Origin: Candidatus Cloacimonadota bacterium
Lineage (GTDB): Bacteria > Cloacimonadota > Cloacimonadia > Cloacimonadales > TCS61
Length of the DNA stretch: 58,489 nt
Assembly (NCBI GenBank): GCA_030595905.1
Contig: JAUVLE010000001.1
Span: forward strand, 1-58,489
Reading direction: 5' to 3'
Shown piece by piece: positions 1-58,489 of this stretch; positions within the stretch are counted from its first letter, which is position 1, and each line of letters opens with the position of its first letter. The notes below the pieces were generated by a model. The model had not been told where the DNA came from. It did not search any database and saw only the letters and a list, made by a program, of their open reading frames with translations. A program made the translations under genes and the position numbers.

Positions 1-737
1 GTTTTGATTTTTTGACCTTTGATGTTATAGATTTCTATCTTTGCGTCCTTTGCGTCTTTGCGAGAGATAATAAAAGAAATTGTTGTTGTCGGATTGAATG
101 GATTGGGATAATTTCTGAGAAATTCGATATTCCCAGCAATAACGTCTTCAGCATCTGAACCCGGGAAGGTGATCTCCAGGCTGGGACGATAATCTGTATT
201 GGAATATTCTTTTGAATAGAACTTGCTGAATTTCTGGTTGGAATTCGCCTTTATCACAAATCCGTTATTTTCAAATGAACCTTCCAAAAAAACATTAATT
301 AAATCTGTGATATCGACTTCAAATTGCACGATCGTGTTTCCACCATTACCGGAAAAAACATACGACTTATTTATAGAAGGATCATATTGAATGTGCACTG
401 TGTGATCCCATGTCTCTTCATCCCATTCTTCGCTGATTGCATAAAAGGTCGATGCAGTTGTTCCTCCTGTCGGACAACTGTAAAAGCGAGTTAAATGCAG
501 AATTGCACTGTCTGCTGTTTGACCGATATACGTTGAAAGATCGAAATTGATCATAATTCGCTCAAAATGTCCTGATGGATTATAATCTGCTGTCCAGAGT
601 TCTGTAATAACCGGATTTGTTCCCGGGTGATCGGGATCTGTGTACATATCGTTGCACGGTTCAATTATAACTGTATCTGCAATTATAATCGATGCAGAAA
701 TAACTAAAATCGATAAAATCATTACTAATTTTTTCAT
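1..737 (-). CDS. secreted protein with T9SS C-terminal sorting domain (3' end runs off the window)
   Basis: Absent from the ORF track because there is no stop inside the window. The minus-strand ATG at 735-737 is preceded by AGGAGG. The translation MKKLVMILSILVISASIIIA... (signal peptide) stays open to position 1. It ends ...LRNYPNPFNPTTTISFIISRKDAKDAKIEIYNIKGQKIK, the same CTD as in the 43936, 45440 and 55763 genes. Confidence 0.8.
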   Translation of the reverse strand, partial: MKKLVMILSILVISASIIIADTVIIEPCNDMYTDPDHPGTNPVITELWTADYNPSGHFERIMINFDLSTYIGQTADSAILHLTRFYSCPTGGTTASTFYAISEEWDEETWDHTVHIQYDPSINKSYVFSGNGGNTIVQFEVDITDLINVFLEGSFENNGFVIKANSNQKFSKFYSKEYSNTDYRPSLEITFPGSDAEDVIAGNIEFLRNYPNPFNPTTTISFIISRKDAKDAKIEIYNIKGQKIK

Positions 738-750
738 TGTTCCTCCTATT

Positions 751-1761
751 TTAAAATCCTGTCTGCAGCCTGACAATAAAACTCGATGCTTCTTCAGGAG
801 CACTGTCAGGTTTATCCTGTGGTTTCATATAATTAAATTTGACTTTTGTTGATTCAGTCAGACCAATCGTCAAACCTGCATTGATGTAAGTGTATTCGCT
901 TTCGTCGTCTTCTGCAGAATTTTTATCCCAGAATTCATACACTGCATAAGGTTGAATATAATTCAGGAATTCACATTTCATTGGGAAAGCATATCCTGCC
1001 TGCAAATAATACGCTGTCATTTCCTGGTCATCATAAGTAAATCCTTTTCCCATTAAATATTCTCCGGTTGCCTGGAAATTGTAATTATCATACTTTAACC
1101 CGCAAATGGAACGATAGCCGGTTTCCGAATATAATTGATAGTTTTCGTCATAATAACTTTTTTCGGTGTGATTGTAATCTGAAGAAATTGCCAGTCCGGA
1201 AAGTGGTGTATGAAAGATCAAACCGAGATTGTAATCGTGTTCTCCGTCGAATGTTCCGTTCACGCCGTTCATCAAAGCAAGTTCGGTTTCCAATCCTGCA
1301 GCTTCTCCCAGATCAAAATTTGTGTTTACAACAAATCCGGTGGGATGACAGGTTGCAAAAGTTTTGAAGAACATTGGTTTTTCCAATGTTAAGCGTTCGG
1401 AACATTCAGTTTTTCCAATAAATCCTCGTAAGACGTGACCTTGTAATAATCCCGCTTTGATATTTTCATTAAAATTGTAAAATATGGAAGCATCCATTAA
1501 TTTTAACTGTAAACCACTTCCTGTGCAAGTAGATAATCCAAATTCGAGAGCATAATCGATTTTTTTATCGAGTGTTCCTGTAAATTCCAAAACCGCTTTC
1601 CTGATTTGAATTCTGTTACTTGTGTCATAGTTTCCGGTATTGGAATTTTCTCCGGAATAAAATTTTGCATCCAGCACGATTGATGAGTGGATGTTCGGTA
1701 ATTCTGCAAACAGAGTGGTTTGCAAAATCAGTACTAATGTGATCATTGTTAATAACTTCAT
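751..1761 (-). CDS. outer-membrane beta-barrel porin (phosphate-selective porin O/P-like)
   Basis: 336 aa with a signal peptide (MKLLTMITLVLILQTTLFA). Alternating beta-strand pattern rich in Y, G, N and T, with a C-terminal ...VRLQTGF aromatic terminus typical of OMPs. AAGGAG RBS. Confidence 0.6.
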   Translation of the reverse strand: MKLLTMITLVLILQTTLFAELPNIHSSIVLDAKFYSGENSNTGNYDTSNRIQIRKAVLEFTGTLDKKIDYALEFGLSTCTGSGLQLKLMDASIFYNFNENIKAGLLQGHVLRGFIGKTECSERLTLEKPMFFKTFATCHPTGFVVNTNFDLGEAAGLETELALMNGVNGTFDGEHDYNLGLIFHTPLSGLAISSDYNHTEKSYYDENYQLYSETGYRSICGLKYDNYNFQATGEYLMGKGFTYDDQEMTAYYLQAGYAFPMKCEFLNYIQPYAVYEFWDKNSAEDDESEYTYINAGLTIGLTESTKVKFNYMKPQDKPDSAPEEASSFIVRLQTGF

Positions 1762-1767
1762 AATTTT

Positions 1768-1813
1768 TTCTCCTTTTTTTTCATTTTGTTTTCTCCTTTT
1801 TTTTCATTCTAAA
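1768..1813 (-). repeat. tandem duplication of an RBS-plus-ATG module upstream of the porin gene
   Basis: The 17-mer ttctccttttttttcat occurs at 1768-1784 and again at 1791-1807, a 23-nt period. On the minus strand each copy reads ATGAAAAAAAAGGAGAA, so each is a start codon, an A8 run and a Shine-Dalgarno. Confidence 0.7.
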
Positions 1814-1818
1814 CCCAA

Positions 1819-2163
1819 TTAACTGCATCTTTTTAACAGATCTTCAAGGATAGTATTTACAGAGCAAAAGCAAGACACAGAATTATTTTTTTTTCCGAAA
1901 GCAGCAGCATTTTCCCCTTTTAGATCGAGTCCTTTCATTTCTTCATAGAAATCGATAAAATCATCTCGCAATTCACAATCCGAATAAAAAGACGAAGCAA
2001 GTAAAATCCGGTTATAATCATACAATTCATTAACATCGATCTCGGTTACTTTTTTGATAGTAACATCACAAATACCGGCTTTCCTAAATGCTCTGCACAA
2101 ATATCCAACCAAGTTTTCCGTGTTATGGTTTGTGCTTCCATAAACTATAATTGCTTTTTTCAT
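1819..2163 (-). CDS. flavodoxin-like protein, short and divergent
   Basis: 114 aa. MKKAIIVYGSTNHNTENL... matches the flavodoxin N-terminal strand and phosphate-binding loop, and ILLASSFYSDCELRDDFIDFYEEM...AAAFG matches the FMN-ring loop region. The canonical T/S-x-G-N-T-E loop is changed and the C-terminus is short. Confidence 0.6.
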   Translation of the reverse strand: MKKAIIVYGSTNHNTENLVGYLCRAFRKAGICDVTIKKVTEIDVNELYDYNRILLASSFYSDCELRDDFIDFYEEMKGLDLKGENAAAFGKKNNSVSCFCSVNTILEDLLKRCS

Positions 2164-2284
2164 TTTTCTCCTTTTTTTTGCTCACGGATTTCCACGGATA
2201 TAACGGATTTTCTCTTGTTCCAATGCTCCTGCGTGGGAATAAGAATTTTGATTTTTTATCCGCATCATCTGTGTAATCTATGAG

Positions 2285-2686
2285 CTATTTCTTTTTTAGC
2301 CACCCGAAAGAAACAATGTTCAGCATTACACCGGATAATAAAATAAATGTCAGCAGGACTATCTGGCGAGTATCAGCCGGGCTTTCTCCAAGGTGTCCAA
2401 ATAAATGCCAGATGTTCATAAGTGTAAACAGTAGAGTGAACACGAAATTGGTGATCCTATACCATTTTGTTTCAATGAATGAAGTAAACACTATAATGAT
2501 CAGCGGGATTAGAAAAAAGAAGATCATCATCCACATACTCGATTCCATCGGGTTTTTCGCAATTTGCTCTTGAGACATAGAAATACTCTCTCCCCAAAAG
2601 AGCGGAAATATTCCTAAAAGCGAATGCAATATCATTCCAAAAAGGAATATTATCCACAAAGTTATTACTTGCGTTCTGTTAATCAT
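2285..2686 (-). CDS. small polytopic membrane protein, function unknown
   Basis: 133 aa with about four hydrophobic helices (VITLWIIFLFGMILHSLLGIF, MWMMIFFFLIPLIIIVFTSF, ...). No recognisable motif. Confidence 0.5.
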   Translation of the reverse strand: MINRTQVITLWIIFLFGMILHSLLGIFPLFWGESISMSQEQIAKNPMESSMWMMIFFFLIPLIIIVFTSFIETKWYRITNFVFTLLFTLMNIWHLFGHLGESPADTRQIVLLTFILLSGVMLNIVSFGWLKKK

Positions 2687-2717
2687 AATTAACCTCCTGT
2701 TTTTTTATTTATTTTTA

Positions 2718-5216
2718 TTATTTATCCGTGTAATCCGTAAGCAATTCTTCTTCCCCAAATACTTTTGCCTTTTTAAGCAATATCGGAGTTACAAAGAAAT
2801 CTGCCAACAAAGCTGCTGCGATACCGGAACACGCCAATAATCCCATATGAGATAATACTTTCGCATCAGAAGTAATGTAAGCGGAAAAATTCAGAACCAG
2901 AACAACCGAAGTAGCAAACAAAGCCGAACCGATCACAATAAATGTTCTTCGGATAGCGGAATGATAACTACCTGTTCGGTTGAATTCCAGATGACTATGA
3001 TTTATAAAGTGAATCGTGTCATCTACTGCAAGTCCAAGCAGCATCGGCATAATTGTCACCGTCATCATATCCAACGGAATTTTGGCAAAGCCCATAATCC
3101 CGCCAACCACAAGAGCAGGTGCAATATTCGGGATTATTCCGATAAGTCCGGTTTTGATACTTCCAAAAACCAATATCAATAAAATAGCGATTAAACCCAG
3201 AGCTATCAAAAACGATTTGATCTGTCCGAAGGCAACGATATTCTGCATCGCAGTATATTTTGCTAATGTCCCGGCTTTTATCAGAAGCGCTTCAGGAAAC
3301 AATTCATTCGTTCTTTTGGATATGTAATCAAATTCTCGCTTTACCTCGTTTGAATTATAATTTTTCAATTCCACCATTATATGCAATCGCTTCTCATCAT
3401 AATCCATCCATCTTTCCGCTTCCGAACCTCCTGCATTTTCATAGAGTAACATAATTTGAGCAATGATCTGTTTTTCAATCTCGTTCTTTTCGTCTTGAGA
3501 AAGATCCATTTCCCGATATTCCGCAATATCATCGATAGATGGGATTTTATAAAACTCCTCTTTTCCTTCATTCAAAACCTGATTAATATCTTTAATTATA
3601 TCGAGTAATGAACTTGTTTTCTTGGTCAATTTCAGAGCTTTTACTTCGTTCTCAAGTATTTCGAATTTTCGCAGGTTTTCAGGGATTTTCGCATCTCCCG
3701 GATTTGGAAACTCAATACCGAGATCATAGGAATAGAGCGACCCGATTTTGGAATCTCCGATATATAACAACCTCTTTGTATAAGGAATTTTATCTCCCAT
3801 CGAGCGTTTAATATCAAAAGAAACTTCAACCTTCGTTAAGCCCCAAATACAAACGATAATGATGAGACTAAAAATTATCAAAATTGGAAGAGGACGCTCC
3901 ACGATCCAATCATTCAATTTTCCCATCGATCTTTCTAACATCGGCGATTTTTTCTTTTCAGTTAATTTGGATGCTTTCTTTTTTTTGCCGAAACTAAGAA
4001 GAGACGGTAGCAATATCAACGTTAATAAATATGTTATAAGAACTAATGAAGCAGAAGTCAGCCCGATCCAGCGGAGACATTTCACTTCTACAAAAAGAAA
4101 CGACATCAAAGCGACAATAGTTGTGAGAGCTGTAAATAGAAGTGGCCAACCGGTTTCTTCTATGGAAAAAACTGCTGCCTGCCTTGGATTTTTACCTTCC
4201 CGAACAGCCCGTTTATAAAAAGTAAACACGTGAATCGCATAGCCGACAGAAACAGCAAAGCCCAGAAACATCGGCAGAGATATCATACTTGGATCTATTT
4301 TTATTCCCATATATCCTTGAATTCCAAAAATGATGATCATAGAACTGACTGCACTGATGATCGGGAAAACAACACCTCTTAATGATCTTAAAAATATAGT
4401 GAGAATTACTATTGCGAGCAAAAGAGCCAAACCCATCAGTCGAGGCGTTTCCTTTCCAAACCATATTCGTTTTTCATAATTGACCATCGGCATTCCGGCT
4501 GTTTTCGGGGTCAGAATCTGATATTTTTCCTGATCTGCAATTTGTTTGAAAACATGACCGATAATGATTTCTGGTGATTGTGCTTTAGAAGTATCAAATT
4601 CCTCGAAAAATTGAGGAAATTCTTCTGCTGTTCTTTGAATAAATTGCAAATATTCTTCATCTGTTTCCCAATTTTCGGGGAATGGTTTCAGGCGAAGCAT
4701 AATCCATGTTTGATCGCATTCTTTGGAGAGAAGCTTTCCCACCAGATTTCGTTTGGAAAGAGCAAGTTGACGCAGCTTTTCCAATTCTGTTTTATCGGCG
4801 GGAATTTCAGCGGGAATCAGATCTATAATTTCCATTCCGTATTCTGTTCCCAAACTGAATTCAAAATGTGTTAGCGAGAGAACTTCGTCTGCGAGAGGAA
4901 TATAATGTTCCATCTCATTACTCAATTCACGGATTTTGCTCAAAATTTCCGTTTGGAAAATATCGTCGGTTTCCACCAGAACGGCGGCATAATCGGTATT
5001 TCCGAAAATATCTTCAAACTCTTCTTGAGCTATCTGTGCAGGATCATTTTCCAAAAACCAGCTATCATTTGAAGTGTCGGTTTTAATCTTCTTTAATCCT
5101 GCAAATGAAACTACCATAACCAACAGGAAAAGGACAATATTCAGCCAACGCAACTTAACTATTCTTCCGCCTATTTTGGCGAATCTTTGATTTATTTTAT
5201 GTAGATTTAAACCCAT
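2718..5216 (-). CDS. MMPL/RND-superfamily membrane transporter
   Basis: 832 aa with the duplicated architecture of one TM, a large loop and a five-TM bundle, occurring twice. The second bundle has GLAVDDTIHF, the RND/MMPL proton-relay-type motif. It is last in a three-gene minus-strand unit with the LolA-like and DUF1302-like genes. Confidence 0.8.
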   Translation of the reverse strand: MGLNLHKINQRFAKIGGRIVKLRWLNIVLFLLVMVVSFAGLKKIKTDTSNDSWFLENDPAQIAQEEFEDIFGNTDYAAVLVETDDIFQTEILSKIRELSNEMEHYIPLADEVLSLTHFEFSLGTEYGMEIIDLIPAEIPADKTELEKLRQLALSKRNLVGKLLSKECDQTWIMLRLKPFPENWETDEEYLQFIQRTAEEFPQFFEEFDTSKAQSPEIIIGHVFKQIADQEKYQILTPKTAGMPMVNYEKRIWFGKETPRLMGLALLLAIVILTIFLRSLRGVVFPIISAVSSMIIIFGIQGYMGIKIDPSMISLPMFLGFAVSVGYAIHVFTFYKRAVREGKNPRQAAVFSIEETGWPLLFTALTTIVALMSFLFVEVKCLRWIGLTSASLVLITYLLTLILLPSLLSFGKKKKASKLTEKKKSPMLERSMGKLNDWIVERPLPILIIFSLIIIVCIWGLTKVEVSFDIKRSMGDKIPYTKRLLYIGDSKIGSLYSYDLGIEFPNPGDAKIPENLRKFEILENEVKALKLTKKTSSLLDIIKDINQVLNEGKEEFYKIPSIDDIAEYREMDLSQDEKNEIEKQIIAQIMLLYENAGGSEAERWMDYDEKRLHIMVELKNYNSNEVKREFDYISKRTNELFPEALLIKAGTLAKYTAMQNIVAFGQIKSFLIALGLIAILLILVFGSIKTGLIGIIPNIAPALVVGGIMGFAKIPLDMMTVTIMPMLLGLAVDDTIHFINHSHLEFNRTGSYHSAIRRTFIVIGSALFATSVVLVLNFSAYITSDAKVLSHMGLLACSGIAAALLADFFVTPILLKKAKVFGEEELLTDYTDK

Positions 5217-5242
5217 TTTTATCTCCTTTTTTTATTTGGAGT

Positions 5243-5319
5243 GCATCAACCGTGTTGATGCAAAGCGGTTCCGATTTTTTAACGGAACTTCCTGAAAGAT
5301 GATGAATCGCAAACGATTC
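5243..5319 (-). other. three consecutive small hairpins in the OMP-MMPL intercistronic spacer
   Basis: gcatcaac-cgt-gttgatgc (5243-5261), gttccg-N9-cggaac (5268-5288) and gaatcg-caaa-cgattc (5304-5319). Confidence 0.6.
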
Positions 5320-5349
5320 AAAAAATAACACGGTTATTTTACTCCATAT

Positions 5350-6564
5350 CTAAAAACCATATTTCACCTTAAACCATATTTGAGAATTATTCTTAAATTT
5401 CCCAAAATAACCGTCATTTCCGGCAAAAATATCCATTCCGCAAAAAAGATGTAATTCATCGGTTAATGCATAATCCATCGCAATTTGATCATAAATATCT
5501 TTCTCATTGAAACCGTAATAAAGCATATTGGAAAAACCCAATGTTTGACGCAGGATTTTTTTGGAAATATTCAATGTTGCCACTGAATTATTTTCATCAG
5601 ATTCTAAATCTTCATCATATTTCAGGATCAGATCATCGGCAAATTGGAAACTGAAATCCCAGTCATCACCCGGATACCAATCTAAACCCAGCATTGCTTT
5701 CAGTAGATTTTTTTTATCTGTTTTATCTTCGGTAGAAAGATTTCGGAAGAATTTATTCTGATAAAAAGCAATTTCGGAACGGAATACAAAATTACCGATG
5801 GGTTTATTCATTTCCATTCCGAGATATTTCAGCCGATGATGTTCCGGCTGCAGATAGGTTGTATCATTGACGGTTTGCTCGTGAATAATGGGCAGATCAT
5901 CCCAAGTATAAAAACCGGAAAAAGCAAAATCGATTCCCGAAAGATAGAAAGAAATTTTTCCTGCAATTTCGCTGTTTTCTAATTTATTTTCCGGTTCAAT
6001 TGTCTGCTTAAATACTATCTCATTGTCAGTATTATATTCTTGCGATATTTTCCACGGATTATTGCCGGAAGGCAGAACAGACGCTTTGAAGAAAGGCAGC
6101 CAGATTATTTCGAAATCTGCGAAACCAGGTAACCAGCGAAATTTTACAGATTCTACCGGAATTCGGATATCATCAAAATCACGAGTAATAAATTCGGTGT
6201 AATCTCCCGGGCAAATAATATCCGTGATCTGCATTCCGTCTGCCTTTCCCCAGGTTATTATTTGCCGTCCCACCCGAACATCCCATTTGGAAGCGACATA
6301 TTCCATAAATGCTTCACGCAATTCTATTCCGGTTTCATCTTCCAAAATATTGTTGTTTATTGCGTTGAAGGAAGTAAAAAGGGAAGCATCTTCGATCTGA
6401 TAAAATATCTCTCCTCGAAAACGAGTGCGGGATGCGTTAAACTCGTGCTGTCCTTTCAAACGAACAGCGTGATAAGTGTCGGTAAATCCGGTAAATTCCA
6501 AATCGGAAGCGGACAAATATAAAAATGTTCCGAACAAACCGATCATCAGGAATAATTGCTTCAT
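5350..6564 (-). CDS. outer-membrane protein, DUF1302-like
   Basis: 404 aa with a signal peptide. The motif VGRQIITWGKADGMQITDII matches the conserved GRQ..WG..D core I associate with DUF1302. The C-terminus is ...WFKVKYGF. The stop overlaps the start of the upstream LolA-like gene by 4 nt. Confidence 0.6.
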   Translation of the reverse strand: MKQLFLMIGLFGTFLYLSASDLEFTGFTDTYHAVRLKGQHEFNASRTRFRGEIFYQIEDASLFTSFNAINNNILEDETGIELREAFMEYVASKWDVRVGRQIITWGKADGMQITDIICPGDYTEFITRDFDDIRIPVESVKFRWLPGFADFEIIWLPFFKASVLPSGNNPWKISQEYNTDNEIVFKQTIEPENKLENSEIAGKISFYLSGIDFAFSGFYTWDDLPIIHEQTVNDTTYLQPEHHRLKYLGMEMNKPIGNFVFRSEIAFYQNKFFRNLSTEDKTDKKNLLKAMLGLDWYPGDDWDFSFQFADDLILKYDEDLESDENNSVATLNISKKILRQTLGFSNMLYYGFNEKDIYDQIAMDYALTDELHLFCGMDIFAGNDGYFGKFKNNSQIWFKVKYGF

Positions 6565-7343
6565 TTCAATCTGCCTCGTTCGATAGCGGAAACGGTGAAC
6601 ATATTATCTTTCAAATCCTGATTGTAGTTTACTTGATTAAAATTAAGCACGGTTTGATGTTTTTCCGCTTTATTATCCATCAACATTTCGTGAGCAGTCC
6701 AGATGCCGTCAACCTGTTTGATATCACTGATTGTGAGCGTTTTCATCAAACCGAGTTTATCGTAATATTCTACTTTTACAGCCATTTTTACATCCTGCCG
6801 AATCCAAACGATTTTCTTCGAATACATATTGTCTTTTTCTTTCGGAATCGATTCGATCACCCAGCAAGGTTGTTCATTCAGATTTTCTTCCCGTAACAAA
6901 GTATGAGTATCTTCATCAGGATTTCTACCGCCCATATCATCGTAAGTAAAATCGGAACCCATAAAATAATCATTTTCGGAAGAACCGCTGATTCTGCGAA
7001 CTTTTTTGAGAGCCGGCATATAAAGCCAGCGATCATCATTTTTGCTGTCATCATCATATTCCCACGAAAGAAATCCGGTTCCCTTTACATCAACAGGTTT
7101 TTGAAAGATCATCACGCTTTTGGAATCTTTGCCGTAATCCTTGGAATAACTGATGATCTGCCGAATTCGTTTTCTGCCGCGTTTATTGATCAGGATCATT
7201 TCCATTTCAACTCTGCTGTCATTTCCGTCATCACGTTCATCTACCAGCACCATAATATCACGACCGGAAAGTTCTTTCGCCTGCAATTTCACGATCTGAA
7301 ATATGGTTGCGATCATCACGAATAGTATAATTACTTTTCTCAT
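6561..7343 (-). CDS. outer-membrane lipoprotein-sorting (LolA-like) protein
   Basis: The track ORF runs to 7385, but AAGGAG precedes the ATG at 7343 (MRKVIILFVMIATIFQ..., a signal peptide). The segment ...DDRWLYMPALKKVRRISGSSENDYFMGSDFTYDDM is typical of the LolA-like family that pairs with MMPL/RND and DUF1302 genes. Confidence 0.65.
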   Translation of the reverse strand: MRKVIILFVMIATIFQIVKLQAKELSGRDIMVLVDERDDGNDSRVEMEMILINKRGRKRIRQIISYSKDYGKDSKSVMIFQKPVDVKGTGFLSWEYDDDSKNDDRWLYMPALKKVRRISGSSENDYFMGSDFTYDDMGGRNPDEDTHTLLREENLNEQPCWVIESIPKEKDNMYSKKIVWIRQDVKMAVKVEYYDKLGLMKTLTISDIKQVDGIWTAHEMLMDNKAEKHQTVLNFNQVNYNQDLKDNMFTVSAIERGRLK

Positions 7344-7437
7344 TTTTGACTCCTTTGCTATTTTGATATTGAGACGCATTCTCAAACGAAGAATAAAAAA
7401 ATAATCTAAAAATCAATATTCATCGCAATTCCTTATT

Positions 7438-7995
7438 TTATTTTTTTAATAGAACAACAGTTCTGCTACTAATTATCCGGGGTTTACTGATTATTTGAAA
7501 TCCGATGTTTTGAGCGTCTGCAATGGTTTTATCGAAACATTCTTTAGAAACATGCATTTTAGGATCGGAAAGGAATAATATTCCGGCAGGTTTCAAAATG
7601 CTGTGTATCTGTTTTAAAAAGTCAAGAGCATCGGGTGTTTCGTGTATCATCCAGAAAGCAAGAGCGAAATCGAGTTTCTCATTGATGCCGATTGTATCAG
7701 CAGAACATTGATGTGTTTGAATAATATCAGCAATATTTGCTTTCCCGGCTCGTTTCATCAATCTGTCCAGCATTCCTTTTTGCAGATCGACAGAATAGAC
7801 TTTCCCTTTCTTTCCTACCATCTTCGCCATACCAATTGAGAAGCAACCGAGTCCGCAACCGATATCCATCACGGTCATTCCTTCTCTTACATATTTCTTG
7901 AACATTTTCTTTGGATTATGAATAAGCTTTCTCAACGGGTTATCGAAAGTATAAGCCATCCAAACCGGGCAGACACGATCTTTATTTTTTTTCAT
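7438..7995 (-). CDS. class I SAM-dependent methyltransferase
   Basis: Motif I VMDIGCGLGCFS with a downstream acidic residue (VYSVDLQ). I chose the start at 7995 (MKKNKDRV...) because the 13 extra codons in the track ORF lie in the TTAGCAACGAAC intergenic repeat. Confidence 0.75.
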   Translation of the reverse strand: MKKNKDRVCPVWMAYTFDNPLRKLIHNPKKMFKKYVREGMTVMDIGCGLGCFSIGMAKMVGKKGKVYSVDLQKGMLDRLMKRAGKANIADIIQTHQCSADTIGINEKLDFALAFWMIHETPDALDFLKQIHSILKPAGILFLSDPKMHVSKECFDKTIADAQNIGFQIISKPRIISSRTVVLLKK

Positions 7996-8006
7996 TTTTT
8001 TCCTAT

Positions 8007-8030
8007 TTAGCAACGAACAAATGACTAACC
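8007..8030. repeat. dispersed intergenic repeat, TTAGCAACGAAC...ACTAAC family (copy 1)
   Basis: ttagcaacgaacaaatgactaacc. Related copies lie at 24099-24134, 24144-24179, 24613-24638 (inverted) and 34656-34678 (inverted). Confidence 0.7.
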
Positions 8031-8227
8031 GCAAAGGCGCAAAGTACGCGAAGAAAAAGTACTACATTCTCCTTTCGATGTGTTCAGTGTTCTTCGGTGT
8101 TTCATTTCTTTATTGCATCTAACAATACGAACAAAAAAAATAACCACTAAGAACACAAAGCAACGCTAAAAATTTTGTCCTTTATCTTAGTGCTTCTTAG
8201 CGAACTTCGCGGCTAATTTCTTCAATT

Positions 8228-8926
8228 TTAAATCGCATACGGTCCCGGAATCAATCTCCAGCCCCAGATATATTCCAGAACGCTCCAGGCTGTTAGAAGC
8301 CCAAAATACGACCAGAATACGATATTGTTAATTTTTTTACTTTTCCTTGCTTTATAAATTGAAAGTCCTGTTAAAATTACGAAAATCCCGCACATTATAT
8401 AGGTTGTGAAATGTGTTCGTGAAAGCACTTCATATTGAAAGATCATTATGTAGTGCATCGACCAGACGAGCAGGAAACTTGAGAGCGAGAATTGAATAGA
8501 AACCGGTAAATACTTTCTTAAGTTCAGGAATAGAAAGATCGTTAAAACCAGAACCGGCAGAAAATTCCAATGGGCAATTTCCACAGTTGCATCTTTGATA
8601 TACAGATCAGCATTTTCCAAAAATTCACCAAAAAATCCCCAGAAAGATATTCCGCTGATGATTGCCAGGAGATTGGAGCAAAAAACTTTTTTTTCATCCA
8701 ACACCGGGACGGTGTTACCGAAATCAGAATGGTTCAATCGAGACGATTGAACCAACTGAATATTCTTTTGTGATTGAAGAAATAGAATTATTCCAACAAA
8801 AAGCAGAATGAAGCCTGCAAAGAGATAAGGAATATTTCCGGCTCGATTCGTGAAAACAAGAAGCATATAAGTAAAGCCAAAGAATAATAAAGTATAAATA
8901 ACTGTTTTCAATCCGATGTTTTTCAT
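8228..8926 (-). CDS. polytopic membrane protein of unknown function, trailing feoB
   Basis: 232 aa with about six or seven hydrophobic helices. It starts 8 nt after the feoB stop on the same strand. Confidence 0.55.
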   Translation of the reverse strand: MKNIGLKTVIYTLLFFGFTYMLLVFTNRAGNIPYLFAGFILLFVGIILFLQSQKNIQLVQSSRLNHSDFGNTVPVLDEKKVFCSNLLAIISGISFWGFFGEFLENADLYIKDATVEIAHWNFLPVLVLTIFLFLNLRKYLPVSIQFSLSSFLLVWSMHYIMIFQYEVLSRTHFTTYIMCGIFVILTGLSIYKARKSKKINNIVFWSYFGLLTAWSVLEYIWGWRLIPGPYAI

Positions 8927-8934
8927 TTTTTTCC

Positions 8935-11220
8935 TTAAATACTAACTTTTATTTTTTTCGACATTATTTTCATTCCATTATAAAATATAATGAAAATAGC
9001 AATTATGAAAGCTATCCACATCGCTGAAGCAGAAGGTTGGATTGCAAATACGCTGACCTGGTAAAATAATGTTGAAATTAGCCAGGCGAGAAAAGTGAGA
9101 TAAAGGCTGGAAAAAATTGTCCACTTAAGATTTGTTTCGCGATAAATAACAGCAATTGCTGCAACACAGGGAACATAAATCAGAATGAACAGCAGGTAAG
9201 CAAAGGCGTTGTTTTTCCCTCCAAAGCGTGAACTCATTTCCGAGAAAGTTTGAGCATCGACTTCAAGTTCTTCTTCTACGATTTCCATATCGGAAGTTTC
9301 CACAGATAACCCCATCGGGTCAGCCGCAGTTTCTTCAAATCCTTTAAATCCTTCCGGAATTGCCTGGAACGCTTCGACTATTCCTCCCCAGAAATCAAAT
9401 TCTTCTTCTGCTTCCCTGGTTTCATCTAATTGTGAATATAATGCATCCAAAGTTCCCACAACTGCTTCTTTGGCGAAAATACCTGTAAAAAGACCAACTG
9501 TTGCCGGCCAATTATTGCTTGAAATTCCCATTGGTTTGAAGATCGGAGTAATACTTTTCCCGATACTGCTGAGTATTGAATGTTCCGAATCTTCATTTCC
9601 GAAGCTGCCATCCGTTCCAATAGAATTCAGGAAACTGAGAACGATAACCACGATGATGATCACTTTCCCAGCTCTTAGAAGGAATGTTTTCAATCTCTGC
9701 CAGGTGTGAAGCATAATTCCATTAATTGTAGGAATATGATAAGGAGGAAGCTCCATCACAAAAGTCGAGGTTTCTCCTTTGAGAATAGTTTTCTTAAATA
9801 TCAAGCCGGAAATAATAGCGAGAATAATTCCTATCGAATAGATGGTGAAAACTACAAGTCCGCCATTTCTCGGAAAAAAAACGCTGGCAAAAAGAATATA
9901 AACAGGCAGCCTTGCTCCGCAGGACATAAATGGATTTATAAGGATCGTCAGGATCCTGTCACGGTTATTTTCCAGCGTTCTGGTTGCCATAATTGCCGGC
10001 ACATTACAACCGAATCCAACCAGCATCGGAATAAATGCCTTTCCGGGAAGTCCGATAAAACGCATAAATCTATCCATCACAAAAGCAGCTCTGCTCATAT
10101 AACCGGAGTCTTCTAAAATGGAAAGAGAAAGGAACATAAAAAAAATGGGAGGAATGAAAGTGGCAACAGTTTGAATACCGCCACCGATACCTGCAGAGAA
10201 AAGAGTCACAAACCAGTTTGGTAAATTAAGCGAACTCAGAAGATTTCCCAGACCATCGACGAAGATGGTTCCCATAAAGATATCGAAAAAGTCTATGAAT
10301 GGTGCTCCCACATTGATTGTGAGCATAAACATCAGATACATAACACCAAAGAAAATCGGAATTCCAAGAAAGCGACTCAAAACAACTTTATCGATATTAT
10401 CGGACACTGTTTTTCTGATCTGGTCATGACGATGAACAACATCGCGGGATAATCCGTGAATGAAGCCATAACGTCCGTCTGCAACAATTATATCGATCTC
10501 ATCACCAACGTGTTTTTCAATTTTTGCACTTTCTAAGGAAATCAAATCTTCTAATTCATTGTTTGTTATCTGAATGGCAAGTTCGTCTGATTCCAGAAGT
10601 TTTATCGCAAGCCAACGAGGATCGACATTACTCTTTTCAGCAAAAGGAGTGACTTTTTCCACAATTCTTATTAATGCTTCTTCAATAACAGAATCGTATA
10701 AAACCCGGGTTTTAGATATCTCATGTTTCTCTGCAGCCATATTTATAGTGTCTTTAAGTTCTTCCAGACCTTGCTTTCTGCTTGCCACCATTGGAATTAC
10801 AGGACATCCGAGATGGGTTTCAAGATGCTCGACTTCTATGTGTATTTTTCGTTGTTTGGCAATATCCATCATATTCAAAGCGACCACAACCGGGATTTTC
10901 ATTTCCAGAAGCTGGGTAGTGAGGTAGAGGTTTCTTTCCAAGTTTGTTCCATCTACAATATTTACGACCAGGTCTGGTCTGTCCATTAAAATGTATTCAC
11001 GAGCAATCTTTTCATCTAAAGAATAGGCAGAAAAAGAGTAGATTCCCGGAAGATCGATGACTTCAATTTTATGGTCTTTATGCTTATATTCTCCCTCGAT
11101 TCGTTCTACAGTTACACCGGGCCAGTTTCCCACTCTTTGGGTTGAACCGGTAAGAGCATTAAAAAGCGTTGTTTTTCCGCAGTTTGGATTACCTGCTAAA
11201 GCAATAGTAATTTTTTTCAT
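8935..11220 (-). CDS. feoB: ferrous iron transporter FeoB
   Basis: 761 aa. N-terminal GTPase domain (GNPNCGKTTLFNALTG, DLPG) followed by the polytopic permease domain. Confidence 0.95.
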   Translation of the reverse strand: MKKITIALAGNPNCGKTTLFNALTGSTQRVGNWPGVTVERIEGEYKHKDHKIEVIDLPGIYSFSAYSLDEKIAREYILMDRPDLVVNIVDGTNLERNLYLTTQLLEMKIPVVVALNMMDIAKQRKIHIEVEHLETHLGCPVIPMVASRKQGLEELKDTINMAAEKHEISKTRVLYDSVIEEALIRIVEKVTPFAEKSNVDPRWLAIKLLESDELAIQITNNELEDLISLESAKIEKHVGDEIDIIVADGRYGFIHGLSRDVVHRHDQIRKTVSDNIDKVVLSRFLGIPIFFGVMYLMFMLTINVGAPFIDFFDIFMGTIFVDGLGNLLSSLNLPNWFVTLFSAGIGGGIQTVATFIPPIFFMFLSLSILEDSGYMSRAAFVMDRFMRFIGLPGKAFIPMLVGFGCNVPAIMATRTLENNRDRILTILINPFMSCGARLPVYILFASVFFPRNGGLVVFTIYSIGIILAIISGLIFKKTILKGETSTFVMELPPYHIPTINGIMLHTWQRLKTFLLRAGKVIIIVVIVLSFLNSIGTDGSFGNEDSEHSILSSIGKSITPIFKPMGISSNNWPATVGLFTGIFAKEAVVGTLDALYSQLDETREAEEEFDFWGGIVEAFQAIPEGFKGFEETAADPMGLSVETSDMEIVEEELEVDAQTFSEMSSRFGGKNNAFAYLLFILIYVPCVAAIAVIYRETNLKWTIFSSLYLTFLAWLISTLFYQVSVFAIQPSASAMWIAFIIAIFIIFYNGMKIMSKKIKVSI

Positions 11221-11447
11221 TAAATCACCTCCACTTCCAGAGCATCGGCTTCTGCTTTTCGCAAGGTCAGATTAAATCCTTTCAGCTTAATTTCGATTGG
11301 ATCGCCAAGTGGTGCTTTCCTGGTGATTGTAAATTCGGTTCCCCTGATCAAGCCCATTCTCAGAAGCTTTTCCCTGTAATGCCGGTCCTTTGCAGTATAA
11401 CCGGCTACCTTAACATTTGAACCGACTTCAATATCTTTTAATTTCAT
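11220..11447 (-). CDS. feoA: ferrous iron transport protein FeoA
   Basis: 75 aa with an SH3-like FeoA pattern (...LRMGLIRGTEFTITRKAPLGDPIEIKL...). The stop overlaps the feoB start. Confidence 0.9.
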   Translation of the reverse strand: MKLKDIEVGSNVKVAGYTAKDRHYREKLLRMGLIRGTEFTITRKAPLGDPIEIKLKGFNLTLRKAEADALEVEVI

Positions 11448-11468
11448 AACAACTCCTTTAATTTTATT

Positions 11469-11582
11469 TACCTTCCGAAGCTTTCTTTCACTTTTTCTTA
11501 TATTAAGATTCGGAAGGTTACAATGAGCTAAAACTTTCCGAATCTTAAATGTAAGTATTCCTTTGTGGGAAGCTTCGGAAAG
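11469..11582 (-). promoter_or_regulatory. feoA leader with four mutually complementary TTCCGAA/TTCGGAA segments
   Basis: Segments lie at 11469-11483, 11507-11520, 11534-11544 and 11567-11582. Possible pairings are 11470-79/11509-18 (10 bp), 11536-44/11507-15 (9 bp), 11534-42/11574-82 (9 bp) and 11473-83/11570-80 (11 bp). Confidence 0.55.
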
Positions 11583-11605
11583 TATACGATTTCTCTTAAC
11601 TTCAT
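11528..11605 (-). CDS. possible 25-aa leader peptide in the feoA 5' region
   Basis: AAGGAG-N6-ATG, translating MKLREIVYFPKLPTKEYLHLRFGKF*. It covers two of the four pairing segments. There is no conservation evidence. Confidence 0.25.
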   Translation of the reverse strand: MKLREIVYFPKLPTKEYLHLRFGKF

Positions 11606-11625
11606 AGTTTACTCCTTTGTTGATT

Positions 11626-11644
11626 GAATTTGATAATCATTCTC
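11626..11644. promoter_or_regulatory. Fur box upstream of feoAB
   Basis: GAATTTGATAATCATTCTC matches 15 of 19 positions of the GATAATGATAATCATTATC consensus. On the minus strand it overlaps a TTGAAT-N16-TATCAA promoter-like pair. Confidence 0.7.
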
Positions 11645-11671
11645 AATCCATATTCAATTTTTTTTGCTCTA

Positions 11672-12100
11672 TTATTTTTTACAATTATTGCAAATTCCCT
11701 TTGCGCCAATGTTAAATTCTCTTATTTTAAAATCGTGTTTCTTTGCTAATTTATTTAGAATGCTTTCTGCTTCTTTGCTTTCAATTTCGATTATTTTTCC
11801 ACATTTTTCACAGATAAGATGAAGATGCCTACTATGTCCGTATGTATGTTCATAATGATCTTTTGCCAGGCATCGCAGTGATTGCTTTATCAGACCGGAT
11901 TCAATAAGAAGTGGTATTGTTCGATAAATAGTAGCCCTGGAAACGTCTTTGTGTTTTTTTCGGATCTTGTCGTAAAGTCCATCAACGTTGAAATGTTCAT
12001 GAGTTGCAAACACAGTGTTCAGGATGATCTTCCGTGGTTTGGTCAGCTTTAAACCTTTGGAGATCAGGTATTTGTCAAACACAAAATTTTCGTTTCCCAT
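11672..12100 (-). CDS. fur: Fur-family metal-responsive transcriptional repressor
   Basis: 142 aa. Winged-helix N-terminus (TKPRKIILNTV...VSRATIYRTI), HxH and CxxC...CxxC metal sites (HLICEKCGK...CNNC). Confidence 0.85.
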   Translation of the reverse strand: MGNENFVFDKYLISKGLKLTKPRKIILNTVFATHEHFNVDGLYDKIRKKHKDVSRATIYRTIPLLIESGLIKQSLRCLAKDHYEHTYGHSRHLHLICEKCGKIIEIESKEAESILNKLAKKHDFKIREFNIGAKGICNNCKK

Positions 12101-12164
12101 ATCACCTCTAATTTTTTATAAAACAAAAGAAAAATAATCGCAAATATCTGTCAAGTTAAAAAAT

Positions 12165-12183
12165 GAGAATGAGAATTAATCTC
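12165..12183. promoter_or_regulatory. Fur box upstream of fur (autoregulation)
   Basis: GAGAATGAGAATTAATCTC matches 14 of 19 positions of the Fur-box consensus. It lies about 65 nt upstream of the fur start. Confidence 0.55.
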
Positions 12184-12281
12184 AATACCAACAAGTTTGA
12201 ACAAGTAAAAAAAGGCAAATAGATATATTTATCTTTCAAAAAGTGCATTCTTACCTGAGATTTCCGAAACATTAACAAAAG

Positions 12282-12290
12282 TTAGCACTC
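12282..12290 (+). promoter_or_regulatory. orphan perfect CIRCE half-site
   Basis: TTAGCACTC, an exact left arm, with no matching right arm 9 nt downstream. It lies just upstream of the -35 element. Confidence 0.5.
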
Positions 12291-12301
12291 TGAGATTTAG
12301 T

Positions 12302-12329
12302 TTGACAGGTTTCCAAAAACAATTAAATT
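12302..12329 (+). promoter_or_regulatory. sigma-70-like promoter of the hrcA operon
   Basis: TTGACA (12302-12307), a 16-nt spacer, then TAAATT (12324-12329). The CIRCE element begins 10 nt downstream. Confidence 0.55.
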
Positions 12330-12338
12330 GTCTCTGTA

Positions 12339-12365
12339 TTAGCAGTCGGTATTTTTGAGTGCTAA
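12339..12365 (+). promoter_or_regulatory. CIRCE operator (HrcA binding site)
   Basis: TTAGCAGTC-ggtattttt-GAGTGCTAA has one mismatch to TTAGCACTC-N9-GAGTGCTAA. It overlaps the first codons of the track ORF, which supports the later hrcA start. Confidence 0.85.
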
Positions 12366-12382
12366 AGAAAAGGCGGTCGTTA

Positions 12383-13435
12383 ATGAAAAAAAATGAGATA
12401 CGGCAGGAAAAGGTTTTAGGGTATCTGGTGGAAGAATATATCCATTCGAAGGAACCTGTTTCTTCAAAATTGATATGTGAAAAATACATTAAGGATGCAA
12501 GTCCTGCAACTATCAGGATCGATCTGAATAAAATGGAAAAGAACGGGTTGATCTACCAACCTCACACTTCGGCAGGCAGGATTCCCAGCATTAAGGGTTA
12601 TAGGAAATACATTGAAATGATCTCGCCTACGATCGAAAAGACAGTTTATGAAAAATCAGAAATCCTTAGAGAAATACTGGTAAAGCATTATAAAGATACT
12701 CCTCTTTCTCTTCATTATATTATGCAGCTTTTAGCACGGGAAACAGACCAGTTGAGTTTTGTAGCCGAACCGGAAGTTTCCAACGGATATCTGGAAAAAC
12801 TTGATGTTTTCAAAATATCACAGGACAAACTTCTTTTTGTTGTAAGCTTGGATTCCGGACTGGATAAAACAGTGATCCTGAAATGCGATCATAATATAAC
12901 CGAGCAGCAGTTGAAGGCTATTGTGCGATATGCAAATGATGAATTCGTGGGTCATCGCATCTATGATATTCAGAATAGATACCTGGAAGAAACTTCTGAT
13001 AAAATATCAGAAGAAAATAGACTTCTCAAACTTTTTCTGGAAGAACTTCAAAATGCATTTACCGAGATAAGCAATTACTTTATTCATTTCGATGGAAATA
13101 TCAGTTTCCTCGAGCAGCCGGAGTTCAACGATAAAAGTTCGATCCTTACCTTTCTGGGATTTATTCAAAGGCAGGATCATCTGATCAATCTGATGCAGAA
13201 ACACGAAAGAGAGAAATCATGGACAATATTGATGGGAGAAGACCTCGGACAACTTGAACTAATGAATTATGCACTGATCTTTTCCAGATATGAGATATTC
13301 GGTATTCCCGGATACCTTGGAGTTCTGGGACCCATCAGGATGAATTATAGAAAGAATATTCCGATCATTAAGAACATTGCCGCAATCATTACAGATACAA
13401 CCAGGAAAGGGATGGTGGTACCAAAAAATGACTGA
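12383..13435 (+). CDS. hrcA: heat-inducible transcription repressor HrcA
   Basis: MKKNEIRQEKVLGYLVEEYIHSKEPVSSKLI... is a typical HrcA N-terminal wHTH. The length and the position before grpE-dnaK-dnaJ also fit. The start was moved to 12383, downstream of CIRCE. Confidence 0.9.
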   Translation: MKKNEIRQEKVLGYLVEEYIHSKEPVSSKLICEKYIKDASPATIRIDLNKMEKNGLIYQPHTSAGRIPSIKGYRKYIEMISPTIEKTVYEKSEILREILVKHYKDTPLSLHYIMQLLARETDQLSFVAEPEVSNGYLEKLDVFKISQDKLLFVVSLDSGLDKTVILKCDHNITEQQLKAIVRYANDEFVGHRIYDIQNRYLEETSDKISEENRLLKLFLEELQNAFTEISNYFIHFDGNISFLEQPEFNDKSSILTFLGFIQRQDHLINLMQKHEREKSWTILMGEDLGQLELMNYALIFSRYEIFGIPGYLGVLGPIRMNYRKNIPIIKNIAAIITDTTRKGMVVPKND

Positions 13436-13462
13436 TACAAAAAAAATAAAAAAGATAAAAAT

Positions 13463-13999
13463 ATGACCGAAGAAAAAAAGAGTGTGAAAAAGAAAAAACT
13501 TACCTTGAATGAAAAATACGAACAACTGCAAAAAGAATATGATGAATTGAAAGATAAAAGAATTCGTGTAATTGCGGAATTTGAAAATTTCAGAAAACGT
13601 TCATTCATAGAAAAAGTTAATTGGATCAAAAATGCCAATGAAAGGATTGTTCTGGATGTCTGTGATGTTCTGGATAATTTTGAACGTGCTCTTCATCCGG
13701 AAGTAGAAAAAAATCGAGAAACCTTTGAAAAAGGTGTTGAACTTATCTTTCAGCAGATAGAAAGTCTTCTTAAAAAAGAAGGCGTGCAAAAGATCGAAGC
13801 TTTGGAAAAGGAATTTAATCCTAATTTCCACGAAGCTCTGGCGCATATACCTTCTGAACTGGAAGAAAACAAAATAACTGCTGTTATCCAGAATGGTTAT
13901 ACGATGAATGAAAAAGTCATCAGACCTGCAAGGGTTGCAGTTTCAAATGGTGAAAAACCGGAGGAAATCAGCAACGAACAAAACGAACAAGAAAAGTAA
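13463..13999 (+). CDS. grpE: nucleotide exchange factor GrpE
   Basis: 178 aa. Coiled-coil N-terminus, then RV.AEFENFRKR...L.V.D.FERA and ...GYTMNEKVIRPARVAVS, the GrpE signature regions. Confidence 0.95.
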   Translation: MTEEKKSVKKKKLTLNEKYEQLQKEYDELKDKRIRVIAEFENFRKRSFIEKVNWIKNANERIVLDVCDVLDNFERALHPEVEKNRETFEKGVELIFQQIESLLKKEGVQKIEALEKEFNPNFHEALAHIPSELEENKITAVIQNGYTMNEKVIRPARVAVSNGEKPEEISNEQNEQEK

Positions 14000-14044
14000 C
14001 TTAAACATCTTGTTTTGAGAAATGGTATAATTTAGGAGAAAATT

Positions 14045-15103
14045 ATGAATGTAGAAAAGTTAAATTCATTAGCACTTAGTTTGGTTGAAGAGAATAATAA
14101 TCTTCATTACGTTAAACTTTTTAGTGATGTAACTAAAACACTTCAAAACATTGTTAATCAACCAAATCAACCCCAACACCAAACAAACCTTGCAACACAA
14201 TTAAAATCTCTACAAAAAGCACTTTCAAATTCTTTAGTAAATGATTTTAGTCCTGCTTGGTATCAAGTTTTAGTTGAACTTGAAATTGATGATATAATGG
14301 GTAATAAATTATCAAAGAAAATTAATGAAATTATACAGAAAAATCAAATTACTCCGGCACAAGCACATCAGGATCTGGTAAAAATATATCAAAAATTAAA
14401 CACGAAAATAACTGGATTTACAAATATAATTAATGGATTAAAAATTCTTGATTTTGGATTTGATGAACTTAAGGACAATGAATGTGAAATTGGAATCTTA
14501 ATTCCAAGAAAATATATTGAAAATGATTTGGGTAAATTTGGAAATGAGATTAAGGAATTAAACTTCATACTAAACAATTATTCTGAACTTATAATAGGCA
14601 AGAAAGAATCATTTCAGATTAGAAATTTATCAACAAGTGAACCTCTCATCACAGTTGCAACAATAACTGCGATTGCAGCAGGAATAGCAAAAACCATTGG
14701 ATGGCTGATAGACAATTACAAAAAACTATTAGAAATCAAACAGTTAAAGCAAAAGTTAAAAGAACAGGGACTGTCTAATGAAGAGTTAAAAGGAATAGAT
14801 AAACATAGCAATGATTTTATGGAAAAAGCGATTGATGATATTGTAAACAAAATGGCAAAAGAATATAGTGGAAATGGAGACAATGCAAGAAAAAATGAAT
14901 TGCTTAATGGAATTAGAATCTCATTAAATAAAATTGCAAATAGGATTGATAAAGGATTTAATTTCGAAGTTCGAATCCAAACAGACATAGACAAATCAAA
15001 AGCGGAAGATAAAGAAATAATTGATATAATTGAAGCTTCAAACTCACTTCAATTTATTAAATCGACTGGGGACTCAATTTTGAGTTTATCTGAAAAAAAA
15101 TAA
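14045..15103 (+). CDS. hypothetical protein inserted between grpE and dnaK
   Basis: 352 aa with its own RBS (taGGAGaaaattATG). Predicted mostly helical and rich in K, N, E and I, with one hydrophobic helix (PLITVATITAIAAGIAKTIGWLI). No motif I recognise. The DNA is visibly AT-richer than grpE and dnaK. Confidence 0.7.
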   Translation: MNVEKLNSLALSLVEENNNLHYVKLFSDVTKTLQNIVNQPNQPQHQTNLATQLKSLQKALSNSLVNDFSPAWYQVLVELEIDDIMGNKLSKKINEIIQKNQITPAQAHQDLVKIYQKLNTKITGFTNIINGLKILDFGFDELKDNECEIGILIPRKYIENDLGKFGNEIKELNFILNNYSELIIGKKESFQIRNLSTSEPLITVATITAIAAGIAKTIGWLIDNYKKLLEIKQLKQKLKEQGLSNEELKGIDKHSNDFMEKAIDDIVNKMAKEYSGNGDNARKNELLNGIRISLNKIANRIDKGFNFEVRIQTDIDKSKAEDKEIIDIIEASNSLQFIKSTGDSILSLSEKK

Positions 15104-15127
15104 AAATAAAATATCTCGGAGGTAAAA

Positions 15128-17107
15128 ATGGGAAAAATAATAGGAATTGATCTGGGAACTACAAATTCCTGTGTAGCAGTTATGGAAGGCGGGAAACCGG
15201 TAGTTATCCAAAATGCGGAAGGCAATCGAACAACTCCATCCGTAGTTGCATTTACGAAAGATAAGCAGAGATTGGTCGGACAGCTTGCCAAACGACAGGC
15301 TGTAACAAATCCGAAAAACACTATATCTTCTATCAAAAGGTTCATGGGACGTCAACTCAACGAAGTGGGTTCTGAAATTAAAAATGTAAACTATCAGATA
15401 AAAGGTGGAAAATCCGGTGAAGCAACTGTTCATGTTGATATCGAGAACAAAGACTTCTCACCACAGGAAATATCCGCAATGGTTCTAACCAAAATGAAAG
15501 AGACTGCAGAAGCTCATCTTGGTCAGAAAATTACAGAAGCAGTTATCACGATCCCAGCATATTTTAATGATGCTCAAAGACAGGCGACAAAAGATGCCGG
15601 GAAAATCGCAGGATTAGATGTGAAAAGGATAATCAACGAACCAACTGCTGCAGCTCTGGCTTATGGTCTGGAAAGCAAAAAAGAAGAGAAAGTGGCAGTT
15701 TATGACCTCGGTGGTGGAACTTTCGATATCTCTATCCTGGAAGTTGCAGAAGGTGTAGTGGAAGTTCTCTCCACAAACGGTGACACACATCTCGGAGGAG
15801 ATGACTTCGATAAAAAAGTAATGGATTGGATACTGGAAGAATTTAAAAAACAGGAAGGTGTTGATATATCTAATGATGCAATGGCAATGCAAAGAATAAA
15901 AGAAGCTGCAGAAAAAGCAAAGGTGGAACTTTCCGGCACTCAAACCACAAACATCAATCTTCCCTTCATCACTGCCGATGCTTCCGGTCCGAAACACTTG
16001 AACCTCGATCTCACACGTTCTTTATTCAACAGAATGACAAGCGATCTGGTAGATCGTTCGATCGAGCCATGTAAACTTGCTCTGAAAGATGCAAAACTCA
16101 GTCCCAAAGACATCGATGAAATTCTACTGGTTGGCGGAAGTACAAGAATTCCGGCAGTTGTGGAAGCTGTAGAAAAATTCTTTGGCAAAAAACCGAACAA
16201 GGGTGTAAATCCCGATGAAGTGGTTGCTGTTGGTGCTGCAATTCAGGGTGGTATCCTTGCCGGAGATGAAAATCTTAATGATATTCTTCTTCTCGATGTA
16301 ACTCCTCTATCTCTGGGAATCGAAACTCTGGGTGCAGTGATGACAACTCTGATAGAGCGAAATACGACCATTCCAACCAAAAAGAGCCAGGTCTTCTCTA
16401 CAGCAGCCGATAATCAACCTGCTGTATCTATCGTTGTACTTCAGGGTGAACGTTCGATGGCAGCAGATAATCGACGGCTTGGGAACTTTGAACTTACCGG
16501 TATCCCGGCTGCTCCACGTGGTATTCCACAAATAGAAGTTACCTTCGATATCGACGCAAATGGAATCCTGCATGTTCATGCACAGGATAAAGGAACCGGA
16601 AAAGAACAATCAATAAAAATTGAAAGAACCGGAACTCTGGATGAAGCGGAAATCGACAGAATGGTAAAAGATGCAGAAGCGCATGCAGAAGAAGATAAAA
16701 AGCAAAAAGAAGGCATACAAGCCCGCAACGAACTGGATACTTTGATATTTTCTACAGAAAAAAGCCTGGAAGAACATGGCGATAAACTTTCCGATGACGA
16801 AAAGAAAACAGTTGAAGAAGCCATTAAAGATGCAAAAGCAAAAATGGAAGAGTTGAATAAAAAATCCAGTTCTAAAGAAGAATATGAAGCTGTGCGTGAT
16901 GAACTTGCCAAGAAGGCTCAAAAAATAGGTGAGATCATCTATGCGGAAATGCAGAAACAACAGGCAGCTCAAGGCGGAGCAGCAGGACCAGACATGAAAG
17001 ATGCAGATTTTGATCCCGGTAAAATGGGCGGACAACAAAAGCAGGAAGAGCCAAAAAAAGAGGGTCCGGTCGATGCGGATTTCGAAGTGGTGGATGAGGA
17101 TAAATAA
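15128..17107 (+). CDS. dnaK: molecular chaperone DnaK (Hsp70)
   Basis: 659 aa with [17 protein letters not shown] and other Hsp70 signatures. GGAGG RBS. Confidence 0.98.
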
Positions 17108-17111
17108 AAAG

Positions 17112-17141
17112 CATTCCAAATGGTCGACGACCTTTGGAATG
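17112..17141 (+). other. strong hairpin immediately after the dnaK stop
   Basis: cattccaaatggtcg-a-cgacctttggaatg gives about 14 bp with one bulge. No U-run follows. The 3' arm belongs to the RACCTT...AAYGGTT word family. Confidence 0.6.
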
Positions 17142-17280
17142 GTTGGAATAGTAAATTAGTTAAATTGGTTAATTGGGAAAATAAATACATTGAAAAGGGT
17201 TGATCAGAGGAATTTTTCCAAAATCTTCGAAGGAGATTATTAACCTTCGCAATGGTTGTTATGAAATATACGGTTTAGGT

Positions 17281-17314
17281 TTCGAGTCGTTATCTTTCGT
17301 CCTTTCGACTCGAA
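17281..17314 (+). other. hairpin just upstream of the dnaJ RBS
   Basis: ttcgagtcg-N16-cgactcgaa, a 9-bp stem. Confidence 0.55.
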
Positions 17315-17332
17315 TATATTTAAGGGAAAACA

Positions 17333-18490
17333 ATGGCAAAAAGAGATTATTACGAGGTTCTGGGAGTTCAGAAAAACGCTACTGATTCTGAGATAAAAAA
17401 GTCTTATCGCAAACTGGCGATGAAGTTTCATCCTGATAAAAACAAAGACAACAAAGCAGCAGAAGAAAAGTTCAAAGAAGCTTCGGAAGCTTATGAAGTT
17501 CTGAGCGATTCAGATAAACGAAGGAAGTATGATCAATTTGGTCATGCCGGGTTGGAAGGTGCTTTTGGCGGTCATGGGTTTACCTGGGATAATTTCACAC
17601 ATGCCAGTGACTTCTCTGATATTTTTGGTAGTGGTGGACTGGGAAGCATATTCGAAAATCTTTTCGGTGGAAGTTTCGGAGGTTTTGGCAGAAGCTCTAG
17701 ACCCAGCAATCGTGGGGAAGACTTGCAGATTTCACTATCACTTTCGCTGGAAGAGATTGCAAAAGGCATCGATAAAAAGATAAAGATAAATGTGAAAGAT
17801 GCCTGCGATAAATGTAACGGTTCCGGCTCGGCAGATGGACAGGTTCAAACCTGCAGCCAGTGTCACGGTTCGGGACAGGTAAGGCAGTTAACCCGTTCTC
17901 TTTTTGGTCAGATGCAGACTATTGTAACCTGTCCTTCCTGTAATGGACAAGGAAAGATAATTAAGAACAGGTGCCCAAAATGCGGTGGTGAGGGCAGGAT
18001 GTCAAAAACTAAAACGATCAGCATCAATATACCTGCCGGTGTCTCCGAAGGACAGTATATCCGTCTTCGAGGACAGGGAAACATCGGTAAACGCAACGGC
18101 TCTAATGGTGACATTCTTGTTCTTATCCACGAGAAGGAACACGATATCTTTGAAAGACAGGATGCAGACCTTATCTGTGAATTTCCGATCAGTTTTTCTC
18201 AAGCTGCTCTCGGCTCTGAAATACTTTGTCCAACGCTTTCCGGAAAAGTTAAAATAAAAATTCCTGCCGGTACTCAATCGGGAAAAGTTTTCCGATTACG
18301 TTCGCAAGGTTTACCGCATGTGAATAGCGTTTATCACGGAGATCTGTATGTAAAAATATTGATAATAACTCCCACGAGATTAAATTCCCAAGAAAAAGAA
18401 TTATTCAAGGAATTAGGTAAATTCGATTCAGAGAAAAAACTGAAGCCGGGGAAAGGATTTTTCAGTAAATTTAAAGAGTTTTTTGTATAG
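17333..18490 (+). CDS. dnaJ: molecular chaperone DnaJ
   Basis: 385 aa. J domain (DYYEVLGV...HPDKN), G/F-rich linker, and four CxxCxGxG zinc-finger repeats. Confidence 0.97.
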
Positions 18491-18508
18491 AATAAATCTT
18501 TGAAGAAA

Positions 18509-18540
18509 GCCATTCATTTTTTATGGATGGCTTTTTTGTT
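18509..18540 (+). terminator. rho-independent terminator of the dnaK-dnaJ operon
   Basis: gccattcat-ttttt-atggatggc forms a 9-bp stem including one G-U pair, followed by tttttt. Confidence 0.8.
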
Positions 18541-18660
18541 GAGGATAAGATTTGTTGACAGCAAATATCAATTTATAAATATCACCTAAAAGAATTATAG
18601 AAAAAATGGGGTTCAGATTTAAAAAGGATATTTCAGCAGTGCAAAGAGAATGATATTCGT

Positions 18661-18990
18661 GTGGAAATTAAAGTTGTTAAAACCGGTTTTGTAACAACTT
18701 TTTAATAAACGGAAGTTGAGGAAGGAAAAACTACCCAAGAAACCATCCAAGAAACTGTAGAGAAAACTGCAACCGGGAAAAGGTTTTTATCATTAATTAT
18801 GATATCAAGTATCGAATGGGAAAGAATTAGCTGAAGAGGTGAGAGAGTAAAATCCGGCTTATGTAACAACTATCCGGATAAAGCTGTACAGGATATCGTA
18901 ACTTCTTTTATCATAAGCAAATACTTATGTAACTGTTATGTAACTGGAGGGATAAGTGAAAAGCTGGGAGAAGAGTTGTTTAGAATATTT
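18661..18990 (+). pseudogene. frameshifted remnant of a RecG-like/AAA-4-type wHTH regulator C-terminus
   Basis: One frame reads ...TTQETIQETVEKTATGKRFLSLI.... The next frame reads ...KELAEEV.... This resembles the TTQE-repeat linker plus wHTH (ILxLI..NP.ITRKELAE) of that family, as I remember it. The stretch is broken by stops and frameshifts and has no ORF of 60 aa or more. Confidence 0.35.
18925..18946 (+). repeat. perfect tandem 11-mer (TTATGTAACTG x2)
   Basis: ttatgtaactg occurs at 18925-18935 and 18936-18946. The related word cttatgtaac occurs at 18858 and at 47212. Confidence 0.7.
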
Positions 18991-19259
18991 AAATATAAGT
19001 ACGAATAAACAAAACCTATTCGTACCTTAATTACTGAAAGTATGATAAAGTGACTTCAAAACGTACTTTCTTAATGTAAAGTAAAAAAATGATTTTGAAA
19101 GAAATTATGAATTATCAGAAAATTCAAACGATCGGTAACAAAGAAATCTTAAACGATTCCAAGCTGGCAATTTTCTGCTTTCATAAATGTCCTCCGAAAA
19201 TTGTCATGAAATCAAGCAGAAATAAAGTAAATTATTAAACTTGAAAACAAGGAGTTCCT

Positions 19260-19988
19260 ATGCCCTGTTTCTACACTCCCAATCTAAACAAAGAAGATAA
19301 AAAAATAATCATCTCCGGAGATGAATTTCATCATATTATCCATGTTTTCCGGAAATCACAAAATGATGAAATTCATTTAACGAATGGCTCGGGTTTAATG
19401 GCAAAAGCGAAAATTCATTCCATAACCAAAAGGAATTTAACTGTTTCCATTCTTTCCAAAAAAGATAAAAGTCAATCTAATCTCAAGATCGCCGTTGCTT
19501 TCTCTCTTTTAAGAAACAAGCATGATCACTTGATCATTGAAAAGCTGACGGAACTCGGAGTAAAAGAATTTTTTCCGATCATCACCGAACATTCTGTAAG
19601 AAAACCCGCAAAAAACACAGTCGAAAAATTTAAGAAAACCGCAATATCCGCTATTAAACAGTGCGACAATGCGTTCCTGCCCAAAATTCACCAGGTACTT
19701 TCTTTAAATACTTTTCTTAATTCCAAAAAATATTATCAACCTGTAGTTGCTTTGGAAACCGGCAACTGCAAAACCATAAATGCGCTTCTTGAAGAAGTTG
19801 AAAAACCAATGTGCATTATTATCGGTCCCGAAGGTGGATTTGACAAAAAAGAGATCGAACTTTTTAAGCAGAAAGAAATTCCCTTTTTCAGTTTGGGAAA
19901 TCATGTTCTTCGGGCGGAAACTGCTGCAATAGCTGCTGCATCACAGCTTATGGGATATTACCTGGAAAAGGATTCGGACTATTATTGA
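19260..19988 (+). CDS. rsmE: 16S rRNA (uracil1498-N3)-methyltransferase RsmE
   Basis: 242 aa. PUA-like N-terminus (FHHIIHVFR) and a SPOUT C-terminus (IIIGPEGGFDKKEIE...LGNHVLRAETAAI). Confidence 0.85.
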   Translation: MPCFYTPNLNKEDKKIIISGDEFHHIIHVFRKSQNDEIHLTNGSGLMAKAKIHSITKRNLTVSILSKKDKSQSNLKIAVAFSLLRNKHDHLIIEKLTELGVKEFFPIITEHSVRKPAKNTVEKFKKTAISAIKQCDNAFLPKIHQVLSLNTFLNSKKYYQPVVALETGNCKTINALLEEVEKPMCIIIGPEGGFDKKEIELFKQKEIPFFSLGNHVLRAETAAIAAASQLMGYYLEKDSDYY

Positions 19989-19990
19989 TA

Positions 19991-21340
19991 ATGAAAGAGA
20001 TATTAAAAACAATCGCTGAAGCGATAAAGGGAACACGTTTCCAAAACCGAACTTATGCTGTTGGCGGATTCGTTCGTGACCATGTGATGGGAAAAATCAG
20101 CAGTGACCTCGACATTGTAGTGGAACTCGATAACGGCGGGATGAAGCTGGCGGAGTTTCTTTATGAAAAAGGTATTTCTTCCAGACCGGTGATATTTAAA
20201 AACTTTGGAACGGCATTTGTTCTGATAAAAAACCAGAAGATCGAATTCGTAATGACCCGCAAAGAATCATATAGAGCTAAAGACCGCAAACCGGAGGTGG
20301 AAGCAGGAAACCTGAAGGAAGATATCTTTCGCCGTGATTTCACAATAAACTCGCTCGTTATGAACATCAGCACAAAGAAAATTGCGGATATATCAGGATT
20401 AGGGATTTCAGATATTAAGAATAAAACCATCCGCTCTACATCAAACCCGGAAATAATTTTCAGTGAAGACCCGCTGCGAATGCTTCGTGCTGTTCGATTT
20501 GCCGTTCAATTGGATTTTAAAATTGAAGCCAAAACCGAAAAGGGAATATGGAATAATCATGATAAACTGGAATTCATTTCATGGGAAAGAAGAAAAGATG
20601 AATTTATAAAAATTATCACTTTGTCCAAACCGGCAAAAGGGTTAAAAATGCTTATCCGGTTTGGTTTGATGAAAAACCTTATCCCGGAACTTCTCGAACT
20701 GGAAGGCGTTACACAGAACGAATATCACGATGACGACGTTTGGGAACACACTCTTAAGACTCTACATAATTCCGGCAAAGACGTTGTTGTAAGGCTTGCC
20801 GCTCTTCTTCATGATATTGCAAAGCCACAGACAAGATCATCCGATGAGAACGGTATTCATTTTTATAGACACGAGAGCGTTGGTGCTGAACTATCACAAA
20901 AGATTCTTTCCCGCCTGAAATTTCCTGCAAAAATTAGCAGTCAGGTTGCTCGAATAATACGTAATCATGTCCGGTTGAAACAATTTGGAGATGATCTGAA
21001 AGATATGTCGAATAAAGCCGTCAGAAAATTGGTAATGGATATGGGAGATGATCTCGAACCTTTCCTGCAGCTTGTTCATGCCGATAACATTTCTCATGCT
21101 CCCGATTATTGTCTTCATAACCAGGTTTCCAATCTAAGAAAGCGAATTGCTCTTGTTCCCAAAAAAATAATTGAAAAAAAGTTGCCAGTTTCAGGAATGG
21201 ATATTATGTTACATTTTGGATTAAGTGAAGGAAAGAAGATAGGGATCATTATGGATAGAGTGAAAGAAATCTGGCTGGAATATCCGGATTGGTCAAAAGA
21301 AAAAATATTAAATTCAATAAAACCTGAGGAGGAAAAATGA
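19991..21340 (+). CDS. cca: CCA-adding tRNA nucleotidyltransferase with HD domain
   Basis: GGFVRD...DLDIVV nucleotidyltransferase head, RDFTINS motif, and an HD domain (LLHDIAKP). The ATG at 19991 is preferred over the TTG at 19985. Confidence 0.8.
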   Translation: MKEILKTIAEAIKGTRFQNRTYAVGGFVRDHVMGKISSDLDIVVELDNGGMKLAEFLYEKGISSRPVIFKNFGTAFVLIKNQKIEFVMTRKESYRAKDRKPEVEAGNLKEDIFRRDFTINSLVMNISTKKIADISGLGISDIKNKTIRSTSNPEIIFSEDPLRMLRAVRFAVQLDFKIEAKTEKGIWNNHDKLEFISWERRKDEFIKIITLSKPAKGLKMLIRFGLMKNLIPELLELEGVTQNEYHDDDVWEHTLKTLHNSGKDVVVRLAALLHDIAKPQTRSSDENGIHFYRHESVGAELSQKILSRLKFPAKISSQVARIIRNHVRLKQFGDDLKDMSNKAVRKLVMDMGDDLEPFLQLVHADNISHAPDYCLHNQVSNLRKRIALVPKKIIEKKLPVSGMDIMLHFGLSEGKKIGIIMDRVKEIWLEYPDWSKEKILNSIKPEEEK

Positions 21341-21717
21341 TAGAAAGCAAAATTACTCAAAAGGTAAAAGAAGGCGTTGTAAAAGCTTATCATGCAGGAG
21401 AAGACGTTGTAAATGCTATTGGTAATGTTACAAAAGAAGTAGTCAGTACTGCTAAAGATGAAGACCTGAATACAAAAGAGAAAGTGCAAACACTGGCAAA
21501 AGAAGCTCTGGAAGGTGCAAAAGAAGGCTATAAAAAATTCAGACCACCAACAGAAGATTTCGTAAAAAAAGCATCTAAAAGCATTGTTGAAGCAATAAAA
21601 GTGAATGCTCCCAAAGTAGCAAGTTTCTCAAAAGATGTCCTCGATGGATTGGTTGATGGCGCCAAAGAAGTTATCGACGAAGGTAAGAAAAAGGAAGAAG
21701 AAGAAAAGAAAGAATAA
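21337..21717 (+). CDS. K/E-rich helical hypothetical protein
   Basis: 126 aa. The start overlaps the cca stop (ATGA). Low-complexity amphipathic composition with a KKKEEEEKKE tail. Confidence 0.5.
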   Translation: MIESKITQKVKEGVVKAYHAGEDVVNAIGNVTKEVVSTAKDEDLNTKEKVQTLAKEALEGAKEGYKKFRPPTEDFVKKASKSIVEAIKVNAPKVASFSKDVLDGLVDGAKEVIDEGKKKEEEEKKE

Positions 21718-21784
21718 CGAACGTTTCCAGTACATCTAAAAACCTTAATCTGCCGCTACTAATGTATTCGTGGGAATGAATGAT

Positions 21785-21817
21785 ATCTCGTTCCAACGCA
21801 GAACATTGGAACGAGAT
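21785..21817. terminator. bidirectional hairpin between convergent genes
   Basis: atctcgttccaa-N9-ttggaacgagat, a 12-bp perfect stem. It lies between the stop at 21717 (+) and the stop at 21848 (-). Confidence 0.65.
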
Positions 21818-21847
21818 AATCTTTACTTGTTAAATTGAGAAAATATT

Positions 21848-23302
21848 TTATTTCACCTGTTCCACAGCCCACTGAATTGCATTTTGCAGCATTTCATCCG
21901 GGGGAGTATCTATAAATCCCTGTTCTGTGACAAGTTTAGTCATACCTCTGGAATAATCGATACCGGCTTTTGCTTTTTGGAAGGCTTCATCCCAGGTCAT
22001 TTCAATTCTGGCAACCCCATCTTTTATTGCCTGCATTGCCACATCGGCAGCTTCTACGGCAAATACTCCAGCTTCGTCCATTGTTGGAACAATACTTTCA
22101 GGATCGATCCCGCGCTTTTCTGCATATTTTGCAAGTGAATGAGCAGCAGCAATAGCCATATTATCCGTAACTTTTTTCGCTCTAACCATCAAAGCACCTT
22201 TCAGAATTCCCGGGAAACCGAGTGAGTTATTTACCTGGTTCGGGAAATCACCGCGACCTGTAGCTACGATGTAAGCACCTGCTTCTTTAGCAGCATAAGG
22301 ATATATTTCTGGAACCGGATTTGCACAGGTAAAGACGATTGCTTTATCTGCCATCGAGCTTATCCATTCCGGTTTTACAGTATCAGGACCCGGCTTGGAA
22401 AGTGCTATCATTACGTCAGCACCTTTGCAGGCTTCGGCAAAATCAGCTATCATCTCAGGATTTGTCTTTTCACAAAGTTCCCACTTACGATAGAAGCGTG
22501 GATCTGCTTTGATATCTTCCCTGTTTTTATGTAAACCGCCTTTAGAATCGAAAAGGCACATTTTTTTCGGATCGCCGCCGGCTGTAAGGATGATCCTGGC
22601 AATAGTTGTATTGGAAGCTCCCGCTCCCAGCATAGCTATTTTCACATCTCCGATCTTTTTGTCTGCTAATTTCAAGGCATTGATCAAGCCTGCCAAAGTT
22701 ACACACGCCGTTCCCTGGGCATCATCATGCCACACGGGAATATCACATTCTTCTCGAAGTGTATCGAGAACTTTGTAACAGTTTGGTTGCGAAATATCTT
22801 CAAGATTGATCGCTCCAAAACTGGGCTGGCACATCTTCACAAATTCAATGATCTTATCTGGATCATGCTCGCCTTTTTCATTATAGCTATCCACACACAA
22901 GGCAACTGCATCCACACCACCGAGGTATTTCATCAGGAAGGCTTTTCCTTCCATCACTCCCAGTCCGCCCGGAGGGGTACAATCTCCATCTCCCAGAACA
23001 CGCGTGGAATCGCTGACCACTGCTACGAAATTTCCTCTGTTTGAAAGTTCAAAACTGGTATCGTTATCATCACGAATGGTTGTGGAAATTTTGGAAACAC
23101 CCGGTGTGTACCAGATATTGAACCAGTTAAATCCAAAAACTCCTGCTTTGGGAACGGTCTGGATCTTACCACCATAAAATTTGTGGGCAACTTCTGCCAT
23201 TTTTTTCAGGAACAGTGTTTTTGCTTTTGCTATCTGTTCCTGGCTAAAATTCTCGGGAAACACTTCATTAAGATTTGTGAGATCAATTTTTAGTTTTTTC
23301 AT
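21848..23302 (-). CDS. NAD(P)-dependent malic enzyme (oxaloacetate-decarboxylating malate dehydrogenase)
   Basis: 484 aa of the short bacterial malic-enzyme type. It has VVSDSTRVLGDGD, GVMEGKA and GAGASNT (Rossmann) motifs. Confidence 0.85.
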   Translation of the reverse strand: MKKLKIDLTNLNEVFPENFSQEQIAKAKTLFLKKMAEVAHKFYGGKIQTVPKAGVFGFNWFNIWYTPGVSKISTTIRDDNDTSFELSNRGNFVAVVSDSTRVLGDGDCTPPGGLGVMEGKAFLMKYLGGVDAVALCVDSYNEKGEHDPDKIIEFVKMCQPSFGAINLEDISQPNCYKVLDTLREECDIPVWHDDAQGTACVTLAGLINALKLADKKIGDVKIAMLGAGASNTTIARIILTAGGDPKKMCLFDSKGGLHKNREDIKADPRFYRKWELCEKTNPEMIADFAEACKGADVMIALSKPGPDTVKPEWISSMADKAIVFTCANPVPEIYPYAAKEAGAYIVATGRGDFPNQVNNSLGFPGILKGALMVRAKKVTDNMAIAAAHSLAKYAEKRGIDPESIVPTMDEAGVFAVEAADVAMQAIKDGVARIEMTWDEAFQKAKAGIDYSRGMTKLVTEQGFIDTPPDEMLQNAIQWAVEQVK

Positions 23303-23394
23303 TTCTACTCCTTTATTTTTTATTACTTACTTTTTCTTTATATTTTCCCTTGAGTCCACGCTCTTGAGCAGGAACGGGTTGAGAGCGAAAAGAT

Positions 23395-23522
23395 ACCTTG
23401 AAAAGGTTTAAAAGACTTCTCTTGCTGCCAAACCTTTTCAATGGTTTTCCGCTACCGTCAAATTCCAACCGTTGAAAAGGTCGATGAGAAAGAAATTCTC
23501 TGTGGGTAACCTTTTCAAGGTT
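23395..23522. repeat. four alternating copies of the RACCTT...AAYGGTT hairpin word
   Basis: accttgaaaaggtt (23395-23408), aaccttttcaatggtt (23431-23446), aaccgttgaaaaggtc (23467-23482) and aaccttttcaaggtt (23508-23522). Copies 1 and 4 are reverse complements of each other, as are copies 2 and 3. Confidence 0.75.
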
Positions 23523-23527
23523 CTTAC

Positions 23528-24082
23528 TTACCTCTTATACTTCTCCACACCTTCTTGATAAATATCTTTTCCGTAAATATCATTTGCTACGATGCAGGGA
23601 AAGTTCTCAACTCTCAGTTCCCGTATAGCTTCTGTTCCCAGGTCTTCGTAAGCTATTACTTTTGCTTCTTTGATAGACTCGGCAACTACCACGGCAGCCC
23701 CGCCGATAGCAGCAAAATAAACAGCTTTGTTCTTAACCATGGAATCGATCACCAGCTGGCTGCGAGGACCTTTGCCGATCATCGCTTTAAGTCCGGCATC
23801 GAGTAGAGCGGGAGCATAAGGGTCCATCCTGTAGCTGGTGGTTGGACCGGCAGAACCGATCGGTTTTCCGGGAGGAGCAGGAGCAGGACCCACATAATAG
23901 ATCACCTGTCCTTTAATATCAAAGGGAAGTTCTTCGTTCTTTTCCAATAATTCTACGAGTCTTTTATGAGCAGCATCCCTGCCGGTATAAATTATCCCGG
24001 TAATGAAAACTTTATCTCCGATTTGAAGTTGAGCAAGCTCATCTTCTTTTAACGGAGTTTGTAAATATTTTGTTTTTGGCAT
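23528..24082 (-). CDS. class I fumarate hydratase, beta (C-terminal domain) subunit
   Basis: 184 aa. GIIYTGRDAAHKRL, GPAPAPPGKPIGSAGPTTS.RMD and AIGGAA are typical of the Fe-S hydro-lyase beta subunit (FumA C-terminus/TtdB type). Confidence 0.85.
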   Translation of the reverse strand: MPKTKYLQTPLKEDELAQLQIGDKVFITGIIYTGRDAAHKRLVELLEKNEELPFDIKGQVIYYVGPAPAPPGKPIGSAGPTTSYRMDPYAPALLDAGLKAMIGKGPRSQLVIDSMVKNKAVYFAAIGGAAVVVAESIKEAKVIAYEDLGTEAIRELRVENFPCIVANDIYGKDIYQEGVEKYKR

Positions 24083-24098
24083 TTTTTCTCCTTCTTTT

Positions 24099-24179
24099 TT
24101 AGCAACGAACTACACGAACAATAACTAACAAAACACTCTATTCTTTGCAACGAACCAAACCAACAATAGCTAACAAATC
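24099..24179. repeat. two direct copies of the TTAGCAACGAAC...ACTAACAAA repeat flanking the GxxExxY gene stop
   Basis: ttagcaacgaactacacgaacaataactaacaaaac (24099-24134) and tttgcaacgaaccaaaccaacaatagctaacaaatc (24144-24179). Confidence 0.75.
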
Positions 24180-24573
24180 ACTTCTTTGATGTTATGAAAT
24201 TCGGAATTCTTATGATATCAAAACCTAATCTGTCATTTGGAAAGTTTATCAGAATTCCCAACGCGTAATTTGTTGTTTTCAAATAGTTTAATAATTGTGC
24301 TTTATGAACTTCGGTAATTTTTGAAACACACTTCAATTCAATTATGATTTTTTCATCAACAATAATATCAGCACAATATTCACCGATTATTTTCCCTTTA
24401 TAAAACACATTTAATTTCGTTTGAGTTTTTACGATAAAACCCAATAATTCCAATTCAATTCTTAAAGCATTTTCATATACTTTTTCCAAGAATCCGTTTC
24501 CCAAATTCTTGCGAACCTCGATACATGCTTTCTTTATTTTGTAAAATTTTTCTTTAAAAATTAAATTAATCAT
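24178..24573 (-). CDS. GxxExxY protein (PD-(D/E)XK nuclease-fold family)
   Basis: 131 aa. It contains the eponymous GFLEKVYENAL motif, then D...E.K (ADIIVDEKIIIELK) and ...QLLNYLK. The DNA is AT-richer than the flanking fumarase genes. Confidence 0.8.
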   Translation of the reverse strand: MINLIFKEKFYKIKKACIEVRKNLGNGFLEKVYENALRIELELLGFIVKTQTKLNVFYKGKIIGEYCADIIVDEKIIIELKCVSKITEVHKAQLLNYLKTTNYALGILINFPNDRLGFDIIRIPNFITSKK

Positions 24574-24612
24574 TTTTCTCTCTTTTAACTAACAAACCGT
24601 CTTTTTTTGTTC

Positions 24613-24638
24613 GATTTGTTAGTTTGGTTCGTTGCTAA
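24613..24638. repeat. inverted copy of the TTAGCAACGAAC...ACTAAC repeat upstream of the GxxExxY gene
   Basis: gatttgttagtttggttcgttgctaa is the reverse complement of TTAGCAACGAACCAAACTAACAAATC. In addition, aactaacaaa (24587-24596) pairs with tttgttagtt (24616-24625). Confidence 0.75.
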
Positions 24639-24641
24639 TCT

Positions 24642-25487
24642 TCATATCACTGCGCTTTTATGTCGTGCTGCATGGCACTGCACGTTCACCGCCACAGGCA
24701 TGGAAGCAATATGACATGGTTTTGATAAAATGAAAACACCAAGAGCCGTGGTTCTGCCACCCAGTCCCTGCGGTCCGATCCCCAGGTTATTGATTTTCTC
24801 TAAAATTTCTTCTTCCACTTTCGCCCATTTCGGATCAGGATTTTTTTGATCTAATGAACGCAGTAAAGATTTTTTTGCCAGAAGTGCACTCTGTTCAAAA
24901 TCACCACCGAGTCCGATTCCAACAACAACCGGCGGGCAGGGATTTCCACCTGATCTGCTGATCCTGTCCACAACGAAATCCACAACTCCTTCGATCCCGT
25001 CGGCAGCTTTCATCATTTTTACTTCGCTCATATTTTCCGAACCGCCGCCTTTGGGTGCAACCGTAATTTTTATTTTATCACCCGGAACAATATCCGTATA
25101 AATGAGCGCCGGAGTATTATCTTTTGTGTTCTTTCGCTCGATTATCGGGTCGTCAACCATCGACTTTCGCAGATATCCGTCTTTATAACCCTGACGAACT
25201 CCTTCATTAATTGCTTCGACAAAATCTCCTCCAACAAGATGAACATCCTGTCCAAGCTCGATAAATACAACTGCCACGCCGGTATCCTGACATATCGGCA
25301 TTTTCTCTTTTGCAGATAGTTCATAGTTTTCCAGGAGGATCGAAAGTACTTCCTTGCCGGTTTCCGATTCTTCCTTTTCATAGAATTCTTTGATCTTCTT
25401 AATCACATCTTCACCAATATAATAATTGGCATCGATACACAACTTCCTGATAACAGGAATGATCTCTTTCACATCGATCTGGCGCAT
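24642..25487 (-). CDS. class I fumarate hydratase, alpha (N-terminal domain) subunit
   Basis: 281 aa. MPICQDTG, GGGSEN and other features of the Fe-S type hydro-lyase alpha subunit (FumA N-terminus/TtdA type). Confidence 0.85.
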   Translation of the reverse strand: MRQIDVKEIIPVIRKLCIDANYYIGEDVIKKIKEFYEKEESETGKEVLSILLENYELSAKEKMPICQDTGVAVVFIELGQDVHLVGGDFVEAINEGVRQGYKDGYLRKSMVDDPIIERKNTKDNTPALIYTDIVPGDKIKITVAPKGGGSENMSEVKMMKAADGIEGVVDFVVDRISRSGGNPCPPVVVGIGLGGDFEQSALLAKKSLLRSLDQKNPDPKWAKVEEEILEKINNLGIGPQGLGGRTTALGVFILSKPCHIASMPVAVNVQCHAARHKSAVI

Positions 25488-25519
25488 AGCAACTCCTTTT
25501 TATTTTAAATATATCTTTA

Positions 25520-28093
25520 TCAATTAACTGAAGTAATATAATAGAATTTTTTATTATCCGCTGTTGGAAGCGGTGCAGTCCAGCTTGTTTCATTATATGA
25601 TCCGGTAAAATCTTCGTCAAAACCCGAATAAGGATCATTTGACGAATATACTTTATAAGTATTTCTATTGCGAGCAGCAGACCAGGTGAAATAAACCGAA
25701 TCTGCATTGATAGTTACCCTGACATCTAATGGAACAGGAGGACTTACAGCTTCATCCTGATGGAAATAAAAAGCACCCATATCTGCTATTGTGGTATCAG
25801 GATCAAGTGGTGAGTAAAGACTACCGGTATCGATACATGGTGATTTTGTTTCATCATTTACAGGATAATTTGCCCAGGTTATTTGATAATCACCGTTGAC
25901 AGGATCAGCAAATAAAGGATTGGCATCAATATTACCATCACCTGGACTTCCACCTTCAACATCAGAATATTCTACTGTTACAGAACAGAAACCGTCTTCT
26001 CCAATTTCATGTGGTATGTCGTCCCAGAGTATGCAGTTTGTAAAATCAGGAAAGCTATAATTACAGGAATATAACCCACCTCCTGGATTCGGAGAATTAT
26101 GATTTGCCGTATTATTACTTATAGTAACATTTGTTAAATCAGGATAACAAAAATGGTCGCAGTATATTCCACCTCCAAGACCGAAAGCTTCACTTACAGC
26201 TTCATTGTTATAGATACAATCATTTTCTAAAATAGGTGTACAATTTTCCCAAATATGAATACCGCCACCTGCTTCTTCTGAAGTATTATCTCTGATTATT
26301 GAACGTTTTATTGTTGGACTTGAATAATTATAAATGAAGATCCCGCCACCGCCGCCTGTAGATGAATTATTGGAAATGATGCAATTATTTATTAGAATAT
26401 CTGAATTATTAAGATAAATTGCTCCACCATTATTATTGGGATAAGTTCCGCTTGCTTTTCCGTATTGCAGCTTACAATAAGATAATATTGAGTTATCCTG
26501 TCCGTTTGTGTTTTGATCGATAAAGCGGAGTCCATTCCAACCTGCTGTAGAATCTTGCGGAACAAAATTAATGTATCTCTGCCAATTTCCTTCTGCTAAT
26601 AATCTACCATAAATATTAAATTTATAATGTTCATTGAAAACAACATCCACTCCGGGTTCAATTGTTAATTGACTTCCATTCGGAATTGTTATTTCGCCAT
26701 TAATACAATAAGGACTGTTTGCATGCGTCCAGGTGCCACTGACAGCTCCACCTGCTATCTGGGTATTACAATTCCAGTCATTTGTAATATGATAAAATGT
26801 GGCATAATCCCAGGCTGCATCACCACTGTCAATAAACCATGTCATAGTCCTATCAATATTATTTGTTGTATGCGCACCGAATAATTCGTTTCCATAATCA
26901 TCATAACCATGACAAATAATTGCATGTTTATAATGACCTTGATATTGACCTGTACCTCCTTCATGAAATCCAATAATTGCAATATCACCAACAGTAAAAT
27001 TTGCAGGAATATGGTTATTAGGCTCTACTCCATTTTCCCAGCCATTAGTATGAAAATCAACAATATTTGTCTCAATATCAGATTGTACTGAAAGGAAATT
27101 ATGCAGATTGCTACAGTTTACAATGCAGCCTTCTGCATTTGCATTATTTGCATAGGTTATATCCTCATAATAACCGGCAATTAAACATTGAGATGCAAAA
27201 TTGCAGCAATCACCACCTTGAGAAGCATAGTTTGTATATGCAGAATTATAATATGTCGAATCAGGTCCCCAATATTGTATACAATAATTTGCTGAAGCTT
27301 GTCCATTCCAATCTAAATCTCTACCTTTGAAATTTAAATTATTAATTTTATCATTATTATCTTTAGTTTCTATCTTTTTTTTGTCTTTATTTTCAATTTT
27401 ATTCTGTAATATTTTTAAACCCGCTTTAGCTACTTTCCTTATTGTTTGAATACAGGTCATCCTTCGATATTGTTCTGTTTTACCTTTCCAATAGATAGAA
27501 TTTTTATCAGGATAACCAGTATATTCTATATTCCATTTGTCTGAATTTATTCCATTTGCATAATATTCAAGCTTATCTATAATCAAGTTATCAGAAATCC
27601 CCATATAGACAAGTGTTCTTGCAGCAGAAACCTGCAATGCAGGATATTCATCATCAAGAAATTCATAGAGTTTTTTAATTATTATGGGTTTGTATTTGTT
27701 AATATATGAACTATCAGCATCAATTACAACATACTGTCCTGCCATCTTTAGCCACTCTATTGAGCGAGGGTCCAATCCTCCTTCCGGTTTATACCACCAT
27801 TTCGAGATGTAATCGATTCCCCATTTTTGCGTTAATTTTGTGCCATAACACATATATTTATAATAATATTCAATCTCCCGAACATCACCACGCATAATTT
27901 GCATTTCTGCATCCGGTCCGGTTTCTTCATAAGCTATAGCGATTCCTTTTTCAAAACATGAATCCAGTTTTGATAGAATACGAATTTTTGCTTCTTCCCA
28001 ATAAGTTGGTCTTTCTTTTTCTGTTCCGTTTACATTAATCACATTAAGCAATAAAATAGAAAATATTACCAATAAAATTGCTTTCTTTTGCAT
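25520..28093 (-). CDS. secreted multidomain protein: Cys/His amidase-like domain, right-handed beta-helix repeats and an FN3-like tail
   Basis: 857 aa with a signal peptide. GGDCCNFASQCLIAGY plus a downstream KHAIICHGYD resemble the 'putative amidase domain' (Amidase_6) Cys/His pair. Repeated NNxxxxGGG(G)I(Y/H) units indicate a pectate-lyase-like beta-helix. The C-terminal ~60 aa are shared with the 53709 gene. There is no T9SS CTD. Confidence 0.65.
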   Translation of the reverse strand: MQKKAILLVIFSILLLNVINVNGTEKERPTYWEEAKIRILSKLDSCFEKGIAIAYEETGPDAEMQIMRGDVREIEYYYKYMCYGTKLTQKWGIDYISKWWYKPEGGLDPRSIEWLKMAGQYVVIDADSSYINKYKPIIIKKLYEFLDDEYPALQVSAARTLVYMGISDNLIIDKLEYYANGINSDKWNIEYTGYPDKNSIYWKGKTEQYRRMTCIQTIRKVAKAGLKILQNKIENKDKKKIETKDNNDKINNLNFKGRDLDWNGQASANYCIQYWGPDSTYYNSAYTNYASQGGDCCNFASQCLIAGYYEDITYANNANAEGCIVNCSNLHNFLSVQSDIETNIVDFHTNGWENGVEPNNHIPANFTVGDIAIIGFHEGGTGQYQGHYKHAIICHGYDDYGNELFGAHTTNNIDRTMTWFIDSGDAAWDYATFYHITNDWNCNTQIAGGAVSGTWTHANSPYCINGEITIPNGSQLTIEPGVDVVFNEHYKFNIYGRLLAEGNWQRYINFVPQDSTAGWNGLRFIDQNTNGQDNSILSYCKLQYGKASGTYPNNNGGAIYLNNSDILINNCIISNNSSTGGGGGIFIYNYSSPTIKRSIIRDNTSEEAGGGIHIWENCTPILENDCIYNNEAVSEAFGLGGGIYCDHFCYPDLTNVTISNNTANHNSPNPGGGLYSCNYSFPDFTNCILWDDIPHEIGEDGFCSVTVEYSDVEGGSPGDGNIDANPLFADPVNGDYQITWANYPVNDETKSPCIDTGSLYSPLDPDTTIADMGAFYFHQDEAVSPPVPLDVRVTINADSVYFTWSAARNRNTYKVYSSNDPYSGFDEDFTGSYNETSWTAPLPTADNKKFYYITSVN

Positions 28094-28422
28094 TTTCTCC
28101 TCCTTCTTTTTTATTTTACTTTATTTATTCTTTCAAAAAGATGTCAAAACCTTTTTCTAATTCCCCGAAAAAGAGAATCAGACTACGCACAGCTTCGCAT
28201 GGATAGATGAGAGAAAGGCTTTAAATATAAGAATAATCTTCTGGAAAGAAGATAGGATCAGAAAAGCAATCTAATGAAATCCTTAAAATTAATATAAAAA
28301 TAAACATTAATCCTTTCATCCTTCCTACTATTATAAAATTACTTTTCACTATCTGTCGTACAAAAACGGCATTCACGCCATTACTTCACACAAAACACAT
28401 TTATCTTATTTACAAGAAAAAT

Positions 28423-29295
28423 CTAACTTTTCAAAATCATTTTTATAGTTTCTCCCACAACAGCCGGATTTTCCGCAACTGCAACTCCGGCATATTTCAG
28501 TGCCTGGATTTTCTCCTGTGCTGTTCCTTTGCTTCCGGCAATTATCGCACCTGCATGTCCCATTCTTTTACCTTTGGGAGCGGTTTGTCCTGCGATGAAT
28601 GCTACTACCGGTTTGGAAAAATTCTCTTTGATATATTCGGCAGCCTGAATTTCCAGGTCACCGCCAATTTCACCAATCATCACCACAGCTTCGGTTTCCG
28701 GGTCGTCCCGGAATAATTTCAGAAGGTCTATGAATGTTGTTCCGATGATCGGATCTCCCCCGATGCCTACAGCAGTTGAGATTCCCAAACCTGCTTTAAC
28801 CACCTGGTTTGCCATTTCGTAAGTTAATGTGCCGGATTTGGAAATAAGTCCGATCGATCCTTTCTTGAATACAAATCCCGGCAGGATCCCTATCTTTGCT
28901 TCTTCCGATGTAATTATTCCCGGGCAGTTAGGACCTATCAGAACCGATCCATTCTTTTCTGCCAGTTTTTTGGCTATCATAATATCATTAACCGGAATTC
29001 CTTCCGTAATACAGACTACCACTTTAATACCGGCAGAAACAGCTTCCATGATCGCATCTGCGGCAAATGCAGGTGGAACAAATATCAGCGAAACATCGGC
29101 ACCTGTTTTTTGAACAGCTTCTTCCATCGTGTTAAAAACCGGTTTCCCTAAATGTATCTGACCGCCTTTACCGGGAGTTACACCTCCCACGATATTGGTG
29201 CCGTAAGCGATGCACTGTCCGGAATGAAAAGTTGCTTCTTTTCCTGTGAATCCCTGAACGAGCACTTTTGAATTTTTATTTACCAGGATACTCAT
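28423..29295 (-). CDS. sucD: succinyl-CoA synthetase alpha subunit
   Basis: 290 aa. [20 protein letters not shown] and the phosphohistidine loop MGHAGA. Confidence 0.95.
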
Positions 29296-30467
29296 TTCGT
29301 TACCCCTTTGGCAGCATTAACGGCTTTACGTGCACCGTCTGCAAAATCGACGGCAGTTATAATATTTTCAATATCTGCACTGCGTAAAATATCGGAAGCT
29401 TCCAAGGCATTTGTTCCATCCAGACGGACAATTACCGGAATTTTCACATTTGTTACTTTTGCAGCTTCGATTATTCCATTGGCTATTCTGTCACAACGAA
29501 CGATCCCGCCAAAAATATTTACGAATATCGCTTTCACGTTCGGGTCTTTCAGGATGATCTCGAATCCTTTTGCCACGGTTTCTGCGCTGGCTCCACCGCC
29601 CACATCCAGAAAATTTGCAGGTTCGCCGCCCTCGTGCTTGATGATATCCATCGTGGACATTGCCAGTCCCGCACCATTGACCATGCAGCCTACATCTCCA
29701 TCGAGTTTAACGTAATTGAGGTCATATTTTGCAGCTTCCAGTTCTGCAGGTTCTTCTTCATCCAGGTCTTTCATTGCGGCGATCTCAGGATTTCGGAAGA
29801 GAGCATTATCATCGAATCCCATCTTTCCATCGAGTGCAATGAATTTATCATCGGCAGTTAAAACCAGCGGATTGATCTCCACTAAATTGGCATCATTATC
29901 TTTGTAGGCATCATAGAGTGCAGAAGCAAACAACGCAAATTCCTTTATCTGCGGCTTGGAAAGATTAAGCCCGAAGGCAAGCTGCCTTGCATGAAAACTT
30001 CTGAATCCGATGAGCGGATCGATGGCAACTTTGATGATCTTCTCCGGCGTTTCGGCAGCCACTTTCTCGATCTCCACACCGCCTTCTGTGGAAGCCATCA
30101 TTACGGGCATTTCCTGTGCTCTATCCAGAACCATTCCGAGGTAAAATTCTTTTTTGATGTTTACTCCACCTTCGATGTAAACTTTTTTCACTACTTTTCC
30201 GGCAGGTCCGGTCTGATGTGTAATCAATGTCATTTCCAGAATTTCGGAAGCATATTTTTCTACTTCCTCAAGCGATCTGGCAAGTTTTACACCGCCGCCT
30301 TTTCCTCTTCCGCCGGCATGGATCTGAGCTTTTACTGCCCAGATATTTCCTCCGATCTCTAAAGCAGCATTTCTTGCATCTTCCGGCTTTTCGATCATTT
30401 TTCCTTTGGGAATCGGAACGCTATATTTTGCAAATATCTGCTTTGCCTGGTATTCATGAATATTCAT
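29292..30467 (-). CDS. sucC: succinyl-CoA synthetase beta subunit
   Basis: 391 aa. [12 protein letters not shown]..., an ATP-grasp fold, and GGIVRCD. The stop overlaps the sucD start. Confidence 0.95.
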
Positions 30468-30574
30468 AAAACCTCATTTTTTATCAAGTGAATAATCTTT
30501 TTTTTCATTTCGTGTAACAAATTCCTGATAATGTGACTTTTCTATCTTACTCATTTTTTCCCTTTTCTTTGAAT

Positions 30575-31123
30575 TTATGAAAATTTGGTTTTTCTTCTTT
30601 CTTTAGTAACCCCAAGAGTTCTTGTAAATTGTATGAAGTACAATACTTTTTTGGGACCAATAAGTAAATAAACAGCAATTAATGTTTTTAATACTGATTC
30701 AATCAGTAGTCCAAGGTGAAATGAATTAATAGTAATTGTTGCACCTGAATTACTAAGTGCATAAGATATGATATTATATAAATTTTTTACTAAAGCTGGA
30801 ATTGCTGAAGCGAGTAAAAAGATACCGATGATTGAGAATATGAAAGGCTTTATTTTTTTTAAATTAAGATTAATAATTTTGCTTAAATCAGCTGTGTCAT
30901 TTACCATATGAGATGATATATTTTTAGCAAAAAACCATAAAATAATACCGATTATCAAATAACCTAACGGTAATAAAAAAAGTTGTATTAATTTATCATT
31001 AGTCATTATAATTTCATCTTGAGTGAAATAAAAAACAGCACTTTGTAAATAAATGACAAATTTAATAAAAACAGTTATTGCAATTATTTTGCAAGATAGC
31101 ATTGATATGTCTTTTAAAGTCAT
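30575..31123 (-). CDS. AT-rich polytopic membrane protein, function unknown
   Basis: 182 aa with about four or five hydrophobic helices. It sits between the Frd-like flavoprotein gene and sucC. Very AT-rich codon usage. Confidence 0.5.
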   Translation of the reverse strand: MTLKDISMLSCKIIAITVFIKFVIYLQSAVFYFTQDEIIMTNDKLIQLFLLPLGYLIIGIILWFFAKNISSHMVNDTADLSKIINLNLKKIKPFIFSIIGIFLLASAIPALVKNLYNIISYALSNSGATITINSFHLGLLIESVLKTLIAVYLLIGPKKVLYFIQFTRTLGVTKERRKTKFS

Positions 31124-31212
31124 ATTTATTTTCCTATACTTTTATGTTTTTAGATAATTTCGTATAACATAACATTCGCATATCACGCCATTATTCCTCT
31201 TCCTAATAAAAC

Positions 31213-32883
31213 CTAAAACAAAGTTCCATAATAATTAGTTGTAAGCTGTTTTGCTTTTACATGATCTGGGATGTAATCCGGTAAGATCATCGGTGAAACT
31301 TGTGATTTATCTATTCCTAATTTCTCTACTTCTTTTGCATAATTATCAACGTGTTCCAGAGTAAGTTTACCAAGCTGTACACCTTTTTTTACACGTTTTG
31401 CAGCAAAAATTCCGGATCTTCTTCCAAAAACAATAATATCGAGTTGGGAATTTCCCATTAAACGGTTTCTGCCGTGAACTCCACCGGAAGATTCACCTGC
31501 AACATAAAGTCCCGGAATTGAAGTTTCAGTTTTTTCGTTGATTTCCAATCCGCCGTTTTGATAATGCAGAGTAGGATAAACCAGCATCGGGTATTTCCTG
31601 ATGTCGATATCGAATCTCTGGAATTGACGAAGCATAGCGGGCAGATTTTTTTCGATCGTGCCTTCGCCACTCAATTCTTCGATGAGCGGGCTATCTAACC
31701 AGATCCCTTTCAAACCGGAAGGGGTTGTAACCCCACGGCCATTTTCACATTCACAGATAAATGCCGAAGCTTCCACATCTCTCGGTTCCAATGGGAATAC
31801 AAAAAGTTCACCATCATAATTCACAGGCTGCGCACCGAGTCCGCGGATCTTTTCCGTGCAAAGGAAACCGACGATCTGCTCCGGGAAAACAGCTCCTGTG
31901 GGATGATATTGCACAGAATCCATAAAGAGTAGATTTGCTCCTGCACGATAACCCATCACCAGTCCATCGGCAGTTGCACCATAGTGATTGGTTGTTTCAA
32001 AATTACGTATATGCAGTCTTCCAAAACCACCGGTTGCCATGATCACACTTTTTGCTTTTACAATAAAATACTCTTTTAATTCTATGTGATAAAGGATCGC
32101 ACCGGCAACCTGACCTTTGTCATCCATTATCAGTTCTGTAGCAGCAGTGTATTCCAGAATATCGATCTTATCCGGTTTGTTCTGTACTTCATCACGCAAT
32201 ACACGGCAGATCCCGGCTCCGGTATAATCACGCGTTGAATGCATTCTATTCCTGCAAGTTCCACCACCGGGTTTCACCATCATCGAACCGTCTTCTTTCT
32301 TATCGAACATCACACCCAGTTCTTCCAGCCATTTAATAGATTTCGGACCATCCATCACGAGAGCTTCCACCAGTTCAGGTTTATTATCAAAGTGTCCGCC
32401 GCCGATCACATCGAGATAATGCAGTCTGGGATTATCATCTTCCTGGTCTGCTGCCTGAATTCCACCCTGCGCCATCATGGAATTGGAATCTCCAAGCCGC
32501 AATTTGGTCACCAGCATAGTTTTCACATCGAGTCTGGCAGCTTCCAGAGCTGCGGAAAGTCCGGCAGAACCGGCACCGATGACAAGCACATCGGTTTCGT
32601 AATCGACTTTTGAAAGATCGAAAGTAGCGGAGAGATTGCGCGGATAAGCTTCCAGGATATTTACCACTTCGTTAATGAGCTTTTCACCTTTATTCGGCCC
32701 GATACGCAATTCTTTCAAGGCATCGGCTTTATAATCGGGATGATAAGTATTGAGAACATCCTCCCGCTCTTTTTCACCCATTGCGTCAAATACTTTTTTG
32801 CCGTATTTCCTTGCTATTTCCAGACGTTTTGGACGGGTTTTTTCAACTTTTTTTATAGATTCCTGCATATATTCCGGGTACAT
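31213..32883 (-). CDS. FAD flavoprotein of the fumarate reductase/succinate dehydrogenase family (soluble type, N-terminal extension)
   Basis: 556 aa. DVLVIGAGSAGLSAALEA dinucleotide fold, MAQGGI, ATGGFGRL, and HPTG and YVAGE...GVHG.NRL motifs of the FrdA/SdhA/TfrA family, preceded by about 95 extra residues. Confidence 0.8.
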   Translation of the reverse strand: MYPEYMQESIKKVEKTRPKRLEIARKYGKKVFDAMGEKEREDVLNTYHPDYKADALKELRIGPNKGEKLINEVVNILEAYPRNLSATFDLSKVDYETDVLVIGAGSAGLSAALEAARLDVKTMLVTKLRLGDSNSMMAQGGIQAADQEDDNPRLHYLDVIGGGHFDNKPELVEALVMDGPKSIKWLEELGVMFDKKEDGSMMVKPGGGTCRNRMHSTRDYTGAGICRVLRDEVQNKPDKIDILEYTAATELIMDDKGQVAGAILYHIELKEYFIVKAKSVIMATGGFGRLHIRNFETTNHYGATADGLVMGYRAGANLLFMDSVQYHPTGAVFPEQIVGFLCTEKIRGLGAQPVNYDGELFVFPLEPRDVEASAFICECENGRGVTTPSGLKGIWLDSPLIEELSGEGTIEKNLPAMLRQFQRFDIDIRKYPMLVYPTLHYQNGGLEINEKTETSIPGLYVAGESSGGVHGRNRLMGNSQLDIIVFGRRSGIFAAKRVKKGVQLGKLTLEHVDNYAKEVEKLGIDKSQVSPMILPDYIPDHVKAKQLTTNYYGTLF

Positions 32884-32894
32884 ATTTTCTCCTG

Positions 32895-33581
32895 TTACGA
32901 AATTTTAATTTCTCTTTTGTAATAGATCTTAGATAATTCATCATGCGGCATTTCTTTAAGTTCTTTGATCTCTTTATCGTATTTACCGCTTTTAATTTCT
33001 TCGAGACGTTTTTCTAATTCAGGACTTTTCTTAGCGAGATATTTTCCATAAAGACGACGTGCCAGAGTGGCGTTATTATACTGCACGATCTCTGCAGGAC
33101 AACGCATTGCACACAATCCGCAGCGAATACAATCGAAAGAAATATCCGCAGCTTTTGCTAGGTCTCCACGAATAATTGCCTGAATATAATCCATCACCTC
33201 GATATCCTGCGGACAGGCTTTGGTGCAGCTATTGCAGGAAACACATCGGAACACGGAAGGAAAAAGTTTGGTGAAAGTTCCAACATCGGGAGTCAGATCA
33301 TTCAGATCATAAATCGGTTTTTCCGCTGGAACGGATGGAATCTGTGTTATCGCCATTCCTTCCGACACAACCGTCTGACAGGCGAGTCCGCCCTTCAGCT
33401 TATAATCACCTTTTTCCCTGTAAACAGTTGCACAGGCTCCGCAATATCCTTCGCGGCATCCCACACCTTGTTTCAGTTGAAATCCGGCATATTCCAAAGC
33501 CATCATGATGGTAGAACCTTCCGGAACTTCGAAAAGCTCTCCGGTTAAATAAACTTTTATCATTTTTTGTTTTTCAGCCAT
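32895..33581 (-). CDS. FrdB/SdhB-like iron-sulfur subunit (2Fe-2S plus two cubane motifs)
   Basis: 228 aa. CREGYCGACAT (plant-type 2Fe-2S), CVSCNSCTKACP and CIRCGLCAMRCP. It lies 11 nt upstream of the flavoprotein gene. Confidence 0.8.
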   Translation of the reverse strand: MAEKQKMIKVYLTGELFEVPEGSTIMMALEYAGFQLKQGVGCREGYCGACATVYREKGDYKLKGGLACQTVVSEGMAITQIPSVPAEKPIYDLNDLTPDVGTFTKLFPSVFRCVSCNSCTKACPQDIEVMDYIQAIIRGDLAKAADISFDCIRCGLCAMRCPAEIVQYNNATLARRLYGKYLAKKSPELEKRLEEIKSGKYDKEIKELKEMPHDELSKIYYKREIKIS

Positions 33582-33657
33582 TATTTTTCTTCCTCCTTAA
33601 ATGGTTGCAGAAGATGATCCATCAACACTGGAGTCAATACTTCACAACCAGGGATTT

Positions 33658-34557
33658 TTATTTTATCAATTTTTTCTTTTTTAAAATATCTTCCGCATCG
33701 ATCTTATTAAATTCCAATCCAAGAGCTTCTTTGTTCAAACCGAGAGCAATTCCCATTAATTGGGTGAAATAAAAGATCGGGATCGTCTGGAAATCCGGAT
33801 TATCTTTTTTTATCTCGCTTTGACGAACATCCAGGTTGAAAGCGCATAACGGACACGAAGTAATGATCGCTTCCGCTCCATTTTTCCGGGCATCCAGGAT
33901 TATTCCTTTCACAAGAGTATAAACTATTTCTACATTATTTACAGTATGATAGCTTCCGCAACATCTACTTCCCGCATCCCAATCCACAGTTTCCGCTTTC
34001 AGAGATTTCACAAAATTTTCCAGAATTGTTGGTGCTTCCGCATCATCTATCCCAACTTCTTTGGGTCTGAGCAGCATACAACCGTAATAGGAAGCTACCT
34101 TTAAATCTTTAAGCGGTTTTGTAATTTTTTGTGCAAGTTTATCGAAACCCATTTCTTCCAGGATTGAAAGGAAGTGAACGACCTCGATATTGCCATCGTA
34201 ATTTTCTTCTTCTTTGTGCATAAAATCATTAATTTTTTGCAGATCATCGGCGTCATTTTTCATTCGTAGATTCGATAAGCTGAGAGTATTATAGCACATC
34301 GAACACAGGGTAAGCAGTCTGTTTTCATTTTCAACGAGTCCCTGTTTATTCATTTCCTGAACTCGCAGGAAATTACGAACCGGAGCGAGATGTCTCATCA
34401 GATCGTCACTGGTTAAAGATGCCACGACCCCACAACAATTCCAGCGTGGAAGTTCAATAAACTCAATTCCTATTTTTTTTGCAGATTCGATTGCGGACAT
34501 CTCAAAATTCTGTGCTGTAGTTTTTAATGTGCATCCAGGGAAATAAGGTATCTTCAT
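33658..34557 (-). CDS. HdrB-like / SdhE-like CCG-domain protein
   Basis: 299 aa with two cysteine-rich CCG-type motifs (...PRWNCCGVV... and ...GSRCCGSY...SCPLC). Confidence 0.8.
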   Translation of the reverse strand: MKIPYFPGCTLKTTAQNFEMSAIESAKKIGIEFIELPRWNCCGVVASLTSDDLMRHLAPVRNFLRVQEMNKQGLVENENRLLTLCSMCYNTLSLSNLRMKNDADDLQKINDFMHKEEENYDGNIEVVHFLSILEEMGFDKLAQKITKPLKDLKVASYYGCMLLRPKEVGIDDAEAPTILENFVKSLKAETVDWDAGSRCCGSYHTVNNVEIVYTLVKGIILDARKNGAEAIITSCPLCAFNLDVRQSEIKKDNPDFQTIPIFYFTQLMGIALGLNKEALGLEFNKIDAEDILKKKKLIK

Positions 34558-34655
34558 TTATTTTCTCCTAATATTTTATCAGTAGTTAACATAACTAAAA
34601 AAAAAAGAACTATAAAACATTTTTTTCATCTTTGCCTGTCCCGTTGTATAACCGG

Positions 34656-34678
34656 GGTTAGTTTTAGTTCGTTGCTAA
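34656..34678. repeat. TTAGCAACGAAC...ACTAAC family repeat (inverted copy) in the hdrC-hdrB spacer
   Basis: ggttagttttagttcgttgctaa. Compare 24613-24638, gatttgttagtttggttcgttgctaa. Confidence 0.7.
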
Positions 34679-34696
34679 TCCAATTTTCCATCTAAA

Positions 34697-35101
34697 TTAA
34701 CCTGTGAATTTTCTGAAACTTCCCACAACGGCTATCGTAGGTAATTTCAAGGCTTCTTCGTCACTGATCTCTTTAATATCGATCTCATCGATCGCTCCTC
34801 GCAATTTCACCTGTCTTAGTGCTTCGGAGACTTTTGAAAGATCGAGTTTTCGTGGACATCTTACCGTGCAGGTGAAGCAGGAAGCACAGAGCCACATTGT
34901 TTTGGAATCCATCACGCTTTCCTGTCCCAGCATTACCAAACGCATTATCTGTGATGGGTTGATATCCATTTCACTGACGAAAGGACAACCGGCTGAACAC
35001 GTTCCGCACTGTTCACAAAGAGTGATCTGCTCTCCACTCAATTCCGTTATTTTTTCAAGGAAATCAGTATTCTTATCTTTCAGTTTTATTATTTGTGCCA
35101 T
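34697..35101 (-). CDS. HdrC-like 2x[4Fe-4S] ferredoxin subunit
   Basis: 134 aa with CEQCGTCSAGCP and CASCFTCTVRCP. Confidence 0.8.
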   Translation of the reverse strand: MAQIIKLKDKNTDFLEKITELSGEQITLCEQCGTCSAGCPFVSEMDINPSQIMRLVMLGQESVMDSKTMWLCASCFTCTVRCPRKLDLSKVSEALRQVKLRGAIDEIDIKEISDEEALKLPTIAVVGSFRKFTG

Positions 35102-35104
35102 AAA

Positions 35105-37495
35105 TTATTCCTTTATTTCTTTGTTTGGAAGCAACTGCTTTTTCAATTCATCTGTAATCGGATCCATTTTATCGATCTTATCTGCAAGTTGATCGATCTC
35201 TGTAATAAATTTCATCATATCGGCGGCTGTAAATTGTGAGAAAACCAATCTTTCAGATTCTATATTCAGTTCTTTGAGTTTTTTCTTAACTACTTCTAAA
35301 TTTTTATTGGTCACGTTATTTGCCCATTCAAACCTGGAACTTTTCTCTGGACTATCACCGATGAAAACGGCATCTGCACCTTTGGCGAACGCAAATTGTA
35401 AAAGGTTCGGAGTTACCCTGCTTCCGCTTGGAATTCGGAGTACTCGAATGCAATCGGTATATTTCATTTTTCTCACACCGCAGGCATCGATAAGTCTGTA
35501 AGTTGTGTTGTCATCTGCAAAAACGAGAATACGTTTTTCATTTTCTTTTTTAAATTTCAGAACTGCTTCGATCTCTGCGTAAAGCTGTTTATTGGTGTAA
35601 TAGTTCAAGTCGAGTGCTTCGATTGGGCAGCTTTCGATGCAGGAACCACAACCGAGACACAGTGCTTCATTCACCGCAGCTTTTCCATCTGCATTCATAG
35701 AGATCGCTTTGGGAGGACACATCTCCAGGCATTTTTCACAGCCGTCACAGATTTCCTGGTGAACAAAAGCCAGAATCGGATCGAGCGGAACCTCTTTCTG
35801 GGCAAGGGTTGCAATCACTCTTGCAGCAGCAGCACTTGCCTGTGCAACAGTATCTGGGATATCTTTGGGACCTTGTGCCGTTCCAGCCAGGAATACTCCT
35901 TCCACGAGTGTATCGACAGGTTTATATTTAGGATGAGCTTCCTTAAAGAAACCATCATCACTTTTCGCCAGTTTCAAAGAATCTGCCACAATATCAGAAG
36001 ATTTACTTAATACCAATCCGTTTGCCAGAACCACAAGATCGAATTCCGTTTCGATAATATTGCGCGATAAAGTATCTTCAACTGTTATAATCACTTGTTT
36101 TGTTTCTTTATCTTCTGTGAAATGGGAAGGCTTTCCCCTGATGAATTTAATTCCCATTTTCTGAGATCTCTTATAATATTCTTCATATCCTTTTCCAAAA
36201 GCTCTCAGATCCGTGTAGAAAATATAGATATCTGTTTCCGGTTTTGCCTGTTTTAGAAGTGAAGCAAGTTTAACGGAATACATACAGCAAACCCTGGAAC
36301 AATATTCGTTGCCGACCTGTTCATCACGAGAACCCACACATTGCACGAATGCTACACGTTTCCCAACTTTCCTGGGTGGTTCGGCTTCTACGATATGATC
36401 CACAATCCTTTCCATTTCCATAGCTGTTACCACGTTTTCATATTTCCCGTAACCGAAAACGGATTTTTCCCTTGCATCAAAAATATCGTATCCCGTTGCA
36501 ACCACCACGCTATCTACAGCAACATTTATAATTTCTTCTTTCTGCTCAAAATCGATCACATTTTGCGGACATACTTCTGCACATTTTTTACAAGAGTTAT
36601 CTCTGAAATGCAAACAGTTTTCTGCATCGATAAGATATTTAAAAGGGATGGCATGCGGTGCCGGAATGTAGATCGCTTCCCTGTTGATAATTCCCTGCTC
36701 CCAGTAATTCGGCTGAGTTACAGGACATACTTCCGTACATTTATTACAACTCAGGCACAGGTCCATATTAACTGTGTCTTTGATGTAGCGCGGATGTTTT
36801 TTTACTCTTGCTTCAAAATGCAGCCTGTGCCCCACGATATCTTCTATTTCCGAATTTGTATAAAGCGTTATATTTGGATGATCAAGGATCGCAGCCATCT
36901 TTGGTGAAAGAATACAGGCGGCGCAATCTTCGGTCGGGAAAGTCTTTGTTAATATTGCCATATTCCCGCCGATAGTAGGCAGCTTCTCAACCAGAGTTAC
37001 TTTCTTGCCCGAGTCAGCCAGATCGAGAGAAGTCTGAATACCTGCAATTCCACCGCCAATGACCAGGATTTCATTGCCAAGCTGCATCTTCTTCTCTTCC
37101 AGAGGATAGTTCAGTTCGGCTTTGGCAAGAGCAGCATCGACGATATCCTTTGCTTTTTCAGTAGCAATTTCCGGAATATCTTTATGTATCCAGGAACAGT
37201 GTTCACGCAGATTTGCGATTTCGAGAACATAAGGATTCAGCCCTGCTTTTTTTAAAGTGGAACGAAATGTCTTTTCGTGAAAATGAGGAGAGCAGGAAGC
37301 AACAACTACTTTTTCCAATCCATTTTTTTTTATATCATCGATAATTAATTTTTGTCCTGCCCCGGAACACATGTGACTATTTATTTTGACCAAAATATTT
37401 TCATCATTCTTTTTTATATGCTCTGTAACACTGTTTAAATCTACAGTATTTGAAATGTTGCCACCACATTGACAGAGGTAAATTCCGGTTTTCAT
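35105..37495 (-). CDS. HdrA-like FAD/Fe-S oxidoreductase fused to an MvhD/FlpD-like domain
   Basis: 796 aa. N-terminal Cys cluster (YLCQCGGN...ASCSP), VIGGGIAGIQ FAD fold, internal and C-terminal ferredoxin motifs (CLSCNKCTEVCP, CKKCAEVCP, CDGCEKCLEMCP, CLGCGSCIESCP), and a C-terminal ILVFADDN...IRVLRIPSGSRV...GADAVFI segment of MvhD type. Confidence 0.85.
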   Translation of the reverse strand: MKTGIYLCQCGGNISNTVDLNSVTEHIKKNDENILVKINSHMCSGAGQKLIIDDIKKNGLEKVVVASCSPHFHEKTFRSTLKKAGLNPYVLEIANLREHCSWIHKDIPEIATEKAKDIVDAALAKAELNYPLEEKKMQLGNEILVIGGGIAGIQTSLDLADSGKKVTLVEKLPTIGGNMAILTKTFPTEDCAACILSPKMAAILDHPNITLYTNSEIEDIVGHRLHFEARVKKHPRYIKDTVNMDLCLSCNKCTEVCPVTQPNYWEQGIINREAIYIPAPHAIPFKYLIDAENCLHFRDNSCKKCAEVCPQNVIDFEQKEEIINVAVDSVVVATGYDIFDAREKSVFGYGKYENVVTAMEMERIVDHIVEAEPPRKVGKRVAFVQCVGSRDEQVGNEYCSRVCCMYSVKLASLLKQAKPETDIYIFYTDLRAFGKGYEEYYKRSQKMGIKFIRGKPSHFTEDKETKQVIITVEDTLSRNIIETEFDLVVLANGLVLSKSSDIVADSLKLAKSDDGFFKEAHPKYKPVDTLVEGVFLAGTAQGPKDIPDTVAQASAAAARVIATLAQKEVPLDPILAFVHQEICDGCEKCLEMCPPKAISMNADGKAAVNEALCLGCGSCIESCPIEALDLNYYTNKQLYAEIEAVLKFKKENEKRILVFADDNTTYRLIDACGVRKMKYTDCIRVLRIPSGSRVTPNLLQFAFAKGADAVFIGDSPEKSSRFEWANNVTNKNLEVVKKKLKELNIESERLVFSQFTAADMMKFITEIDQLADKIDKMDPITDELKKQLLPNKEIKE

Positions 37496-38003
37496 ATTAT
37501 GAAGCTCCTTTTATGTATATATGAATTTCTAATAGTTTCGGGGATATTATTTTTTAGTACGAATTTCTTATTTATTAAAATAAAAGATACAATTTGATTA
37601 TTGGTAAAAGAGTAAAAATCTTTTATCACTTAATCCCCTTAATTCTTTGGAAGAATCTTCCATTTTTTTTTAAAATAAAGTCGAACGATAATGAGTAACT
37701 CTATATGTCAAGCGATAAATATTTGTGGCTAAACTTCCAATTGAAAAGCGTTTATTTATCAGATGTTTAGACAATTTGTTAAATTAAAAAACCTTTTTTT
37801 AAAAAAGTAGTATTTATTTTCCCGGAATTAAAAGAAAGCACCGAAAAAAATTTCCAGTGCCGAAAATAACAGGTACAGTTTCGAGTCGATACTCTTATGA
37901 TTATAACTTTCCGAAACTTACTTTTAAAGATGTTCTATGTCTAAAGTTTCGTAAAGTTCTACTTGCAAATTGATTCGAGGTTCCCACGTTACACAGTACT
38001 CTT

Positions 38004-38027
38004 GTATCCAAGCCCCAGCTTGGATAC
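38004..38027. repeat. GTWTCCAAGCCC-N4-TTGGAWAC hairpin (copy 1)
   Basis: gtatccaagc-ccca-gcttggatac, a 10-bp perfect stem. The sister copy is at 51118-51141. A half-related word, gttaccaagctgggaac, follows about 30 nt downstream. Confidence 0.7.
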
Positions 38028-38150
38028 ACACATAGATCACCAATAAGATGAAAAAGGTTACCAAGCTGGGAACAGTGAAATAAATGAAAAGATTTCTAAA
38101 GGTTTTGTAACCAGAATATGTGGGTTTTTAAAAATAAAATTCAAATATAC

Positions 38151-38552
38151 TTATTTATTTTCTTCACACAATTCCACTAAAACGCCGCAGGTAGATTTTG
38201 GATGCAGGAAAGCAATGTTAGCATTGTGAGCACCTTTACGTGGAATTTCATCTATCAACTTTATGCCTTTTGTTTTAATTTCATCTAATCTGTCTTGCAG
38301 ATTGTCTGTGCCGAATGCGAGATGATGAATACCTTCACCTTTCTTTTCGATGAATTTTGCTATCGGGCTATTATTAGAAGTTGCTTCCAAGAGTTCGATC
38401 CTGACTTCACCGATGGGAATAAATGCAACTTTAACTTTTTGAGATTCAACCACTTCGACAGCTTCTAATTCCAGTCCAAGTTTCTTATAGAATTCAATTG
38501 CAGCTTCGATATCTTTAACGGCAATGCCAATGTGGTTAATTTTCTTCAGCAT
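38151..38552 (-). CDS. mce: methylmalonyl-CoA epimerase (VOC/glyoxalase fold)
   Basis: 133 aa. INHIGIAV.D...[14 protein letters not shown] and [12 protein letters not shown] are typical of Mce. Confidence 0.8.
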
Positions 38553-38592
38553 TTATCATCTCCGGATCTTCAGTGAACAGGTTTTGTAATTC

Positions 38593-39153
38593 TCAATCCT
38601 TTTTTATATATTCATCAGCAAGTTTATAACCTATCTTCAAAGCCTTATTGTTCAGATCGACATATTGCGGTTTCACTGAATTCGTAACTGCTTTTTTGAG
38701 GGAAGCTTCGCTGACGACATCTGTTTTTCTTACCAGGAAGCCCAGAGTAATAATGTTGGTAGGAAGTTTTGTGCCGAGTTTTTTATGAGCAATATCTGTA
38801 AAAGGAAGTTCGTATATTTCCGTATCCAGAAGCGAGATGTTTTTTACAAATGTGTTATCTGCTATCAAAATACCATCGTCTTTCAGGTTTACAGAGTATT
38901 TATCACATGCTTCCTGGGTGAGGGCTAAAAGAACGTCGAATCTGGTTGCTTCGGGATAATAGAATTCGGCATTACTGATGATCACATCTGCCCTGCTGGC
39001 ACCACCGCGAGATTCCGGACCATAACTTTGCATCTGGGTAACATTTGCTTTATCCAGCACTGCTGCCCTGGCCAGAATGATGCCGGCTGTAATAAGACCT
39101 TGACCGCCGCTGCCGCTTAATCTTATCTCTTTTTTAAATATCCTTTTTCCCAT
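38593..39153 (-). CDS. 2-oxoacid:ferredoxin oxidoreductase gamma subunit
   Basis: 186 aa with the GSGGQG motif. It is last in a four-gene delta-alpha-beta-gamma unit. A 2-oxoglutarate substrate is suggested only by the neighbourhood (sucCD, mce). Confidence 0.8.
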   Translation of the reverse strand: MGKRIFKKEIRLSGSGGQGLITAGIILARAAVLDKANVTQMQSYGPESRGGASRADVIISNAEFYYPEATRFDVLLALTQEACDKYSVNLKDDGILIADNTFVKNISLLDTEIYELPFTDIAHKKLGTKLPTNIITLGFLVRKTDVVSEASLKKAVTNSVKPQYVDLNNKALKIGYKLADEYIKKD

Positions 39154-39989
39154 TATTTGCCTCCCTGCACTTTTTGAACAAGTTTTGCATACTCATCAGT
39201 GTATTCGGGACGGATCTCGTTTCTTAGTATCCCTCTTTTTATTTTTCCTTTTAACTTATCTTCAGGAAGTTTCTCCCAGGCTTTAAGAGAGACAGCATTT
39301 TTCTTCATAGCATTCATCATAGCGATAGCATCACCCTTTTTATTTAATTTTCCATAAATAACCGGGCAGGCACTTATGATCTCTACCAAAGAAAATCCTT
39401 TATGTTCTAAAGCCTGTTTAATAAATGATTGGGCTTCCAGGGCATGGTATGCTGTAGTTCTGGCAACAAACGTTGCACCCGCTCCCATAGCAAGTTCACA
39501 TATATCAAATACGGGATCGATATTACCATACGGTGTGGTAGTTGCTATGTCGCCTGTGGGAGTAGTAGGAGAATATTGTCCACCGGTCATCCCATATATG
39601 TAATTATTTATCAGGATAACGGTAAGATCGATATTTCGTCTGGCAGCATGAATAAAATGATTTCCACCGATAGCAGTTGCATCGCCATCGCCGGTTACGA
39701 CCATCACATTCATTTCCGGCTTGAACATTTTAATACCGGTGGCATAAGCTATTGCCCTGCCATGAAGACTGTGAAGCGTATTGAAATCTACATAAACCGG
39801 CATTCTGCTGGAGCATCCGATGCCGGAGACCATTGCCGTATTGCTTCTTTTCCATTTTAATTCGTCTATTGCTCTCATAATAGCACCAAGAACTATTCCA
39901 TTGCTGCAGCCGGGACACCACACGTGCGGGAATTTTTTCCTGTGCCGCAGGTATCTGGTATGAATTATTTTCTGAGGTATCTTTTGCAT
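39153..39989 (-). CDS. 2-oxoacid:ferredoxin oxidoreductase beta (TPP-binding) subunit
   Basis: 278 aa. CPGCSNG, GIGCSS and the TPP motif GDGD...GGNH...NN.IYGMTGGQ. Confidence 0.85.
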   Translation of the reverse strand: MQKIPQKIIHTRYLRHRKKFPHVWCPGCSNGIVLGAIMRAIDELKWKRSNTAMVSGIGCSSRMPVYVDFNTLHSLHGRAIAYATGIKMFKPEMNVMVVTGDGDATAIGGNHFIHAARRNIDLTVILINNYIYGMTGGQYSPTTPTGDIATTTPYGNIDPVFDICELAMGAGATFVARTTAYHALEAQSFIKQALEHKGFSLVEIISACPVIYGKLNKKGDAIAMMNAMKKNAVSLKAWEKLPEDKLKGKIKRGILRNEIRPEYTDEYAKLVQKVQGGK

Positions 39990-39990
39990 T

Positions 39991-41163
39991 TTACTTCACC
40001 TCCTTCATTTTATTGATAATATCTGCGGGAGTTATCAATTGCCCGTCGTTTTTCTGAATCGGAATTATTTTCCTGGATCTCCTGCTTTCATAATTCCAAA
40101 CACCGCCCATTGCCCGCTTTACTTCGTTTAGAAGTTGACCCTGATTTAATTCGGGAACAAAAATATTTCTTACATTTTTCATATACTTTCTGATAGCATC
40201 ATCGGGGAAAGGCCAAATGGTAAGAGGACGAAGCAAGCCAACCTTTTTACCTGATTTGCGAGCCATTAATACAGCAGTTTTAGCTGCTCTGGCACTAATG
40301 CCTGCCGCAAAGATCGCTGTACGTGCATCATCCATATAGAAGCTTTCTATCTGTACCAGATCATTTAAATGATGTTTGATCTTTTTGTCTAATCTTTCCA
40401 TCATGACCGCAGTTTCATCGGCTCTATTTGTTGGAAATCCGTAAGCGTCATGCGCCAAACCTGTTACATGGAAACGATAACCTTCTCCATAGCTGGCTAG
40501 CGGATGAATATATTTAGGATTATCTTCGTAATGTTTATACCATTCGGGTGGAATTGTAGGTTTGATCCTGTTAATGATCTTCACCTTTGCCAGGTCGGGA
40601 AGCGTTACGGCTTCTCTCATATGTCCCAGAACTTCATCCAATAACAGCACCACGCAAGTCCTGTATTTTTCGGATAGGTTTACAGCCCTGATGGCTAATT
40701 CATAACTTTCCAGGACAGAATCGGGATAAAGAACTATAGCTGGGGCATCACCATGATTTCCCCATCTGGTCTGCATGATGTCAGCCTGAGATGGTTTGGT
40801 CGGCAATCCGGTACTGGGACCGCCGCGCATTACGTTCACAACTACGCAGGGCGTCTCGGTCATTTTGGCAAAACCAATGCCTTCCTGCATTAGTGAAAAT
40901 CCGGGTCCGCTGGTAGCGGTCATAGTTTTGGCGCCGGCAAGTGAAGCGCCGATAATAGCAGAAATACTTGCGATCTCATCTTCCATCTGGATGAATTTTC
41001 CACCTCTTTTAGGAAGTTCTACAGAGCAGATTTCAGCAATTTCAGTGGAGGGTGTTATCGGGTAGCCTGCGAAGAAATTCACTCCGGCATCGATAGCACC
41101 ACGAGCGACAGCCTCATTTCCCTGCATTAAAACAACTTTTGATTCGATATTATTTTTTGTCAT
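39991..41163 (-). CDS. 2-oxoacid:ferredoxin oxidoreductase alpha subunit
   Basis: 390 aa. MQGNEAVARGAIDAGV.FFAGYPITPSTEI and TATSGPGFSLM. Confidence 0.85.
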   Translation of the reverse strand: MTKNNIESKVVLMQGNEAVARGAIDAGVNFFAGYPITPSTEIAEICSVELPKRGGKFIQMEDEIASISAIIGASLAGAKTMTATSGPGFSLMQEGIGFAKMTETPCVVVNVMRGGPSTGLPTKPSQADIMQTRWGNHGDAPAIVLYPDSVLESYELAIRAVNLSEKYRTCVVLLLDEVLGHMREAVTLPDLAKVKIINRIKPTIPPEWYKHYEDNPKYIHPLASYGEGYRFHVTGLAHDAYGFPTNRADETAVMMERLDKKIKHHLNDLVQIESFYMDDARTAIFAAGISARAAKTAVLMARKSGKKVGLLRPLTIWPFPDDAIRKYMKNVRNIFVPELNQGQLLNEVKRAMGGVWNYESRRSRKIIPIQKNDGQLITPADIINKMKEVK

Positions 41164-41172
41164 TTTATCTCC

Positions 41173-41493
41173 CTACTTTACCTTTGCACCTGTAATTGCA
41201 AAGTTTGGACATAATCTGTCACAGGTTTCACAGTGGGTACATTTTTCCGGATTCTTCACGTATGGTGAGCCGTCTGGCTTTCTTGCCAAAACGCCTGTAG
41301 GACAAAATGCAACACAGATACCACATTTAACACACCAATCATGAAAGATATAAACAGGAGATTTTTTATAATCTCCTTCGGTTTTTACCTCGGTATATTC
41401 AACTTCCATCTTTACCGGTGAATCATCCGTACGAATGATCGTACCCTCTTTGTGTTTTTCAACATCATTGGGTTTTCTTGCAATGTGCATCAT
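41173..41493 (-). CDS. 2-oxoacid:ferredoxin oxidoreductase delta subunit (2x[4Fe-4S] ferredoxin)
   Basis: CVKCGICVAFCP and CTHCETCDRLCP. AAGGAG sits directly before the ATGATG at 41493/41490, so the track start at 41520 is probably too long. Confidence 0.8.
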   Translation of the reverse strand: MMHIARKPNDVEKHKEGTIIRTDDSPVKMEVEYTEVKTEGDYKKSPVYIFHDWCVKCGICVAFCPTGVLARKPDGSPYVKNPEKCTHCETCDRLCPNFAITGAKVK

Positions 41494-41637
41494 AGCTCCT
41501 TGTAAATGCGATAATAGCATTCACTATTATGCTCAGATTTTATTTTTCTTTTCAAAAAATATAAATAGTTTTGATTCTTTATAAAAGGTATATTTAAAGC
41601 AATAACTTGAGAGTTCATTATATTTCAGTTCTCTAGA

Positions 41638-43632
41638 CTAAAGGTTTTTAAGCTCAAAGATCCTGTCTCTGAGTTCGGCGGCTTTTTCAAATTCAAGATT
41701 TCCTGCTGCTTCTTTCATCTCTTTTTCCAGCAATTCCATGACTTTTTCTTTGGAGTCTAACTCCAAATAATCCATAAACTTAGCTTTATCCGGCAAGCCT
41801 TCTTTCCTGCCAGCTTTGTCGTAACCGTCGGCAACACTTGTAGAAGTCATTATGTCGTCAATATTTTTTTTGATACTTTTGGGAGTTATTTTATTTTCTT
41901 TATTATAAAGGAGTTGCTTTGTTCTTCTCCGGTTGGTTTCATTTATAGTTTCCTGCATTGCAGCAGTGATATTATCTGCATAAAAAATGACCTTTCCATC
42001 GATATGACGGGCGGCTCTACCGGCAGTCTGGATGAGCGAGCGAGTTGAACGAAGAAATCCGGCTTTATCCGCATCCAGAATTGCAACCAGAGAAACTTCC
42101 GGCAGATCGAGCCCTTCCCGCAGAAGATTGATCCCCACCAGCACATCGAATTCTCCCAGCCGCAGTTCACGGATTATTTTCGATCGTTCCAGCGTATTGA
42201 TCTCGCTGTGCAGATATTTAGATTTCACACCTGCTTTTTTCAGGTATTCGCTCAGGTCTTCCGCCATTCGCTTGGTTAATGTTGTAACCAGAATTTTATC
42301 ACATTTCGTCACCCGAACTCTTATCTGCTCCAGCAGGTCATCCACCTGCGAAGACACAGGTTTAATTTCTATTTCTGGATCGATAAGACCGGTAGGGCGG
42401 ATCACCTGCTCGACGAAAACACCGTTCGTTTTGGAAAGCTCATAATCTCCGGGAGTGGCGGAAATGTAAATGATCTGATTGATCTTATTTTCAAATTCAT
42501 GGAACTTTAACGGACGATTATCGAAAGCGGAAGGAAGCCGGAAACCGTAATCCACCAGGTTTTTTTTGCGGGTGTAATCTCCACCATACATTGCGTGGAT
42601 CTGCGGAATGGAAGCATGAGATTCATCTATCACCATCAGGAAATCATCGGGAAAATAATCCAGAAGGCAGGAAGGCGGCTCACCTTTTTTGGCACCGGTA
42701 AGATGTCGTGAATAATTTTCGATACCGGAGCAGTAACTCAATTCACGCAGCATTTCCAGATCAAAATTCGTTCTCTGCTCGATGCGTTGTGCTTCCAGAA
42801 GTTTTCCTTCCTTTTCAAAAAAAGCGATCCTGTCTTTGAGTTCTGCCTTAATGAAAGTTATCGCCTTGTTCAGAATTGCTTTGGATGTTATAAAATGATT
42901 TGCAGGATAGATGGGATATTCATTCACAACTTCCAGAACGTGATTGTTCAATGGATTTATTCTTGAAATTTTCTCGACTTCATCACCAAAGAATTCTACA
43001 CGAATGGAATTTTCCAGATAAGCAGGAAAAATATCCACAATGTCACCCATCACACGGAATGATCCGCGTTCAAATGCAATGTCGTTCCTGCCGTAGTGAA
43101 TGTTCACCAGTTTTTTCAGAAGATCGTCGCGCTCGATGATATCACCCGTTTTTATCCTGATGAGAGCATTTCGATATTCCTCCGGAATTCCCAGACCATA
43201 GATACAGGAAACACTGGCAACGATGATCACATCTTTTCGTTCCATCAGGCTCATAGTGGCATGAAGGCGAAGTTTTTCTATCTGGCTGTTAATGTCCGCA
43301 TCTTTTTCGATATATATATCGCGACCGGGAATATAAGCTTCCGGCTGGTAATAATCGTAATAACTGATAAAGAACTCGACCGCATTTTCCGGGAAGAGCT
43401 GTTTGAACTCGCCGTAAAGCTGGGCAGCAAGAGTTTTATTATGTGAAAGCACGAGGGTGGGTTTATTCACTTTTTCTATCACGTTGGCAATGGTGAATGT
43501 TTTTCCGGAACCGGTTACTCCGAGAAGAGTCTGGTATTTTTCACCGGAGAGCAGTCCGTCTGCAAGTTCCTTGATAGCCGGGGGTTGGTCTCCTGTCGGC
43601 TTGTAGCTTGTTACTAATTTAAATTTATTCAT
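41638..43632 (-). CDS. uvrB: excinuclease ABC subunit B
   Basis: [20 protein letters not shown]..., GVTGSGKT Walker A, helicase motifs, and the C-terminal UVR motif (...[15 protein letters not shown]). ATG at 43632; the track starts at a GTG two codons earlier. Confidence 0.97.
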
Positions 43633-43863
43633 AATCACTAATGAACGCTGATAAGCGCTAATTTTTTATTTCAAATCTTCAATTTCCTTTCTTTTTATTT
43701 AATTTTTTGTGGCAAGGATTTTATAGAGAATTTGGCATTTTTAATTATTTGCAAATCTGTTTTAGATTATTCGTAGCTGGAATTATGAAACGAGTAAATT
43801 GAATTTCGACTTAGAGGTGATTTAAAAAAAGCTGAATAAGCTTCAAATAATTCTCATCCACTA

Positions 43864-43892
43864 AAGAAAAAACGCCCGGGATTTCCGGGCGC
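43864..43892 (-). terminator. rho-independent terminator after the 43936 T9SS gene
   Basis: The minus strand reads CGCCCGG-aaatc-CCGGGCG followed by TTTTTTCTTT. Confidence 0.75.
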
Positions 43893-43935
43893 ATCGTTGT
43901 TAAAAGACAGATCGATGGTCTGTTCCTGTGTAATT

Positions 43936-45390
43936 TTATTTCAAAAGTAACATTTTCTTCACACCCTTTGTTTTGCCGTTAACATCAAATTTGTAAAAAT
44001 AAATACCTGATGCTACTGATTTACCATTGTTGTCTTTTCCGTACCAAATTACCGAATGTTTACCTGACTCAAATTCGTTTTTCACCAAAGTTTTTACTTT
44101 TTGACCTTTGATATTATAGATTACAAGTTCAGCGTTCTCAGCGTCCTCTGCTGTGAAGAAAATAATTGTTGTTTTGGGATTGAATGGATTGGGATAGTTT
44201 GATAATTGAAAATTTTCTATTGAACATTGAATATTTTCGTCTTCAATTCCTGATCCATCGGTAATATGAATAAAATGTTCCCGTAGGAATTCATCAGTGC
44301 TTTCCTGATCGTGAATTATTAATTTCACCGAATAAAAACCGGTATCCTGGTAAGTATATTCAGGTTCTAATTCATAAGAATCAATAGTTCCATCGTTATC
44401 AAAATCCCATTCATAAGAGATAACCTCACCAACAGAGTAATTATTGAATTGTACTGTAAAAGGTGCTATCCCTTCTGTTAATGAAGTAGAAAAATTAGCA
44501 ACCAGCGGTTCTTCACCTTTTGAGAAGGAATGATAAGCCGTGAAAGTTCTACCATAGTCTGTTGAATGGAAAATATAAGTATGTTCTATTGTGTGCATAA
44601 GTGCATTATAAGTTACTAATACGTAAACTTCTCCTGCCTGTCTTCCACCAACAAAATCAGTGTAATCAAGCCCTGTATTGAATTGATTAATGTATTGCCA
44701 ATTCAAACCATAATCATTGCTGTAGGATATTTTCTGTGGTGAACCAGCGAAATTGTATAACTCTCCATATTCAGTTCCACGACTAATATCTCTAATAGGA
44801 TTTTCATAAGCATTAACAATATTTTGTATCTCTAATGTTTCATAATTATCATAAGAAATTAATAGATACATTGAATCAGGTTGGCTTGTAATTGATACTT
44901 TTGCATATCCTATACTATCACTATTATCGATTGCTGTACCTGATAAGTTTCCAAAAAAACCACTACATGAATGATTTATGAAACTTAAACCGTAGTTTTC
45001 GCTGTGTGAGGCAATAGAATTATATATTTCTCCCTCATTTCTTCCACTATTTATACTCCAATACCCATTATTGCTGATAAAATTCCAGCTATATTGTTCA
45101 CCATATTCATACGATCTATACAGGTTTTCAGGCATAGCATATCCATATAAAACTCCGGAGGTAAGGTCAGCGGTAATACTAAAAAAGTTTATATTAGTGT
45201 TTAATGTGCTGTCCATACAGGTGGCAGTTTCACCAAAGTCTGTTGAGTGGTAAATAGCTGCCGGTTGGGTTACTGTTGGTCCAATAAAGTATATTTCGCC
45301 GACATCAGGTCCGCGAGTTATTCTGTAATCTGCAAAAATCAAGCTGTAAAAAACAAATAGAATAACTAAAATTAGACTAATCTTTTTCAT
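43936..45390 (-). CDS. secreted BNR/Asp-box repeat protein with PKD domain and T9SS CTD (paralogue 1)
   Basis: 484 aa with a signal peptide. Asp-box-like motifs (STDFGET, SENYGLSF, SNDYGLNW, STDYGRTF), a PKD domain (...YEWDFDNDGTIDS...YTYQDTGFYSVKLII) and the CTD NYPNPFNP...IYNIKGQKV...MLLLK. Confidence 0.8.
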   Translation of the reverse strand: MKKISLILVILFVFYSLIFADYRITRGPDVGEIYFIGPTVTQPAAIYHSTDFGETATCMDSTLNTNINFFSITADLTSGVLYGYAMPENLYRSYEYGEQYSWNFISNNGYWSINSGRNEGEIYNSIASHSENYGLSFINHSCSGFFGNLSGTAIDNSDSIGYAKVSITSQPDSMYLLISYDNYETLEIQNIVNAYENPIRDISRGTEYGELYNFAGSPQKISYSNDYGLNWQYINQFNTGLDYTDFVGGRQAGEVYVLVTYNALMHTIEHTYIFHSTDYGRTFTAYHSFSKGEEPLVANFSTSLTEGIAPFTVQFNNYSVGEVISYEWDFDNDGTIDSYELEPEYTYQDTGFYSVKLIIHDQESTDEFLREHFIHITDGSGIEDENIQCSIENFQLSNYPNPFNPKTTIIFFTAEDAENAELVIYNIKGQKVKTLVKNEFESGKHSVIWYGKDNNGKSVASGIYFYKFDVNGKTKGVKKMLLLK

Positions 45391-45439
45391 CTTTCTTTCC
45401 TCCCTTGTCCCGGCGTAGTCTTAACGTAGCCGGATTATT

Positions 45440-46867
45440 TTATTTTAATAAAAGCATTTTTCTTATTGGTGAATTATTTATGTTCAATTTATAGAGGTAT
45501 ATTCCTGTAGCTAAATCTTCTGCATTCCACATTATTGGAGACTGATGATTATTTACCGATAATTTCTCTATTAATTGCCCCTTAATGTTATAAATTTCGA
45601 TAGCTGCTTCTCTTATATTTTGAGGTAACTTATAATTAATGATAGTCGATGGATTAAAAGGATTGGGATAATTGTTTAATTCGATTTGTGAAATATGTAA
45701 TAGTTCTTCCTCAACTGCATTATTTTCGTTAACATGGATATAATTTGTTTTAATAAAAGCGTCTTCAATGGGAAAATGTTCTATAAGTAGTTTTACAGAA
45801 TAGTAACCGGTATCCTGATATGTAAAAGCAGGATTTTGTTCATAAGAGTCAATTACTCCATCATTATCAAAATCCCACTCCCAAATTTGAATATCATCTC
45901 CACTGGATAAATCTGTGAATTGAACCGTTAAAGGTACTGTACCTTCTGTTGGTTCTGCTTCGAAGTTTGCAAAATACGGAGATGGTCCATAAGAAAATGG
46001 ATGATATACAGTAAATGTTTCACCATGATCTAAACTATGATATATGAAAGTATGTTTAACATCGCCCATCAATTGCATGTATTCCGCAAGAACAAATAAT
46101 TCTCCTATCTGTCTGCCACCAACGATATCATTTGAGAGTAAATGATTTTTGAATATCCAATTTTCACCATAATTGTTGCTGTACCATAGTTCTGATATCC
46201 TAGATCCATCCGCAGTATAAACAGATTTTAATAAATACAGCTCCCCAGGTTCAAAACCTCTGGTTAAGTAAAAATCGCTTGTACTATTCCAATTAAAAGT
46301 ATATTGAATTTCGAAATTTTCAAAATTATCATAACTAATTAACAACCATAGTGTGTCATAAACGCTGTATTGCTTTGTCAATGCATAACCAATACTATCT
46401 TGTTTATCTATTTCTACTGCTTTTAAAGAACCAAAATATCCATTGTTAGCATGGTTAATAAAATTAACACCATAATCGTCGCTGTGACTAGCTTTGCCAT
46501 TATAAATATATCCCTCTAGTCTACCACTAAGTATTGCAGAAATGTCATTATTCCTAAAAACCCAGCTTCCTTCTTCTCCGTAGTTATATGAAATGTATAA
46601 ATTTTCCGGCATTGAGAAACCATAAATAACACCTGGAGTAAGATCAGCAGTAATGCTCATAAAGTTTATGTTTGTATTTAATGTGCTGTCCATACAAGTG
46701 GCAGTTTCACCAAAGTCTGTAGAGTGGTATATAGCTGCCGTTTCGGTTACTGTTGGTCCAATAAAATATATTTCACCAATGTCGGGTCCTCTGGTTATTT
46801 TATGGTCTGCAAATACTAATGTGCTTGTAAATATTATCGCTATCGCAATAAAATTAATCTTTTTCAT
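45440..46867 (-). CDS. secreted BNR/Asp-box repeat protein with PKD domain and T9SS CTD (paralogue 2)
   Basis: 475 aa with the same architecture as paralogue 1. Most residues are identical over about the first 100 aa. Confidence 0.8.
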   Translation of the reverse strand: MKKINFIAIAIIFTSTLVFADHKITRGPDIGEIYFIGPTVTETAAIYHSTDFGETATCMDSTLNTNINFMSITADLTPGVIYGFSMPENLYISYNYGEEGSWVFRNNDISAILSGRLEGYIYNGKASHSDDYGVNFINHANNGYFGSLKAVEIDKQDSIGYALTKQYSVYDTLWLLISYDNFENFEIQYTFNWNSTSDFYLTRGFEPGELYLLKSVYTADGSRISELWYSNNYGENWIFKNHLLSNDIVGGRQIGELFVLAEYMQLMGDVKHTFIYHSLDHGETFTVYHPFSYGPSPYFANFEAEPTEGTVPLTVQFTDLSSGDDIQIWEWDFDNDGVIDSYEQNPAFTYQDTGYYSVKLLIEHFPIEDAFIKTNYIHVNENNAVEEELLHISQIELNNYPNPFNPSTIINYKLPQNIREAAIEIYNIKGQLIEKLSVNNHQSPIMWNAEDLATGIYLYKLNINNSPIRKMLLLK

Positions 46868-47013
46868 CTTTCTTTCCTTCTTATTTCACAATATATTATT
46901 AGTAGTTTTTTTTCAACCGATTAAATTTGAATTACTATAATGAGTCCACTCTAAAAAGTCAAATTCAATAAAATGAGAAACCGTTAAAACGGTTAATGCC
47001 TTTTTTTGTTTCA

Positions 47014-47041
47014 TTAACCACCAACTTAAGTTGGTGGTTAA
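47014..47041. repeat. 28-nt perfect palindrome
   Basis: ttaaccaccaactt/aagttggtggttaa. It is flanked by aaccgtt-aa-aacggtt (about 46979-46994) and aaccgat-tc-atcggtt (about 47061-47076). Confidence 0.8.
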
Positions 47042-47384
47042 TAAGAAGATAGCAACTCTTAACCGATTCATCGGTTTCCAAATATTTGATGAATTTTCTA
47101 ACATATTTCTAATTATACCCTTTTTAGAGTAAACTCTATAATGAATTAATTTTTAATTAATACCATATCCTATTATAACTTTAATTATAAAATGTTGTCA
47201 AATGTTTTTTACTTATGTAACTTTTGTCATCTTCCGTACTCTCCGTCAATTCTACCACACTTCACATCAGGAGTTATGAAACGACGGATAAGTCCTACAT
47301 TAATAAGGCCGAATTCAAACTTTTTAATTGACTTCAATCTGCATCAAATAAATTTCAGAAGAAAATAGAAACAGGGGAATAAAT

Positions 47385-49793
47385 ATGAAAAGAAAAAAAG
47401 AGACAATTGAGAATAAACAGGATATGTTTGGAAATATCTTTGAAGGAAAATACAAACATATTATTTTTATTTCTCTTCTTTTTATAATTCTATCAGCGTC
47501 ATTTTTCAAAATGGCATTCAAGAACTATGCACCTCCTGCCAGCGATACGATCCAATGGAGAGGTTCTGCACAATGTATGATGGAATATAATGAAAAAAAT
47601 AAAGACCAGGCATTATGGAATTCAAATGTATTCGGCGGAATGCCGGGATACCTGATCTCTTTCGGCGCAAAATATCCTTTTATAAATTATTTATCCGGCT
47701 ATATAAGCAAAGTAATGAGCTGGCGGGTTTTCCTGATGTTCATGATGGGACTGGGAATATACCTGCTGATGATATTTATGAAATTTGATCCGGTAATTGC
47801 TTTTATCAGTGCTGTGGCATTTTCGCTTTCATGTCATTTTTTAGGGCTTCTGGAGATCGGGCATAATTCCAAATTCAGGACGGTCGTATATATTCCGTGG
47901 ATCATGTTCGCCGTCCATTATCTCAAAGAACGCAAAAGCGTCCTGGCTATGGCGTTGGCTGCCATAATGCTGATCGGGCAGCTTAGAGAAAATCATCCGC
48001 AGATATCTTATTACACTTTCCTGATGCTGGGAATTTACTGGATATTTCAGCTTGTGTATTCTTGCAGAGACAGGGAAAAACTAAATTTCCTGATCTTCAG
48101 TTCGATGCTGCTGGCTGTTTTTGTGATCTCATTTATATCTGTTGCTCAGCCATATTTTTCTACCATCGAATATGGAGAATATACTATCCGTGGCGGTTCT
48201 GGCGGACTCGATACAGGATATGCAACCAGTTGGTCTTTCCATCCCCTGGAGATGCTTTCTTTTATTAATCCAAGTTTTTTCGGAGGTGTTTCACCTTATT
48301 ATTGGGGCTGGATGCCCTTCACACAAACTTCTATGTATATGGGAGTGATCATTCTATTGTTAGCTGTTTTTGCAGTGCTCTTTGACAGGTCAAGAAACGT
48401 AATGATCCTCTTAACTATTTCGATAGTTACCCTCTTCATCTCTTTTGGAAGGCATTTGCCATTTCTTTCCAACTTCCTTTTAGATTATCTTCCCGGTTTT
48501 AATAAATTCCGCGTTCCGGCAATGATCCTGGTTTTGTTACAATTCACAACAGTGATCCTGGCAGGTTACGGACTGAAATATATTATTCATAAATTTGAAG
48601 AAAAAGACAAAGAGTTCTTTGAGCTTGTACAAAAGATATTGATCGGAGTGATCATACTTTTCATTTTATTTTTTCTTACCAGCGGTATCATTGAAAAGAT
48701 CGGACTTAGTAAAGCCGGCGAAGCTTCCAAATATAGTGTGTCACAAATAAAGCAGTTAAAAGAAATGCGAATGGAAAAACTTATCAACGATGGAATTCAA
48801 ACAGGGCTTTTGCTTATTGCCGCACTTGGATTTACACTTCTTCTGGGAAAAGGAAAGCTGAAGAAATATTCTTATCTGCTTTTGATAGCACTTCTTGTGA
48901 TCGTCGATCTTCTTATTGTTGATAAACGTTTTGTTCAGGGACTGGTTCCACAGAAACAGATCGAGAGGTATTACAAAAAAACATTGGTAGATAATTTCTT
49001 GTCTAAGGACAAAGAAATTTTCCGGATATACCCGCTTGGAAGAGAGTTCGGACAGAACAAGTGGACATATTACAATCAATCGATCGGCGGATATCACGGT
49101 GCAAAATTAAAAAGATACCAGGAGATCATCGAACATTGTCTTAATGCCGAATTCAAAAATCGCATCCCGATAAATTGGAATATCGTAAATATGCTTAATG
49201 CAAAATATGTTATCTTCTCCGACAAACTTCCCATTGAAAACCTTGAATATGCTTATTATGACAGGAAACAAAAACTAACAGTTTATAAAAACCTGGATCA
49301 TCTTCCCCGTGCCTGGTTCATAGAAAATGTGGAATTGATCCGGGAAAAGGAGAACATCTGGAAAAGATTGAATCAATTGGAATTCGATCCTGCAAAAACA
49401 GCGATCATCGAAAAGGATATTGGAAATATATTCGTTCCGGACAGCAGTAAAGTAACACTTAAGAACTATGAACTTCATGATCTGAAATTTGAAGTGAAGA
49501 CAGATACAACTTCATTTCTTGTAATTAGTGAAAGCTATTATCCTGCAGGCTGGAAGGCATATATCGATGGTGCTGAAACAGAAATTTATGCAGTAAATTA
49601 TATTCTTCGGGGGATTGTTGTTCCCAAAGGTGATCATATCCTGGAAATGAAATTTGCACCAAAATCTTACCTGCTCAGTATAAGATTAACTCTTGCAGGA
49701 TTGATAACAACACTTCTTTTATTGGTAGTGGGATTGTTCTTTTATTATCGGCAGAATTATAAGGGCGAGATAATCTATGTCCTCAAAAAGTAA
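47385..49793 (+). CDS. YfhO-family polytopic membrane protein (putative glycosyltransferase)
   Basis: 802 aa. About 12 or more N-terminal TM helices, a large extracytoplasmic C-terminal domain and a final TM. The overall pattern (...YYPGW.AYIDG......N...G...P.G.H.....F.P) fits YfhO-type proteins. Confidence 0.65.
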   Translation: MKRKKETIENKQDMFGNIFEGKYKHIIFISLLFIILSASFFKMAFKNYAPPASDTIQWRGSAQCMMEYNEKNKDQALWNSNVFGGMPGYLISFGAKYPFINYLSGYISKVMSWRVFLMFMMGLGIYLLMIFMKFDPVIAFISAVAFSLSCHFLGLLEIGHNSKFRTVVYIPWIMFAVHYLKERKSVLAMALAAIMLIGQLRENHPQISYYTFLMLGIYWIFQLVYSCRDREKLNFLIFSSMLLAVFVISFISVAQPYFSTIEYGEYTIRGGSGGLDTGYATSWSFHPLEMLSFINPSFFGGVSPYYWGWMPFTQTSMYMGVIILLLAVFAVLFDRSRNVMILLTISIVTLFISFGRHLPFLSNFLLDYLPGFNKFRVPAMILVLLQFTTVILAGYGLKYIIHKFEEKDKEFFELVQKILIGVIILFILFFLTSGIIEKIGLSKAGEASKYSVSQIKQLKEMRMEKLINDGIQTGLLLIAALGFTLLLGKGKLKKYSYLLLIALLVIVDLLIVDKRFVQGLVPQKQIERYYKKTLVDNFLSKDKEIFRIYPLGREFGQNKWTYYNQSIGGYHGAKLKRYQEIIEHCLNAEFKNRIPINWNIVNMLNAKYVIFSDKLPIENLEYAYYDRKQKLTVYKNLDHLPRAWFIENVELIREKENIWKRLNQLEFDPAKTAIIEKDIGNIFVPDSSKVTLKNYELHDLKFEVKTDTTSFLVISESYYPAGWKAYIDGAETEIYAVNYILRGIVVPKGDHILEMKFAPKSYLLSIRLTLAGLITTLLLLVVGLFFYYRQNYKGEIIYVLKK

Positions 49794-50463
49794 ATTATAC
49801 ATCGTTGCCATACCTATCGGTAATGCCGATGATATAACTCTGCGTGCTTTAAAAGTTTTAGGGGAAGTAGATTTCGTGATCTGCGAAGAATATAAACCGG
49901 GAAGTAGATTCCTGAAATCCTGTGATATTAAAAAACCTCTCGAACTATTGAACGAACATAACGAAAAAGAACAAAGTAAAATTATCCTGGAGAGACTTCT
50001 GATAAATACAGAAACTGCTGCCCTTATCAGCGATGCGGGAACACCGCTTTTTGCAGATCCCGGAAATAACCTGGTCTGGCAATGTCATCAGAACGGGATA
50101 AAAGTGATCCCTGTTCCCGGAGCTTCTTCCATTATGGCTGCTTTGATGGGAAGCGGTTTGCATCTGGATCAGTTTCTCTACTACGGTTTTCTTCCTGCAA
50201 ACAGGGATGAACGGATATTTGCCATAAAGAAACTTCCGGGCAGATATGACCTTGTTTTCCTGGAAGCGCCCTACCGTTTAAAACAATTTCTGAGAGATAT
50301 GAAGTACGTTCTTGGAAAAAAAAGACAGGCTGTTATTGCATACAAACTGACCCAACCGCAGGAAAAATTCTTCTGGGGTACATTAAAAGAACTTTCGATA
50401 ATGACCGAAGAACTTCCAAAAGGTGAGTTCGTTTTTATTTTGAAACGAACTTACTCTAAATAG
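49777..50463 (+). CDS. rsmI: 16S rRNA (cytidine1402-2'-O)-methyltransferase RsmI
   Basis: 228 aa. LYIVAIPIGNADDITLRALKVL..VD...CE, SDAGTP...DPG and PGASS, in the tetrapyrrole-methylase fold typical of RsmI. Confidence 0.85.
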   Translation: MSSKSKLYIVAIPIGNADDITLRALKVLGEVDFVICEEYKPGSRFLKSCDIKKPLELLNEHNEKEQSKIILERLLINTETAALISDAGTPLFADPGNNLVWQCHQNGIKVIPVPGASSIMAALMGSGLHLDQFLYYGFLPANRDERIFAIKKLPGRYDLVFLEAPYRLKQFLRDMKYVLGKKRQAVIAYKLTQPQEKFFWGTLKELSIMTEELPKGEFVFILKRTYSK

Positions 50464-50514
50464 GTTATCCGGAAAATTTCATTTTGATCTATCTTATAAA
50501 ATAAAACTTGACTT

Positions 50515-50532
50515 GTATCCCAAATGGAATAC
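50515..50532 (+). promoter_or_regulatory. imperfect palindrome, a likely dinJ-yafQ operator
   Basis: GTATCCCA-AA-TGGAATAC (7 of 8 arms) lies directly after a TTGACT -35-like hexamer (50508-50513) and about 20 nt before the antitoxin RBS. Confidence 0.45.
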
Positions 50533-50554
50533 ATTATTTAAACAGGAGGTAATT

Positions 50555-50815
50555 ATGATAAAATCCGCAATGCTTCGAGCTCGAATAGAACCGATCTTAA
50601 AGGAAGAAGTAGATTCCATCTTAAAAGAATTAGGTCTTTCTACTTCGGAAGCTATCAACCTTTTTTATAAGCAGATAAAACTTCGTAAAGGGTTACCGTT
50701 CCAAGTTGTTATTCCAAATGATCTGACAAAAAAAACTTTTAAAGAAACCGATAAAAATTTAAATATTATCGAATCTGAAACAACAGAAGATATGTTCAAA
50801 AAATTAGGAATTTAG
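50555..50815 (+). CDS. dinJ: type II antitoxin, RelB/DinJ family
   Basis: 86 aa. AGGAGG-N5-ATG at 50555. ...ARIEPILKEEVDSILKELGLSTSEAINLFYKQI...GLPF is the DinJ ribbon-helix-helix pattern. The track start at 50513 has no RBS. Confidence 0.85.
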   Translation: MIKSAMLRARIEPILKEEVDSILKELGLSTSEAINLFYKQIKLRKGLPFQVVIPNDLTKKTFKETDKNLNIIESETTEDMFKKLGI

Positions 50816-51084
50816 TGCTAAAACCTACTTATACTAATCAATTTAAAAAAGACTTGAAACTTATGCTGCGACGAGGAAAAGACAAATCTAAAATCAAAGA
50901 TATTATGATAACTTTGATCGATGAAAAACAATTAGAACCAAAATTCAAAAACCATAAATTAATCGGAGATTTTCATAATCGCCAAGAATGTCATATCGAA
51001 TCAGATTGGTTGCTGATTTATAAAATTGAAACAAACAGAATAATTTTTGAAAGAACCGGAACACATTCCGATTTATTCAAATAG
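50815..51084 (+). CDS. yafQ: type II toxin, YafQ family mRNA interferase (RelE/ParE superfamily)
   Basis: 89 aa. The GTG start overlaps the antitoxin stop. ...FKKDLKL..RRGKD......I..L.....L....K.H.L.G......ECHI..DWLLIY.......I.F.RTGTHSDLF is a classic YafQ pattern. Confidence 0.85.
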   Translation: MLKPTYTNQFKKDLKLMLRRGKDKSKIKDIMITLIDEKQLEPKFKNHKLIGDFHNRQECHIESDWLLIYKIETNRIIFERTGTHSDLFK

Positions 51085-51117
51085 AATAAAAAATGTTTGA
51101 AAATCATATCCGCTCTT

Positions 51118-51141
51118 GTTTCCAAGCCCTTGATTGGAAAC
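51118..51141. repeat. GTWTCCAAGCCC-N-TTGGAWAC hairpin (copy 2), downstream of yafQ
   Basis: gtttccaa-gcccttga-ttggaaac, an 8-bp stem. It shares TCCAAGCCC...TTGGA with 38004-38027. Confidence 0.65.
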
Positions 51142-51317
51142 ACAATGATTCCGAAAACCCGGTTTTCAATTTTGATCACAATTGTCCGTTATTCAGACTA
51201 AAGCTGAATTCCGCAATTTAGTTTATTCCCAAGTAGGATATTGGAAACGAAAAGAGGGCTTGATAATAAAGTGAAACAAGACGATTCTCAAAGATTGTAA
51301 CCGAAAATGAGGTAATA

Positions 51318-52214
51318 ATGAAAAAAGATACTTGGTTTTTTATAGTTAATGCAATTGCCGGTATAGGAAAAACCGGACGATTATTAAGCAGATTCATCAC
51401 TATCCTGAACGACCATAAATTAGATTTCGAGATAGAAATTACAAAAGCACCGAAACACGCTACACAACTTGCAATGGATGCTGTCAAAAGCGGATACACC
51501 AGGATAGCTGCTGTTGGAGGTGATGGGACAGTGAACGAAGTGGTGAATGGAATTATGCTTTCCGGAAAATCTGATGAAGTTACGTTTGGCGTCATTCCCG
51601 AAGGTGGCGGAAATGATTTTGCCAGAAATTTTGATATTCCGAATTTCGTTGGTAAAGCTGTTTCCACATTGGAAAAGCACAACACCACAAAGGTGGACGT
51701 CTGTAAGATAGAAGATTATTATTTCATTAATTCTCTGGGAATCGGTTTCGATGCCAGAGTTGCAGAGTACGCCTGCAAAGCGAAGTATTTGAATGGTCTT
51801 CCAAGGTATCTCTTTGCTGTTTTAAAAGCTCTGGTAAAACTCAAACCCTACAAAATGAAAATATCACTCGATAATAAAAATATCGAATCTTCTTTTTTGA
51901 TGATCACAATTGGAAATGGAAGATATTGTGGAGGAGGATTCAAGCTAACTCCTGATTCCATTGCTGACGATGGGAAATTCGATATCTGCCTTATCGATGC
52001 AATCACCCGCAGAAGACTTCTTAGTGTACTTCCAAAAGCGATCAAAGGAACTCATATCGAGCTTCCGGAAGTAAAGATCGAACGAAGTAATTCTATCGAG
52101 ATAATAACCGATCAGGAAATTCCTCTTTATTTCGATGGTGAATTACCTATTTTAAAAAACCCGAAACACTTTCGGATCGAGTTGCTTCCACAAAAGATTA
52201 ATTTGATTTGTTGA
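51318..52214 (+). CDS. diacylglycerol/lipid kinase, YegS/BmrU family
   Basis: 298 aa with the GGDGTVNEV catalytic-domain motif and PEGGGNDFAR. Confidence 0.85.
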   Translation: MKKDTWFFIVNAIAGIGKTGRLLSRFITILNDHKLDFEIEITKAPKHATQLAMDAVKSGYTRIAAVGGDGTVNEVVNGIMLSGKSDEVTFGVIPEGGGNDFARNFDIPNFVGKAVSTLEKHNTTKVDVCKIEDYYFINSLGIGFDARVAEYACKAKYLNGLPRYLFAVLKALVKLKPYKMKISLDNKNIESSFLMITIGNGRYCGGGFKLTPDSIADDGKFDICLIDAITRRRLLSVLPKAIKGTHIELPEVKIERSNSIEIITDQEIPLYFDGELPILKNPKHFRIELLPQKINLIC

Positions 52215-52221
52215 GGTCGAG

Positions 52222-52280
52222 ACCTTGCGAAGGTTTTAGGACTTCTTGCTTTGTATGACCTTCGCAACGGTTGGATTTTT
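52222..52280 (+). terminator. hairpin pair of the RACCTT...AAYGGTT family; possible terminator of the lipid kinase gene
   Basis: accttgcgaaggtt (52222-52235) and gaccttcgcaacggtt (52257-52272) share a 10-bp complementary core, 52225-34/52258-67. A T5 run lies at 52276-52280. Confidence 0.45.
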
Positions 52281-52398
52281 GAAATCTGATGATTGGGAAT
52301 TTTTCTTAAAAATTCTTTCCCAACCCTAAAGAACCGGGCTATTGATTAGATTGAAAAATTTGATTTGTAAATTTGAAAAGATCAAACGAGGATAAAAA

Positions 52399-53712
52399 AT
52401 GTCAGACCAAATCTCATTATTCGATAAAAAAATAAAACCTACCAATATTCCGTTCGCAGAGAAGATCCGTCCGCAAAATCTCGATGAAATGTTCGGTCAG
52501 GAAAAACTGCTGAAAATAGATTCCCAGCTTCGAAATATGATCAAAACAGATAATTTCAGTTCGTTCATTTTGTGGGGACCTCCGGGAACAGGAAAAACAA
52601 CCATCGCCAGGATCATCGAGCGGCATACAAATAAAATGTTCATCTCGTTCAGTGCGGTTCTTTCCAGCATCAAAGATGTAAAAAATGTGATGAAACAAGC
52701 TGAATATTTACTGCAAACTCAAAATAAAAGCACCATTCTTTTCATCGATGAGATCCACCGTTTCAATAAATCGCAGCAGGATGCTTTTTTACCTTATGTG
52801 GAATCCGGAGCGATCATCCTGATCGGGGCAACAACAGAAAATCCTTCTTTTGAAATTATTCCGCCGCTTCTTTCCCGCTGCCATGTTTTTGTGTTGGAAC
52901 AGCTTTCCAATGAAGATATTGAAAAAATAATCAAGCAGGCAGTTTCCAAAATAGAAAAAGAAATAACGTTTGAAGAAAATTGTATCCCTTATTTAGCCGA
53001 ACAAAGCGGCGGAGATGCCCGCAAAGCTTTGAATTACCTTGAAAGCATCAGCAAAAATGCCAAACCAGAACAAAAACTCGATGTGGAATTCATTTCCAAA
53101 ATTCTTGCGAAAAAAGCAATGTTCTATGATAAAGACAGGGAAGAGCATTACAATGTAATTTCTGCTCTGCACAAATCTCTTCGGGGAAGTGATCCGCAAG
53201 CGGCACTTTACTGGCTGGCAAGGATGCTGGAAACCGGAGAGGACCCGATGTATGTGGCACGCCGTTTGGTGCGATTTGCTTCCGAAGACGTGGGACTTGC
53301 CGACCCGAATGCTCTGGTTCAGGCAATTGCGGTAAAAGAGACCGTTCACTTTCTGGGAATGCCGGAAGCAAATGTTGCGCTGGCGCAACTGGTCGTCTAT
53401 CTGGCGACCGCACCAAAGAGCAACTCACTGGAAACAGCTTACATCAAAGCTGCTGCGGACGCTCAAAAAACCAGTCACCTGGGTGTTCCGTTTCATATCC
53501 GCAATGCTCCAACCAAACTAATGAAAGACCTCGATTACGGCAAAGGTTATAAATATGATCATCAATATGAAAATGCCTACTCTTATCAGAATTATTTTCC
53601 CGAAAAGATGGATGAAAAAATATATTATCAACCATCGAAATTCGGTTTTGAAAAGGAAATTCAAAAACGACTGGATTGGTGGAAGAAGTTGAAGGAGAAA
53701 GAAAAAAAATGA
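52399..53712 (+). CDS. rarA: replication-associated recombination protein A (MgsA/RarA AAA+ ATPase)
   Basis: 437 aa. [24 protein letters not shown] and the MgsA C-terminal domain ([20 protein letters not shown]). Confidence 0.95.
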
Positions 53713-55397
53713 AATATTTAATCCTTTTTTTTGTATTCTTATCTGTTGTCTCATTATCAGCAGATGAAATCCTGGTTTCCGTAAAAAACCCGGATAACCC
53801 GGTTGTGAAATGGGTTGAAGAACAAAACATAGAGATCATCATTTTCCATGAGAATGAACTACTCGATATCATCATCGATGAAAAGCAGTTAGCTTATCTT
53901 CAAAATAATCGATACGATTTTGAAATTCTATCTACCGAAGAACAGCGGCTTCGAGATATTGCAGGTTATAGAAATTATGAAGATGTAACAACCGAACTTG
54001 AGCGAATTGCAACTGATTATCCGAATATAACTCAATTAACATCTCTGGGAAATTCAACCTGCTACGATTATTATTTAGGAGGAGATAACGATTATTTCGC
54101 TTTTCAGTTTGAAGTCTGGTGTCTTAAACTTTCCGATAATCCTGAAACTAATGAAGATGAACCCAATATTTTTTACGCTGCGGAAATTCATGCAAGAGAA
54201 CCTATCAGTCTGGAAGTCGATATGTATATTTTAAATTATCTTGTTTCCAATTATGGAGTAATTGACAGCGTTACCAGTTGGATAGACAGTACGCAGGTCT
54301 GGTTCATTCCCCTGATGAATCCTGATGGACATAAACTGGTAACGGAAGGCTGGCACACATATCACCGCAAAAATATGCGGGATAATAATGCCAACGGAAT
54401 ACCTGATTACAGTACAGCAGATGGTGTCGATCTGAACCGGAATTTTGGTTATGTCTGGGGACTTAATGGTGCATCCAGTTCTCCAAGTTCATCAGTTTAT
54501 CACGGACCTTATGAATGGTCGGAACAAGAATCTGTATTTGCCAGAGATTTGATCTACGCCCATAAATTCTATGCCGGAATAACTTATCATTCTTATGGTC
54601 AATATGTATTGTATCCTCTTGGTCATCTGCCCGGAGTTTGTTCTTATGACCATGAAATTATGGATGAACTTGCAGTTGATATGGCTGTGACTATTCCACG
54701 CATCAGTGGTGGTGGATATTACGCGCCAATGCAGGCGGTTGACTTTGGTTACACCTGCCAGGGAACAATGGGCGATTGGGGTTATGCGGAACAAAGGATT
54801 TTCGCATTCACGATCGAACTGGCAACCACATTTATCCCACCGGAAAGTCAGGTCGATCAAATTTGCGAGGATAACCTGCAAGCTGCTCTGATAATGCTGG
54901 ATAGAGTAAATCATTCTACTGTTACAGGTTTAATTTCCGATGAAAATGATGAACCCATCATTGCAGAAATCTATGTAACGGAGATCGATAGTGCAAGCGG
55001 AATGACCTCGGTCGAACCGTTTCGAAGTGACAGCACTTTCGGCAGGTATTACCGGATTCTTTTACCGGGAAATTACACTTTCACTTTTCATAAAGATAAT
55101 TATGCAGACATTATAAAAAGCAATATCAACGCCAGTGAAGATTTCGTTACAGAACTAAATATTTGTTTAAAACCCGAATTTATTAATTCTCAAAATATTA
55201 ATATCTTTATTGAAGAAAATTTTATCCATTTACAGTGGGAAGATGAAGCAGATTATAATTATGAAATCTATTCATCCGAAAACCCTTATACTGATTTTGA
55301 GTTGAATACTTCCGGTGAGTTTATAGGAAATAGCCACTGGAAAGAAGCTTTAACAGATAACAAAAAGTTTTTTATGATCAAAAGAATTCCTGCCTAA
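53709..55397 (+). CDS. secreted M14-family zinc carboxypeptidase with FN3-like tail
   Basis: [18 protein letters not shown] signal peptide at 53709, with an ATGA overlap onto the rarA stop. HAREPIS (HxxE zinc site), NPDG, a VDLNRNF motif and a later H/E. The C-terminal ~60 aa resemble the tail of the 25520 gene. Confidence 0.8.
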   Translation: MKYLILFFVFLSVVSLSADEILVSVKNPDNPVVKWVEEQNIEIIIFHENELLDIIIDEKQLAYLQNNRYDFEILSTEEQRLRDIAGYRNYEDVTTELERIATDYPNITQLTSLGNSTCYDYYLGGDNDYFAFQFEVWCLKLSDNPETNEDEPNIFYAAEIHAREPISLEVDMYILNYLVSNYGVIDSVTSWIDSTQVWFIPLMNPDGHKLVTEGWHTYHRKNMRDNNANGIPDYSTADGVDLNRNFGYVWGLNGASSSPSSSVYHGPYEWSEQESVFARDLIYAHKFYAGITYHSYGQYVLYPLGHLPGVCSYDHEIMDELAVDMAVTIPRISGGGYYAPMQAVDFGYTCQGTMGDWGYAEQRIFAFTIELATTFIPPESQVDQICEDNLQAALIMLDRVNHSTVTGLISDENDEPIIAEIYVTEIDSASGMTSVEPFRSDSTFGRYYRILLPGNYTFTFHKDNYADIIKSNINASEDFVTELNICLKPEFINSQNINIFIEENFIHLQWEDEADYNYEIYSSENPYTDFELNTSGEFIGNSHWKEALTDNKKFFMIKRIPA

Positions 55398-55656
55398 ATC
55401 CTAAAAAAATGAAGAACAATTGAGTCTGTTTTGAGAAAACCGGCATTCTCGTGAAATTGGAATCCATGAAAATAGCCGTACCATAATTTGATTGACACAT
55501 TTTTTTTATTTCAAACTTTTACTGTAGGCTTTTTAGATGATGATTAGATGAGAATATTGAAAACAAAGATTAAAGGTTCATGATAACCAACAGAAAAAAG
55601 TTGTTGTACAACAATTTACCGTAACTATAGGTTGGTTATGTACAATAGAATAATTG

Positions 55657-55676
55657 GCGTGGCATGCCGGCATTAG
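55657..55676 (+). repeat. GCCGGCATTAG-containing repeat, copy A (upstream of the SBBP gene)
   Basis: gcgtggcatgccggcattag. It shares gccggcattag with copy B at 57505-57521. Confidence 0.6.
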
Positions 55677-55762
55677 TGGCAACAAAGGAGGAATAAAAAC
55701 TCAAAATTTAAAAATACACCGCATCAATAATATATACTAAAAATGAAATAAGGAGAAAAAGA

Positions 55763-57427
55763 ATGAAAACAACAACTAAAACATTATTCGCACTAACAAT
55801 GTTACTCTTTGTTAGTGGCACTATTTTTGCTCAAATACCTGAATGGCAATGGGCAGAAAAAGCAGGGGGAAGTTATTCTGATATTGTTTCAGGAATTAGC
55901 ACAGATTCGGATGGAAATGTATATATGACCGGTCATTTTCAAGGGTCAGCCAGTTTTGGCTCTTTTACTTTAATAAACAGTGGTGGAATGGATATTTTTA
56001 TAGCAAAAATGGATGCAGTCGGTAACTGGCTCTGGGCAAAAAGAGCAGGTGGAAGTGATCAAGATACAGGTTATGGAATTAGAATAGACTCAAATGATAA
56101 TATTTATGTAACTGGACTTTTTCAAAGTACAGCCGATTTTGGCTCTTTTACTCTAACCAGTAGTGGGGGAAGTGATATTTTTGTAGCTAAATTAGACACA
56201 TCGGGCAACTGGTTATATGCAGAAAAAGCAGGTGGAAGTGATTATGAAAGTGGTTTTGGCATAAGCACAGACTCAGATGGTAATGTTTATGTAACTGGAA
56301 GCTTTCAGGGCATAGCTGGTTTTGGCTCTTTTACCTTGAATAGTAGTGGAGATTATGATATTTTTGTAGCTAAATTAGACACATCGGGCAACTGGTTATA
56401 TGCAGAAAAAGCAGGTGGAAGTAATTATGATAAGGGTTATGGAATCAGCACAGATTCAGATGGAAGTGTATATGTAACCGGCCATTTTGTTGATACTGCC
56501 AGTTTTGGTTCTTTCACTCTGACAGGTAGTGGAATTAATGATATTTTTGTAGCAAAAATGGATACAAATGGTAACTGGCTTTATGCTGAAAAAGCTGGTG
56601 GAAGTAATCAAGATATAGGCTCTGGAATTAGTACGGGATTAGATGGAAATGTATATATAACTGGAAAGTTTGAAGGTACAGCCAGTTTTGGTTCTTTCAC
56701 TCTGACCAGTAGCGGATATAATGATATTTTTGTAGCAAAAATGGATGCAGTCGGCAACTGGCTCTGGGCAAAAAAAGCAGGTGGAAATGATCAAGATTCA
56801 GGTTATGAAATTAGCACAGATCCAGATGGAAATATATACTTAACAGGATATTTTTATGATACTGCCAATTTTGGTTCTTTTACACTGACCAGCAGTGGAC
56901 ATAATGATATTTTTGTGGCTAAAATGGATGCAGATGGTAACTGGCTCTGGGTAGAAAAAGCAGGTGGAAGTGATCAAGATATAGGCTCTGGAATTAGTAC
57001 GGGATTAGATGGAAATGTATATATAACTGGAAGGTTTGAAGACTCAGCCAGTTTTGGTTCTTTTACTTTGTATAGTAGTGGAAGTTATGATATATTTGTA
57101 GCAAAAATTGGCAATAGCACTAAAGCAGTGGAAACTAATTTACCTATAAGACTCAATAACTTATCTAATTATCCAAATCCATTTAATCCCACAACAACAA
57201 TATCGTTCTCGATTCCAGATGAGAGTAAAATTGATCTTTCGGTTTATAATATAAAAGGTCATAAGATTAAATCACTCGTAAAAGAATCGTTTGATGCTGG
57301 TAATCACTCTATTGTTTGGAATGGTAATGATGAATCGGGAAATTCTGTTAGTTCAGGTTTATATTTCTACAAATTGAATGTTAACGGTAAAACTGAAGCA
57401 GTGAAGAAATGCTTGCTGTTAAAATAA
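55763..57427 (+). CDS. secreted SBBP beta-propeller-repeat protein with T9SS CTD
   Basis: 554 aa with a signal peptide. Seven 61-aa units (AGGS..D.G.GISTDSDGNVYVTG.F...A.FGSFTL.SSG..DIFVAK.D..GNWL.A.K) are followed by the CTD NYPNPFNPTTTISF...VYNIKGHKI...CLLLK. Confidence 0.85.
   Translation: MKTTTKTLFALTMLLFVSGTIFAQIPEWQWAEKAGGSYSDIVSGISTDSDGNVYMTGHFQGSASFGSFTLINSGGMDIFIAKMDAVGNWLWAKRAGGSDQDTGYGIRIDSNDNIYVTGLFQSTADFGSFTLTSSGGSDIFVAKLDTSGNWLYAEKAGGSDYESGFGISTDSDGNVYVTGSFQGIAGFGSFTLNSSGDYDIFVAKLDTSGNWLYAEKAGGSNYDKGYGISTDSDGSVYVTGHFVDTASFGSFTLTGSGINDIFVAKMDTNGNWLYAEKAGGSNQDIGSGISTGLDGNVYITGKFEGTASFGSFTLTSSGYNDIFVAKMDAVGNWLWAKKAGGNDQDSGYEISTDPDGNIYLTGYFYDTANFGSFTLTSSGHNDIFVAKMDADGNWLWVEKAGGSDQDIGSGISTGLDGNVYITGRFEDSASFGSFTLYSSGSYDIFVAKIGNSTKAVETNLPIRLNNLSNYPNPFNPTTTISFSIPDESKIDLSVYNIKGHKIKSLVKESFDAGNHSIVWNGNDESGNSVSSGLYFYKLNVNGKTEAVKKCLLLK
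55859..57125 (+). repeat. coding tandem repeat, 7 x 183 nt
   Basis: The period is 183 nt. There are exact internal duplicates: 56174-56239 equals 56357-56422 (66 nt), and 56607-56666 equals 56973-57032 (60 nt). Confidence 0.85.
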
Positions 57428-57504
57428 TGAAAATGCTGCTAACACACAGCTCTACAGCCAAGCAAGAAGAGAAAATCTCATCCATTGCTCTGGAGTGATC
57501 TGAC

Positions 57505-57521
57505 GTGTCACGCCGGCATTA
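57505..57521 (+). repeat. GTGTCACGCCGGCATTA repeat, copy B (downstream of the SBBP gene)
   Basis: This 17-mer is identical to the reverse complement of 58383-58399. Confidence 0.75.
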
Positions 57522-57707
57522 GGTGAAATAAGAAATTTCCATCGATCAATTTGTTATTATGAGTTTTTGCAAAAAAAAGAGTTCTGCAAAAAAATATTGT
57601 TCATCAAAATTGCAAAAGTGAAAAGGTAAAAAATCGGAAATCGCAATCTGAAATTTTAAAGTCGTTAACTTTTTGGTTTCGGTTTAACCGAGTTAGGAGG
57701 ATAATAA

Positions 57708-57857
57708 ATGAGTTTAAAAAGGGAACTGTCTCAATTATATAAAAGATACCCAATATTAACAATAATTGCGATTATTGTTTTCTTAATATTTCTTATTGGT
57801 CCTATATATGAAATTGGTAAAGAATTGGGAAGTGCTATTTATTACTTAATCCATTAA
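57708..57857 (+). CDS. possible 49-aa single-TM small protein
   Basis: AGGAGG-N7-ATG, translating MSLKRELSQLYKRYPILTIIAIIVFLIFLIGPIYEIGKELGSAIYYLIH*. It is below the 60-aa cut-off of the track. Confidence 0.4.
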   Translation: MSLKRELSQLYKRYPILTIIAIIVFLIFLIGPIYEIGKELGSAIYYLIH

Positions 57858-58275
57858 ATGGTTTTTTAACTCTAAATTTTTAAGTCGAACTTTTAAATCT
57901 AAATTTAAACGGCTCAAAGTTTCGTGTTGAAAATTAAATCGGAAGACAAAATGTTTCTGCTCGCATAAAATTAATTTTCCTATTAAAAAATTCTGTGGTA
58001 AACGGAAACAAAGTTTAAAATCAAAATGAAGCCGAACAGCGAATTATTTTTTAAAGATTATTATAAAAAAGAAAAAAAGAAAAACACAATTTTCAACGAG
58101 ATGTCATCAGCAAAGAGTAATTTGCAATTAATGTTTAAAAATTCAGTTTACCGGTTTTGTTTTCAGTTTGGTCATCGTGGCGTTGATTGAATGATTTTTC
58201 AACTGGAAAATCTAAAAAAATTGTTGAGCGTTTTTTAACTTTGTGGTTTGCTCGGGGTTTGTGCACTTTTGAAAA

Positions 58276-58489
58276 ATGATTGAATCGGCTAACACAAGCC
58301 TCCACATTCAGATTGAAAGAGAATATGACAGAACGTGGCAGGCTCAACCATTAAACAACATTCCGCTTCGCTTCATGTTGTTTAATGCCGGCGTGACACT
58401 AAAAGATACTCGCAACCGTATCGAAGCGGAACGTCGTTTAACATTGCGTACACGTGGACTCGCAAATCGGCAACCCTTGACTTTGATTT
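58276..58489 (+). CDS. open reading frame running off the window end (unknown; could instead be structured non-coding DNA)
   Basis: From the ATG at 58276 the frame is open to the last base: MIESANTSLHIQIEREYDRTWQAQPLNNIPLRFMLFNAGVTLKDTRNRIEAERRLTLRTRGLANRQPLTLI.... The segment is visibly G+C-richer than the preceding 700 nt, has no clear RBS and is full of inverted repeats. Confidence 0.3.
   Translation, partial: MIESANTSLHIQIEREYDRTWQAQPLNNIPLRFMLFNAGVTLKDTRNRIEAERRLTLRTRGLANRQPLTLI
58383..58399 (-). repeat. GTGTCACGCCGGCATTA repeat, copy C (inverted)
   Basis: taatgccggcgtgacac on the plus strand. It is embedded next to an 11-bp hairpin, ttaaacaacat (58351-61) / atgttgtttaa (58375-85). Confidence 0.75.

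Follow-up and report, generated by a model that had tools for sequence, protein, structure and literature searches.

What is an AT-rich gene doing between grpE and dnaK, inside a heat-shock operon, and how did it get there? The question is raised by a stretch of 58,489 nt from a Candidatus Cloacimonadota bacterium (GenBank assembly GCA_030595905.1, contig JAUVLE010000001.1), analysed here at its full length and referred to as the window, in which a 352-aa ORF occupies the grpE-dnaK gap (Table 1). The layout given in a preliminary description of this DNA was confirmed: the frame opens with ATG on the + strand, lies exactly 45 nt after grpE and 24 nt before dnaK, has a Shine-Dalgarno of its own 6 nt upstream of the ATG, and belongs to an operon headed by a promoter-like site and a CIRCE operator. 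This CIRCE overlaps the start of hrcA, and the same element is present in the corresponding locus of a sister genome, L013. Equally, the ORF is AT-richer than its neighbours, as had been stated, with a GC of 0.278 and a GC3 of 0.181 against 0.34-0.42 and 0.29-0.40, respectively, in hrcA, grpE, dnaK and dnaJ, and the residues K, N, E and I do dominate its protein (41.5% of all residues). We propose, with a probability of roughly 0.7, that the ORF is an integron gene cassette that was inserted into the genome, lost its attC site and has come under the heat-shock promoter for its expression.

Table 1 Features of the grpE-dnaK region of the window and the basis on which each was assigned.
Feature	Position	Strand	Basis
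Promoter-like site of the operon, TTGACA-16-TAAATT	12302..12329	+	Consensus scan, 10/12 matches; directly 5' of CIRCE
CIRCE operator, HrcA binding site, TTAGCAGTC-N9-GAGTGCTAA	12339..12365	+	Pattern search, 1 mismatch; 0/100 shuffles match
hrcA	12359..13435	+	ORF list; 95% aa identity to L013; syntenic in 50+ Cloacimonadota loci
grpE	13463..13999	+	ORF list and locus comparison; ends in ...EEISNEQNEQEK*, the ancestral type of C-terminal tail
Segment present in the window and missing from sister L013, 1,126 bp	13969..15094	+	blastn of window against L013
Candidate 5' cassette boundary GTTTTGA, G|TT (GWT-type) site	14012..14018	+	33 nt 5' of the ATG; inferred assignment
Extended -10-like element TGgTATAAT, possible internal promoter in the ORF leader	14023..14031	+	Consensus match only
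Shine-Dalgarno of the ORF, AGGAG	14034..14038	+	Sequence
Family-X gene, 352 aa, intact	14045..15103	+	ORF list, homologue searches, family alignment, AF2 model
24-nt spacer to dnaK, with the dnaK Shine-Dalgarno GGAGG (15118-15122)	15104..15127	+	Host sequence common with L013
dnaK	15128..17107	+	ORF list; locus comparison
dnaJ	17333..18490	+	ORF list; locus comparison

The ORF had been regarded as an orphan, a view that the homologue searches overturned. It belongs to a family, here called family X, that is distributed over many phyla and, at 50% identity, comprises at least 1,505 clusters (E ≤ 1e-3); one search returned 246 full-length matches. The accompanying statement that no motif could be recognised was borne out, since searches of the window protein against Pfam, PADLOC, PHROGs, NCBIfam and the PDB gave no significant match and the PADLOC-DB models returned no family even at E ≤ 10, which leaves room for a defence function of an undescribed type. 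The protein scored 17 bits with the LB099 family, whose cutoff is 200, and matched a TFIIA-gamma-like helix motif at E about 0.009 along 40 residues; both were taken as chance or local similarity. Nothing pointed to a phage or plasmid cargo gene, as no relative was found in IMG/VR, among the INPHARED phages or among the PLSDB plasmids. Similarly, clustering of the neighbouring genes at 85 homologue loci revealed no recurrent neighbour, ruling out a two-gene system with a conserved partner. Near-identical family X proteins occupy different genomic contexts.

Family X travels in integron cassettes that hold one gene each. Such cassettes are normally promoterless, and family X resembles them in consisting of a single promoterless ORF with a short leader and no recognisable domains, bounded upstream by G|TTRRRY and downstream by an attC hairpin that starts from the stop codon. 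Among 73 homologue loci, a 5' box GTTRRRN was present within 45 nt upstream of the gene in 25 (7.7 in shuffles), a 3' box NYYYAAC (R'') at the stop codon in 16 (3.4 in shuffles), and both together in 10, compared with 0.44 in shuffles. Perfectly complementary GTTNNNN/NNNNAAC pairs surrounded the gene at 14 of 72 loci, against 0.12 in shuffles and 0.91 when boxes of mismatched loci were paired. Covariation linked the final base of the upstream box to the initial base of the downstream one, GTTGGAG being found with CTCCAAC and GTTGGAT with ATCCAAC. The 5' core site GTTRRRY stands 15-45 nt before the ATG, and the complementary attC hairpin at the stop is led by RYYYAAC; hairpins of 64-131 nt, starting 0-8 nt past the stop, were found in L095, L096, L099, L116, L134, L137, L147, L152 and others.

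The surroundings of the family point the same way. In a Sulfurimonas locus (L007), family X occupies the first cassette position next to a bona fide integron integrase, which is encoded divergently about 300 nt upstream and scores 359 bits on TIGR02249 (cutoff 265), and IntI fragments lie near the gene in five more loci (L152, L134, L148, L159 and L111). A Leptospira locus (L009) has an array of 17 attC copies with one ORF each, family X among them, and in L102 the same repeat of about 125 nt stands on both sides of the gene. As with known cassettes, family X genes occur in co-oriented arrays with TA modules and have relocated between near relatives. Taken over the family, a 3' attC, a complementary 5' boundary and an association with IntI or arrays were thus all found, with clean boxes in only about 20-35% of homologue loci; in the remainder the boxes are degenerate, the contigs are short, or the copies are possibly also ectopic. 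Cassettes and arrays were called by the box-complementarity test together with a repeat finder. A strict attC regular expression under-called sites and a generic hairpin scanner performed no better than on shuffles, and neither was therefore used for calling arrays. Family X, which has neither a name nor a Pfam model so far, thereby becomes recognisable as cassette cargo of sedentary integrons in many phyla.

The window copy differs from these relatives in having lost its attC and in lying far from any integrase or array. The 24 nt between its stop codon and the dnaK ATG contain no attC or R'' box and no YYYAAC, whereas its closest homologues carry an R'' box (CTATGCACAAC...) 4 nt past the stop; the window copy is therefore best described as an ex-cassette that could not be mobilised. 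On the 5' side, the candidate boundary GTTTTGA at -33 corresponds in position to the boxes of the closest homologues at -34 (GTTGTGC in L094 and GTTGGCC in L001), and is degenerate with respect to GTTRRRY in that the RRR is not kept. No integron integrase was detected in the 58-kb window by tblastn with the L007 IntI (best E = 0.6), and a crude hairpin scan of the window gave no excess over shuffles. As attC, a canonical GTTRRRY and an integrase are all missing from the window, we infer insertion by an integrase from the behaviour of the family. Illegitimate recombination after transformation, for example, would be an alternative route with the same end state.

How the gene is distributed in the phylum was equally informative. 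The grpE-dnaK slot is free of family X in all 55 other informative Cloacimonadota loci, including L013, which is 95-96% identical at the amino acid level, so the gene is not a conserved member of the dnaK operon; a conserved, vertically inherited member of known function is what the preliminary description had named as fatal to its own reading. One of the two alternatives in that reading, a horizontally acquired passenger exploiting a stress promoter, is supported as regards acquisition, given the empty slot in 55/55 loci and the cassette-borne nature of the family; its toxin or membrane-effector part is a separate matter, weighed below.

Alignment of the window with L013 by blastn (93% nt identity) matched window positions 12209-13968 to L013 positions 17-1768 and window positions 15095-17110 to L013 positions 1764-3793. 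The segment left over in the window spans the grpE tail, the spacer and nearly the entire ORF, and its endpoints fall within short A-rich repeats. The GrpE tail of the window resembles that of L014 (...KEISKEQNEQNKQNKK...), while that of L013 is shortened and ends in KKIKK*. Since the window has the ancestral type of tail and L013 a truncated one, the sister appears, on sequence comparison, to have deleted the gene together with the tail of grpE; this order of ancestral presence and loss in L013 is drawn from one sister genome with low-complexity, A-rich junctions.

The preferred history of the locus would then run as follows. Before the split from the sister genome, an integron integrase would have placed a circular cassette, in the orientation of the operon, at a genomic G|TT site (attC x attG). 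The folded attC would then have been deleted, with a breakpoint in the run of A that covers the final codons, a step that would have left the cassette immobile and brought it close to dnaK again. In L013, a single deletion of 1.1 kb would later have removed the gene and the last codons of grpE. A precedent for the mechanism is given by Loot et al. (bioRxiv 10.1101/2022.09.11.507474), in whose account IntI inserts cassettes at 5'-GWT-3' sites of the genome, expression of the inserted cassettes requires a resident promoter nearby, they are at times excised imprecisely, and attC is easily lost by slippage so that the cassette becomes domesticated. The window copy shares with the SALINs described there a lone cassette outside any integron beside G|TT, and a resident promoter that is close, in the same orientation and able to express it; the deletion in the sister genome resembles the imprecise loss that they report. 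It differs in that a SALIN keeps a single attC, which in the window is wholly gone, and in its target, which lies within a core heat-shock operon of an uncultured phylum rather than in the genome of laboratory E. coli. With GTT at the candidate left junction and the single attC missing, the window copy probably fits the 'domesticated' state that follows attC loss, not the SALIN state as defined. The spread of cassettes into genomes by attC x attG has been a laboratory result, with attC loss and fixation predicted only. The window locus would be a natural example of that end state in an essential, tightly regulated operon, and the sister genome would record the reverse step.

No terminator lies between grpE and dnaK, which suggests that transcription starting at the promoter under CIRCE/HrcA control reads through the ORF. 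The TGnTATAAT in its leader, where a consensus scan gave TAAACA-18-TATAAT with an upstream TG, may add to this transcription, and translation would start from the AGGAG of the ORF. With read-through and a ribosome-binding site of its own, the protein would be made alongside the Hsp70 machinery each time that repression by HrcA is relieved. A purine-rich leader of the AAGGAG type is common to most family X members. We had also considered the leader as an ancestral dnaK leader (GGTATAAT..GGAG..ATTATG, resembling those of the L014 type), and dropped this reading because family X members of unrelated hosts have the purine-rich leader too. Similarly, low GC was not accepted as proof of recent arrival: family X genes are AT-shifted in every host, including one lineage with vertical inheritance (L135/L165), so that composition alone is no sign of it.

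What kind of protein has been acquired was addressed with an AlphaFold2 (AF2) model of the window protein, built from a 61-sequence alignment (pLDDT 89, pTM 0.81). According to the model, the family X protein is a soluble-looking alpha/beta protein whose fold has no recognisable relative, Foldseek searches of the PDB and BFVD yielding no match below E = 0.07. The prediction of an all-helical protein proved right in so far as the model is mainly helical, and wrong in overlooking a four-stranded sheet (residues 147-152, 192-196, 201-206 and 306-311). The strongly hydrophobic helix of the preliminary description is modelled with high confidence as strand 201-206 followed by helix 208-226, packed within the fold, and its best 19-residue Kyte-Doolittle mean is a moderate 1.68, a borderline value for a transmembrane helix by hydropathy alone. 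No long coiled coil appears in the model, against what had been claimed for the C-terminal part. Invariant charged or polar residues form a cluster (T103, E148, R155, S196, Y225, E230, E285, D302, E308 and R310), and an invariant L-x-L-x-E motif (L346, L348, E350) lies in the C-terminal tail, placed by the model with fair confidence. A release-factor-like fold was discarded: RF1/RF2 were the top PDB matches, at E 0.07-0.3 and a TM of about 0.13, and hhalign against a release factor gave a probability of 0.1%. Equally, a pore former of the ClyA/Hbl type, which the position of the hydrophobic stretch had suggested, was absent from the top 50 Foldseek matches in the PDB.

As to function, we tentatively consider family X a self-contained, single-protein conflict or anti-phage effector, a reading by analogy that we hold to be possible and on balance doubtful; its production would be tied to proteotoxic stress in the window lineage. 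At least one third of tested cassettes of unknown function gave phage resistance, many without a recognisable domain (Kieffer et al., bioRxiv 10.1101/2024.07.02.601719). Family X resembles these BRiCs as a compact, domainless, single-gene cassette found at times amid defence genes; neither in sequence nor in fold is it similar to a described family of BRiCs or of PADLOC, so that any kinship is one of category. Defence genes are a minority of its neighbours and may be merely other cassettes. The family's size (at least 1,500 clusters), its confidently modelled and unmatched fold and its lack of a Pfam model make it a concrete candidate for cassette function screens.

Two other accounts of the gene were weighed. 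One, put forward in the preliminary description, is a toxin or abortive-infection effector that exploits a stress promoter and sits in the membrane by a single helix, followed by a coiled-coil tail. Around residue 201, 19 residues of moderate hydrophobicity are indeed conserved (Kyte-Doolittle ≥1.6 in 54/61 members), about a third of phage-resistance cassettes have transmembrane helices, and defence genes do occur nearby (an OLD-family nuclease and an HNH gene in L122; matches to ThsB-TIR, DRT and RM). However, that segment is buried in the AF2 model at a pLDDT of about 90 and holds 3-5 charged residues in most relatives; neither the PDB, for ClyA-type or other pore formers, nor PADLOC gave a match, no cognate antitoxin or partner is found among the neighbours, and an essential operon under purifying selection would hardly retain a constitutive toxin. 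With model and family alignment against it, we consider this account very unlikely. Read more broadly, the gene may yet encode a toxin or abortive-infection effector, for which there is no PADLOC match, no antitoxin partner and no relative on a phage. An inert insert, recently acquired, functionless for the host and on its way out, would explain the loss in L013, a composition far from that of the host and the absence from all other sampled Cloacimonadota. Against this stand a full-length ORF that aligns end to end with its relatives, all 16 family-invariant residues, a good Shine-Dalgarno at the correct spacing and the finding that low GC is a family trait even where inheritance is vertical. 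Moreover, an independently domesticated, dnaK-linked copy in the L135/L165 lineage is functional and under strong purifying selection (dN/dS 0.074). Decay is thus highly improbable.

A third account reads the operon position as partnership, with family X working with Hsp70 as a client, adaptor, regulator or 'guard' of the DnaK substrate-binding domain. Three independent lineages have family X immediately beside an Hsp70-domain gene: directly upstream of dnaK in the window; 30-36 nt past the dnaK stop and before groES-groEL in L135/L165, where the arrangement is kept across divergence (DnaK 89% / X 85%) under the selection just described; and, in L158, 195 nt before an Hsp70-SBD fused to a pP_pnuc_1 nuclease. 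In L122, dnaK lies 4 kb from family X. With the window left out because of ascertainment, an Hsp70-domain gene fills 2 of about 128 directly neighbouring slots, where roughly 0.06-0.13 would be expected (P about 0.002-0.008 by our own Poisson estimate), and attG insertion has no genomic bias that would favour dnaK. The invariant C-terminal motif is hydrophobic and sits on a flexible tail, and Hsp70 homologues have been recruited into conflict systems (PMC11090510, PMC7159879). Nevertheless, about 95% of family X loci have no Hsp70 gene nearby, the nearest relatives of each dnaK-linked copy are in unrelated contexts, and other SBD-nuclease loci lack the gene (it is absent from L173-L178, which excludes a regular partnership with that nuclease family). 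The operon runs without it in 55 Cloacimonadota genomes, the sister genome appears to have discarded it, and the window protein has no J-domain or GrpE match in Pfam or NCBIfam and no HPD tripeptide. Promoterless cassettes that survive outside integrons also need strong resident promoters, which would enrich them at sites such as dnaK and so lessens the statistical surprise. Partnership with Hsp70 is therefore unlikely. The lineage-specific DnaK co-factor of the preliminary description finds no support in that form, because relatives do without the gene and most homologues lie far from dnaK; a weaker link is kept in view because two further lineages have the gene beside an Hsp70-domain gene.

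Family X is probably not a core chaperone component. Extra genes in dnaK operons are known, such as the lineage-specific DafA in Thermus, and redox genes are found in this role in L068. The window copy is like them in lying between core chaperone genes and in presumably being co-transcribed; it differs in being compositionally foreign, in not being conserved in its own phylum and in belonging to a mobile-cassette family, and it bears no signs of assisting DnaK. Insertion as a cassette, our preferred reading, accommodates the recurrent Hsp70 adjacency only through selection for expression, or by chance, and no CIRCE was found in the other dnaK-linked lineage. We regard it as quite unlikely that family X is an Hsp70-coupled conflict protein that either binds the substrate-binding domain of DnaK or is restrained by that domain. 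Such a protein would account for the retention of independent insertions beside dnaK in two phyla and for the neighbouring SBD-nuclease fusion in a third lineage. If this were so, a mobile immune or stress effector would be wired into the main chaperone system both genetically, through HrcA/CIRCE, and physically; the repeated adjacency to Hsp70 domains offers a cheap and testable lead.

The gene between grpE and dnaK had been regarded as an orphan, but database searches place it in a large protein family, family X. A word-indexed search recovered 246 full-length relatives (355-375 aa, 37-71% identity), all annotated as hypothetical, from Sulfurimonas, Leptospira, Electrothrix, Glassbacteria, Bacteroidota, Kiritimatiellia, Saprospiraceae and Melioribacteraceae. 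An exhaustive phmmer search returned 1,505 clusters at 50% identity (E<=1e-3), 304 of them below 1e-30. The family is characterised by the motifs NQITPA, ECEIGxLIPR, YKxLLEIRKL, RKNEL, SLNKIANRIDxGFNxEVR and PILxLPE and by 16 invariant residues, all of which are present in the window copy. Nothing significant was found in Pfam, PADLOC, PHROGs, NCBIfam or PDB sequences using either the single protein or the family profile, and no relatives were observed in IMG/VR, GenBank phages or PLSDB plasmids. The element is of a known kind; the protein family has no name and an unmatched fold.

The genomic context of the homologues varies from genome to genome. Clustering the neighbours at 85 loci revealed no recurrent partner gene; the best cluster, present at 5/85 loci, contains a tyrosine recombinase. 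In aligned 60-nt upstream regions the motif (C/T)GTTGGA(G/T), CGTTAGGC or CGTTAAAT recurs 15-45 nt 5' of the ATG, and a complementary (C/A)TCCAAC-AA lies 2-4 nt 3' of the stop codon, followed by a palindrome. The two boxes correspond to the core sites of integron attC, R' (GTTRRRY) and R'' (RYYYAAC). Covariation links the final base of the upstream box to the initial base of the downstream one, as expected if X travels as a circular cassette that is opened between G and TT. The R' box was found upstream in 25/73 loci (7.7 in shuffles), the R'' box at the stop in 16/73 (3.4) and both together in 10 (0.44), and GTTNNNN/NNNNAAC was perfectly complementary in 14/72 loci, against 0.12 in shuffles and 0.91 when flanks were paired across loci. 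Many loci carry 64-131-nt hairpins of attC architecture 3' of X, and in one (L102) the same ~125-nt repeat flanks X on both sides. Leptospira koniambonensis (L009; GCA_051162145.1) harbours an array of at least 17 attC copies with one ORF per unit, X among them. In a Sulfurimonas locus (L007), X is the first cassette and a divergent, genuine integron integrase lies ~300 nt upstream (TIGR02249, 359 bits; cutoff 265). Integrase fragments occur near X in five further loci, and toxin-antitoxin (TA) modules, typical array companions, adjoin it in two others (L011, L180). Boxes, hairpins, repeats, array, integrases and TA companions together establish that family X genes are carried on cassettes of sedentary chromosomal integrons. 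The L. koniambonensis array is itself such an integron, with an attC repeat of ~130-150 nt and cassettes that include HNH, OGG, CsgG/FlgO-like, DUF6985, DUF2971 and PIN proteins.

Members of the subfamily closest to the window copy end in ...GAAAAGAAAAAATAA, with the attC R'' box GCACAAC 4 nt later; the window copy ends in ...GAAAAAAAATAA and runs directly into host sequence common to the sister Cloacimonadota genome (L013). An attC is completely absent from its 3' end, and no integrase is encoded in the 58-kb window. Upstream, the degenerate GTTTTGA sits 33 nt before the ATG, an offset matching the -34 at which the nearest homologues carry their boundary boxes. Integron integrases have been shown to place cassettes at genomic 5'-GWT-3' sites (attG), and promoterless cassettes inserted there are expressed only near resident promoters; excision is sometimes imprecise and removes adjacent DNA, and replication slippage was proposed to remove attC readily, leaving the cassette domesticated (Loot et al., bioRxiv 10.1101/2022.09.11.507474). 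The window copy fits the attC-less, domesticated end state predicted by that model. Integrase-mediated insertion at this site would be a step that we infer from the family; it is not readable at the locus. The acquired passenger proposed in the preliminary description is upheld and can be specified as a former integron cassette that became domesticated within a heat-shock operon.

The same description offered a lineage-specific DnaK co-factor as its alternative. Of 57 Cloacimonadota loci fetched with the GrpE protein, 55 contain both grpE and dnaK, and none of these 55 encodes a relative of the ORF, which speaks against that proposal; the gap usually measures tens to ~200 nt. In L013, the closest genome (operon 93% identical in DNA, 95-96% in protein), homology to the window ends at 13968 and restarts at 15095. 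The window GrpE tail, EEISNEQNEQEK before the stop, is similar to that of a more distant Cloacimonadota locus (L014; KEISKEQNEQNK...), and the L013 tail is shortened to a terminal KKIKK, its stop codon coinciding with the ORF stop region. The ORF would have been in place before the two genomes split, and L013 would then have lost it and the last grpE codons in a single deletion of 1,126 bp bounded by short A-rich repeats, an order we prefer because the alternative requires two events with coinciding ends. The slot is not inviolable in the phylum, since 1.8-2.4 kb separates grpE from dnaK in three other loci (L065, L067, L068), and it has accepted insertions more than once. The cargo of the L068 clade differs from X, as was also noted at L065 and L067, and no hrcA lies upstream.

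Position, spacing (45 and 24 nt) and the ORF's own Shine-Dalgarno were confirmed on the sequence, as was its AT-richness: GC is 0.278 and GC3 0.181, against 0.34-0.42 and 0.29-0.40 in four operon neighbours, and K, N, E and I make up 41.5% of the protein. In every host examined, X is richer in AT than the sequence flanking it. X points the same way as the rest of the operon and no plus-strand terminator-like site was found between grpE and dnaK, so it should be transcribed from the CIRCE/HrcA-controlled promoter, and the TGgTATAAT in its leader could contribute extra promoter activity. The feoB-feoA-Fur unit is divergent from the hrcA operon, and a ~260-nt AT-rich control region is common to both.

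Coordinates of features in the window, the X protein model and the retrieved loci (L handles)
Feature	Position	Strand	Remark
feoB, feoA, Fur-family regulator	8935-12100	-	761, 75 and 142 aa
Second CIRCE-like half-site	12283-12301		TTAGCACTC then TGAGATTTAG; just 5' of -35 hexamer; distinct from full CIRCE
Promoter-like site TTGACA-16-TAAATT	12302-12329		operon start
CIRCE operator	12339-12365		one mismatch; 0 matches in shuffles
grpE	13463-13999		45 nt before ORF
GTTTTGA	14012-14018		degenerate candidate 5' boundary; 33 nt before ATG
TGgTATAAT	14023-14031		promoter-like match in ORF leader; candidate own promoter
Shine-Dalgarno AGGAG			6 nt 5' of ATG
ORF (X)	14045-15103	+	352 aa
dnaK	15128-17107		24 nt after ORF
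Strands of X model (residues)	147-152, 192-196, 201-206, 306-311		AlphaFold2
attC array with X	L009:1-17068		Leptospira koniambonensis
grpE-dnaK slot cargo	L068:6439-8774		two tandem flavodoxin-like reductase paralogues (194, 195 aa), iron-containing alcohol dehydrogenase (384 aa)
dnaK, X, groES, groEL	L135:3034-8189; L165:8018-14041		one co-oriented cluster
X flanks	L122:7156-13518		M35/M48-like peptidase, OLD-family AAA_15 + TOPRIM nuclease, HNH_3 protein, M61 peptidase
SBD-nuclease members	L158:2231-3469; L173:6001-7239; L175:6001-7224

An AlphaFold2 model built on a 61-sequence alignment (pLDDT 89, pTM 0.81) comprises a helical N-terminal region and an alpha/beta part. The segment previously read as a transmembrane helix is modelled as a strand and a helix packed at high confidence; it is moderately hydrophobic family-wide and carries 3-5 charged residues in most members. 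The transmembrane reading is not supported. Foldseek against PDB and BFVD gave no match below E=0.07, and the predicted fold is without a recognisable relative in these libraries. The top matches were release factors, a likeness that profile comparison did not support. In the family alignment, residues 312-352 comprise a charged, variable linker that leads into an invariant L-x-L-x-E at the extreme C-terminus. Residues 341-350 are modelled at pLDDT ~85 despite the absence of secondary structure, which suggests that the tail docks on its own protein or on a partner. Taken with this docked motif, the pattern of invariant acidic, basic and hydroxyl residues would suit an enzyme or a binding protein under regulation better than a structural coiled coil.

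As to function, a single-protein conflict or defence effector is the most likely assignment, tentatively given a probability of roughly 0.3. At least one third of tested unknown-function cassettes gave phage resistance, and many lack any recognisable domain (Kieffer et al., bioRxiv 10.1101/2024.07.02.601719). About a tenth of 146 pooled immediate neighbours of X match defence models; defence neighbours in arrays may simply be other cassettes. The main alternative is an Hsp70-coupled role. Searching the 85 family X loci with the window's chaperone proteins unexpectedly identified two (L135, L165) in which X begins 30-36 nt past the dnaK stop, ahead of groES-groEL. Both belong to one high-GC lineage (identities: DnaK 89%, X 85%, GroEL 86%), and dN/dS is 0.074 for X, 0.116 for dnaK and 0.181 for groEL. 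X is under strong purifying selection there and so provides another dnaK-linked copy, independent of the window's, that is inherited vertically and stably. Its GC3 is nevertheless ~0.42 against ~0.8 in host and neighbours, so the low GC of the family is maintained by something besides recent arrival. In a further locus (L158), the gene downstream of X fuses an Hsp70 substrate-binding domain (SBD; E=2e-29) to a predicted pPIWI-associated nuclease (PF18165, E=2e-19).

A rough Poisson estimate for these Hsp70-domain neighbours, leaving out the window, gives P ~0.002-0.008 before correction for promoter-driven survival, and attG insertion reportedly shows no genomic bias beyond GWT and essential-gene avoidance (Loot et al., bioRxiv 10.1101/2022.09.11.507474). 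However, promoterless cassettes can survive outside integrons only where an active promoter lies upstream, a condition that favours sites such as dnaK. Three observations argue against a functional link: the closest relatives of the Hsp70-linked copies lie away from dnaK, X is missing from other SBD-nuclease loci, and ~95% of family X loci have no Hsp70 gene nearby. The signal for an Hsp70 link is suggestive, not decisive, and the recurrence of Hsp70 neighbours is a genuine loose end.

At another locus (L122), dnaK lies 4 kb from X, whose flanking genes encode an OLD-family ATPase-TOPRIM nuclease and an HNH protein; a phage tail-collar-domain protein accompanies dnaK farther downstream, and the neighbourhood is defence-island-like. 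The SBD-nuclease family is sizeable, its members (~410 aa) joining the substrate-binding domain of Hsp70, minus the ATPase domain, to PF18165, and relatives bear other C-terminal domains, such as the PLD-like PF13091. In two of its loci (L173, L174) a 491-aa HATPase_c_3 protein is the upstream partner, and MqsR toxin and Schlafen/AlbA_2 genes are close by. The arrangement resembles a conflict system in which a chaperone peptide-binding domain serves as the sensor.

Follow-up and report, generated by a model that had tools for sequence, protein, structure and literature searches.

The window analysed here, a stretch of 58,489 nt of Candidatus Cloacimonadota DNA, contains the two subunit genes of a class I fumarate hydratase on its minus strand, where the gene order is fumA, an intact GxxExxY/PF13366 gene, fumB and a malic enzyme gene. 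An earlier note had described the fumarase subunit genes as split by a 131-aa GxxExxY gene, and the open reading frames, together with the Pfam and TIGR04256 matches, confirm this arrangement at the coordinates that it gave. The features of the locus, in the order in which they are read on the minus strand, are as follows.

25592..25620 (-): sigma-70-like promoter match TTGACG-17-TATAAT upstream of fumA (consensus match only)
24642..25487 (-): fumA, class I fumarate hydratase alpha subunit, upstream host gene, 281 aa (Pfam Fumerase, 1.5e-118)
24099-24638: AT-rich block of 540 bp between the fumarase subunit genes
24613..24638 (-): upstream (5') arm, coding strand TTAGCAACGAACCAAACTAACAAATC, beginning 3 nt past the fumA stop codon
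24587..24624 (-): local hairpin of 13 bp, a mini foldback that uses the inner part of the upstream arm
24574..24586 (-): the cassette's own ribosome-binding stretch AAAAGAGAGAAAA, preceding the ATG
24178..24573 (-): GxxExxY / PDDEXK_3 gene, 131 aa, intact (PF13366, 8.6e-39; TIGR04256 GxxExxY, 4.8e-39)
24141..24182 (-): proximal downstream (3') arm copy, overlapping the GxxExxY stop codon
24096..24137 (-): distal downstream arm copy, a 45-nt tandem duplicate with the outer end GTTCGTTGCTAA
24083..24098 (-): A-tract and fumB ribosome-binding site AAAAAAGAAGGAGAAAAA, retained host sequence
23528..24082 (-): fumB, class I fumarate hydratase beta subunit, downstream host gene, 184 aa (Fumerase_C, 2.1e-60)
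21848..23302 (-): malic enzyme gene, next on the same strand (Pfam Malic_M, malic)

The GC content of the block is 25-31% versus 41-54% in the fumarase genes, in agreement with its earlier description as AT-rich. The site at 25592..25620 is the sole strong minus-strand promoter-like site around the fumarase operon, and a consensus scan found neither promoter-like nor terminator-like sites on the minus strand inside the cassette; since the cassette thus has no promoter or terminator of its own and shares the orientation of the host operon, it is probably read from the operon transcript. A GAGG/AGGA-like stretch lies between the arm and the ATG in every GxxExxY paralogue.

Arms and encoded protein

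The block is bounded by a single upstream arm, inverted relative to two tandem downstream arms. TTAGCAACGAAC begins at 24099 and TTTGCAACGAAC at 24144, and the reverse complement of 24613-24638 is TTAGCAACGAACCAAACTAACAAATC, so that the coordinates and sequences first reported for the repeat copies were correct. The direct pair (24096-24137 and 24141-24182) is 83% identical with a period of 45 nt, and the inverted pairs are 91% (24144-24166 versus 24616-24638) and 87% (24099-24121 versus 24616-24638) complementary. The arm word is (C/A)AACGAAC / ACTAAC with the outer end TTAGC, and the arm duplex reads TTAGCAACGAACCAAACTAACAA, with a downstream unit of 45 nt. Relatives carry one copy of the downstream arm, and the window's distal copy matches the single arm of one of them, G008, at 33 of 34 positions. 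The extra hairpin that had been noticed at the 5' end of the gene was recovered as a 13-nt pairing of 24587-24599 with 24612-24624 (92%); the cassettes of G008 and a further relative, G004, have a fuller foldback at this place. The window repeats are well above chance: the 16-mer (at most three mismatches) occurs six times in the window versus 0.74 expected, a count reached in none of 100 shuffles, and the flanking inverted-repeat score of the cassette is z = 10.3 versus shuffled flanks.

The encoded protein scores 133 bits against PF13366 (cut-off 22) and 133.3 bits against TIGR04256 (cut-off 35). Its motifs are G27-F-L-E30-K-V-Y33, D69, E79-L-K81, H90 and Q93-x-x-x-Y97, the first three of which are invariant or nearly so in an alignment of 61 sequences; the catalytic E, D, ExK and QxxxY residues (the last being Q93-L-L-N-Y97 here) are invariant. 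In a Foldseek search with the AF2 model (pLDDT 91), the nearest folds were Cas4 SSO0001 (E 1.3e-4, TM 0.50-0.57), lambda exonuclease and RecE, with TM of only ~0.5; a sequence search of solved structures found no relative, and PADLOC returned Cas4 models only, weakly (E = 0.003). Cas4 proper was rejected, as the protein has only two cysteines (C17, C82) versus the four-cysteine Fe-S module, and its neighbours are fumarase genes. The gene is predicted to encode a minimal PD-(D/E)XK nuclease, putatively of the RecB/Cas4-like type. With a dN/dS of about 0.13, the protein is maintained by purifying selection. Residue 91, beside the invariant H90, is mostly K/R with ...GAA words and E/Q with ...GGA/AGA words, an exploratory covariation which has exceptions and is confounded by phylogeny. 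PF13366/GxxExxY is among the commonest small 'function unknown' families of bacteria and archaea. On its function, the searchable literature yielded no more than the statements 'Unknown' and 'multiple transfers' (PMC3424549).

Insertion between fumA and fumB and lateral spread

We compared the fumarase locus in 40 relatives, all genomes being metagenome-assembled. The gap between fumA and fumB is 11-16 nt (stop, ribosome-binding site, ATG) in most of them and 525-562 nt in the cassette carriers; empty sites read TAA-AAGGAGAAAAC-ATG (site sequences GTGATATAAAAGGAGAGAGCATG; empty-allele type GTGATATAAAAGGAGAGAGC). Two sister genomes, the filled G008 and the empty G005, are 97-98% identical in the flanks and 96-97% identical at the other cassette loci common to both. 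The empty site reads GTGAT[ATAAAA]GGAGAGAGCATG and the filled one GTGAT[ATAAAA]ATTGGCAACG...GTTTGTTGCTA[ATAAAA]GGAGAGAGCATG, i.e. a cassette of 511 bp with one copy of the duplicated ATAAAA at either side. The aligned alleles show the 540-bp block to be an insertion into the A-tract that follows the fumA stop codon and precedes the fumB ribosome-binding site, and they show that the insertion in the sister lineage duplicated 5-6 bp of target, the duplication being A-rich and seen in one clean filled/empty pair, for which precise deletion between the 6-bp repeats would give the same picture. The comparison of loci with and without the insert, which the earlier note had proposed, therefore yielded both the insertion boundaries and a target duplication (ATAAAA, G008/G005); junction positions vary among lineages. 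The cassette at this site encodes no transposase or recombinase of the DDE, HUH, Ser or Tyr type, its sole ORF being that of the PD-(D/E)XK nuclease.

Eight genomes, from four genera or more, have the gene in the fumA-fumB spacer, and the carriers occupy four separate positions in the fumA tree, beside empty or differently filled relatives; in other relatives, the same spacer holds gene-less foldbacks of three other word families. The 5' half of fumB in the window genome (G000) is divergent, and no donor for it was found among the relatives compared.

Between G008 and G004, pS is 0.04 in the cassette gene versus 0.34 in fumA and 0.33 in fumB, with 3 synonymous differences out of 76 in the gene versus 63 out of 186 in the flanks (Fisher p = 3.7e-8). 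Between the window's copy and G008 it is 0.20 in the cassette gene versus 0.74 and 0.70 in fumA and fumB. Nucleotide identity across the locus, 68-82% in the flanks, steps up to 92-97% within the cassette ORF. By the measure of synonymous divergence, more than one lineage has flanks several-fold older than the cassette gene, and the synonymous sites show that the cassette spread among related genomes later than the divergence of their fumarase genes. Together with the empty sites and the duplicated 5-6 bp in the filled/empty pair, this supports the earlier proposal of a small mobile or formerly mobile cassette.

In the comparison of G008 with G004, a conversion-like tract takes in the last ~90 nt of fumA. 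All relatives that are at least 82% identical lie at the fumA-fumB site, a fidelity which passive recombination in the conserved flanks, without nuclease action, could explain; identity to the window's protein is 63-71% for the closest lineages at different sites, which belong to other genomes, and 41-48% for the paralogues within the window genome. No pair of near-identical cassette copies was found within any one genome examined, and since a transposase-type enzyme is likewise lacking, transposition to new sites is probably rare or not autonomous.

One site has a cassette that is 78% identical beside a flank that is 90% identical, and arms persist where the gene has been replaced or has decayed, including cases in which the interior was swapped for unrelated sequence. 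At iorA-iorB, cassette and flanks are of equal age: pS is saturated in the one as in the other, and the dN of the cassette resembles that of the housekeeping gene, so that in this comparison it looks like a long-retained, possibly host-useful gene. Ancient fixed synteny, which the earlier note had set against mobility, is thus rejected at fumA-fumB by the synonymous-site data, but it holds for a sister lineage at iorA-iorB.

Word arrays and paralogues across genomes and phyla

Ten PF13366 matches in the window genome correspond to nine genes, which bears out the earlier characterization of GxxExxY genes as multi-copy and scattered. About 40 TTAGCAACGAAC-type arrays without a gene lie elsewhere in this genome, so that the bounding repeat is not specific to the cassette; it is one of a family of word arrays spread over the genome, most of them lacking a GxxExxY gene. 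The nine paralogues differ in word family, each having one to itself (ACACCGA words in one and CACGAAT words in another, for example), with 25-44 arrays per family versus 1-2 genes (genome totals, evaluated against shuffles, since ORF-based gene calling overestimates coding sequence on T-poor arrays and makes an intergenic/coding split unreliable); gene-less arrays exceed genes 10-40 to 1. The expectation that each GxxExxY copy is flanked by the same inverted repeat therefore fails as worded, because the other eight genes carry arrays of different words, but the design itself recurs. In four of the nine cassettes, the flanks are composite and repeated directly, in place of a simple inverted pair. 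A genome-wide search for long inverted repeats, seeded with 9 nt and requiring arms of 20 nt or more, gave only about 70 loci, mostly chance-like, which shows that most arrays are solitary arms and not foldbacks.

Related loci beyond the window genome were sought with a single protein as query. A flanking inverted repeat with z > 4 was found in 59% of 130 GxxExxY cassettes from many phyla versus 7% of 73 control genes. The arms of the window's cassette carry 2-4 copies of their short word at a spacing of 9-10 bp, and arms show such phasing in 42 of 52 cases. The protein tree agrees with the type of arm word over five or more phyla, with 25 changes on the tree versus 41 in shuffles (minimum 34). 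Seventy-six of 107 cassettes are co-directional with both neighbours, and none is antisense to both. A sigma-54 or sigma-70 promoter reading of GTTCGTTGCTAA, which occurs upstream of many genes, was dropped because the ATG is too close and the motif is equally common past stop codons.

A proposed selfish cassette of nuclease and cognate repeats, and other readings

The explanation that we prefer, with middling confidence, is that the 540-bp block is a small selfish DNA cassette, made up of a nuclease and its cognate repeats and riding on operon transcription. It consists of one GxxExxY gene with its own ribosome-binding site between inverted phased-word arms. A multimer of the nuclease would bind the phased words on double-stranded DNA and cut at or near the arrays, and the cuts may stimulate repair or recombination that copies, exchanges or deletes the DNA between the arms; the gene-less arrays of the same word family would be targets of the nuclease or relics. 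Lateral spread at a given site would rely on the arms or the conserved neighbouring genes as places of recombination, and colonisation of new sites would be rare. To our knowledge, a 131-aa nuclease alone has not been described as performing strand transfer.

Known elements share parts of this design. REPs form hairpins on which the enzyme acts in single-stranded form, and the RAYTs that go with them are transposases of the HUH/Y1 type, as a rule with one copy for each repeat family. The REP/REPIN systems with a RAYT (REPtrons) are similar in that a gene lies within inverted copies of a repeat that is far commoner elsewhere as gene-less singlets and doublets, whereas GxxExxY is a PD-(D/E)XK nuclease with nine diverged copies and phased arrays that lack a sense-strand pairing signal; no HUH/Y1 tyrosine transposase was found in the window cassette, for which Pfam and NCBIfam give only PDDEXK_3/GxxExxY. 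Free-standing homing endonuclease genes, on the other hand, include the seg and mob genes of T4-like phages, and I-Ssp6803I is a homing enzyme of the PD-(D/E)XK type. Homing genes likewise appear as a lone nuclease gene between conserved genes, present or absent among close relatives and younger than the flanks, with fidelity to one site and a short conversion-like tract into the neighbouring gene. However, we know of no homing genes with terminal inverted arrays, target duplication or a swarm of gene-less repeat copies, all of which the GxxExxY cassette has.

Several other explanations have to be weighed against the selfish cassette. The Ssn nucleases (GIY-YIG, cd10448) are encoded by genes flanked by their own repeats (NTS/SRM), which they cleave (Chenal et al. 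2025, PMC11893778). By analogy, GxxExxY may be a site-specific host nuclease, perhaps single-strand-specific, with dispersed target arrays, which for example modulates transformation or recombination; the gene would merely lie among copies of its target, as ssnA does, and the cassette would be immobile and spread by ordinary recombination. Both systems have a small single-domain nuclease gene with copies of a short repeat on both sides, the repeat being dispersed in many gene-less copies and homologues pairing with different repeat variants, and the excess of gene-less arrays, the separate word family of each paralogue, the tendency of residue 91 (exploratory and phylogeny-confounded), the lack of identical paralogues and the age and housekeeping-like dN of the iorA-iorB cassette all fit such a role. 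We nevertheless regard it as unlikely, because gene and arms form a discrete insertion with a duplicated target that is missing from a ~97% identical relative, more than one lineage has flanks several-fold older than the cassette, which keeps strictly to operon spacers (antisense to both neighbours in 0/107) and frequently decays, is swapped or is lost, and a housekeeping role does not need nine diverged copies in unrelated operons. The systems also differ in fold (PD-(D/E)XK of the RecB/Cas4 type versus GIY-YIG), in repeat structure (phased arrays of a 6-7 nt word versus a single hairpin), in that a genome has several copies of GxxExxY, each with a word family of its own, and the gene behaves with its arms as an insertion with target duplication, and in that repeat cleavage, demonstrated for Ssn, is a prediction for GxxExxY. 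Rather improbable, in our judgement, is that the arrays are the MITE-like ends of non-autonomous elements that an unlinked transposase moves in trans, with the GxxExxY gene as cargo. Insertion sequences and MITEs with multi-site ends (Mu, Tn7, IS21-type) do have terminal inverted repeats with several phased words resembling binding sites, short target duplications and gene-less miniature derivatives, and the gene-less foldbacks of three other word families in the fumA-fumB spacer of other relatives, as well as arms that outlast an interior replaced by unrelated sequence, point the same way. The TnsA protein of Tn7 is itself a PD-(D/E)XK nuclease. However, the cassette, of only about 0.5 kb, has no DDE, HUH, serine or tyrosine recombinase, no identical intragenome copies and no promoter, and is co-oriented with its host operon; the repeats are tied across phyla to one gene family (59% versus 7% of control genes), arbitrary cargo would not have a phylogeny that follows the arm word type over at least five phyla, and no candidate partner transposase was noticed in these comparisons.

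The earlier note had also suggested that the arms pair in the polycistronic mRNA, forming an RNase III-type stem that uncouples the passenger. Such a device would release or insulate the passenger and would be comparable to the ORF-bearing intervening sequences of 23S rRNA, which are excised by RNase III and likewise place a small ORF of unknown function between long complementary arms in a host transcript. The outer arms are able to pair across the cassette RNA, as a fold of the minus-strand RNA forms a 12-bp outer stem (UUAGCAACGAAC / GUUCGUUGCUAA) around the whole cassette and a 13-bp local hairpin (MFE -120.8 kcal/mol, z = -4.1), and the cassette is always transcribed with its operon, to judge from orientation and the promoter scan. 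However, the arm mismatches of 65 cassettes comprise 47 G.U versus 44 A.C on the sense RNA (p = 0.83), and this lack of an RNA-strand bias gives no support for a selected stem; transversion mismatches are commoner still (139), most arrays of the family in the window genome are solitary arms without a partner, a conserved word recurring every 9-10 bp suggests a protein that binds duplex DNA, and a permissive Rfam search of 23900-24800 gave no match. The cassette further differs from the rRNA intervening sequences in residing in an mRNA spacer, in showing no strand-specific pairing signal and in having arms that also occur singly. We therefore consider a stem selected to uncouple the passenger to be very improbable. 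Least credible of all is an old resident gene with fortuitously similar flanks: its presence at this site in eight genomes that span four or more genera, and a gene tree that roughly follows the two main host groups, would suit ancient synteny, but the closest relatives have empty sites, synonymous divergence is far below that of the flanks, and the repeat statistics are well above chance.

Returning to the selfish cassette, a broader claim, which is possible though doubtful at present, is that GxxExxY genes and their phased arrays form a widespread, undescribed class of minimal autonomous element, in which a RecB/Cas4-like nuclease of ~125 aa, the sole encoded protein, would read and cut its own arm words and drive insertion, exchange or loss between the arms. 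Gene-less arrays would be its non-autonomous derivatives, and its niche would be the spacer between stop codon and ribosome-binding site in housekeeping operons, where expression comes free. We found no description of such a small, laterally spreading GxxExxY-plus-arrays element in the searchable literature. The fumA-fumB locus gives this family a testable biology, with an empty site, a cognate DNA word and an insert whose target is duplicated, and adds evidence of recent lateral spread under purifying selection. For annotation, it means that such cassettes split operons like fumAB without breaking them. If the nuclease does read the arm words, a 15-kDa enzyme would offer many natural sequence specificities, and this would account for a substantial fraction of the short repeats found between genes in Cloacimonadota, Acidobacteriota, Desulfobacterota and other phyla.

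The fumarase locus and its cassette

The coordinates and sequences of the block and its repeats in the earlier note proved exact on re-reading of the window, whose minus strand carries, in order, fumA, a 131-aa GxxExxY open reading frame (ORF), fumB and a malic enzyme gene. The features of the locus are as follows.

Features of the fumarase locus in the window
24642-25487, minus: fumA (Pfam Fumerase, 1.5e-118)
24616-24638: upstream arm, inverted partner of the downstream arms (repeat search, 87-91% complementary)
24587-24599 / 24612-24624: local 13-bp hairpin (repeat search)
24178-24573, minus: GxxExxY gene, 131-aa ORF (PDDEXK_3 of Pfam, 8.6e-39; TIGR04256 GxxExxY of NCBIfam, 4.8e-39)
24096-24137 and 24141-24182, minus: two tandem downstream arms (repeat search, 83% identical, 45-nt period)
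23528-24082, minus: fumB (Pfam Fumerase_C, 2.1e-60)
21848-23302, minus: malic enzyme gene, next after fumB

The arms start 3 nt past the fumA stop codon and end before the A-tract and RBS of fumB, and the GC content of the block is 25-31% versus 41-54% in the fumarase genes. The arm repeats exceed chance expectation, with six near-matches in the window versus 0.74 expected and an inverted-repeat score of the cassette's flanks 10 sd over shuffles. Only in the window's genome (G000) is the downstream arm tandemly duplicated, with a 45-nt unit (24096-24182); it is single in five relatives (G008, G004, G069, G074 and G070).

Empty and filled sites, and the age of the cassette

Among the genomes compared, all of them MAGs with crude ORF calls, fumB was found in 40 relatives, and the fumA-fumB gap was read in 27 of the 40. 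In most relatives this gap is 11-16 nt long, in the form TAA-AAGGAGAAAAC-ATG. It is occupied by a GxxExxY gene in G000, G008, G004, G069, G074 and G070, and in the more distant carriers G056 and G029; by gene-less foldbacks with CACAGAT/ACGGAT words in G001, G002 and G019; by a gene-less foldback of AACAGGAT words in G022; and by the window's own word family with no gene in G015. The relatives G008 and G005 are 97.8% identical in fumA, 96.9% in fumB and 97.4% in the following 900 nt, and two further cassette loci common to both are 96-97% identical throughout. The empty site of G005 reads GTGAT-ATAAAA-GGAGAGAGC-ATG, and the filled site of G008 reads GTGAT-ATAAAA-ATTGGCAACG...GTTTGTTGCTA-ATAAAA-GGAGAGAGC-ATG, a difference of 511 bp. 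This comparison shows the cassette to be a discrete insertion with a direct target duplication of 5-6 bp, the latter read from one clean pair with an A-rich target. The cassette junctions shift by a few bases from lineage to lineage.

The synonymous difference (Nei-Gojobori pS) was computed per gene between pairs of genomes.

Pairwise pS at the fumarase locus (GxxExxY gene; fumA; fumB)
G008-G004: 0.04; 0.34; 0.33
G000-G008: 0.20; 0.74; 0.70
G000 versus G069/G074/G070: 0.43-0.46; 0.69-0.74; 0.70-0.77

Between G008 and G004, 3 of 76 synonymous sites differ in the cassette gene versus 63 of 186 in flanking coding sequence (Fisher p = 3.7e-8); extreme AT bias may lower the synonymous rate in part, but could not plausibly yield an 8-fold effect. 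Between G000 and G008, nucleotide identity is 68-82% in the flanks and steps up to 92-97% within the GxxExxY ORF, and in the fumA tree the carriers stand at four separate places, each adjoining empty or differently filled relatives. Because of this low cassette pS and these scattered carriers, ancient fixed synteny, named by the earlier note as refuting mobility, is rejected at the fumarase site; on these comparisons the flanks are older than the cassette, which has been passed between lineages. A dN/dS of ~0.13 between G000 and G008 means that the protein has been maintained. All relatives at least 82% identical to the window's GxxExxY protein are found at the fumarase site, and lineages 63-71% identical sit in other operons (iorAB, dapB and pur genes).

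The high-identity tract of G008 and G004 takes in the final ~90 nt of fumA as well and stops within the 3' arm. When G000 is compared with G001, its closest relative (loci L011 and L012), fumA is 91-99% identical, and fumB is 67-72% identical over its first ~450 nt and 85-97% further on. This tract and the anomalously divergent 5' half of fumB suggest that recombination around the spacer is one route of spread. The G000/G001 locus itself is a recombination mosaic with breakpoints at the invaded spacer.

Other sites have been subject to turnover as well as retention. At one, both arms are kept in G000, where about 110 nt of unrelated hairpin repeat stand in place of the gene present in G001 and G004; G001 has one cassette copy with an internal deletion and another with a frameshift; and at one G008/G004 site the cassette is 78% identical versus 90% in the flank. 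Contig C138:8211-8472 of G000 contains two gene-less elements plus a roughly 35-nt duplication that covers the RBS and first codons of the downstream gene (ATGAATTATTTAGACAAA… / ATGAAATATTTAGATAAG…), at the place where G004 (L073) carries a GxxExxY cassette flanked by purH-like and purC-like genes. The iorA-iorB cassettes of three genomes have a pS of 0.72-0.73 versus 0.71-0.82 in the flanks, and a dN resembling that of the housekeeping gene; thus cassettes can also persist very long.

Word arrays and their probable recognition

The 2.9-Mb genome encodes nine GxxExxY genes. The idea that the same inverted repeat bounds every copy is not borne out as such, though the design recurs: short-word arrays frame all nine, with words varying from copy to copy (ACACCGA, CACGAAT, CACAGAG, CACAGAC, ACGGATA, CGCAAAG, CCACGAAG and the window's AACGAAC/ACTAAC), and the flanks are simple inverted pairs in five and directly repeated composites in four. 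Every word family recurs many times gene-less, and the larger ones (ACACYGA, CACAGAG, ACGGATA, CGCAAAG and the window's GCAACGAAC) form 25-44 arrays each versus 0-8 in shuffles. Arrays of the TTAGCAACGAAC type lie at about 40 other places in the genome, mostly as solitary arms abutting a stop codon or RBS with the TTAGC end outward; two stand just past gene ends in the window (13969-13984 and 34662-34710), the latter (minus) running on into a GC hairpin that ends ...GGGACAGGCAAAG. Composites of arm, hairpin and CAGGCAAA are found at about 20 sites, and at contig C85:11279-12170 two inverted ones bracket a 235-aa ORF resembling a SAM-dependent methyltransferase, so arrays can also frame genes other than GxxExxY. 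In one gene-less intergenic spacer of the window (8008-8230), arrays of at least four word families adjoin one another as a mosaic: TAGCAACGAAC..ACTAAC; CGCAAAGGCGCAAAGTACGCGAAG; words complementary to ACACCGA; and CCACTAAGAACACAAAG, which has an inverted partner. These families are those framing other GxxExxY paralogues of the genome. At contigs C53:~13935 and C282:~2468, array-like TTAGCATCGAACAAAACCAACAAGACAAACAAAAG stands in frame within the apparent C-terminal sorting domain of two secreted proteins (…NPFNP…ISFSIEQNQQDKQKKIEIYNIKGQK…), and may be an insertion absorbed into coding sequence.

The arm plan extends across phyla. In a set of 130 distinct cassettes, drawn from relatives within Cloacimonadota and from about 15 other phyla, one archaeon included, flanking inverted repeats exceed z > 4 in 59% and z > 6 in 50%, versus 7% and 4% of 73 control genes from the same loci. 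A TTAGCC-like outer end is present at both ends in 20 of the 130, and in the wrong orientation in two; inward of it follow two to four C-R-C-N-G/A-A words, with a spacing of 9-10 bp in 42 of 52 arms. The window's TTAGCAACGAAC is one base from TTAGCCACGAAC of Acidobacteriota and Actinomycetota cassettes. The protein tree requires 25 changes of word type versus 41 in shuffles, tracking word at least as well as host phylum; together with the common arm plan, this indicates joint transfer, or co-evolution, of gene and arms.

In minus-strand RNA a 12-bp stem can close the entire cassette, in addition to the local hairpin (predicted fold, z = -4.1). The earlier note's alternative, arms kept as an RNase III-type RNA stem, gains no support from the mismatches in 65 cassettes, where sense-strand G.U-type transitions number 47 versus 44 of the A.C type (p = 0.83; 139 transversions). 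This lack of G.U bias, the commonness of solitary arms, the phasing of words at roughly one helical turn and the lack of a family match in an Rfam search of the cassette region favour recognition on DNA rather than RNA.

The cassette carries a Shine-Dalgarno-like stretch, a sequence scan found no promoter-like or terminator-like site on its own strand, and fumA is preceded by a strong promoter-like match. Of 107 cassettes for which both neighbours were called, 76 run in the same direction as the two, 31 lie at convergent or divergent junctions and none is antisense to both. These orientations and the missing signals show an apparent dependence of cassette expression on transcription of the host operon, which the cassette would not interrupt.

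The nuclease and its possible mode of action

The AlphaFold model (61-sequence alignment; pLDDT 91.3, pTM 0.85) has as its closest solved folds Cas4 SSO0001, lambda exonuclease, RecE and MGME1 (E 1e-4 to 1e-2, TM only about 0.5). The invariant E30, D69, E79-x-K81 and Q93-x-x-x-Y97 are motifs of the RecB-like branch, and Fe-S cysteines are absent from the window's protein sequence. In the paralogue at contig C35:1421-1795 (L008), N replaces the invariant catalytic D (ANLIVE versus ADIxVE), and its G001 orthologue has a 124-nt internal deletion. Residue 91 is mostly K/R where the words end in ...GAA and E/Q where they end in ...GGA/AGA (K91 with AACGAAC in the window), an exploratory and possible covariation subject to exceptions and shared ancestry.

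PF13366 has been given as 'Unknown', with multiple transfers (PMC3424549), and GxxExxY as a term is confined to three papers of the searchable literature, in one of which its mention is incidental. The closest published analogue found is Ssn/NTS, for which no mobility is claimed; its gene/repeat layout is alike, but its fold and repeat type are different (PMC11893778). The main rival explanation builds on such a system: the gene would encode an Ssn-like resident nuclease and merely be situated among its targets, which we consider unlikely. REP/RAYT systems, free-standing homing endonuclease genes, and MITEs or IS elements with multi-site ends each match the cassette in some features and fail in others.

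Genome comparison has shown that the cassette's lateral spread is more recent than the divergence of its flanks, that its protein is under purifying selection and is inherited along with the phased words, and that gene-less arrays are in excess. In the reading that we prefer, the nuclease, probably in multimeric form, would bind the phased arm words, probably in duplex DNA, and would cut at or near them; the breaks would promote copying, exchange or loss of the inter-arm DNA, and spread at a given site would proceed via homology in the arms or conserved neighbour genes. Taken as a whole, we give about even chances to this reading of a mobile cassette whose nuclease binds and cuts its own arm words, with the breaks driving its copying, exchange and loss.

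Follow-up and report, generated by a model that had tools for sequence, protein, structure and literature searches.

Five adjacent genes in a 58,489-nucleotide stretch of DNA from a Candidatus Cloacimonadota bacterium (GCA_030595905.1 JAUVLE010000001.1:1-58489; hereafter the window, which means the whole stretch) raise the question of whether an Hdr-type electron-splitting module has been joined to a fumarate reductase that lacks a membrane anchor and, if so, in which direction such a system would work. A preliminary description of this DNA had answered with one cytoplasmic system acting on fumarate and succinate, tied to HdrA-type bifurcation and used by a syntroph to drive uphill succinate oxidation. 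The first part of this proposal agrees with our results to a large extent, while the second does not.

Organization of the locus

The ORF listing places all five genes on the minus strand, namely hdrA-mvhD, hdrC, hdrB, a gene for an Fe-S protein and a gene for an Frd/Sdh/Tfr-type flavoprotein, and their positions, product sizes (796, 134, 299, 228 and 556 aa) and intergenic gaps (3, 139, 76 and 11 nt) are those given previously. An RBS-like motif precedes each gene, and the 139-nt and 76-nt gaps are both free of terminator-like sites. The five genes are a genuine operon in which an Hdr-type module for electron splitting is combined with a fumarate reductase without a membrane anchor. A terminator-like hairpin (37837-37861, minus strand) in the 655-nt spacer upstream of hdrA may perhaps separate this hdr-frd unit from the preceding unit of oxidoreductase and epimerase genes, the region having no more such sites than expected from shuffling.

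The neighboring genes named in the preliminary description were all found, and all lie on the minus strand: a four-subunit 2-oxoacid (2-oxoglutarate-like):ferredoxin oxidoreductase (OFOR; 38593-41520), a methylmalonyl-CoA epimerase (38151-38552; TIGR03081, 155 bits, above the cut-off), sucC and sucD for succinyl-CoA synthetase (28423-30467), and class I fumarase alpha and beta with malic enzyme (21848-25487). OFOR, sucCD, fumarase and malic enzyme are also the usual companions of the cluster in related loci. In six of these (L001, L002, L005, L010, L035, and L042) sucCD directly follows the flavoprotein gene, the fumarase/malic enzyme order is kept in L002 and L010, and 28 of 80 loci show linkage of OFOR to the Hdr/Frd genes, in many cases with the OFOR genes inserted between hdrB and hdrA. 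The close relative L002 carries fourteen genes, from OFOR to malic enzyme, as one same-strand array with gaps below 40 nt. Neither the operon nor the window encodes a donor module for electrons.

The earlier statement that no anchor is adjacent holds for conserved anchors, but an ORF of 182 aa (30575-31123) with about four hydrophobic segments adjoins the flavoprotein gene on the side of sucC. Since this ORF is without a family match and has a homologue in none of the 80 related loci, it is not a conserved anchor.

Domains, cofactor motifs and catalytic residues

Profile matches and homologues from the PDB and from methanogens bear out the identities assigned to the three Hdr-type proteins. 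The 796-aa protein (35105-37495, minus strand) combines an HdrA flavoprotein, ferredoxin-type domains and an MvhD/FlpD domain. Its residues 3-646 align with the HdrA chain 5ODC_A (E 1e-205), it contains three CxxCxxCxxxC motifs, and it matches the NCBIfam model HdrA2 over the full length with 887.6 bits, which is under the cut-off of 1100. The MvhD/FlpD domain (residues 656-777; 35165-35530, minus strand; PF02662, 88.7 bits) resembles the MvhD chain 5ODC_D (E 7e-14) and is presumed to be where electrons from a donor module enter. The HdrC-like protein of 134 aa (34697-35101, minus strand) has two CxxCxxCxxxC motifs, as expected for two [4Fe-4S] clusters, and matches methanogen HdrC over residues 5-96 (E 4e-16), although it is shorter than the methanogen protein (about 185 aa). 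The 299-aa protein (33658-34557, minus strand; PF02754 in two stretches) contains two CCG domains with ten Cys, each aligned with methanogen HdrB (E 3e-39). Its NCBIfam scores are about equal for SdhE of methylmenaquinol:fumarate reductase (180 bits) and HdrB (173 bits), and it groups in an HdrB clade whose members adjoin the Fe-S gene.

The 228-aa Fe-S protein (32895-33581, minus strand) is the counterpart of FrdB or of the N-terminal half of TfrB. The cofactor motifs that led to the earlier FrdB/SdhB-like label are intact, with a plant-type [2Fe-2S] motif of the form Cx4Cx2C (C42x4C47x2C50...C68) and two full CxxCxxCxxxCP motifs, but the sequence similarity is weak (36.6 bits for the best model, TfrB; E 2.5e-7 for SdhB in the PDB), and the label therefore rests mainly on the pattern of cluster motifs and the invariable adjacency to the flavoprotein gene. 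The Fe-S protein, HdrC and HdrB match the consecutive segments 19-87, 121-217, and 262-472 of the single-chain methanogen TfrB model, a fusion ("Rosetta stone") relationship that suggests an association of the three proteins.

The flavoprotein of 556 aa (31213-32883, minus strand) carries FAD_binding_2 at residues 98-479 (PF00890, 247.5 bits), while the profile search gave no match to PF02910 (Succ_DH_flav_C), the usual C-terminal domain, a point absent from the preliminary description. None of the curated NCBIfam models was passed, the best being TfrA with 330 bits against a cut-off of 718. All residues needed for fumarate/succinate catalysis are kept, with H327, T343/E344, R368, H440 and R474 aligned with the catalytic residues of SdhA. 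At the place of SdhA H45, the covalent-FAD histidine, the protein has N134, which is invariant across the family, a signature pointing to a non-covalently bound FAD. Gly206 occupies the site of the NadB-specific Glu, and the fold agrees best with FrdA and SdhA, the top Foldseek matches for structure models of low to moderate confidence. The N-terminal extension of about 95 aa noticed previously was confirmed (residues 1-97; 32593-32883, minus strand), as PF00890 begins at residue 98. The extension is specific to the family, lies outside the coverage of the TfrA model and has many invariant positions (among them M1, Y2, P3, Y5, H48, P49, and D50), and relatives of all phyla align with it from residue 1-2. 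Sequence inspection revealed no twin-arginine motif in it.

Conservation of the linkage in related loci

In all 75 related loci compared, the flavoprotein gene is immediately preceded by the Fe-S gene, and among the 55 loci with at least 6 kb of upstream flank, 47 (85%) have at least one Hdr gene within 10 kb of the pair. The linked loci span Cloacimonadota, Marinimicrobia, Delongbacteria, Aminicenantes, Omnitrophota, Gamma- and Alphaproteobacteria, Anaerolineae and Theionarchaea, and this linkage of the Fe-S/flavoprotein pair to hdr is not chance. The synteny that the preliminary description proposed to test is found across many bacterial and some archaeal phyla.

It is quite unlikely, in our judgment, that the pair works by itself as a soluble fumarate reductase with another donor and that the linkage reflects only co-regulation with a module generating ferredoxin for OFOR. 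Eight loci without hdr within 10 kb (L005, L007, L012, L013, L035, L042, L049, and L075) speak for this explanation. Two of them, the Cloacimonadota loci L005 and L035, retain the OFOR-epimerase-FeS-Flav-sucCD order of the window, which indicates that the pair can occur without neighboring Hdr. AB-only reductases are also common in organisms with the reductive TCA (rTCA) cycle according to the literature. Against it stand the linkage at 85% of loci, in very distant phyla and several gene orders, and the insertion of the pair into Hdr-Mvh operons, as in Marinimicrobia, where the order is hdrCBA-mvhD-hycI-FeS-Flav-mvhG-(putative mvhA). In gammaproteobacterial symbionts the pair adjoins flx-hdr-kor. 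Moreover, HdrB clades follow cluster architecture, and FrdAB-like dimers are known to associate with CCG proteins, in the TfrB fusion as well as in the form of SdhE. A published observation, the expression of Endoriftia tfrAB unlike that of the rest of its cluster, favors autonomy of the pair and counts against our best reading.

The related loci also bear on an arrangement of two enzymes joined by a diffusible thiol/disulfide, which we regard as unlikely. In this arrangement, HdrA with HdrBC would be a bifurcating disulfide reductase, the Fe-S protein and flavoprotein with a CCG protein would be a thiol:fumarate reductase like Methanothermobacter TfrAB, and the carrier cycling between these Hdr- and Tfr-type enzymes would be a small thiol or a protein of the DsrC/TusA type. 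Methanogen TfrAB and HdrABC operate in this way, L025 has a DsrE-like gene immediately upstream of hdrA, and in the archaeal loci L071 and L079 the set hdrC-hdrB-FeS-Flav occurs without an hdrA in the vicinity. Two hdrCB pairs occur in L018 and L057, one of the window type and one beside hdrA-mvh; they suit the two-enzyme arrangement at least equally well and count against our best reading. However, the window operon has a single HdrB, so that either Hdr or Tfr would be without a thiol/disulfide site, it includes no carrier gene, and HdrC beside HdrB and the Fe-S protein is better read as a wire to HdrA. CoM and CoB are not known from these bacteria, which also argues against two enzymes.

Proposed function and direction

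The reading that we prefer, at about even chances, is that HdrABC serves here as the scaffold of a cytoplasmic fumarate reductase, encoded by the five genes and independent of quinones, in which exergonic reduction of fumarate drives that of ferredoxin via HdrA. Synteny, catalytic residues and the TfrB-segment matches argue for such a single system; the physical complex, its electron path, bifurcation and direction are what we infer. A mid-potential donor would pass electron pairs, probably via the [2Fe-2S] center of the fused MvhD domain, to the HdrA flavin. The first electron would run downhill: from the two [4Fe-4S] clusters of HdrC it would pass to the pair of non-cubane clusters in HdrB, then to the 228-aa Fe-S protein and finally to the FAD bound non-covalently in the flavoprotein. 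There fumarate would be reduced to succinate and thus take the place of the methanogen heterodisulfide as high-potential acceptor. The second would move uphill through the ferredoxin domains of HdrA to ferredoxin, which once reduced could supply the neighboring OFOR. Together, malic enzyme, fumarase, the reductase, succinyl-CoA synthetase and OFOR would make up a reductive branch from pyruvate/malate to succinyl-CoA, and from there on to 2-oxoglutarate or, via methylmalonyl-CoA, to propionate.

Fumarate reduction is more likely than succinate oxidation. In Frd variants whose flavin is bound non-covalently, succinate oxidation is lost, and Asn at the site of the covalent-FAD His goes with fumarate-reducing rather than succinate-oxidizing enzymes. 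Thermodynamics favor the same direction, since the -58 kJ/mol of fumarate plus NADH (literature value) covers the cost of ferredoxin reduction at -440 mV, about +23 kJ/mol by our own arithmetic. The reverse, a confurcating succinate dehydrogenase oxidizing succinate and reduced ferredoxin together and reducing a mid-potential carrier in membrane-free syntrophic propionate/succinate oxidation, is improbable and poorly supported. The adjacent methylmalonyl-CoA epimerase gene, the reversibility in principle of Hdr-type complexes and the literature on Cloacimonadota as candidate propionate oxidizers fit it. It is opposed by Asn in place of the covalent-FAD His, by about +35 kJ/mol under standard conditions (from literature values), by the reported absence of SCS, SDH and MDH in the digester Cloacimonadota proposed as syntrophic propionate oxidizers, and by relatives that combine the Fe-S/flavoprotein pair with H2-oxidizing Mvh or NADH-oxidizing Flx modules and rTCA genes. 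The syntrophic role proposed in the preliminary description is therefore not upheld.

Very improbable, finally, is a ferredoxin:fumarate oxidoreductase without bifurcation, in which ferredoxin reduced by OFOR would enter at HdrA and both electrons would flow downhill to fumarate without energy coupling. The lack of a donor module in the operon and the OFOR just upstream would be accounted for, and such an enzyme could balance an amino acid fermentation yielding succinate or propionate. Yet it would waste about 480 mV and assign no function to the conserved, fused MvhD domain, HdrA is very near the bifurcating methanogen enzyme, and relatives clearly carry donor modules for H2 (Mvh) or NADH (Flx) in their Hdr operons.

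Comparison with known systems

The bifurcating fumarate reductase that we favor shares its proposed bifurcation site and wiring with MvhAGD-HdrABC of methanogens (PDB 5ODC and related), whose HdrA, HdrB, HdrC and MvhD all have homologues with complete cofactor motifs in the window. The methanogen acceptor is CoM-S-S-CoB, whereas fumarate is the proposed acceptor here, through the added Fe-S/flavoprotein pair; furthermore, the window operon has no hydrogenase, its HdrC is about 50 aa shorter and its MvhD is fused to HdrA. The same fusion architecture is present in HdrA2B2C2 of Methanosarcina acetivorans, and among the NCBIfam models HdrA2 fits the 796-aa protein best. The Methanosarcina enzyme works with F420H2 and heterodisulfide, neither of which is expected in the organism of the window.

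TfrAB of Methanothermobacter is soluble and quinone-independent and feeds a reductive branch leading to 2-oxoglutarate. Of the curated models, TfrA gives the window flavoprotein its highest score, and TfrB unites an FrdB-like part and CCG domains, modules also present in the window. However, the functions of TfrB are split over three genes in the window, the flavoprotein is far below the TfrA cut-off, has about 95 additional N-terminal residues and lacks about 120 aa of the C-terminal part of the model, and the thiol substrates of Methanothermobacter are unlikely in bacteria. Type E succinate:quinone reductases and Campylobacter MfrABE likewise combine an FrdAB-like dimer with a CCG protein, and the 299-aa protein has its highest NCBIfam score with SdhE, albeit at 180 bits against a cut-off of 500. 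These enzymes are membrane- or periplasm-associated and quinone-linked, unlike the window flavoprotein with its extension free of a twin-arginine motif. The five-subunit NADH:fumarate reductase of Hydrogenobacter thermophilus (Miura 2008) is also soluble, multi-subunit and quinone-independent and serves a reductive TCA route, but its genes are dispersed, it uses NADH without known bifurcation, and it is set apart by description, the Aquifex C, D and E subunits (about 59, 53, and 19 kDa) being annotated differently.

Linkage of tfrAB, hdr and kor has already been described and an electron-bifurcating complex proposed (Rubin-Blum 2019; Williams 2021; Mitchell 2024), the complex being still a suggestion in a 2026 review. 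The linkage and the bifurcation hypothesis for the window cluster are consequently not new, having been published for tubeworm symbionts and Antarctic Cloacimonadota. In the latter, of the same phylum as the window, a TFR/OGOR/Hdr(/Mvh) gene cluster was reported (Williams 2021) that has in common with the window a TFR-like pair, OGOR, fumarase, succinyl-CoA synthetase and Hdr, and was read as a CoM/CoB-type thiol:fumarate reductase in the rTCA cycle. Ca. Celaenobacter (L031) and Ca. Tenebribacter (L035) were among the relatives that we recovered. Celaenobacter has two HdrA genes and a separate MvhD, in contrast to the fused HdrA-MvhD of the window, and downstream of its pair come a gene for a NiFe-hydrogenase small subunit and an ORF of 487 aa (putative large subunit), while the Tenebribacter locus is without the hdr genes present in the window. 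For the tubeworm symbionts (Ca. Endoriftia and the Escarpia laminata symbiont) and Thioflavicoccus mobilis, a Flx-Hdr/TfrAB/KorABCD cluster was proposed (Rubin-Blum 2019; Mitchell 2024). The window flavoprotein and Fe-S protein are 59-60% and 52-54% identical, respectively, to those of the Escarpia symbiont (L076) and RIFOXYD12 (L066), and the symbiont cluster has the same linkage of hdrA, hdrB, hdrC and four-subunit OFOR and the same hypothesis, a bifurcation reducing fumarate and ferredoxin. In the genomes with this published cluster, OFOR separates hdrB from hdrA and Flx (NADH) genes are present, whereas the window, from a Cloacimonadota-like anaerobe and with no ATP-citrate lyase visible within it, has five contiguous genes without a donor and an HdrA-MvhD fusion.

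Gene layout and domain composition

The five genes of the cluster are located on the minus strand at 35105-37495 (hdrA-mvhD, 796 aa), 34697-35101 (hdrC-like, 134 aa), 33658-34557 (hdrB-like, 299 aa), 32895-33581 (Fe-S protein gene, 228 aa) and 31213-32883 (flavoprotein gene, 556 aa), and the ORF listing reproduced exactly the positions and lengths of the preliminary description. They are separated by spacers of 3, 139, 76 and 11 nt, and a GGAG-like motif is found ahead of all five. The domains originally assigned were upheld by Pfam, NCBIfam and alignments with PDB chains. The HdrA part is full-length and includes the flavin domain as well as the two ferredoxin-type domains, and its residues 3-646 aligned with residues 6-650 of the HdrA chain 5ODC_A (E 1e-205, 688 bits); residues 651-780 of the same protein aligned with the MvhD chain of 5ODC (E 7e-14), and the Pfam FlpD/MvhD match covered residues 656-777. 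Since the scores stayed below the NCBIfam HdrA equivalog cut-offs, the 796-aa protein is to be considered an HdrA homologue and not the curated CoB-CoM enzyme. The 134-aa protein matched HdrC (E 4e-16) and carries two CxxCxxCxxxC motifs, corresponding to two [4Fe-4S] motifs. In the 299-aa protein two CCG stretches were present and its ten cysteines all aligned with methanogen HdrB (E 3e-39), and the SdhE model of methylmenaquinol:fumarate reductase and the HdrB model scored nearly equally (180 and 173 bits, respectively), both below their cut-offs.

The flavoprotein and its probable substrate

The flavoprotein matched FAD_binding_2 (PF00890, 247.5 bits) at residues 98-479, and the N-terminal GxGxxG dinucleotide fold of this domain reads VLVIGAGSAGLSAA. 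Because the domain spans these residues, the N-terminal extension is real, as the preliminary description had proposed with about 95 aa. At the other end, a feature previously passed over, the protein lacks the C-terminal helical domain: Succ_DH_flav_C (PF02910) gave no match at E<=0.01 and about 77 residues remain after FAD_binding_2. No curated NCBIfam cut-off was reached, the best model being TfrA of thiol:fumarate reductase (NF004900, 329.9 bits against a cut-off of 718), of which positions 6-425 of 546 were covered; from this partial match, the flavoprotein has about 95 residues more than TfrA at the N-terminus and about 120 fewer at the C-terminus.

Alignment with E. coli SdhA and FrdA placed H327 (HPTG), T343/E344, R368, H440 and R474 at the positions of SdhA H242, T254/E255, R286, H354 and R399, indicating that the dicarboxylate-binding and catalytic residues are retained. 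Asn134 aligned with the histidine that carries the covalent FAD (SdhA H45, FrdA H44), a residue typical of membrane-bound reversible enzymes, and the residue for an 8-alpha-linked FAD is therefore absent. The flavin is probably non-covalent, and Asn134 matches the soluble, reductase-type members; both this residue and the catalytic residues were invariant across 23 family members. A non-covalent flavin is associated with the reduction of fumarate and with poor oxidation of succinate, as in FrdA His44 variants and soluble fumarate reductases.

A relationship with L-aspartate oxidase (NadB), singled out in the preliminary description as the grouping to be excluded, was rejected. Gly206 occupies the position of the diagnostic Glu (E121 of E. 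coli NadB), which binds the substrate amino group; NadB models scored below the TfrA and Frd models, the top 50 Foldseek matches were Frd/Sdh proteins or flavocytochrome c and did not include NadB, and an Fe-S partner gene always adjoins the flavoprotein gene, whereas NadB is a stand-alone enzyme. The AlphaFold2 model of the flavoprotein was of moderate confidence (pLDDT 66, pTM 0.72), and its top Foldseek matches were E. coli FrdA and mycobacterial SdhA (TM about 0.57), with further complex II flavoproteins and flavocytochrome c3 ranking next. The model thus supports a predicted Frd/Sdh fold and gives no reliable answer for the N-terminal extension. Considering the intact catalytic residues, Gly206 and the Foldseek matches, the substrate of the flavoprotein is very probably fumarate/succinate.

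Operon structure and neighbouring genes

Upstream of hdrA, an AT-rich spacer of 655 nt (37496-38150) parts the cluster from the epimerase gene and contains a terminator-like hairpin at 37861-37837, and no terminator-like sites were detected in the internal gaps of the cluster. The counts of the promoter and terminator scan were not above shuffled expectation, so that the hairpin is weak evidence and the boundaries of the operon are drawn from spacing and from the synteny of relatives. An Rfam scan of the window gave no matches. In the related locus L002, 14 genes from OFOR (2-oxoacid:ferredoxin oxidoreductase) delta to malic enzyme follow one another on one strand with gaps <40 nt; the epimerase is absent there, and hdrA comes 22 nt after the OFOR gamma gene. 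More generally, sucCD, fumarase and malic enzyme genes are often found beside the cluster in related loci.

Between the flavoprotein gene and sucC, a 182-aa ORF (30575-31123, minus strand) encodes about four hydrophobic segments with two His; sucC comes 13-26 nt after the flavoprotein gene in the closest relatives. Neither Pfam nor NCBIfam gave a match for this ORF, and even at E<=10 it lacked a homologue in the best 80 of 581 loci, which rules it out as a conserved membrane anchor; it is a lineage-specific insertion. The earlier statement that no anchor is adjacent thus holds for a conserved anchor, but a hydrophobic ORF does lie directly downstream of the flavoprotein gene.

Other genes interrupt these operons. 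In the window, a small GxxExxY-family gene (24178-24573, minus strand) parts the alpha and beta genes of fumarase, and in L011, a Marinimicrobia locus, a 23S-rRNA-IVP-family gene (7872-8222) separates hdrA from mvhD; small helical-protein genes appear inserted within these metabolic operons. The sucD-fumA junction, which measures about 20-90 nt in the relatives L002, L010 and L035, is broken in the window by a gene (25520-28093, minus strand) whose 857-aa product carries beta-helix and Amidase_6 domains. Elsewhere in the window, two tandem genes of ~480 aa (43936-45390 and 45440-46867, minus strand), each with a C-terminal T9SS sorting domain, probably encode paralogous secreted proteins.

Conservation of the cluster in related genomes

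Homologues of the flavoprotein among public proteins (556-558 aa) aligned from residue 1 with 70-97% identity. Scanning a single genome for each species confirmed 581 relatives, the best 80 of which, with 57-90% identity, were kept as loci. The hosts of these best 80 comprise Cloacimonadota, Marinimicrobia/Fidelibacterota, Delongbacteria, Aminicenantes, Sumerlaeota, Omnitrophota, Stahlbacteria, Anaerolineae, Myxococcales, Alphaproteobacteria and Gammaproteobacteria (Thiococcus pfennigii, a Sedimenticolaceae genome and the Escarpia laminata symbiont), as well as the archaeal Theionarchaea, Thermococci and Halobacteriota. When the window proteins were used as tblastn queries against the best 80 of 581 loci, the Fe-S gene was directly upstream of the flavoprotein gene in all 75 loci having it (75/75), and at least one Hdr-like gene occurred within 10 kb in 47 of the 55 loci with at least 6 kb of upstream sequence. 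The co-occurrence and synteny that the preliminary description had called for were accordingly found within this set, with hdr genes absent nearby in the other 8 of the 55 loci. Two of these eight, the Cloacimonadota loci L005 and L035 (Ca. Tenebribacter mawsonii), keep the window's order OFOR-epimerase-FeS-Flav-sucCD (FeS-Flav denoting the Fe-S protein and flavoprotein genes) with the epimerase present and the hdr genes absent.

Four architectures were distinguished. The compact form of the window, hdrA/mvhD-hdrC-hdrB-FeS-Flav, was found in L002, L008, L010, L015, L019, L025, L026 and L055. A second form, hdrC-hdrB-OFOR-hdrA ... FeS-Flav or FeS-Flav-hdrC-hdrB-OFOR-hdrA, occurs in proteobacteria, Aminicenantes, Omnitrophota and MAGs labelled Eubacteriales. 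Marinimicrobia have the order hdrC-hdrB-hdrA-mvhD-hycI-FeS-Flav-mvhG-(putative mvhA), and Ca. Celaenobacter has a related form with two hdrA genes; in both, the small-subunit gene mvhG was scanned and the next ORF, of ~490 aa, is assumed to be mvhA. Finally, two Theionarchaea loci (L071 and L079) have hdrC-hdrB-FeS-Flav, hdrA not being nearby. In a neighbour-joining tree the HdrB-like proteins grouped by cluster architecture, and L018 and L057 each carry hdrCB twice, once as the window type and once beside hdrA (787-2037 and 4578-8353 in L018; 706-2027 and 2479-5696 in L057), which hints that some organisms keep a dedicated hdrC-hdrB pair for fumarate reductase.

Electron-donor modules in relatives are Mvh or Flx. 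Neither the operon nor the scanned ORFs of the window yielded such a module (MvhAG, Flx, Fdh or an F420H2 site), and no donor gene is conserved beside the compact clusters, whose neighbours are TPR, DsrE-like, AFOR and unrelated genes. In L025, a DsrE/DsrF-like gene (4618-4980), with a 71-aa ORF behind it, lies directly upstream of the compact hdrA-mvhD and could represent a sulfur- or thiol-carrier link. In L008, from a Spirochaetales-labelled MAG, an aldehyde:ferredoxin oxidoreductase gene (5452-7194) comes right after the flavoprotein gene.

Proposed mechanism, energetics and physiological setting

That the five proteins form one complex is a reasonable hypothesis, well supported by comparative genomics. 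In such a complex HdrC would be joined to HdrA, as in the methanogen complex, and the donor, presumably encoded elsewhere, would dock at the fused MvhD domain; H2 via Mvh or NADH via Flx, to which the relatives point, may serve the compact form. The first electron would then leave the flavin of HdrA and travel by way of HdrC, HdrB and the Fe-S protein to the FAD of the flavoprotein and to fumarate, and the second would reduce ferredoxin. Together with the reductase, the genes for malic enzyme, fumarase, succinyl-CoA synthetase and a 2-oxoglutarate-like OFOR make up a complete reductive branch, and methylmalonyl-CoA epimerase suggests an extra exit to propionate. We put forward tentatively, as a possibility of below even chance, that the compact form is a self-contained member of an uncharacterised class of flavin-based bifurcating enzymes, with fumarate and not a disulfide as high-potential acceptor and with the non-cubane clusters of HdrB as an electron relay to the FrdB-like subunit and not as a thiol/disulfide site.

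According to values quoted in a 2026 survey, electron transfer from NADH to fumarate yields -58 kJ/mol, and by our arithmetic the reduction of ferredoxin (-440 mV) by NADH costs about +23 kJ/mol; the bifurcating direction would therefore release about -35 kJ/mol and the confurcating direction require about +35 kJ/mol. These energetics fit the bifurcating direction; to run in reverse, the system would require both extreme metabolite ratios and a flavin suited to succinate oxidation. The preliminary description had seen a syntroph driving uphill succinate oxidation, a reading against which stand the non-covalent-flavin signature, the cost of about +35 kJ/mol and the gene content of digester Cloacimonadota. 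The latter, proposed syntrophic propionate oxidisers, reportedly lack succinyl-CoA synthetase (SCS), succinate dehydrogenase (SDH) and malate dehydrogenase; another survey, of 'clade B' genomes, found SCS in 15/19 and SDH/FRD in 3/19. The window organism therefore belongs to a physiological group other than the one envisaged in the preliminary description. Syntrophic succinate oxidation is thus the least supported part of the earlier interpretation.

The bifurcating-complex hypothesis is already published for these protein families, Cloacimonadota included. In tubeworm symbionts, Thioflavicoccus mobilis and an RIFOXYD12 genome, tfrAB is interspersed with flxABCD-hdrABC and korABCD, and one complex handing electrons to OGOR and fumarate reductase was proposed (Rubin-Blum et al., 2019); two of these genomes are among our loci (L076 and L066). 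TFR, OGOR, fumarase, succinyl-CoA synthetase, Mvh and Hdr are clustered in Antarctic Cloacimonadota, which was interpreted as a reverse TCA cycle (Williams et al., 2021), and the Endoriftia cluster is co-expressed, tfrAB excepted (Mitchell et al., 2024). The 2026 survey still regards the bifurcating complex as a suggestion, and the exact phrase 'bifurcating fumarate reductase' did not occur in the literature searched. The feature is real, and the cluster belongs to a known, biochemically uncharacterised kind.

If the hypothesis is true, Hdr-type electron bifurcation would gain a new high-potential couple, fumarate/succinate, which would account both for fumarate reduction in anaerobes lacking quinones and for the supply of low-potential ferredoxin that 2-oxoglutarate synthase needs in reductive TCA branches. 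Because the family is very widespread and highly conserved (57-85% identity between Cloacimonadota, Gammaproteobacteria and archaea), the mechanism would be relevant to carbon fixation and to fermentation balances in sediments, oxygen-minimum zones and animal symbioses. The locus offers a minimal contiguous five-gene version fit for expression and structure work and, as the most compact architecture among the best 80 of 581 loci, a practical means of testing the published hypothesis; being the smallest found in this set, the compact form would also be the best candidate for demonstrating the enzyme class.

Comparison with known fumarate reductases

The Fe-S protein has the motif C42x4C47x2C50 and two full CxxCxxCxxxCP motifs, which predict one [2Fe-2S] and two [4Fe-4S] clusters, a pattern like that of TfrB, whereas most SdhB/FrdB have a [3Fe-4S] cluster instead. 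With this cluster set and its adjacent gene, it has the make-up of a partner Fe-S subunit. Its former FrdB/SdhB-like label stands mainly on motif pattern and adjacency, but its sequence similarity to SdhB/FrdB is weak; a profile search of the family against PDB sequences did not raise SdhB/FrdB above generic ferredoxins, and the AlphaFold2 model of the 228-aa protein (mean pLDDT 46.9) was too poor for a fold search.

Type E SQR/MFR (SdhABE) does not fit: the 299-aa protein scored 179.9 bits against the SdhE cut-off of 500 (NF042965), and the N-terminal sequence of the flavoprotein contains no twin-arginine signal, whereas those enzymes have a membrane or periplasmic location. A view of Hydrogenobacter FrdC/FrdD as HdrB/HdrC-like subunits found no backing in the Aquifex homologue table and was given up. 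As for TfrAB, the flavoprotein falls short of the TfrA equivalog (329.9 vs 718 bits), and no CoM/CoB biosynthesis genes for its CoM-SH + CoB-SH donor were seen in the window. TfrB is a single polypeptide with an FrdB-like part and two CCG domains, whereas in the cluster these functions are split over three proteins, which matched separately to consecutive segments of the TfrB model (Fe-S protein 19-87, HdrC 121-217, HdrB 262-472). CCG proteins are also partners of FrdAB-like dimers, as SdhE, and, taken together with the consecutive TfrB segments, this partnership makes it plausible that HdrB and the Fe-S protein touch each other.
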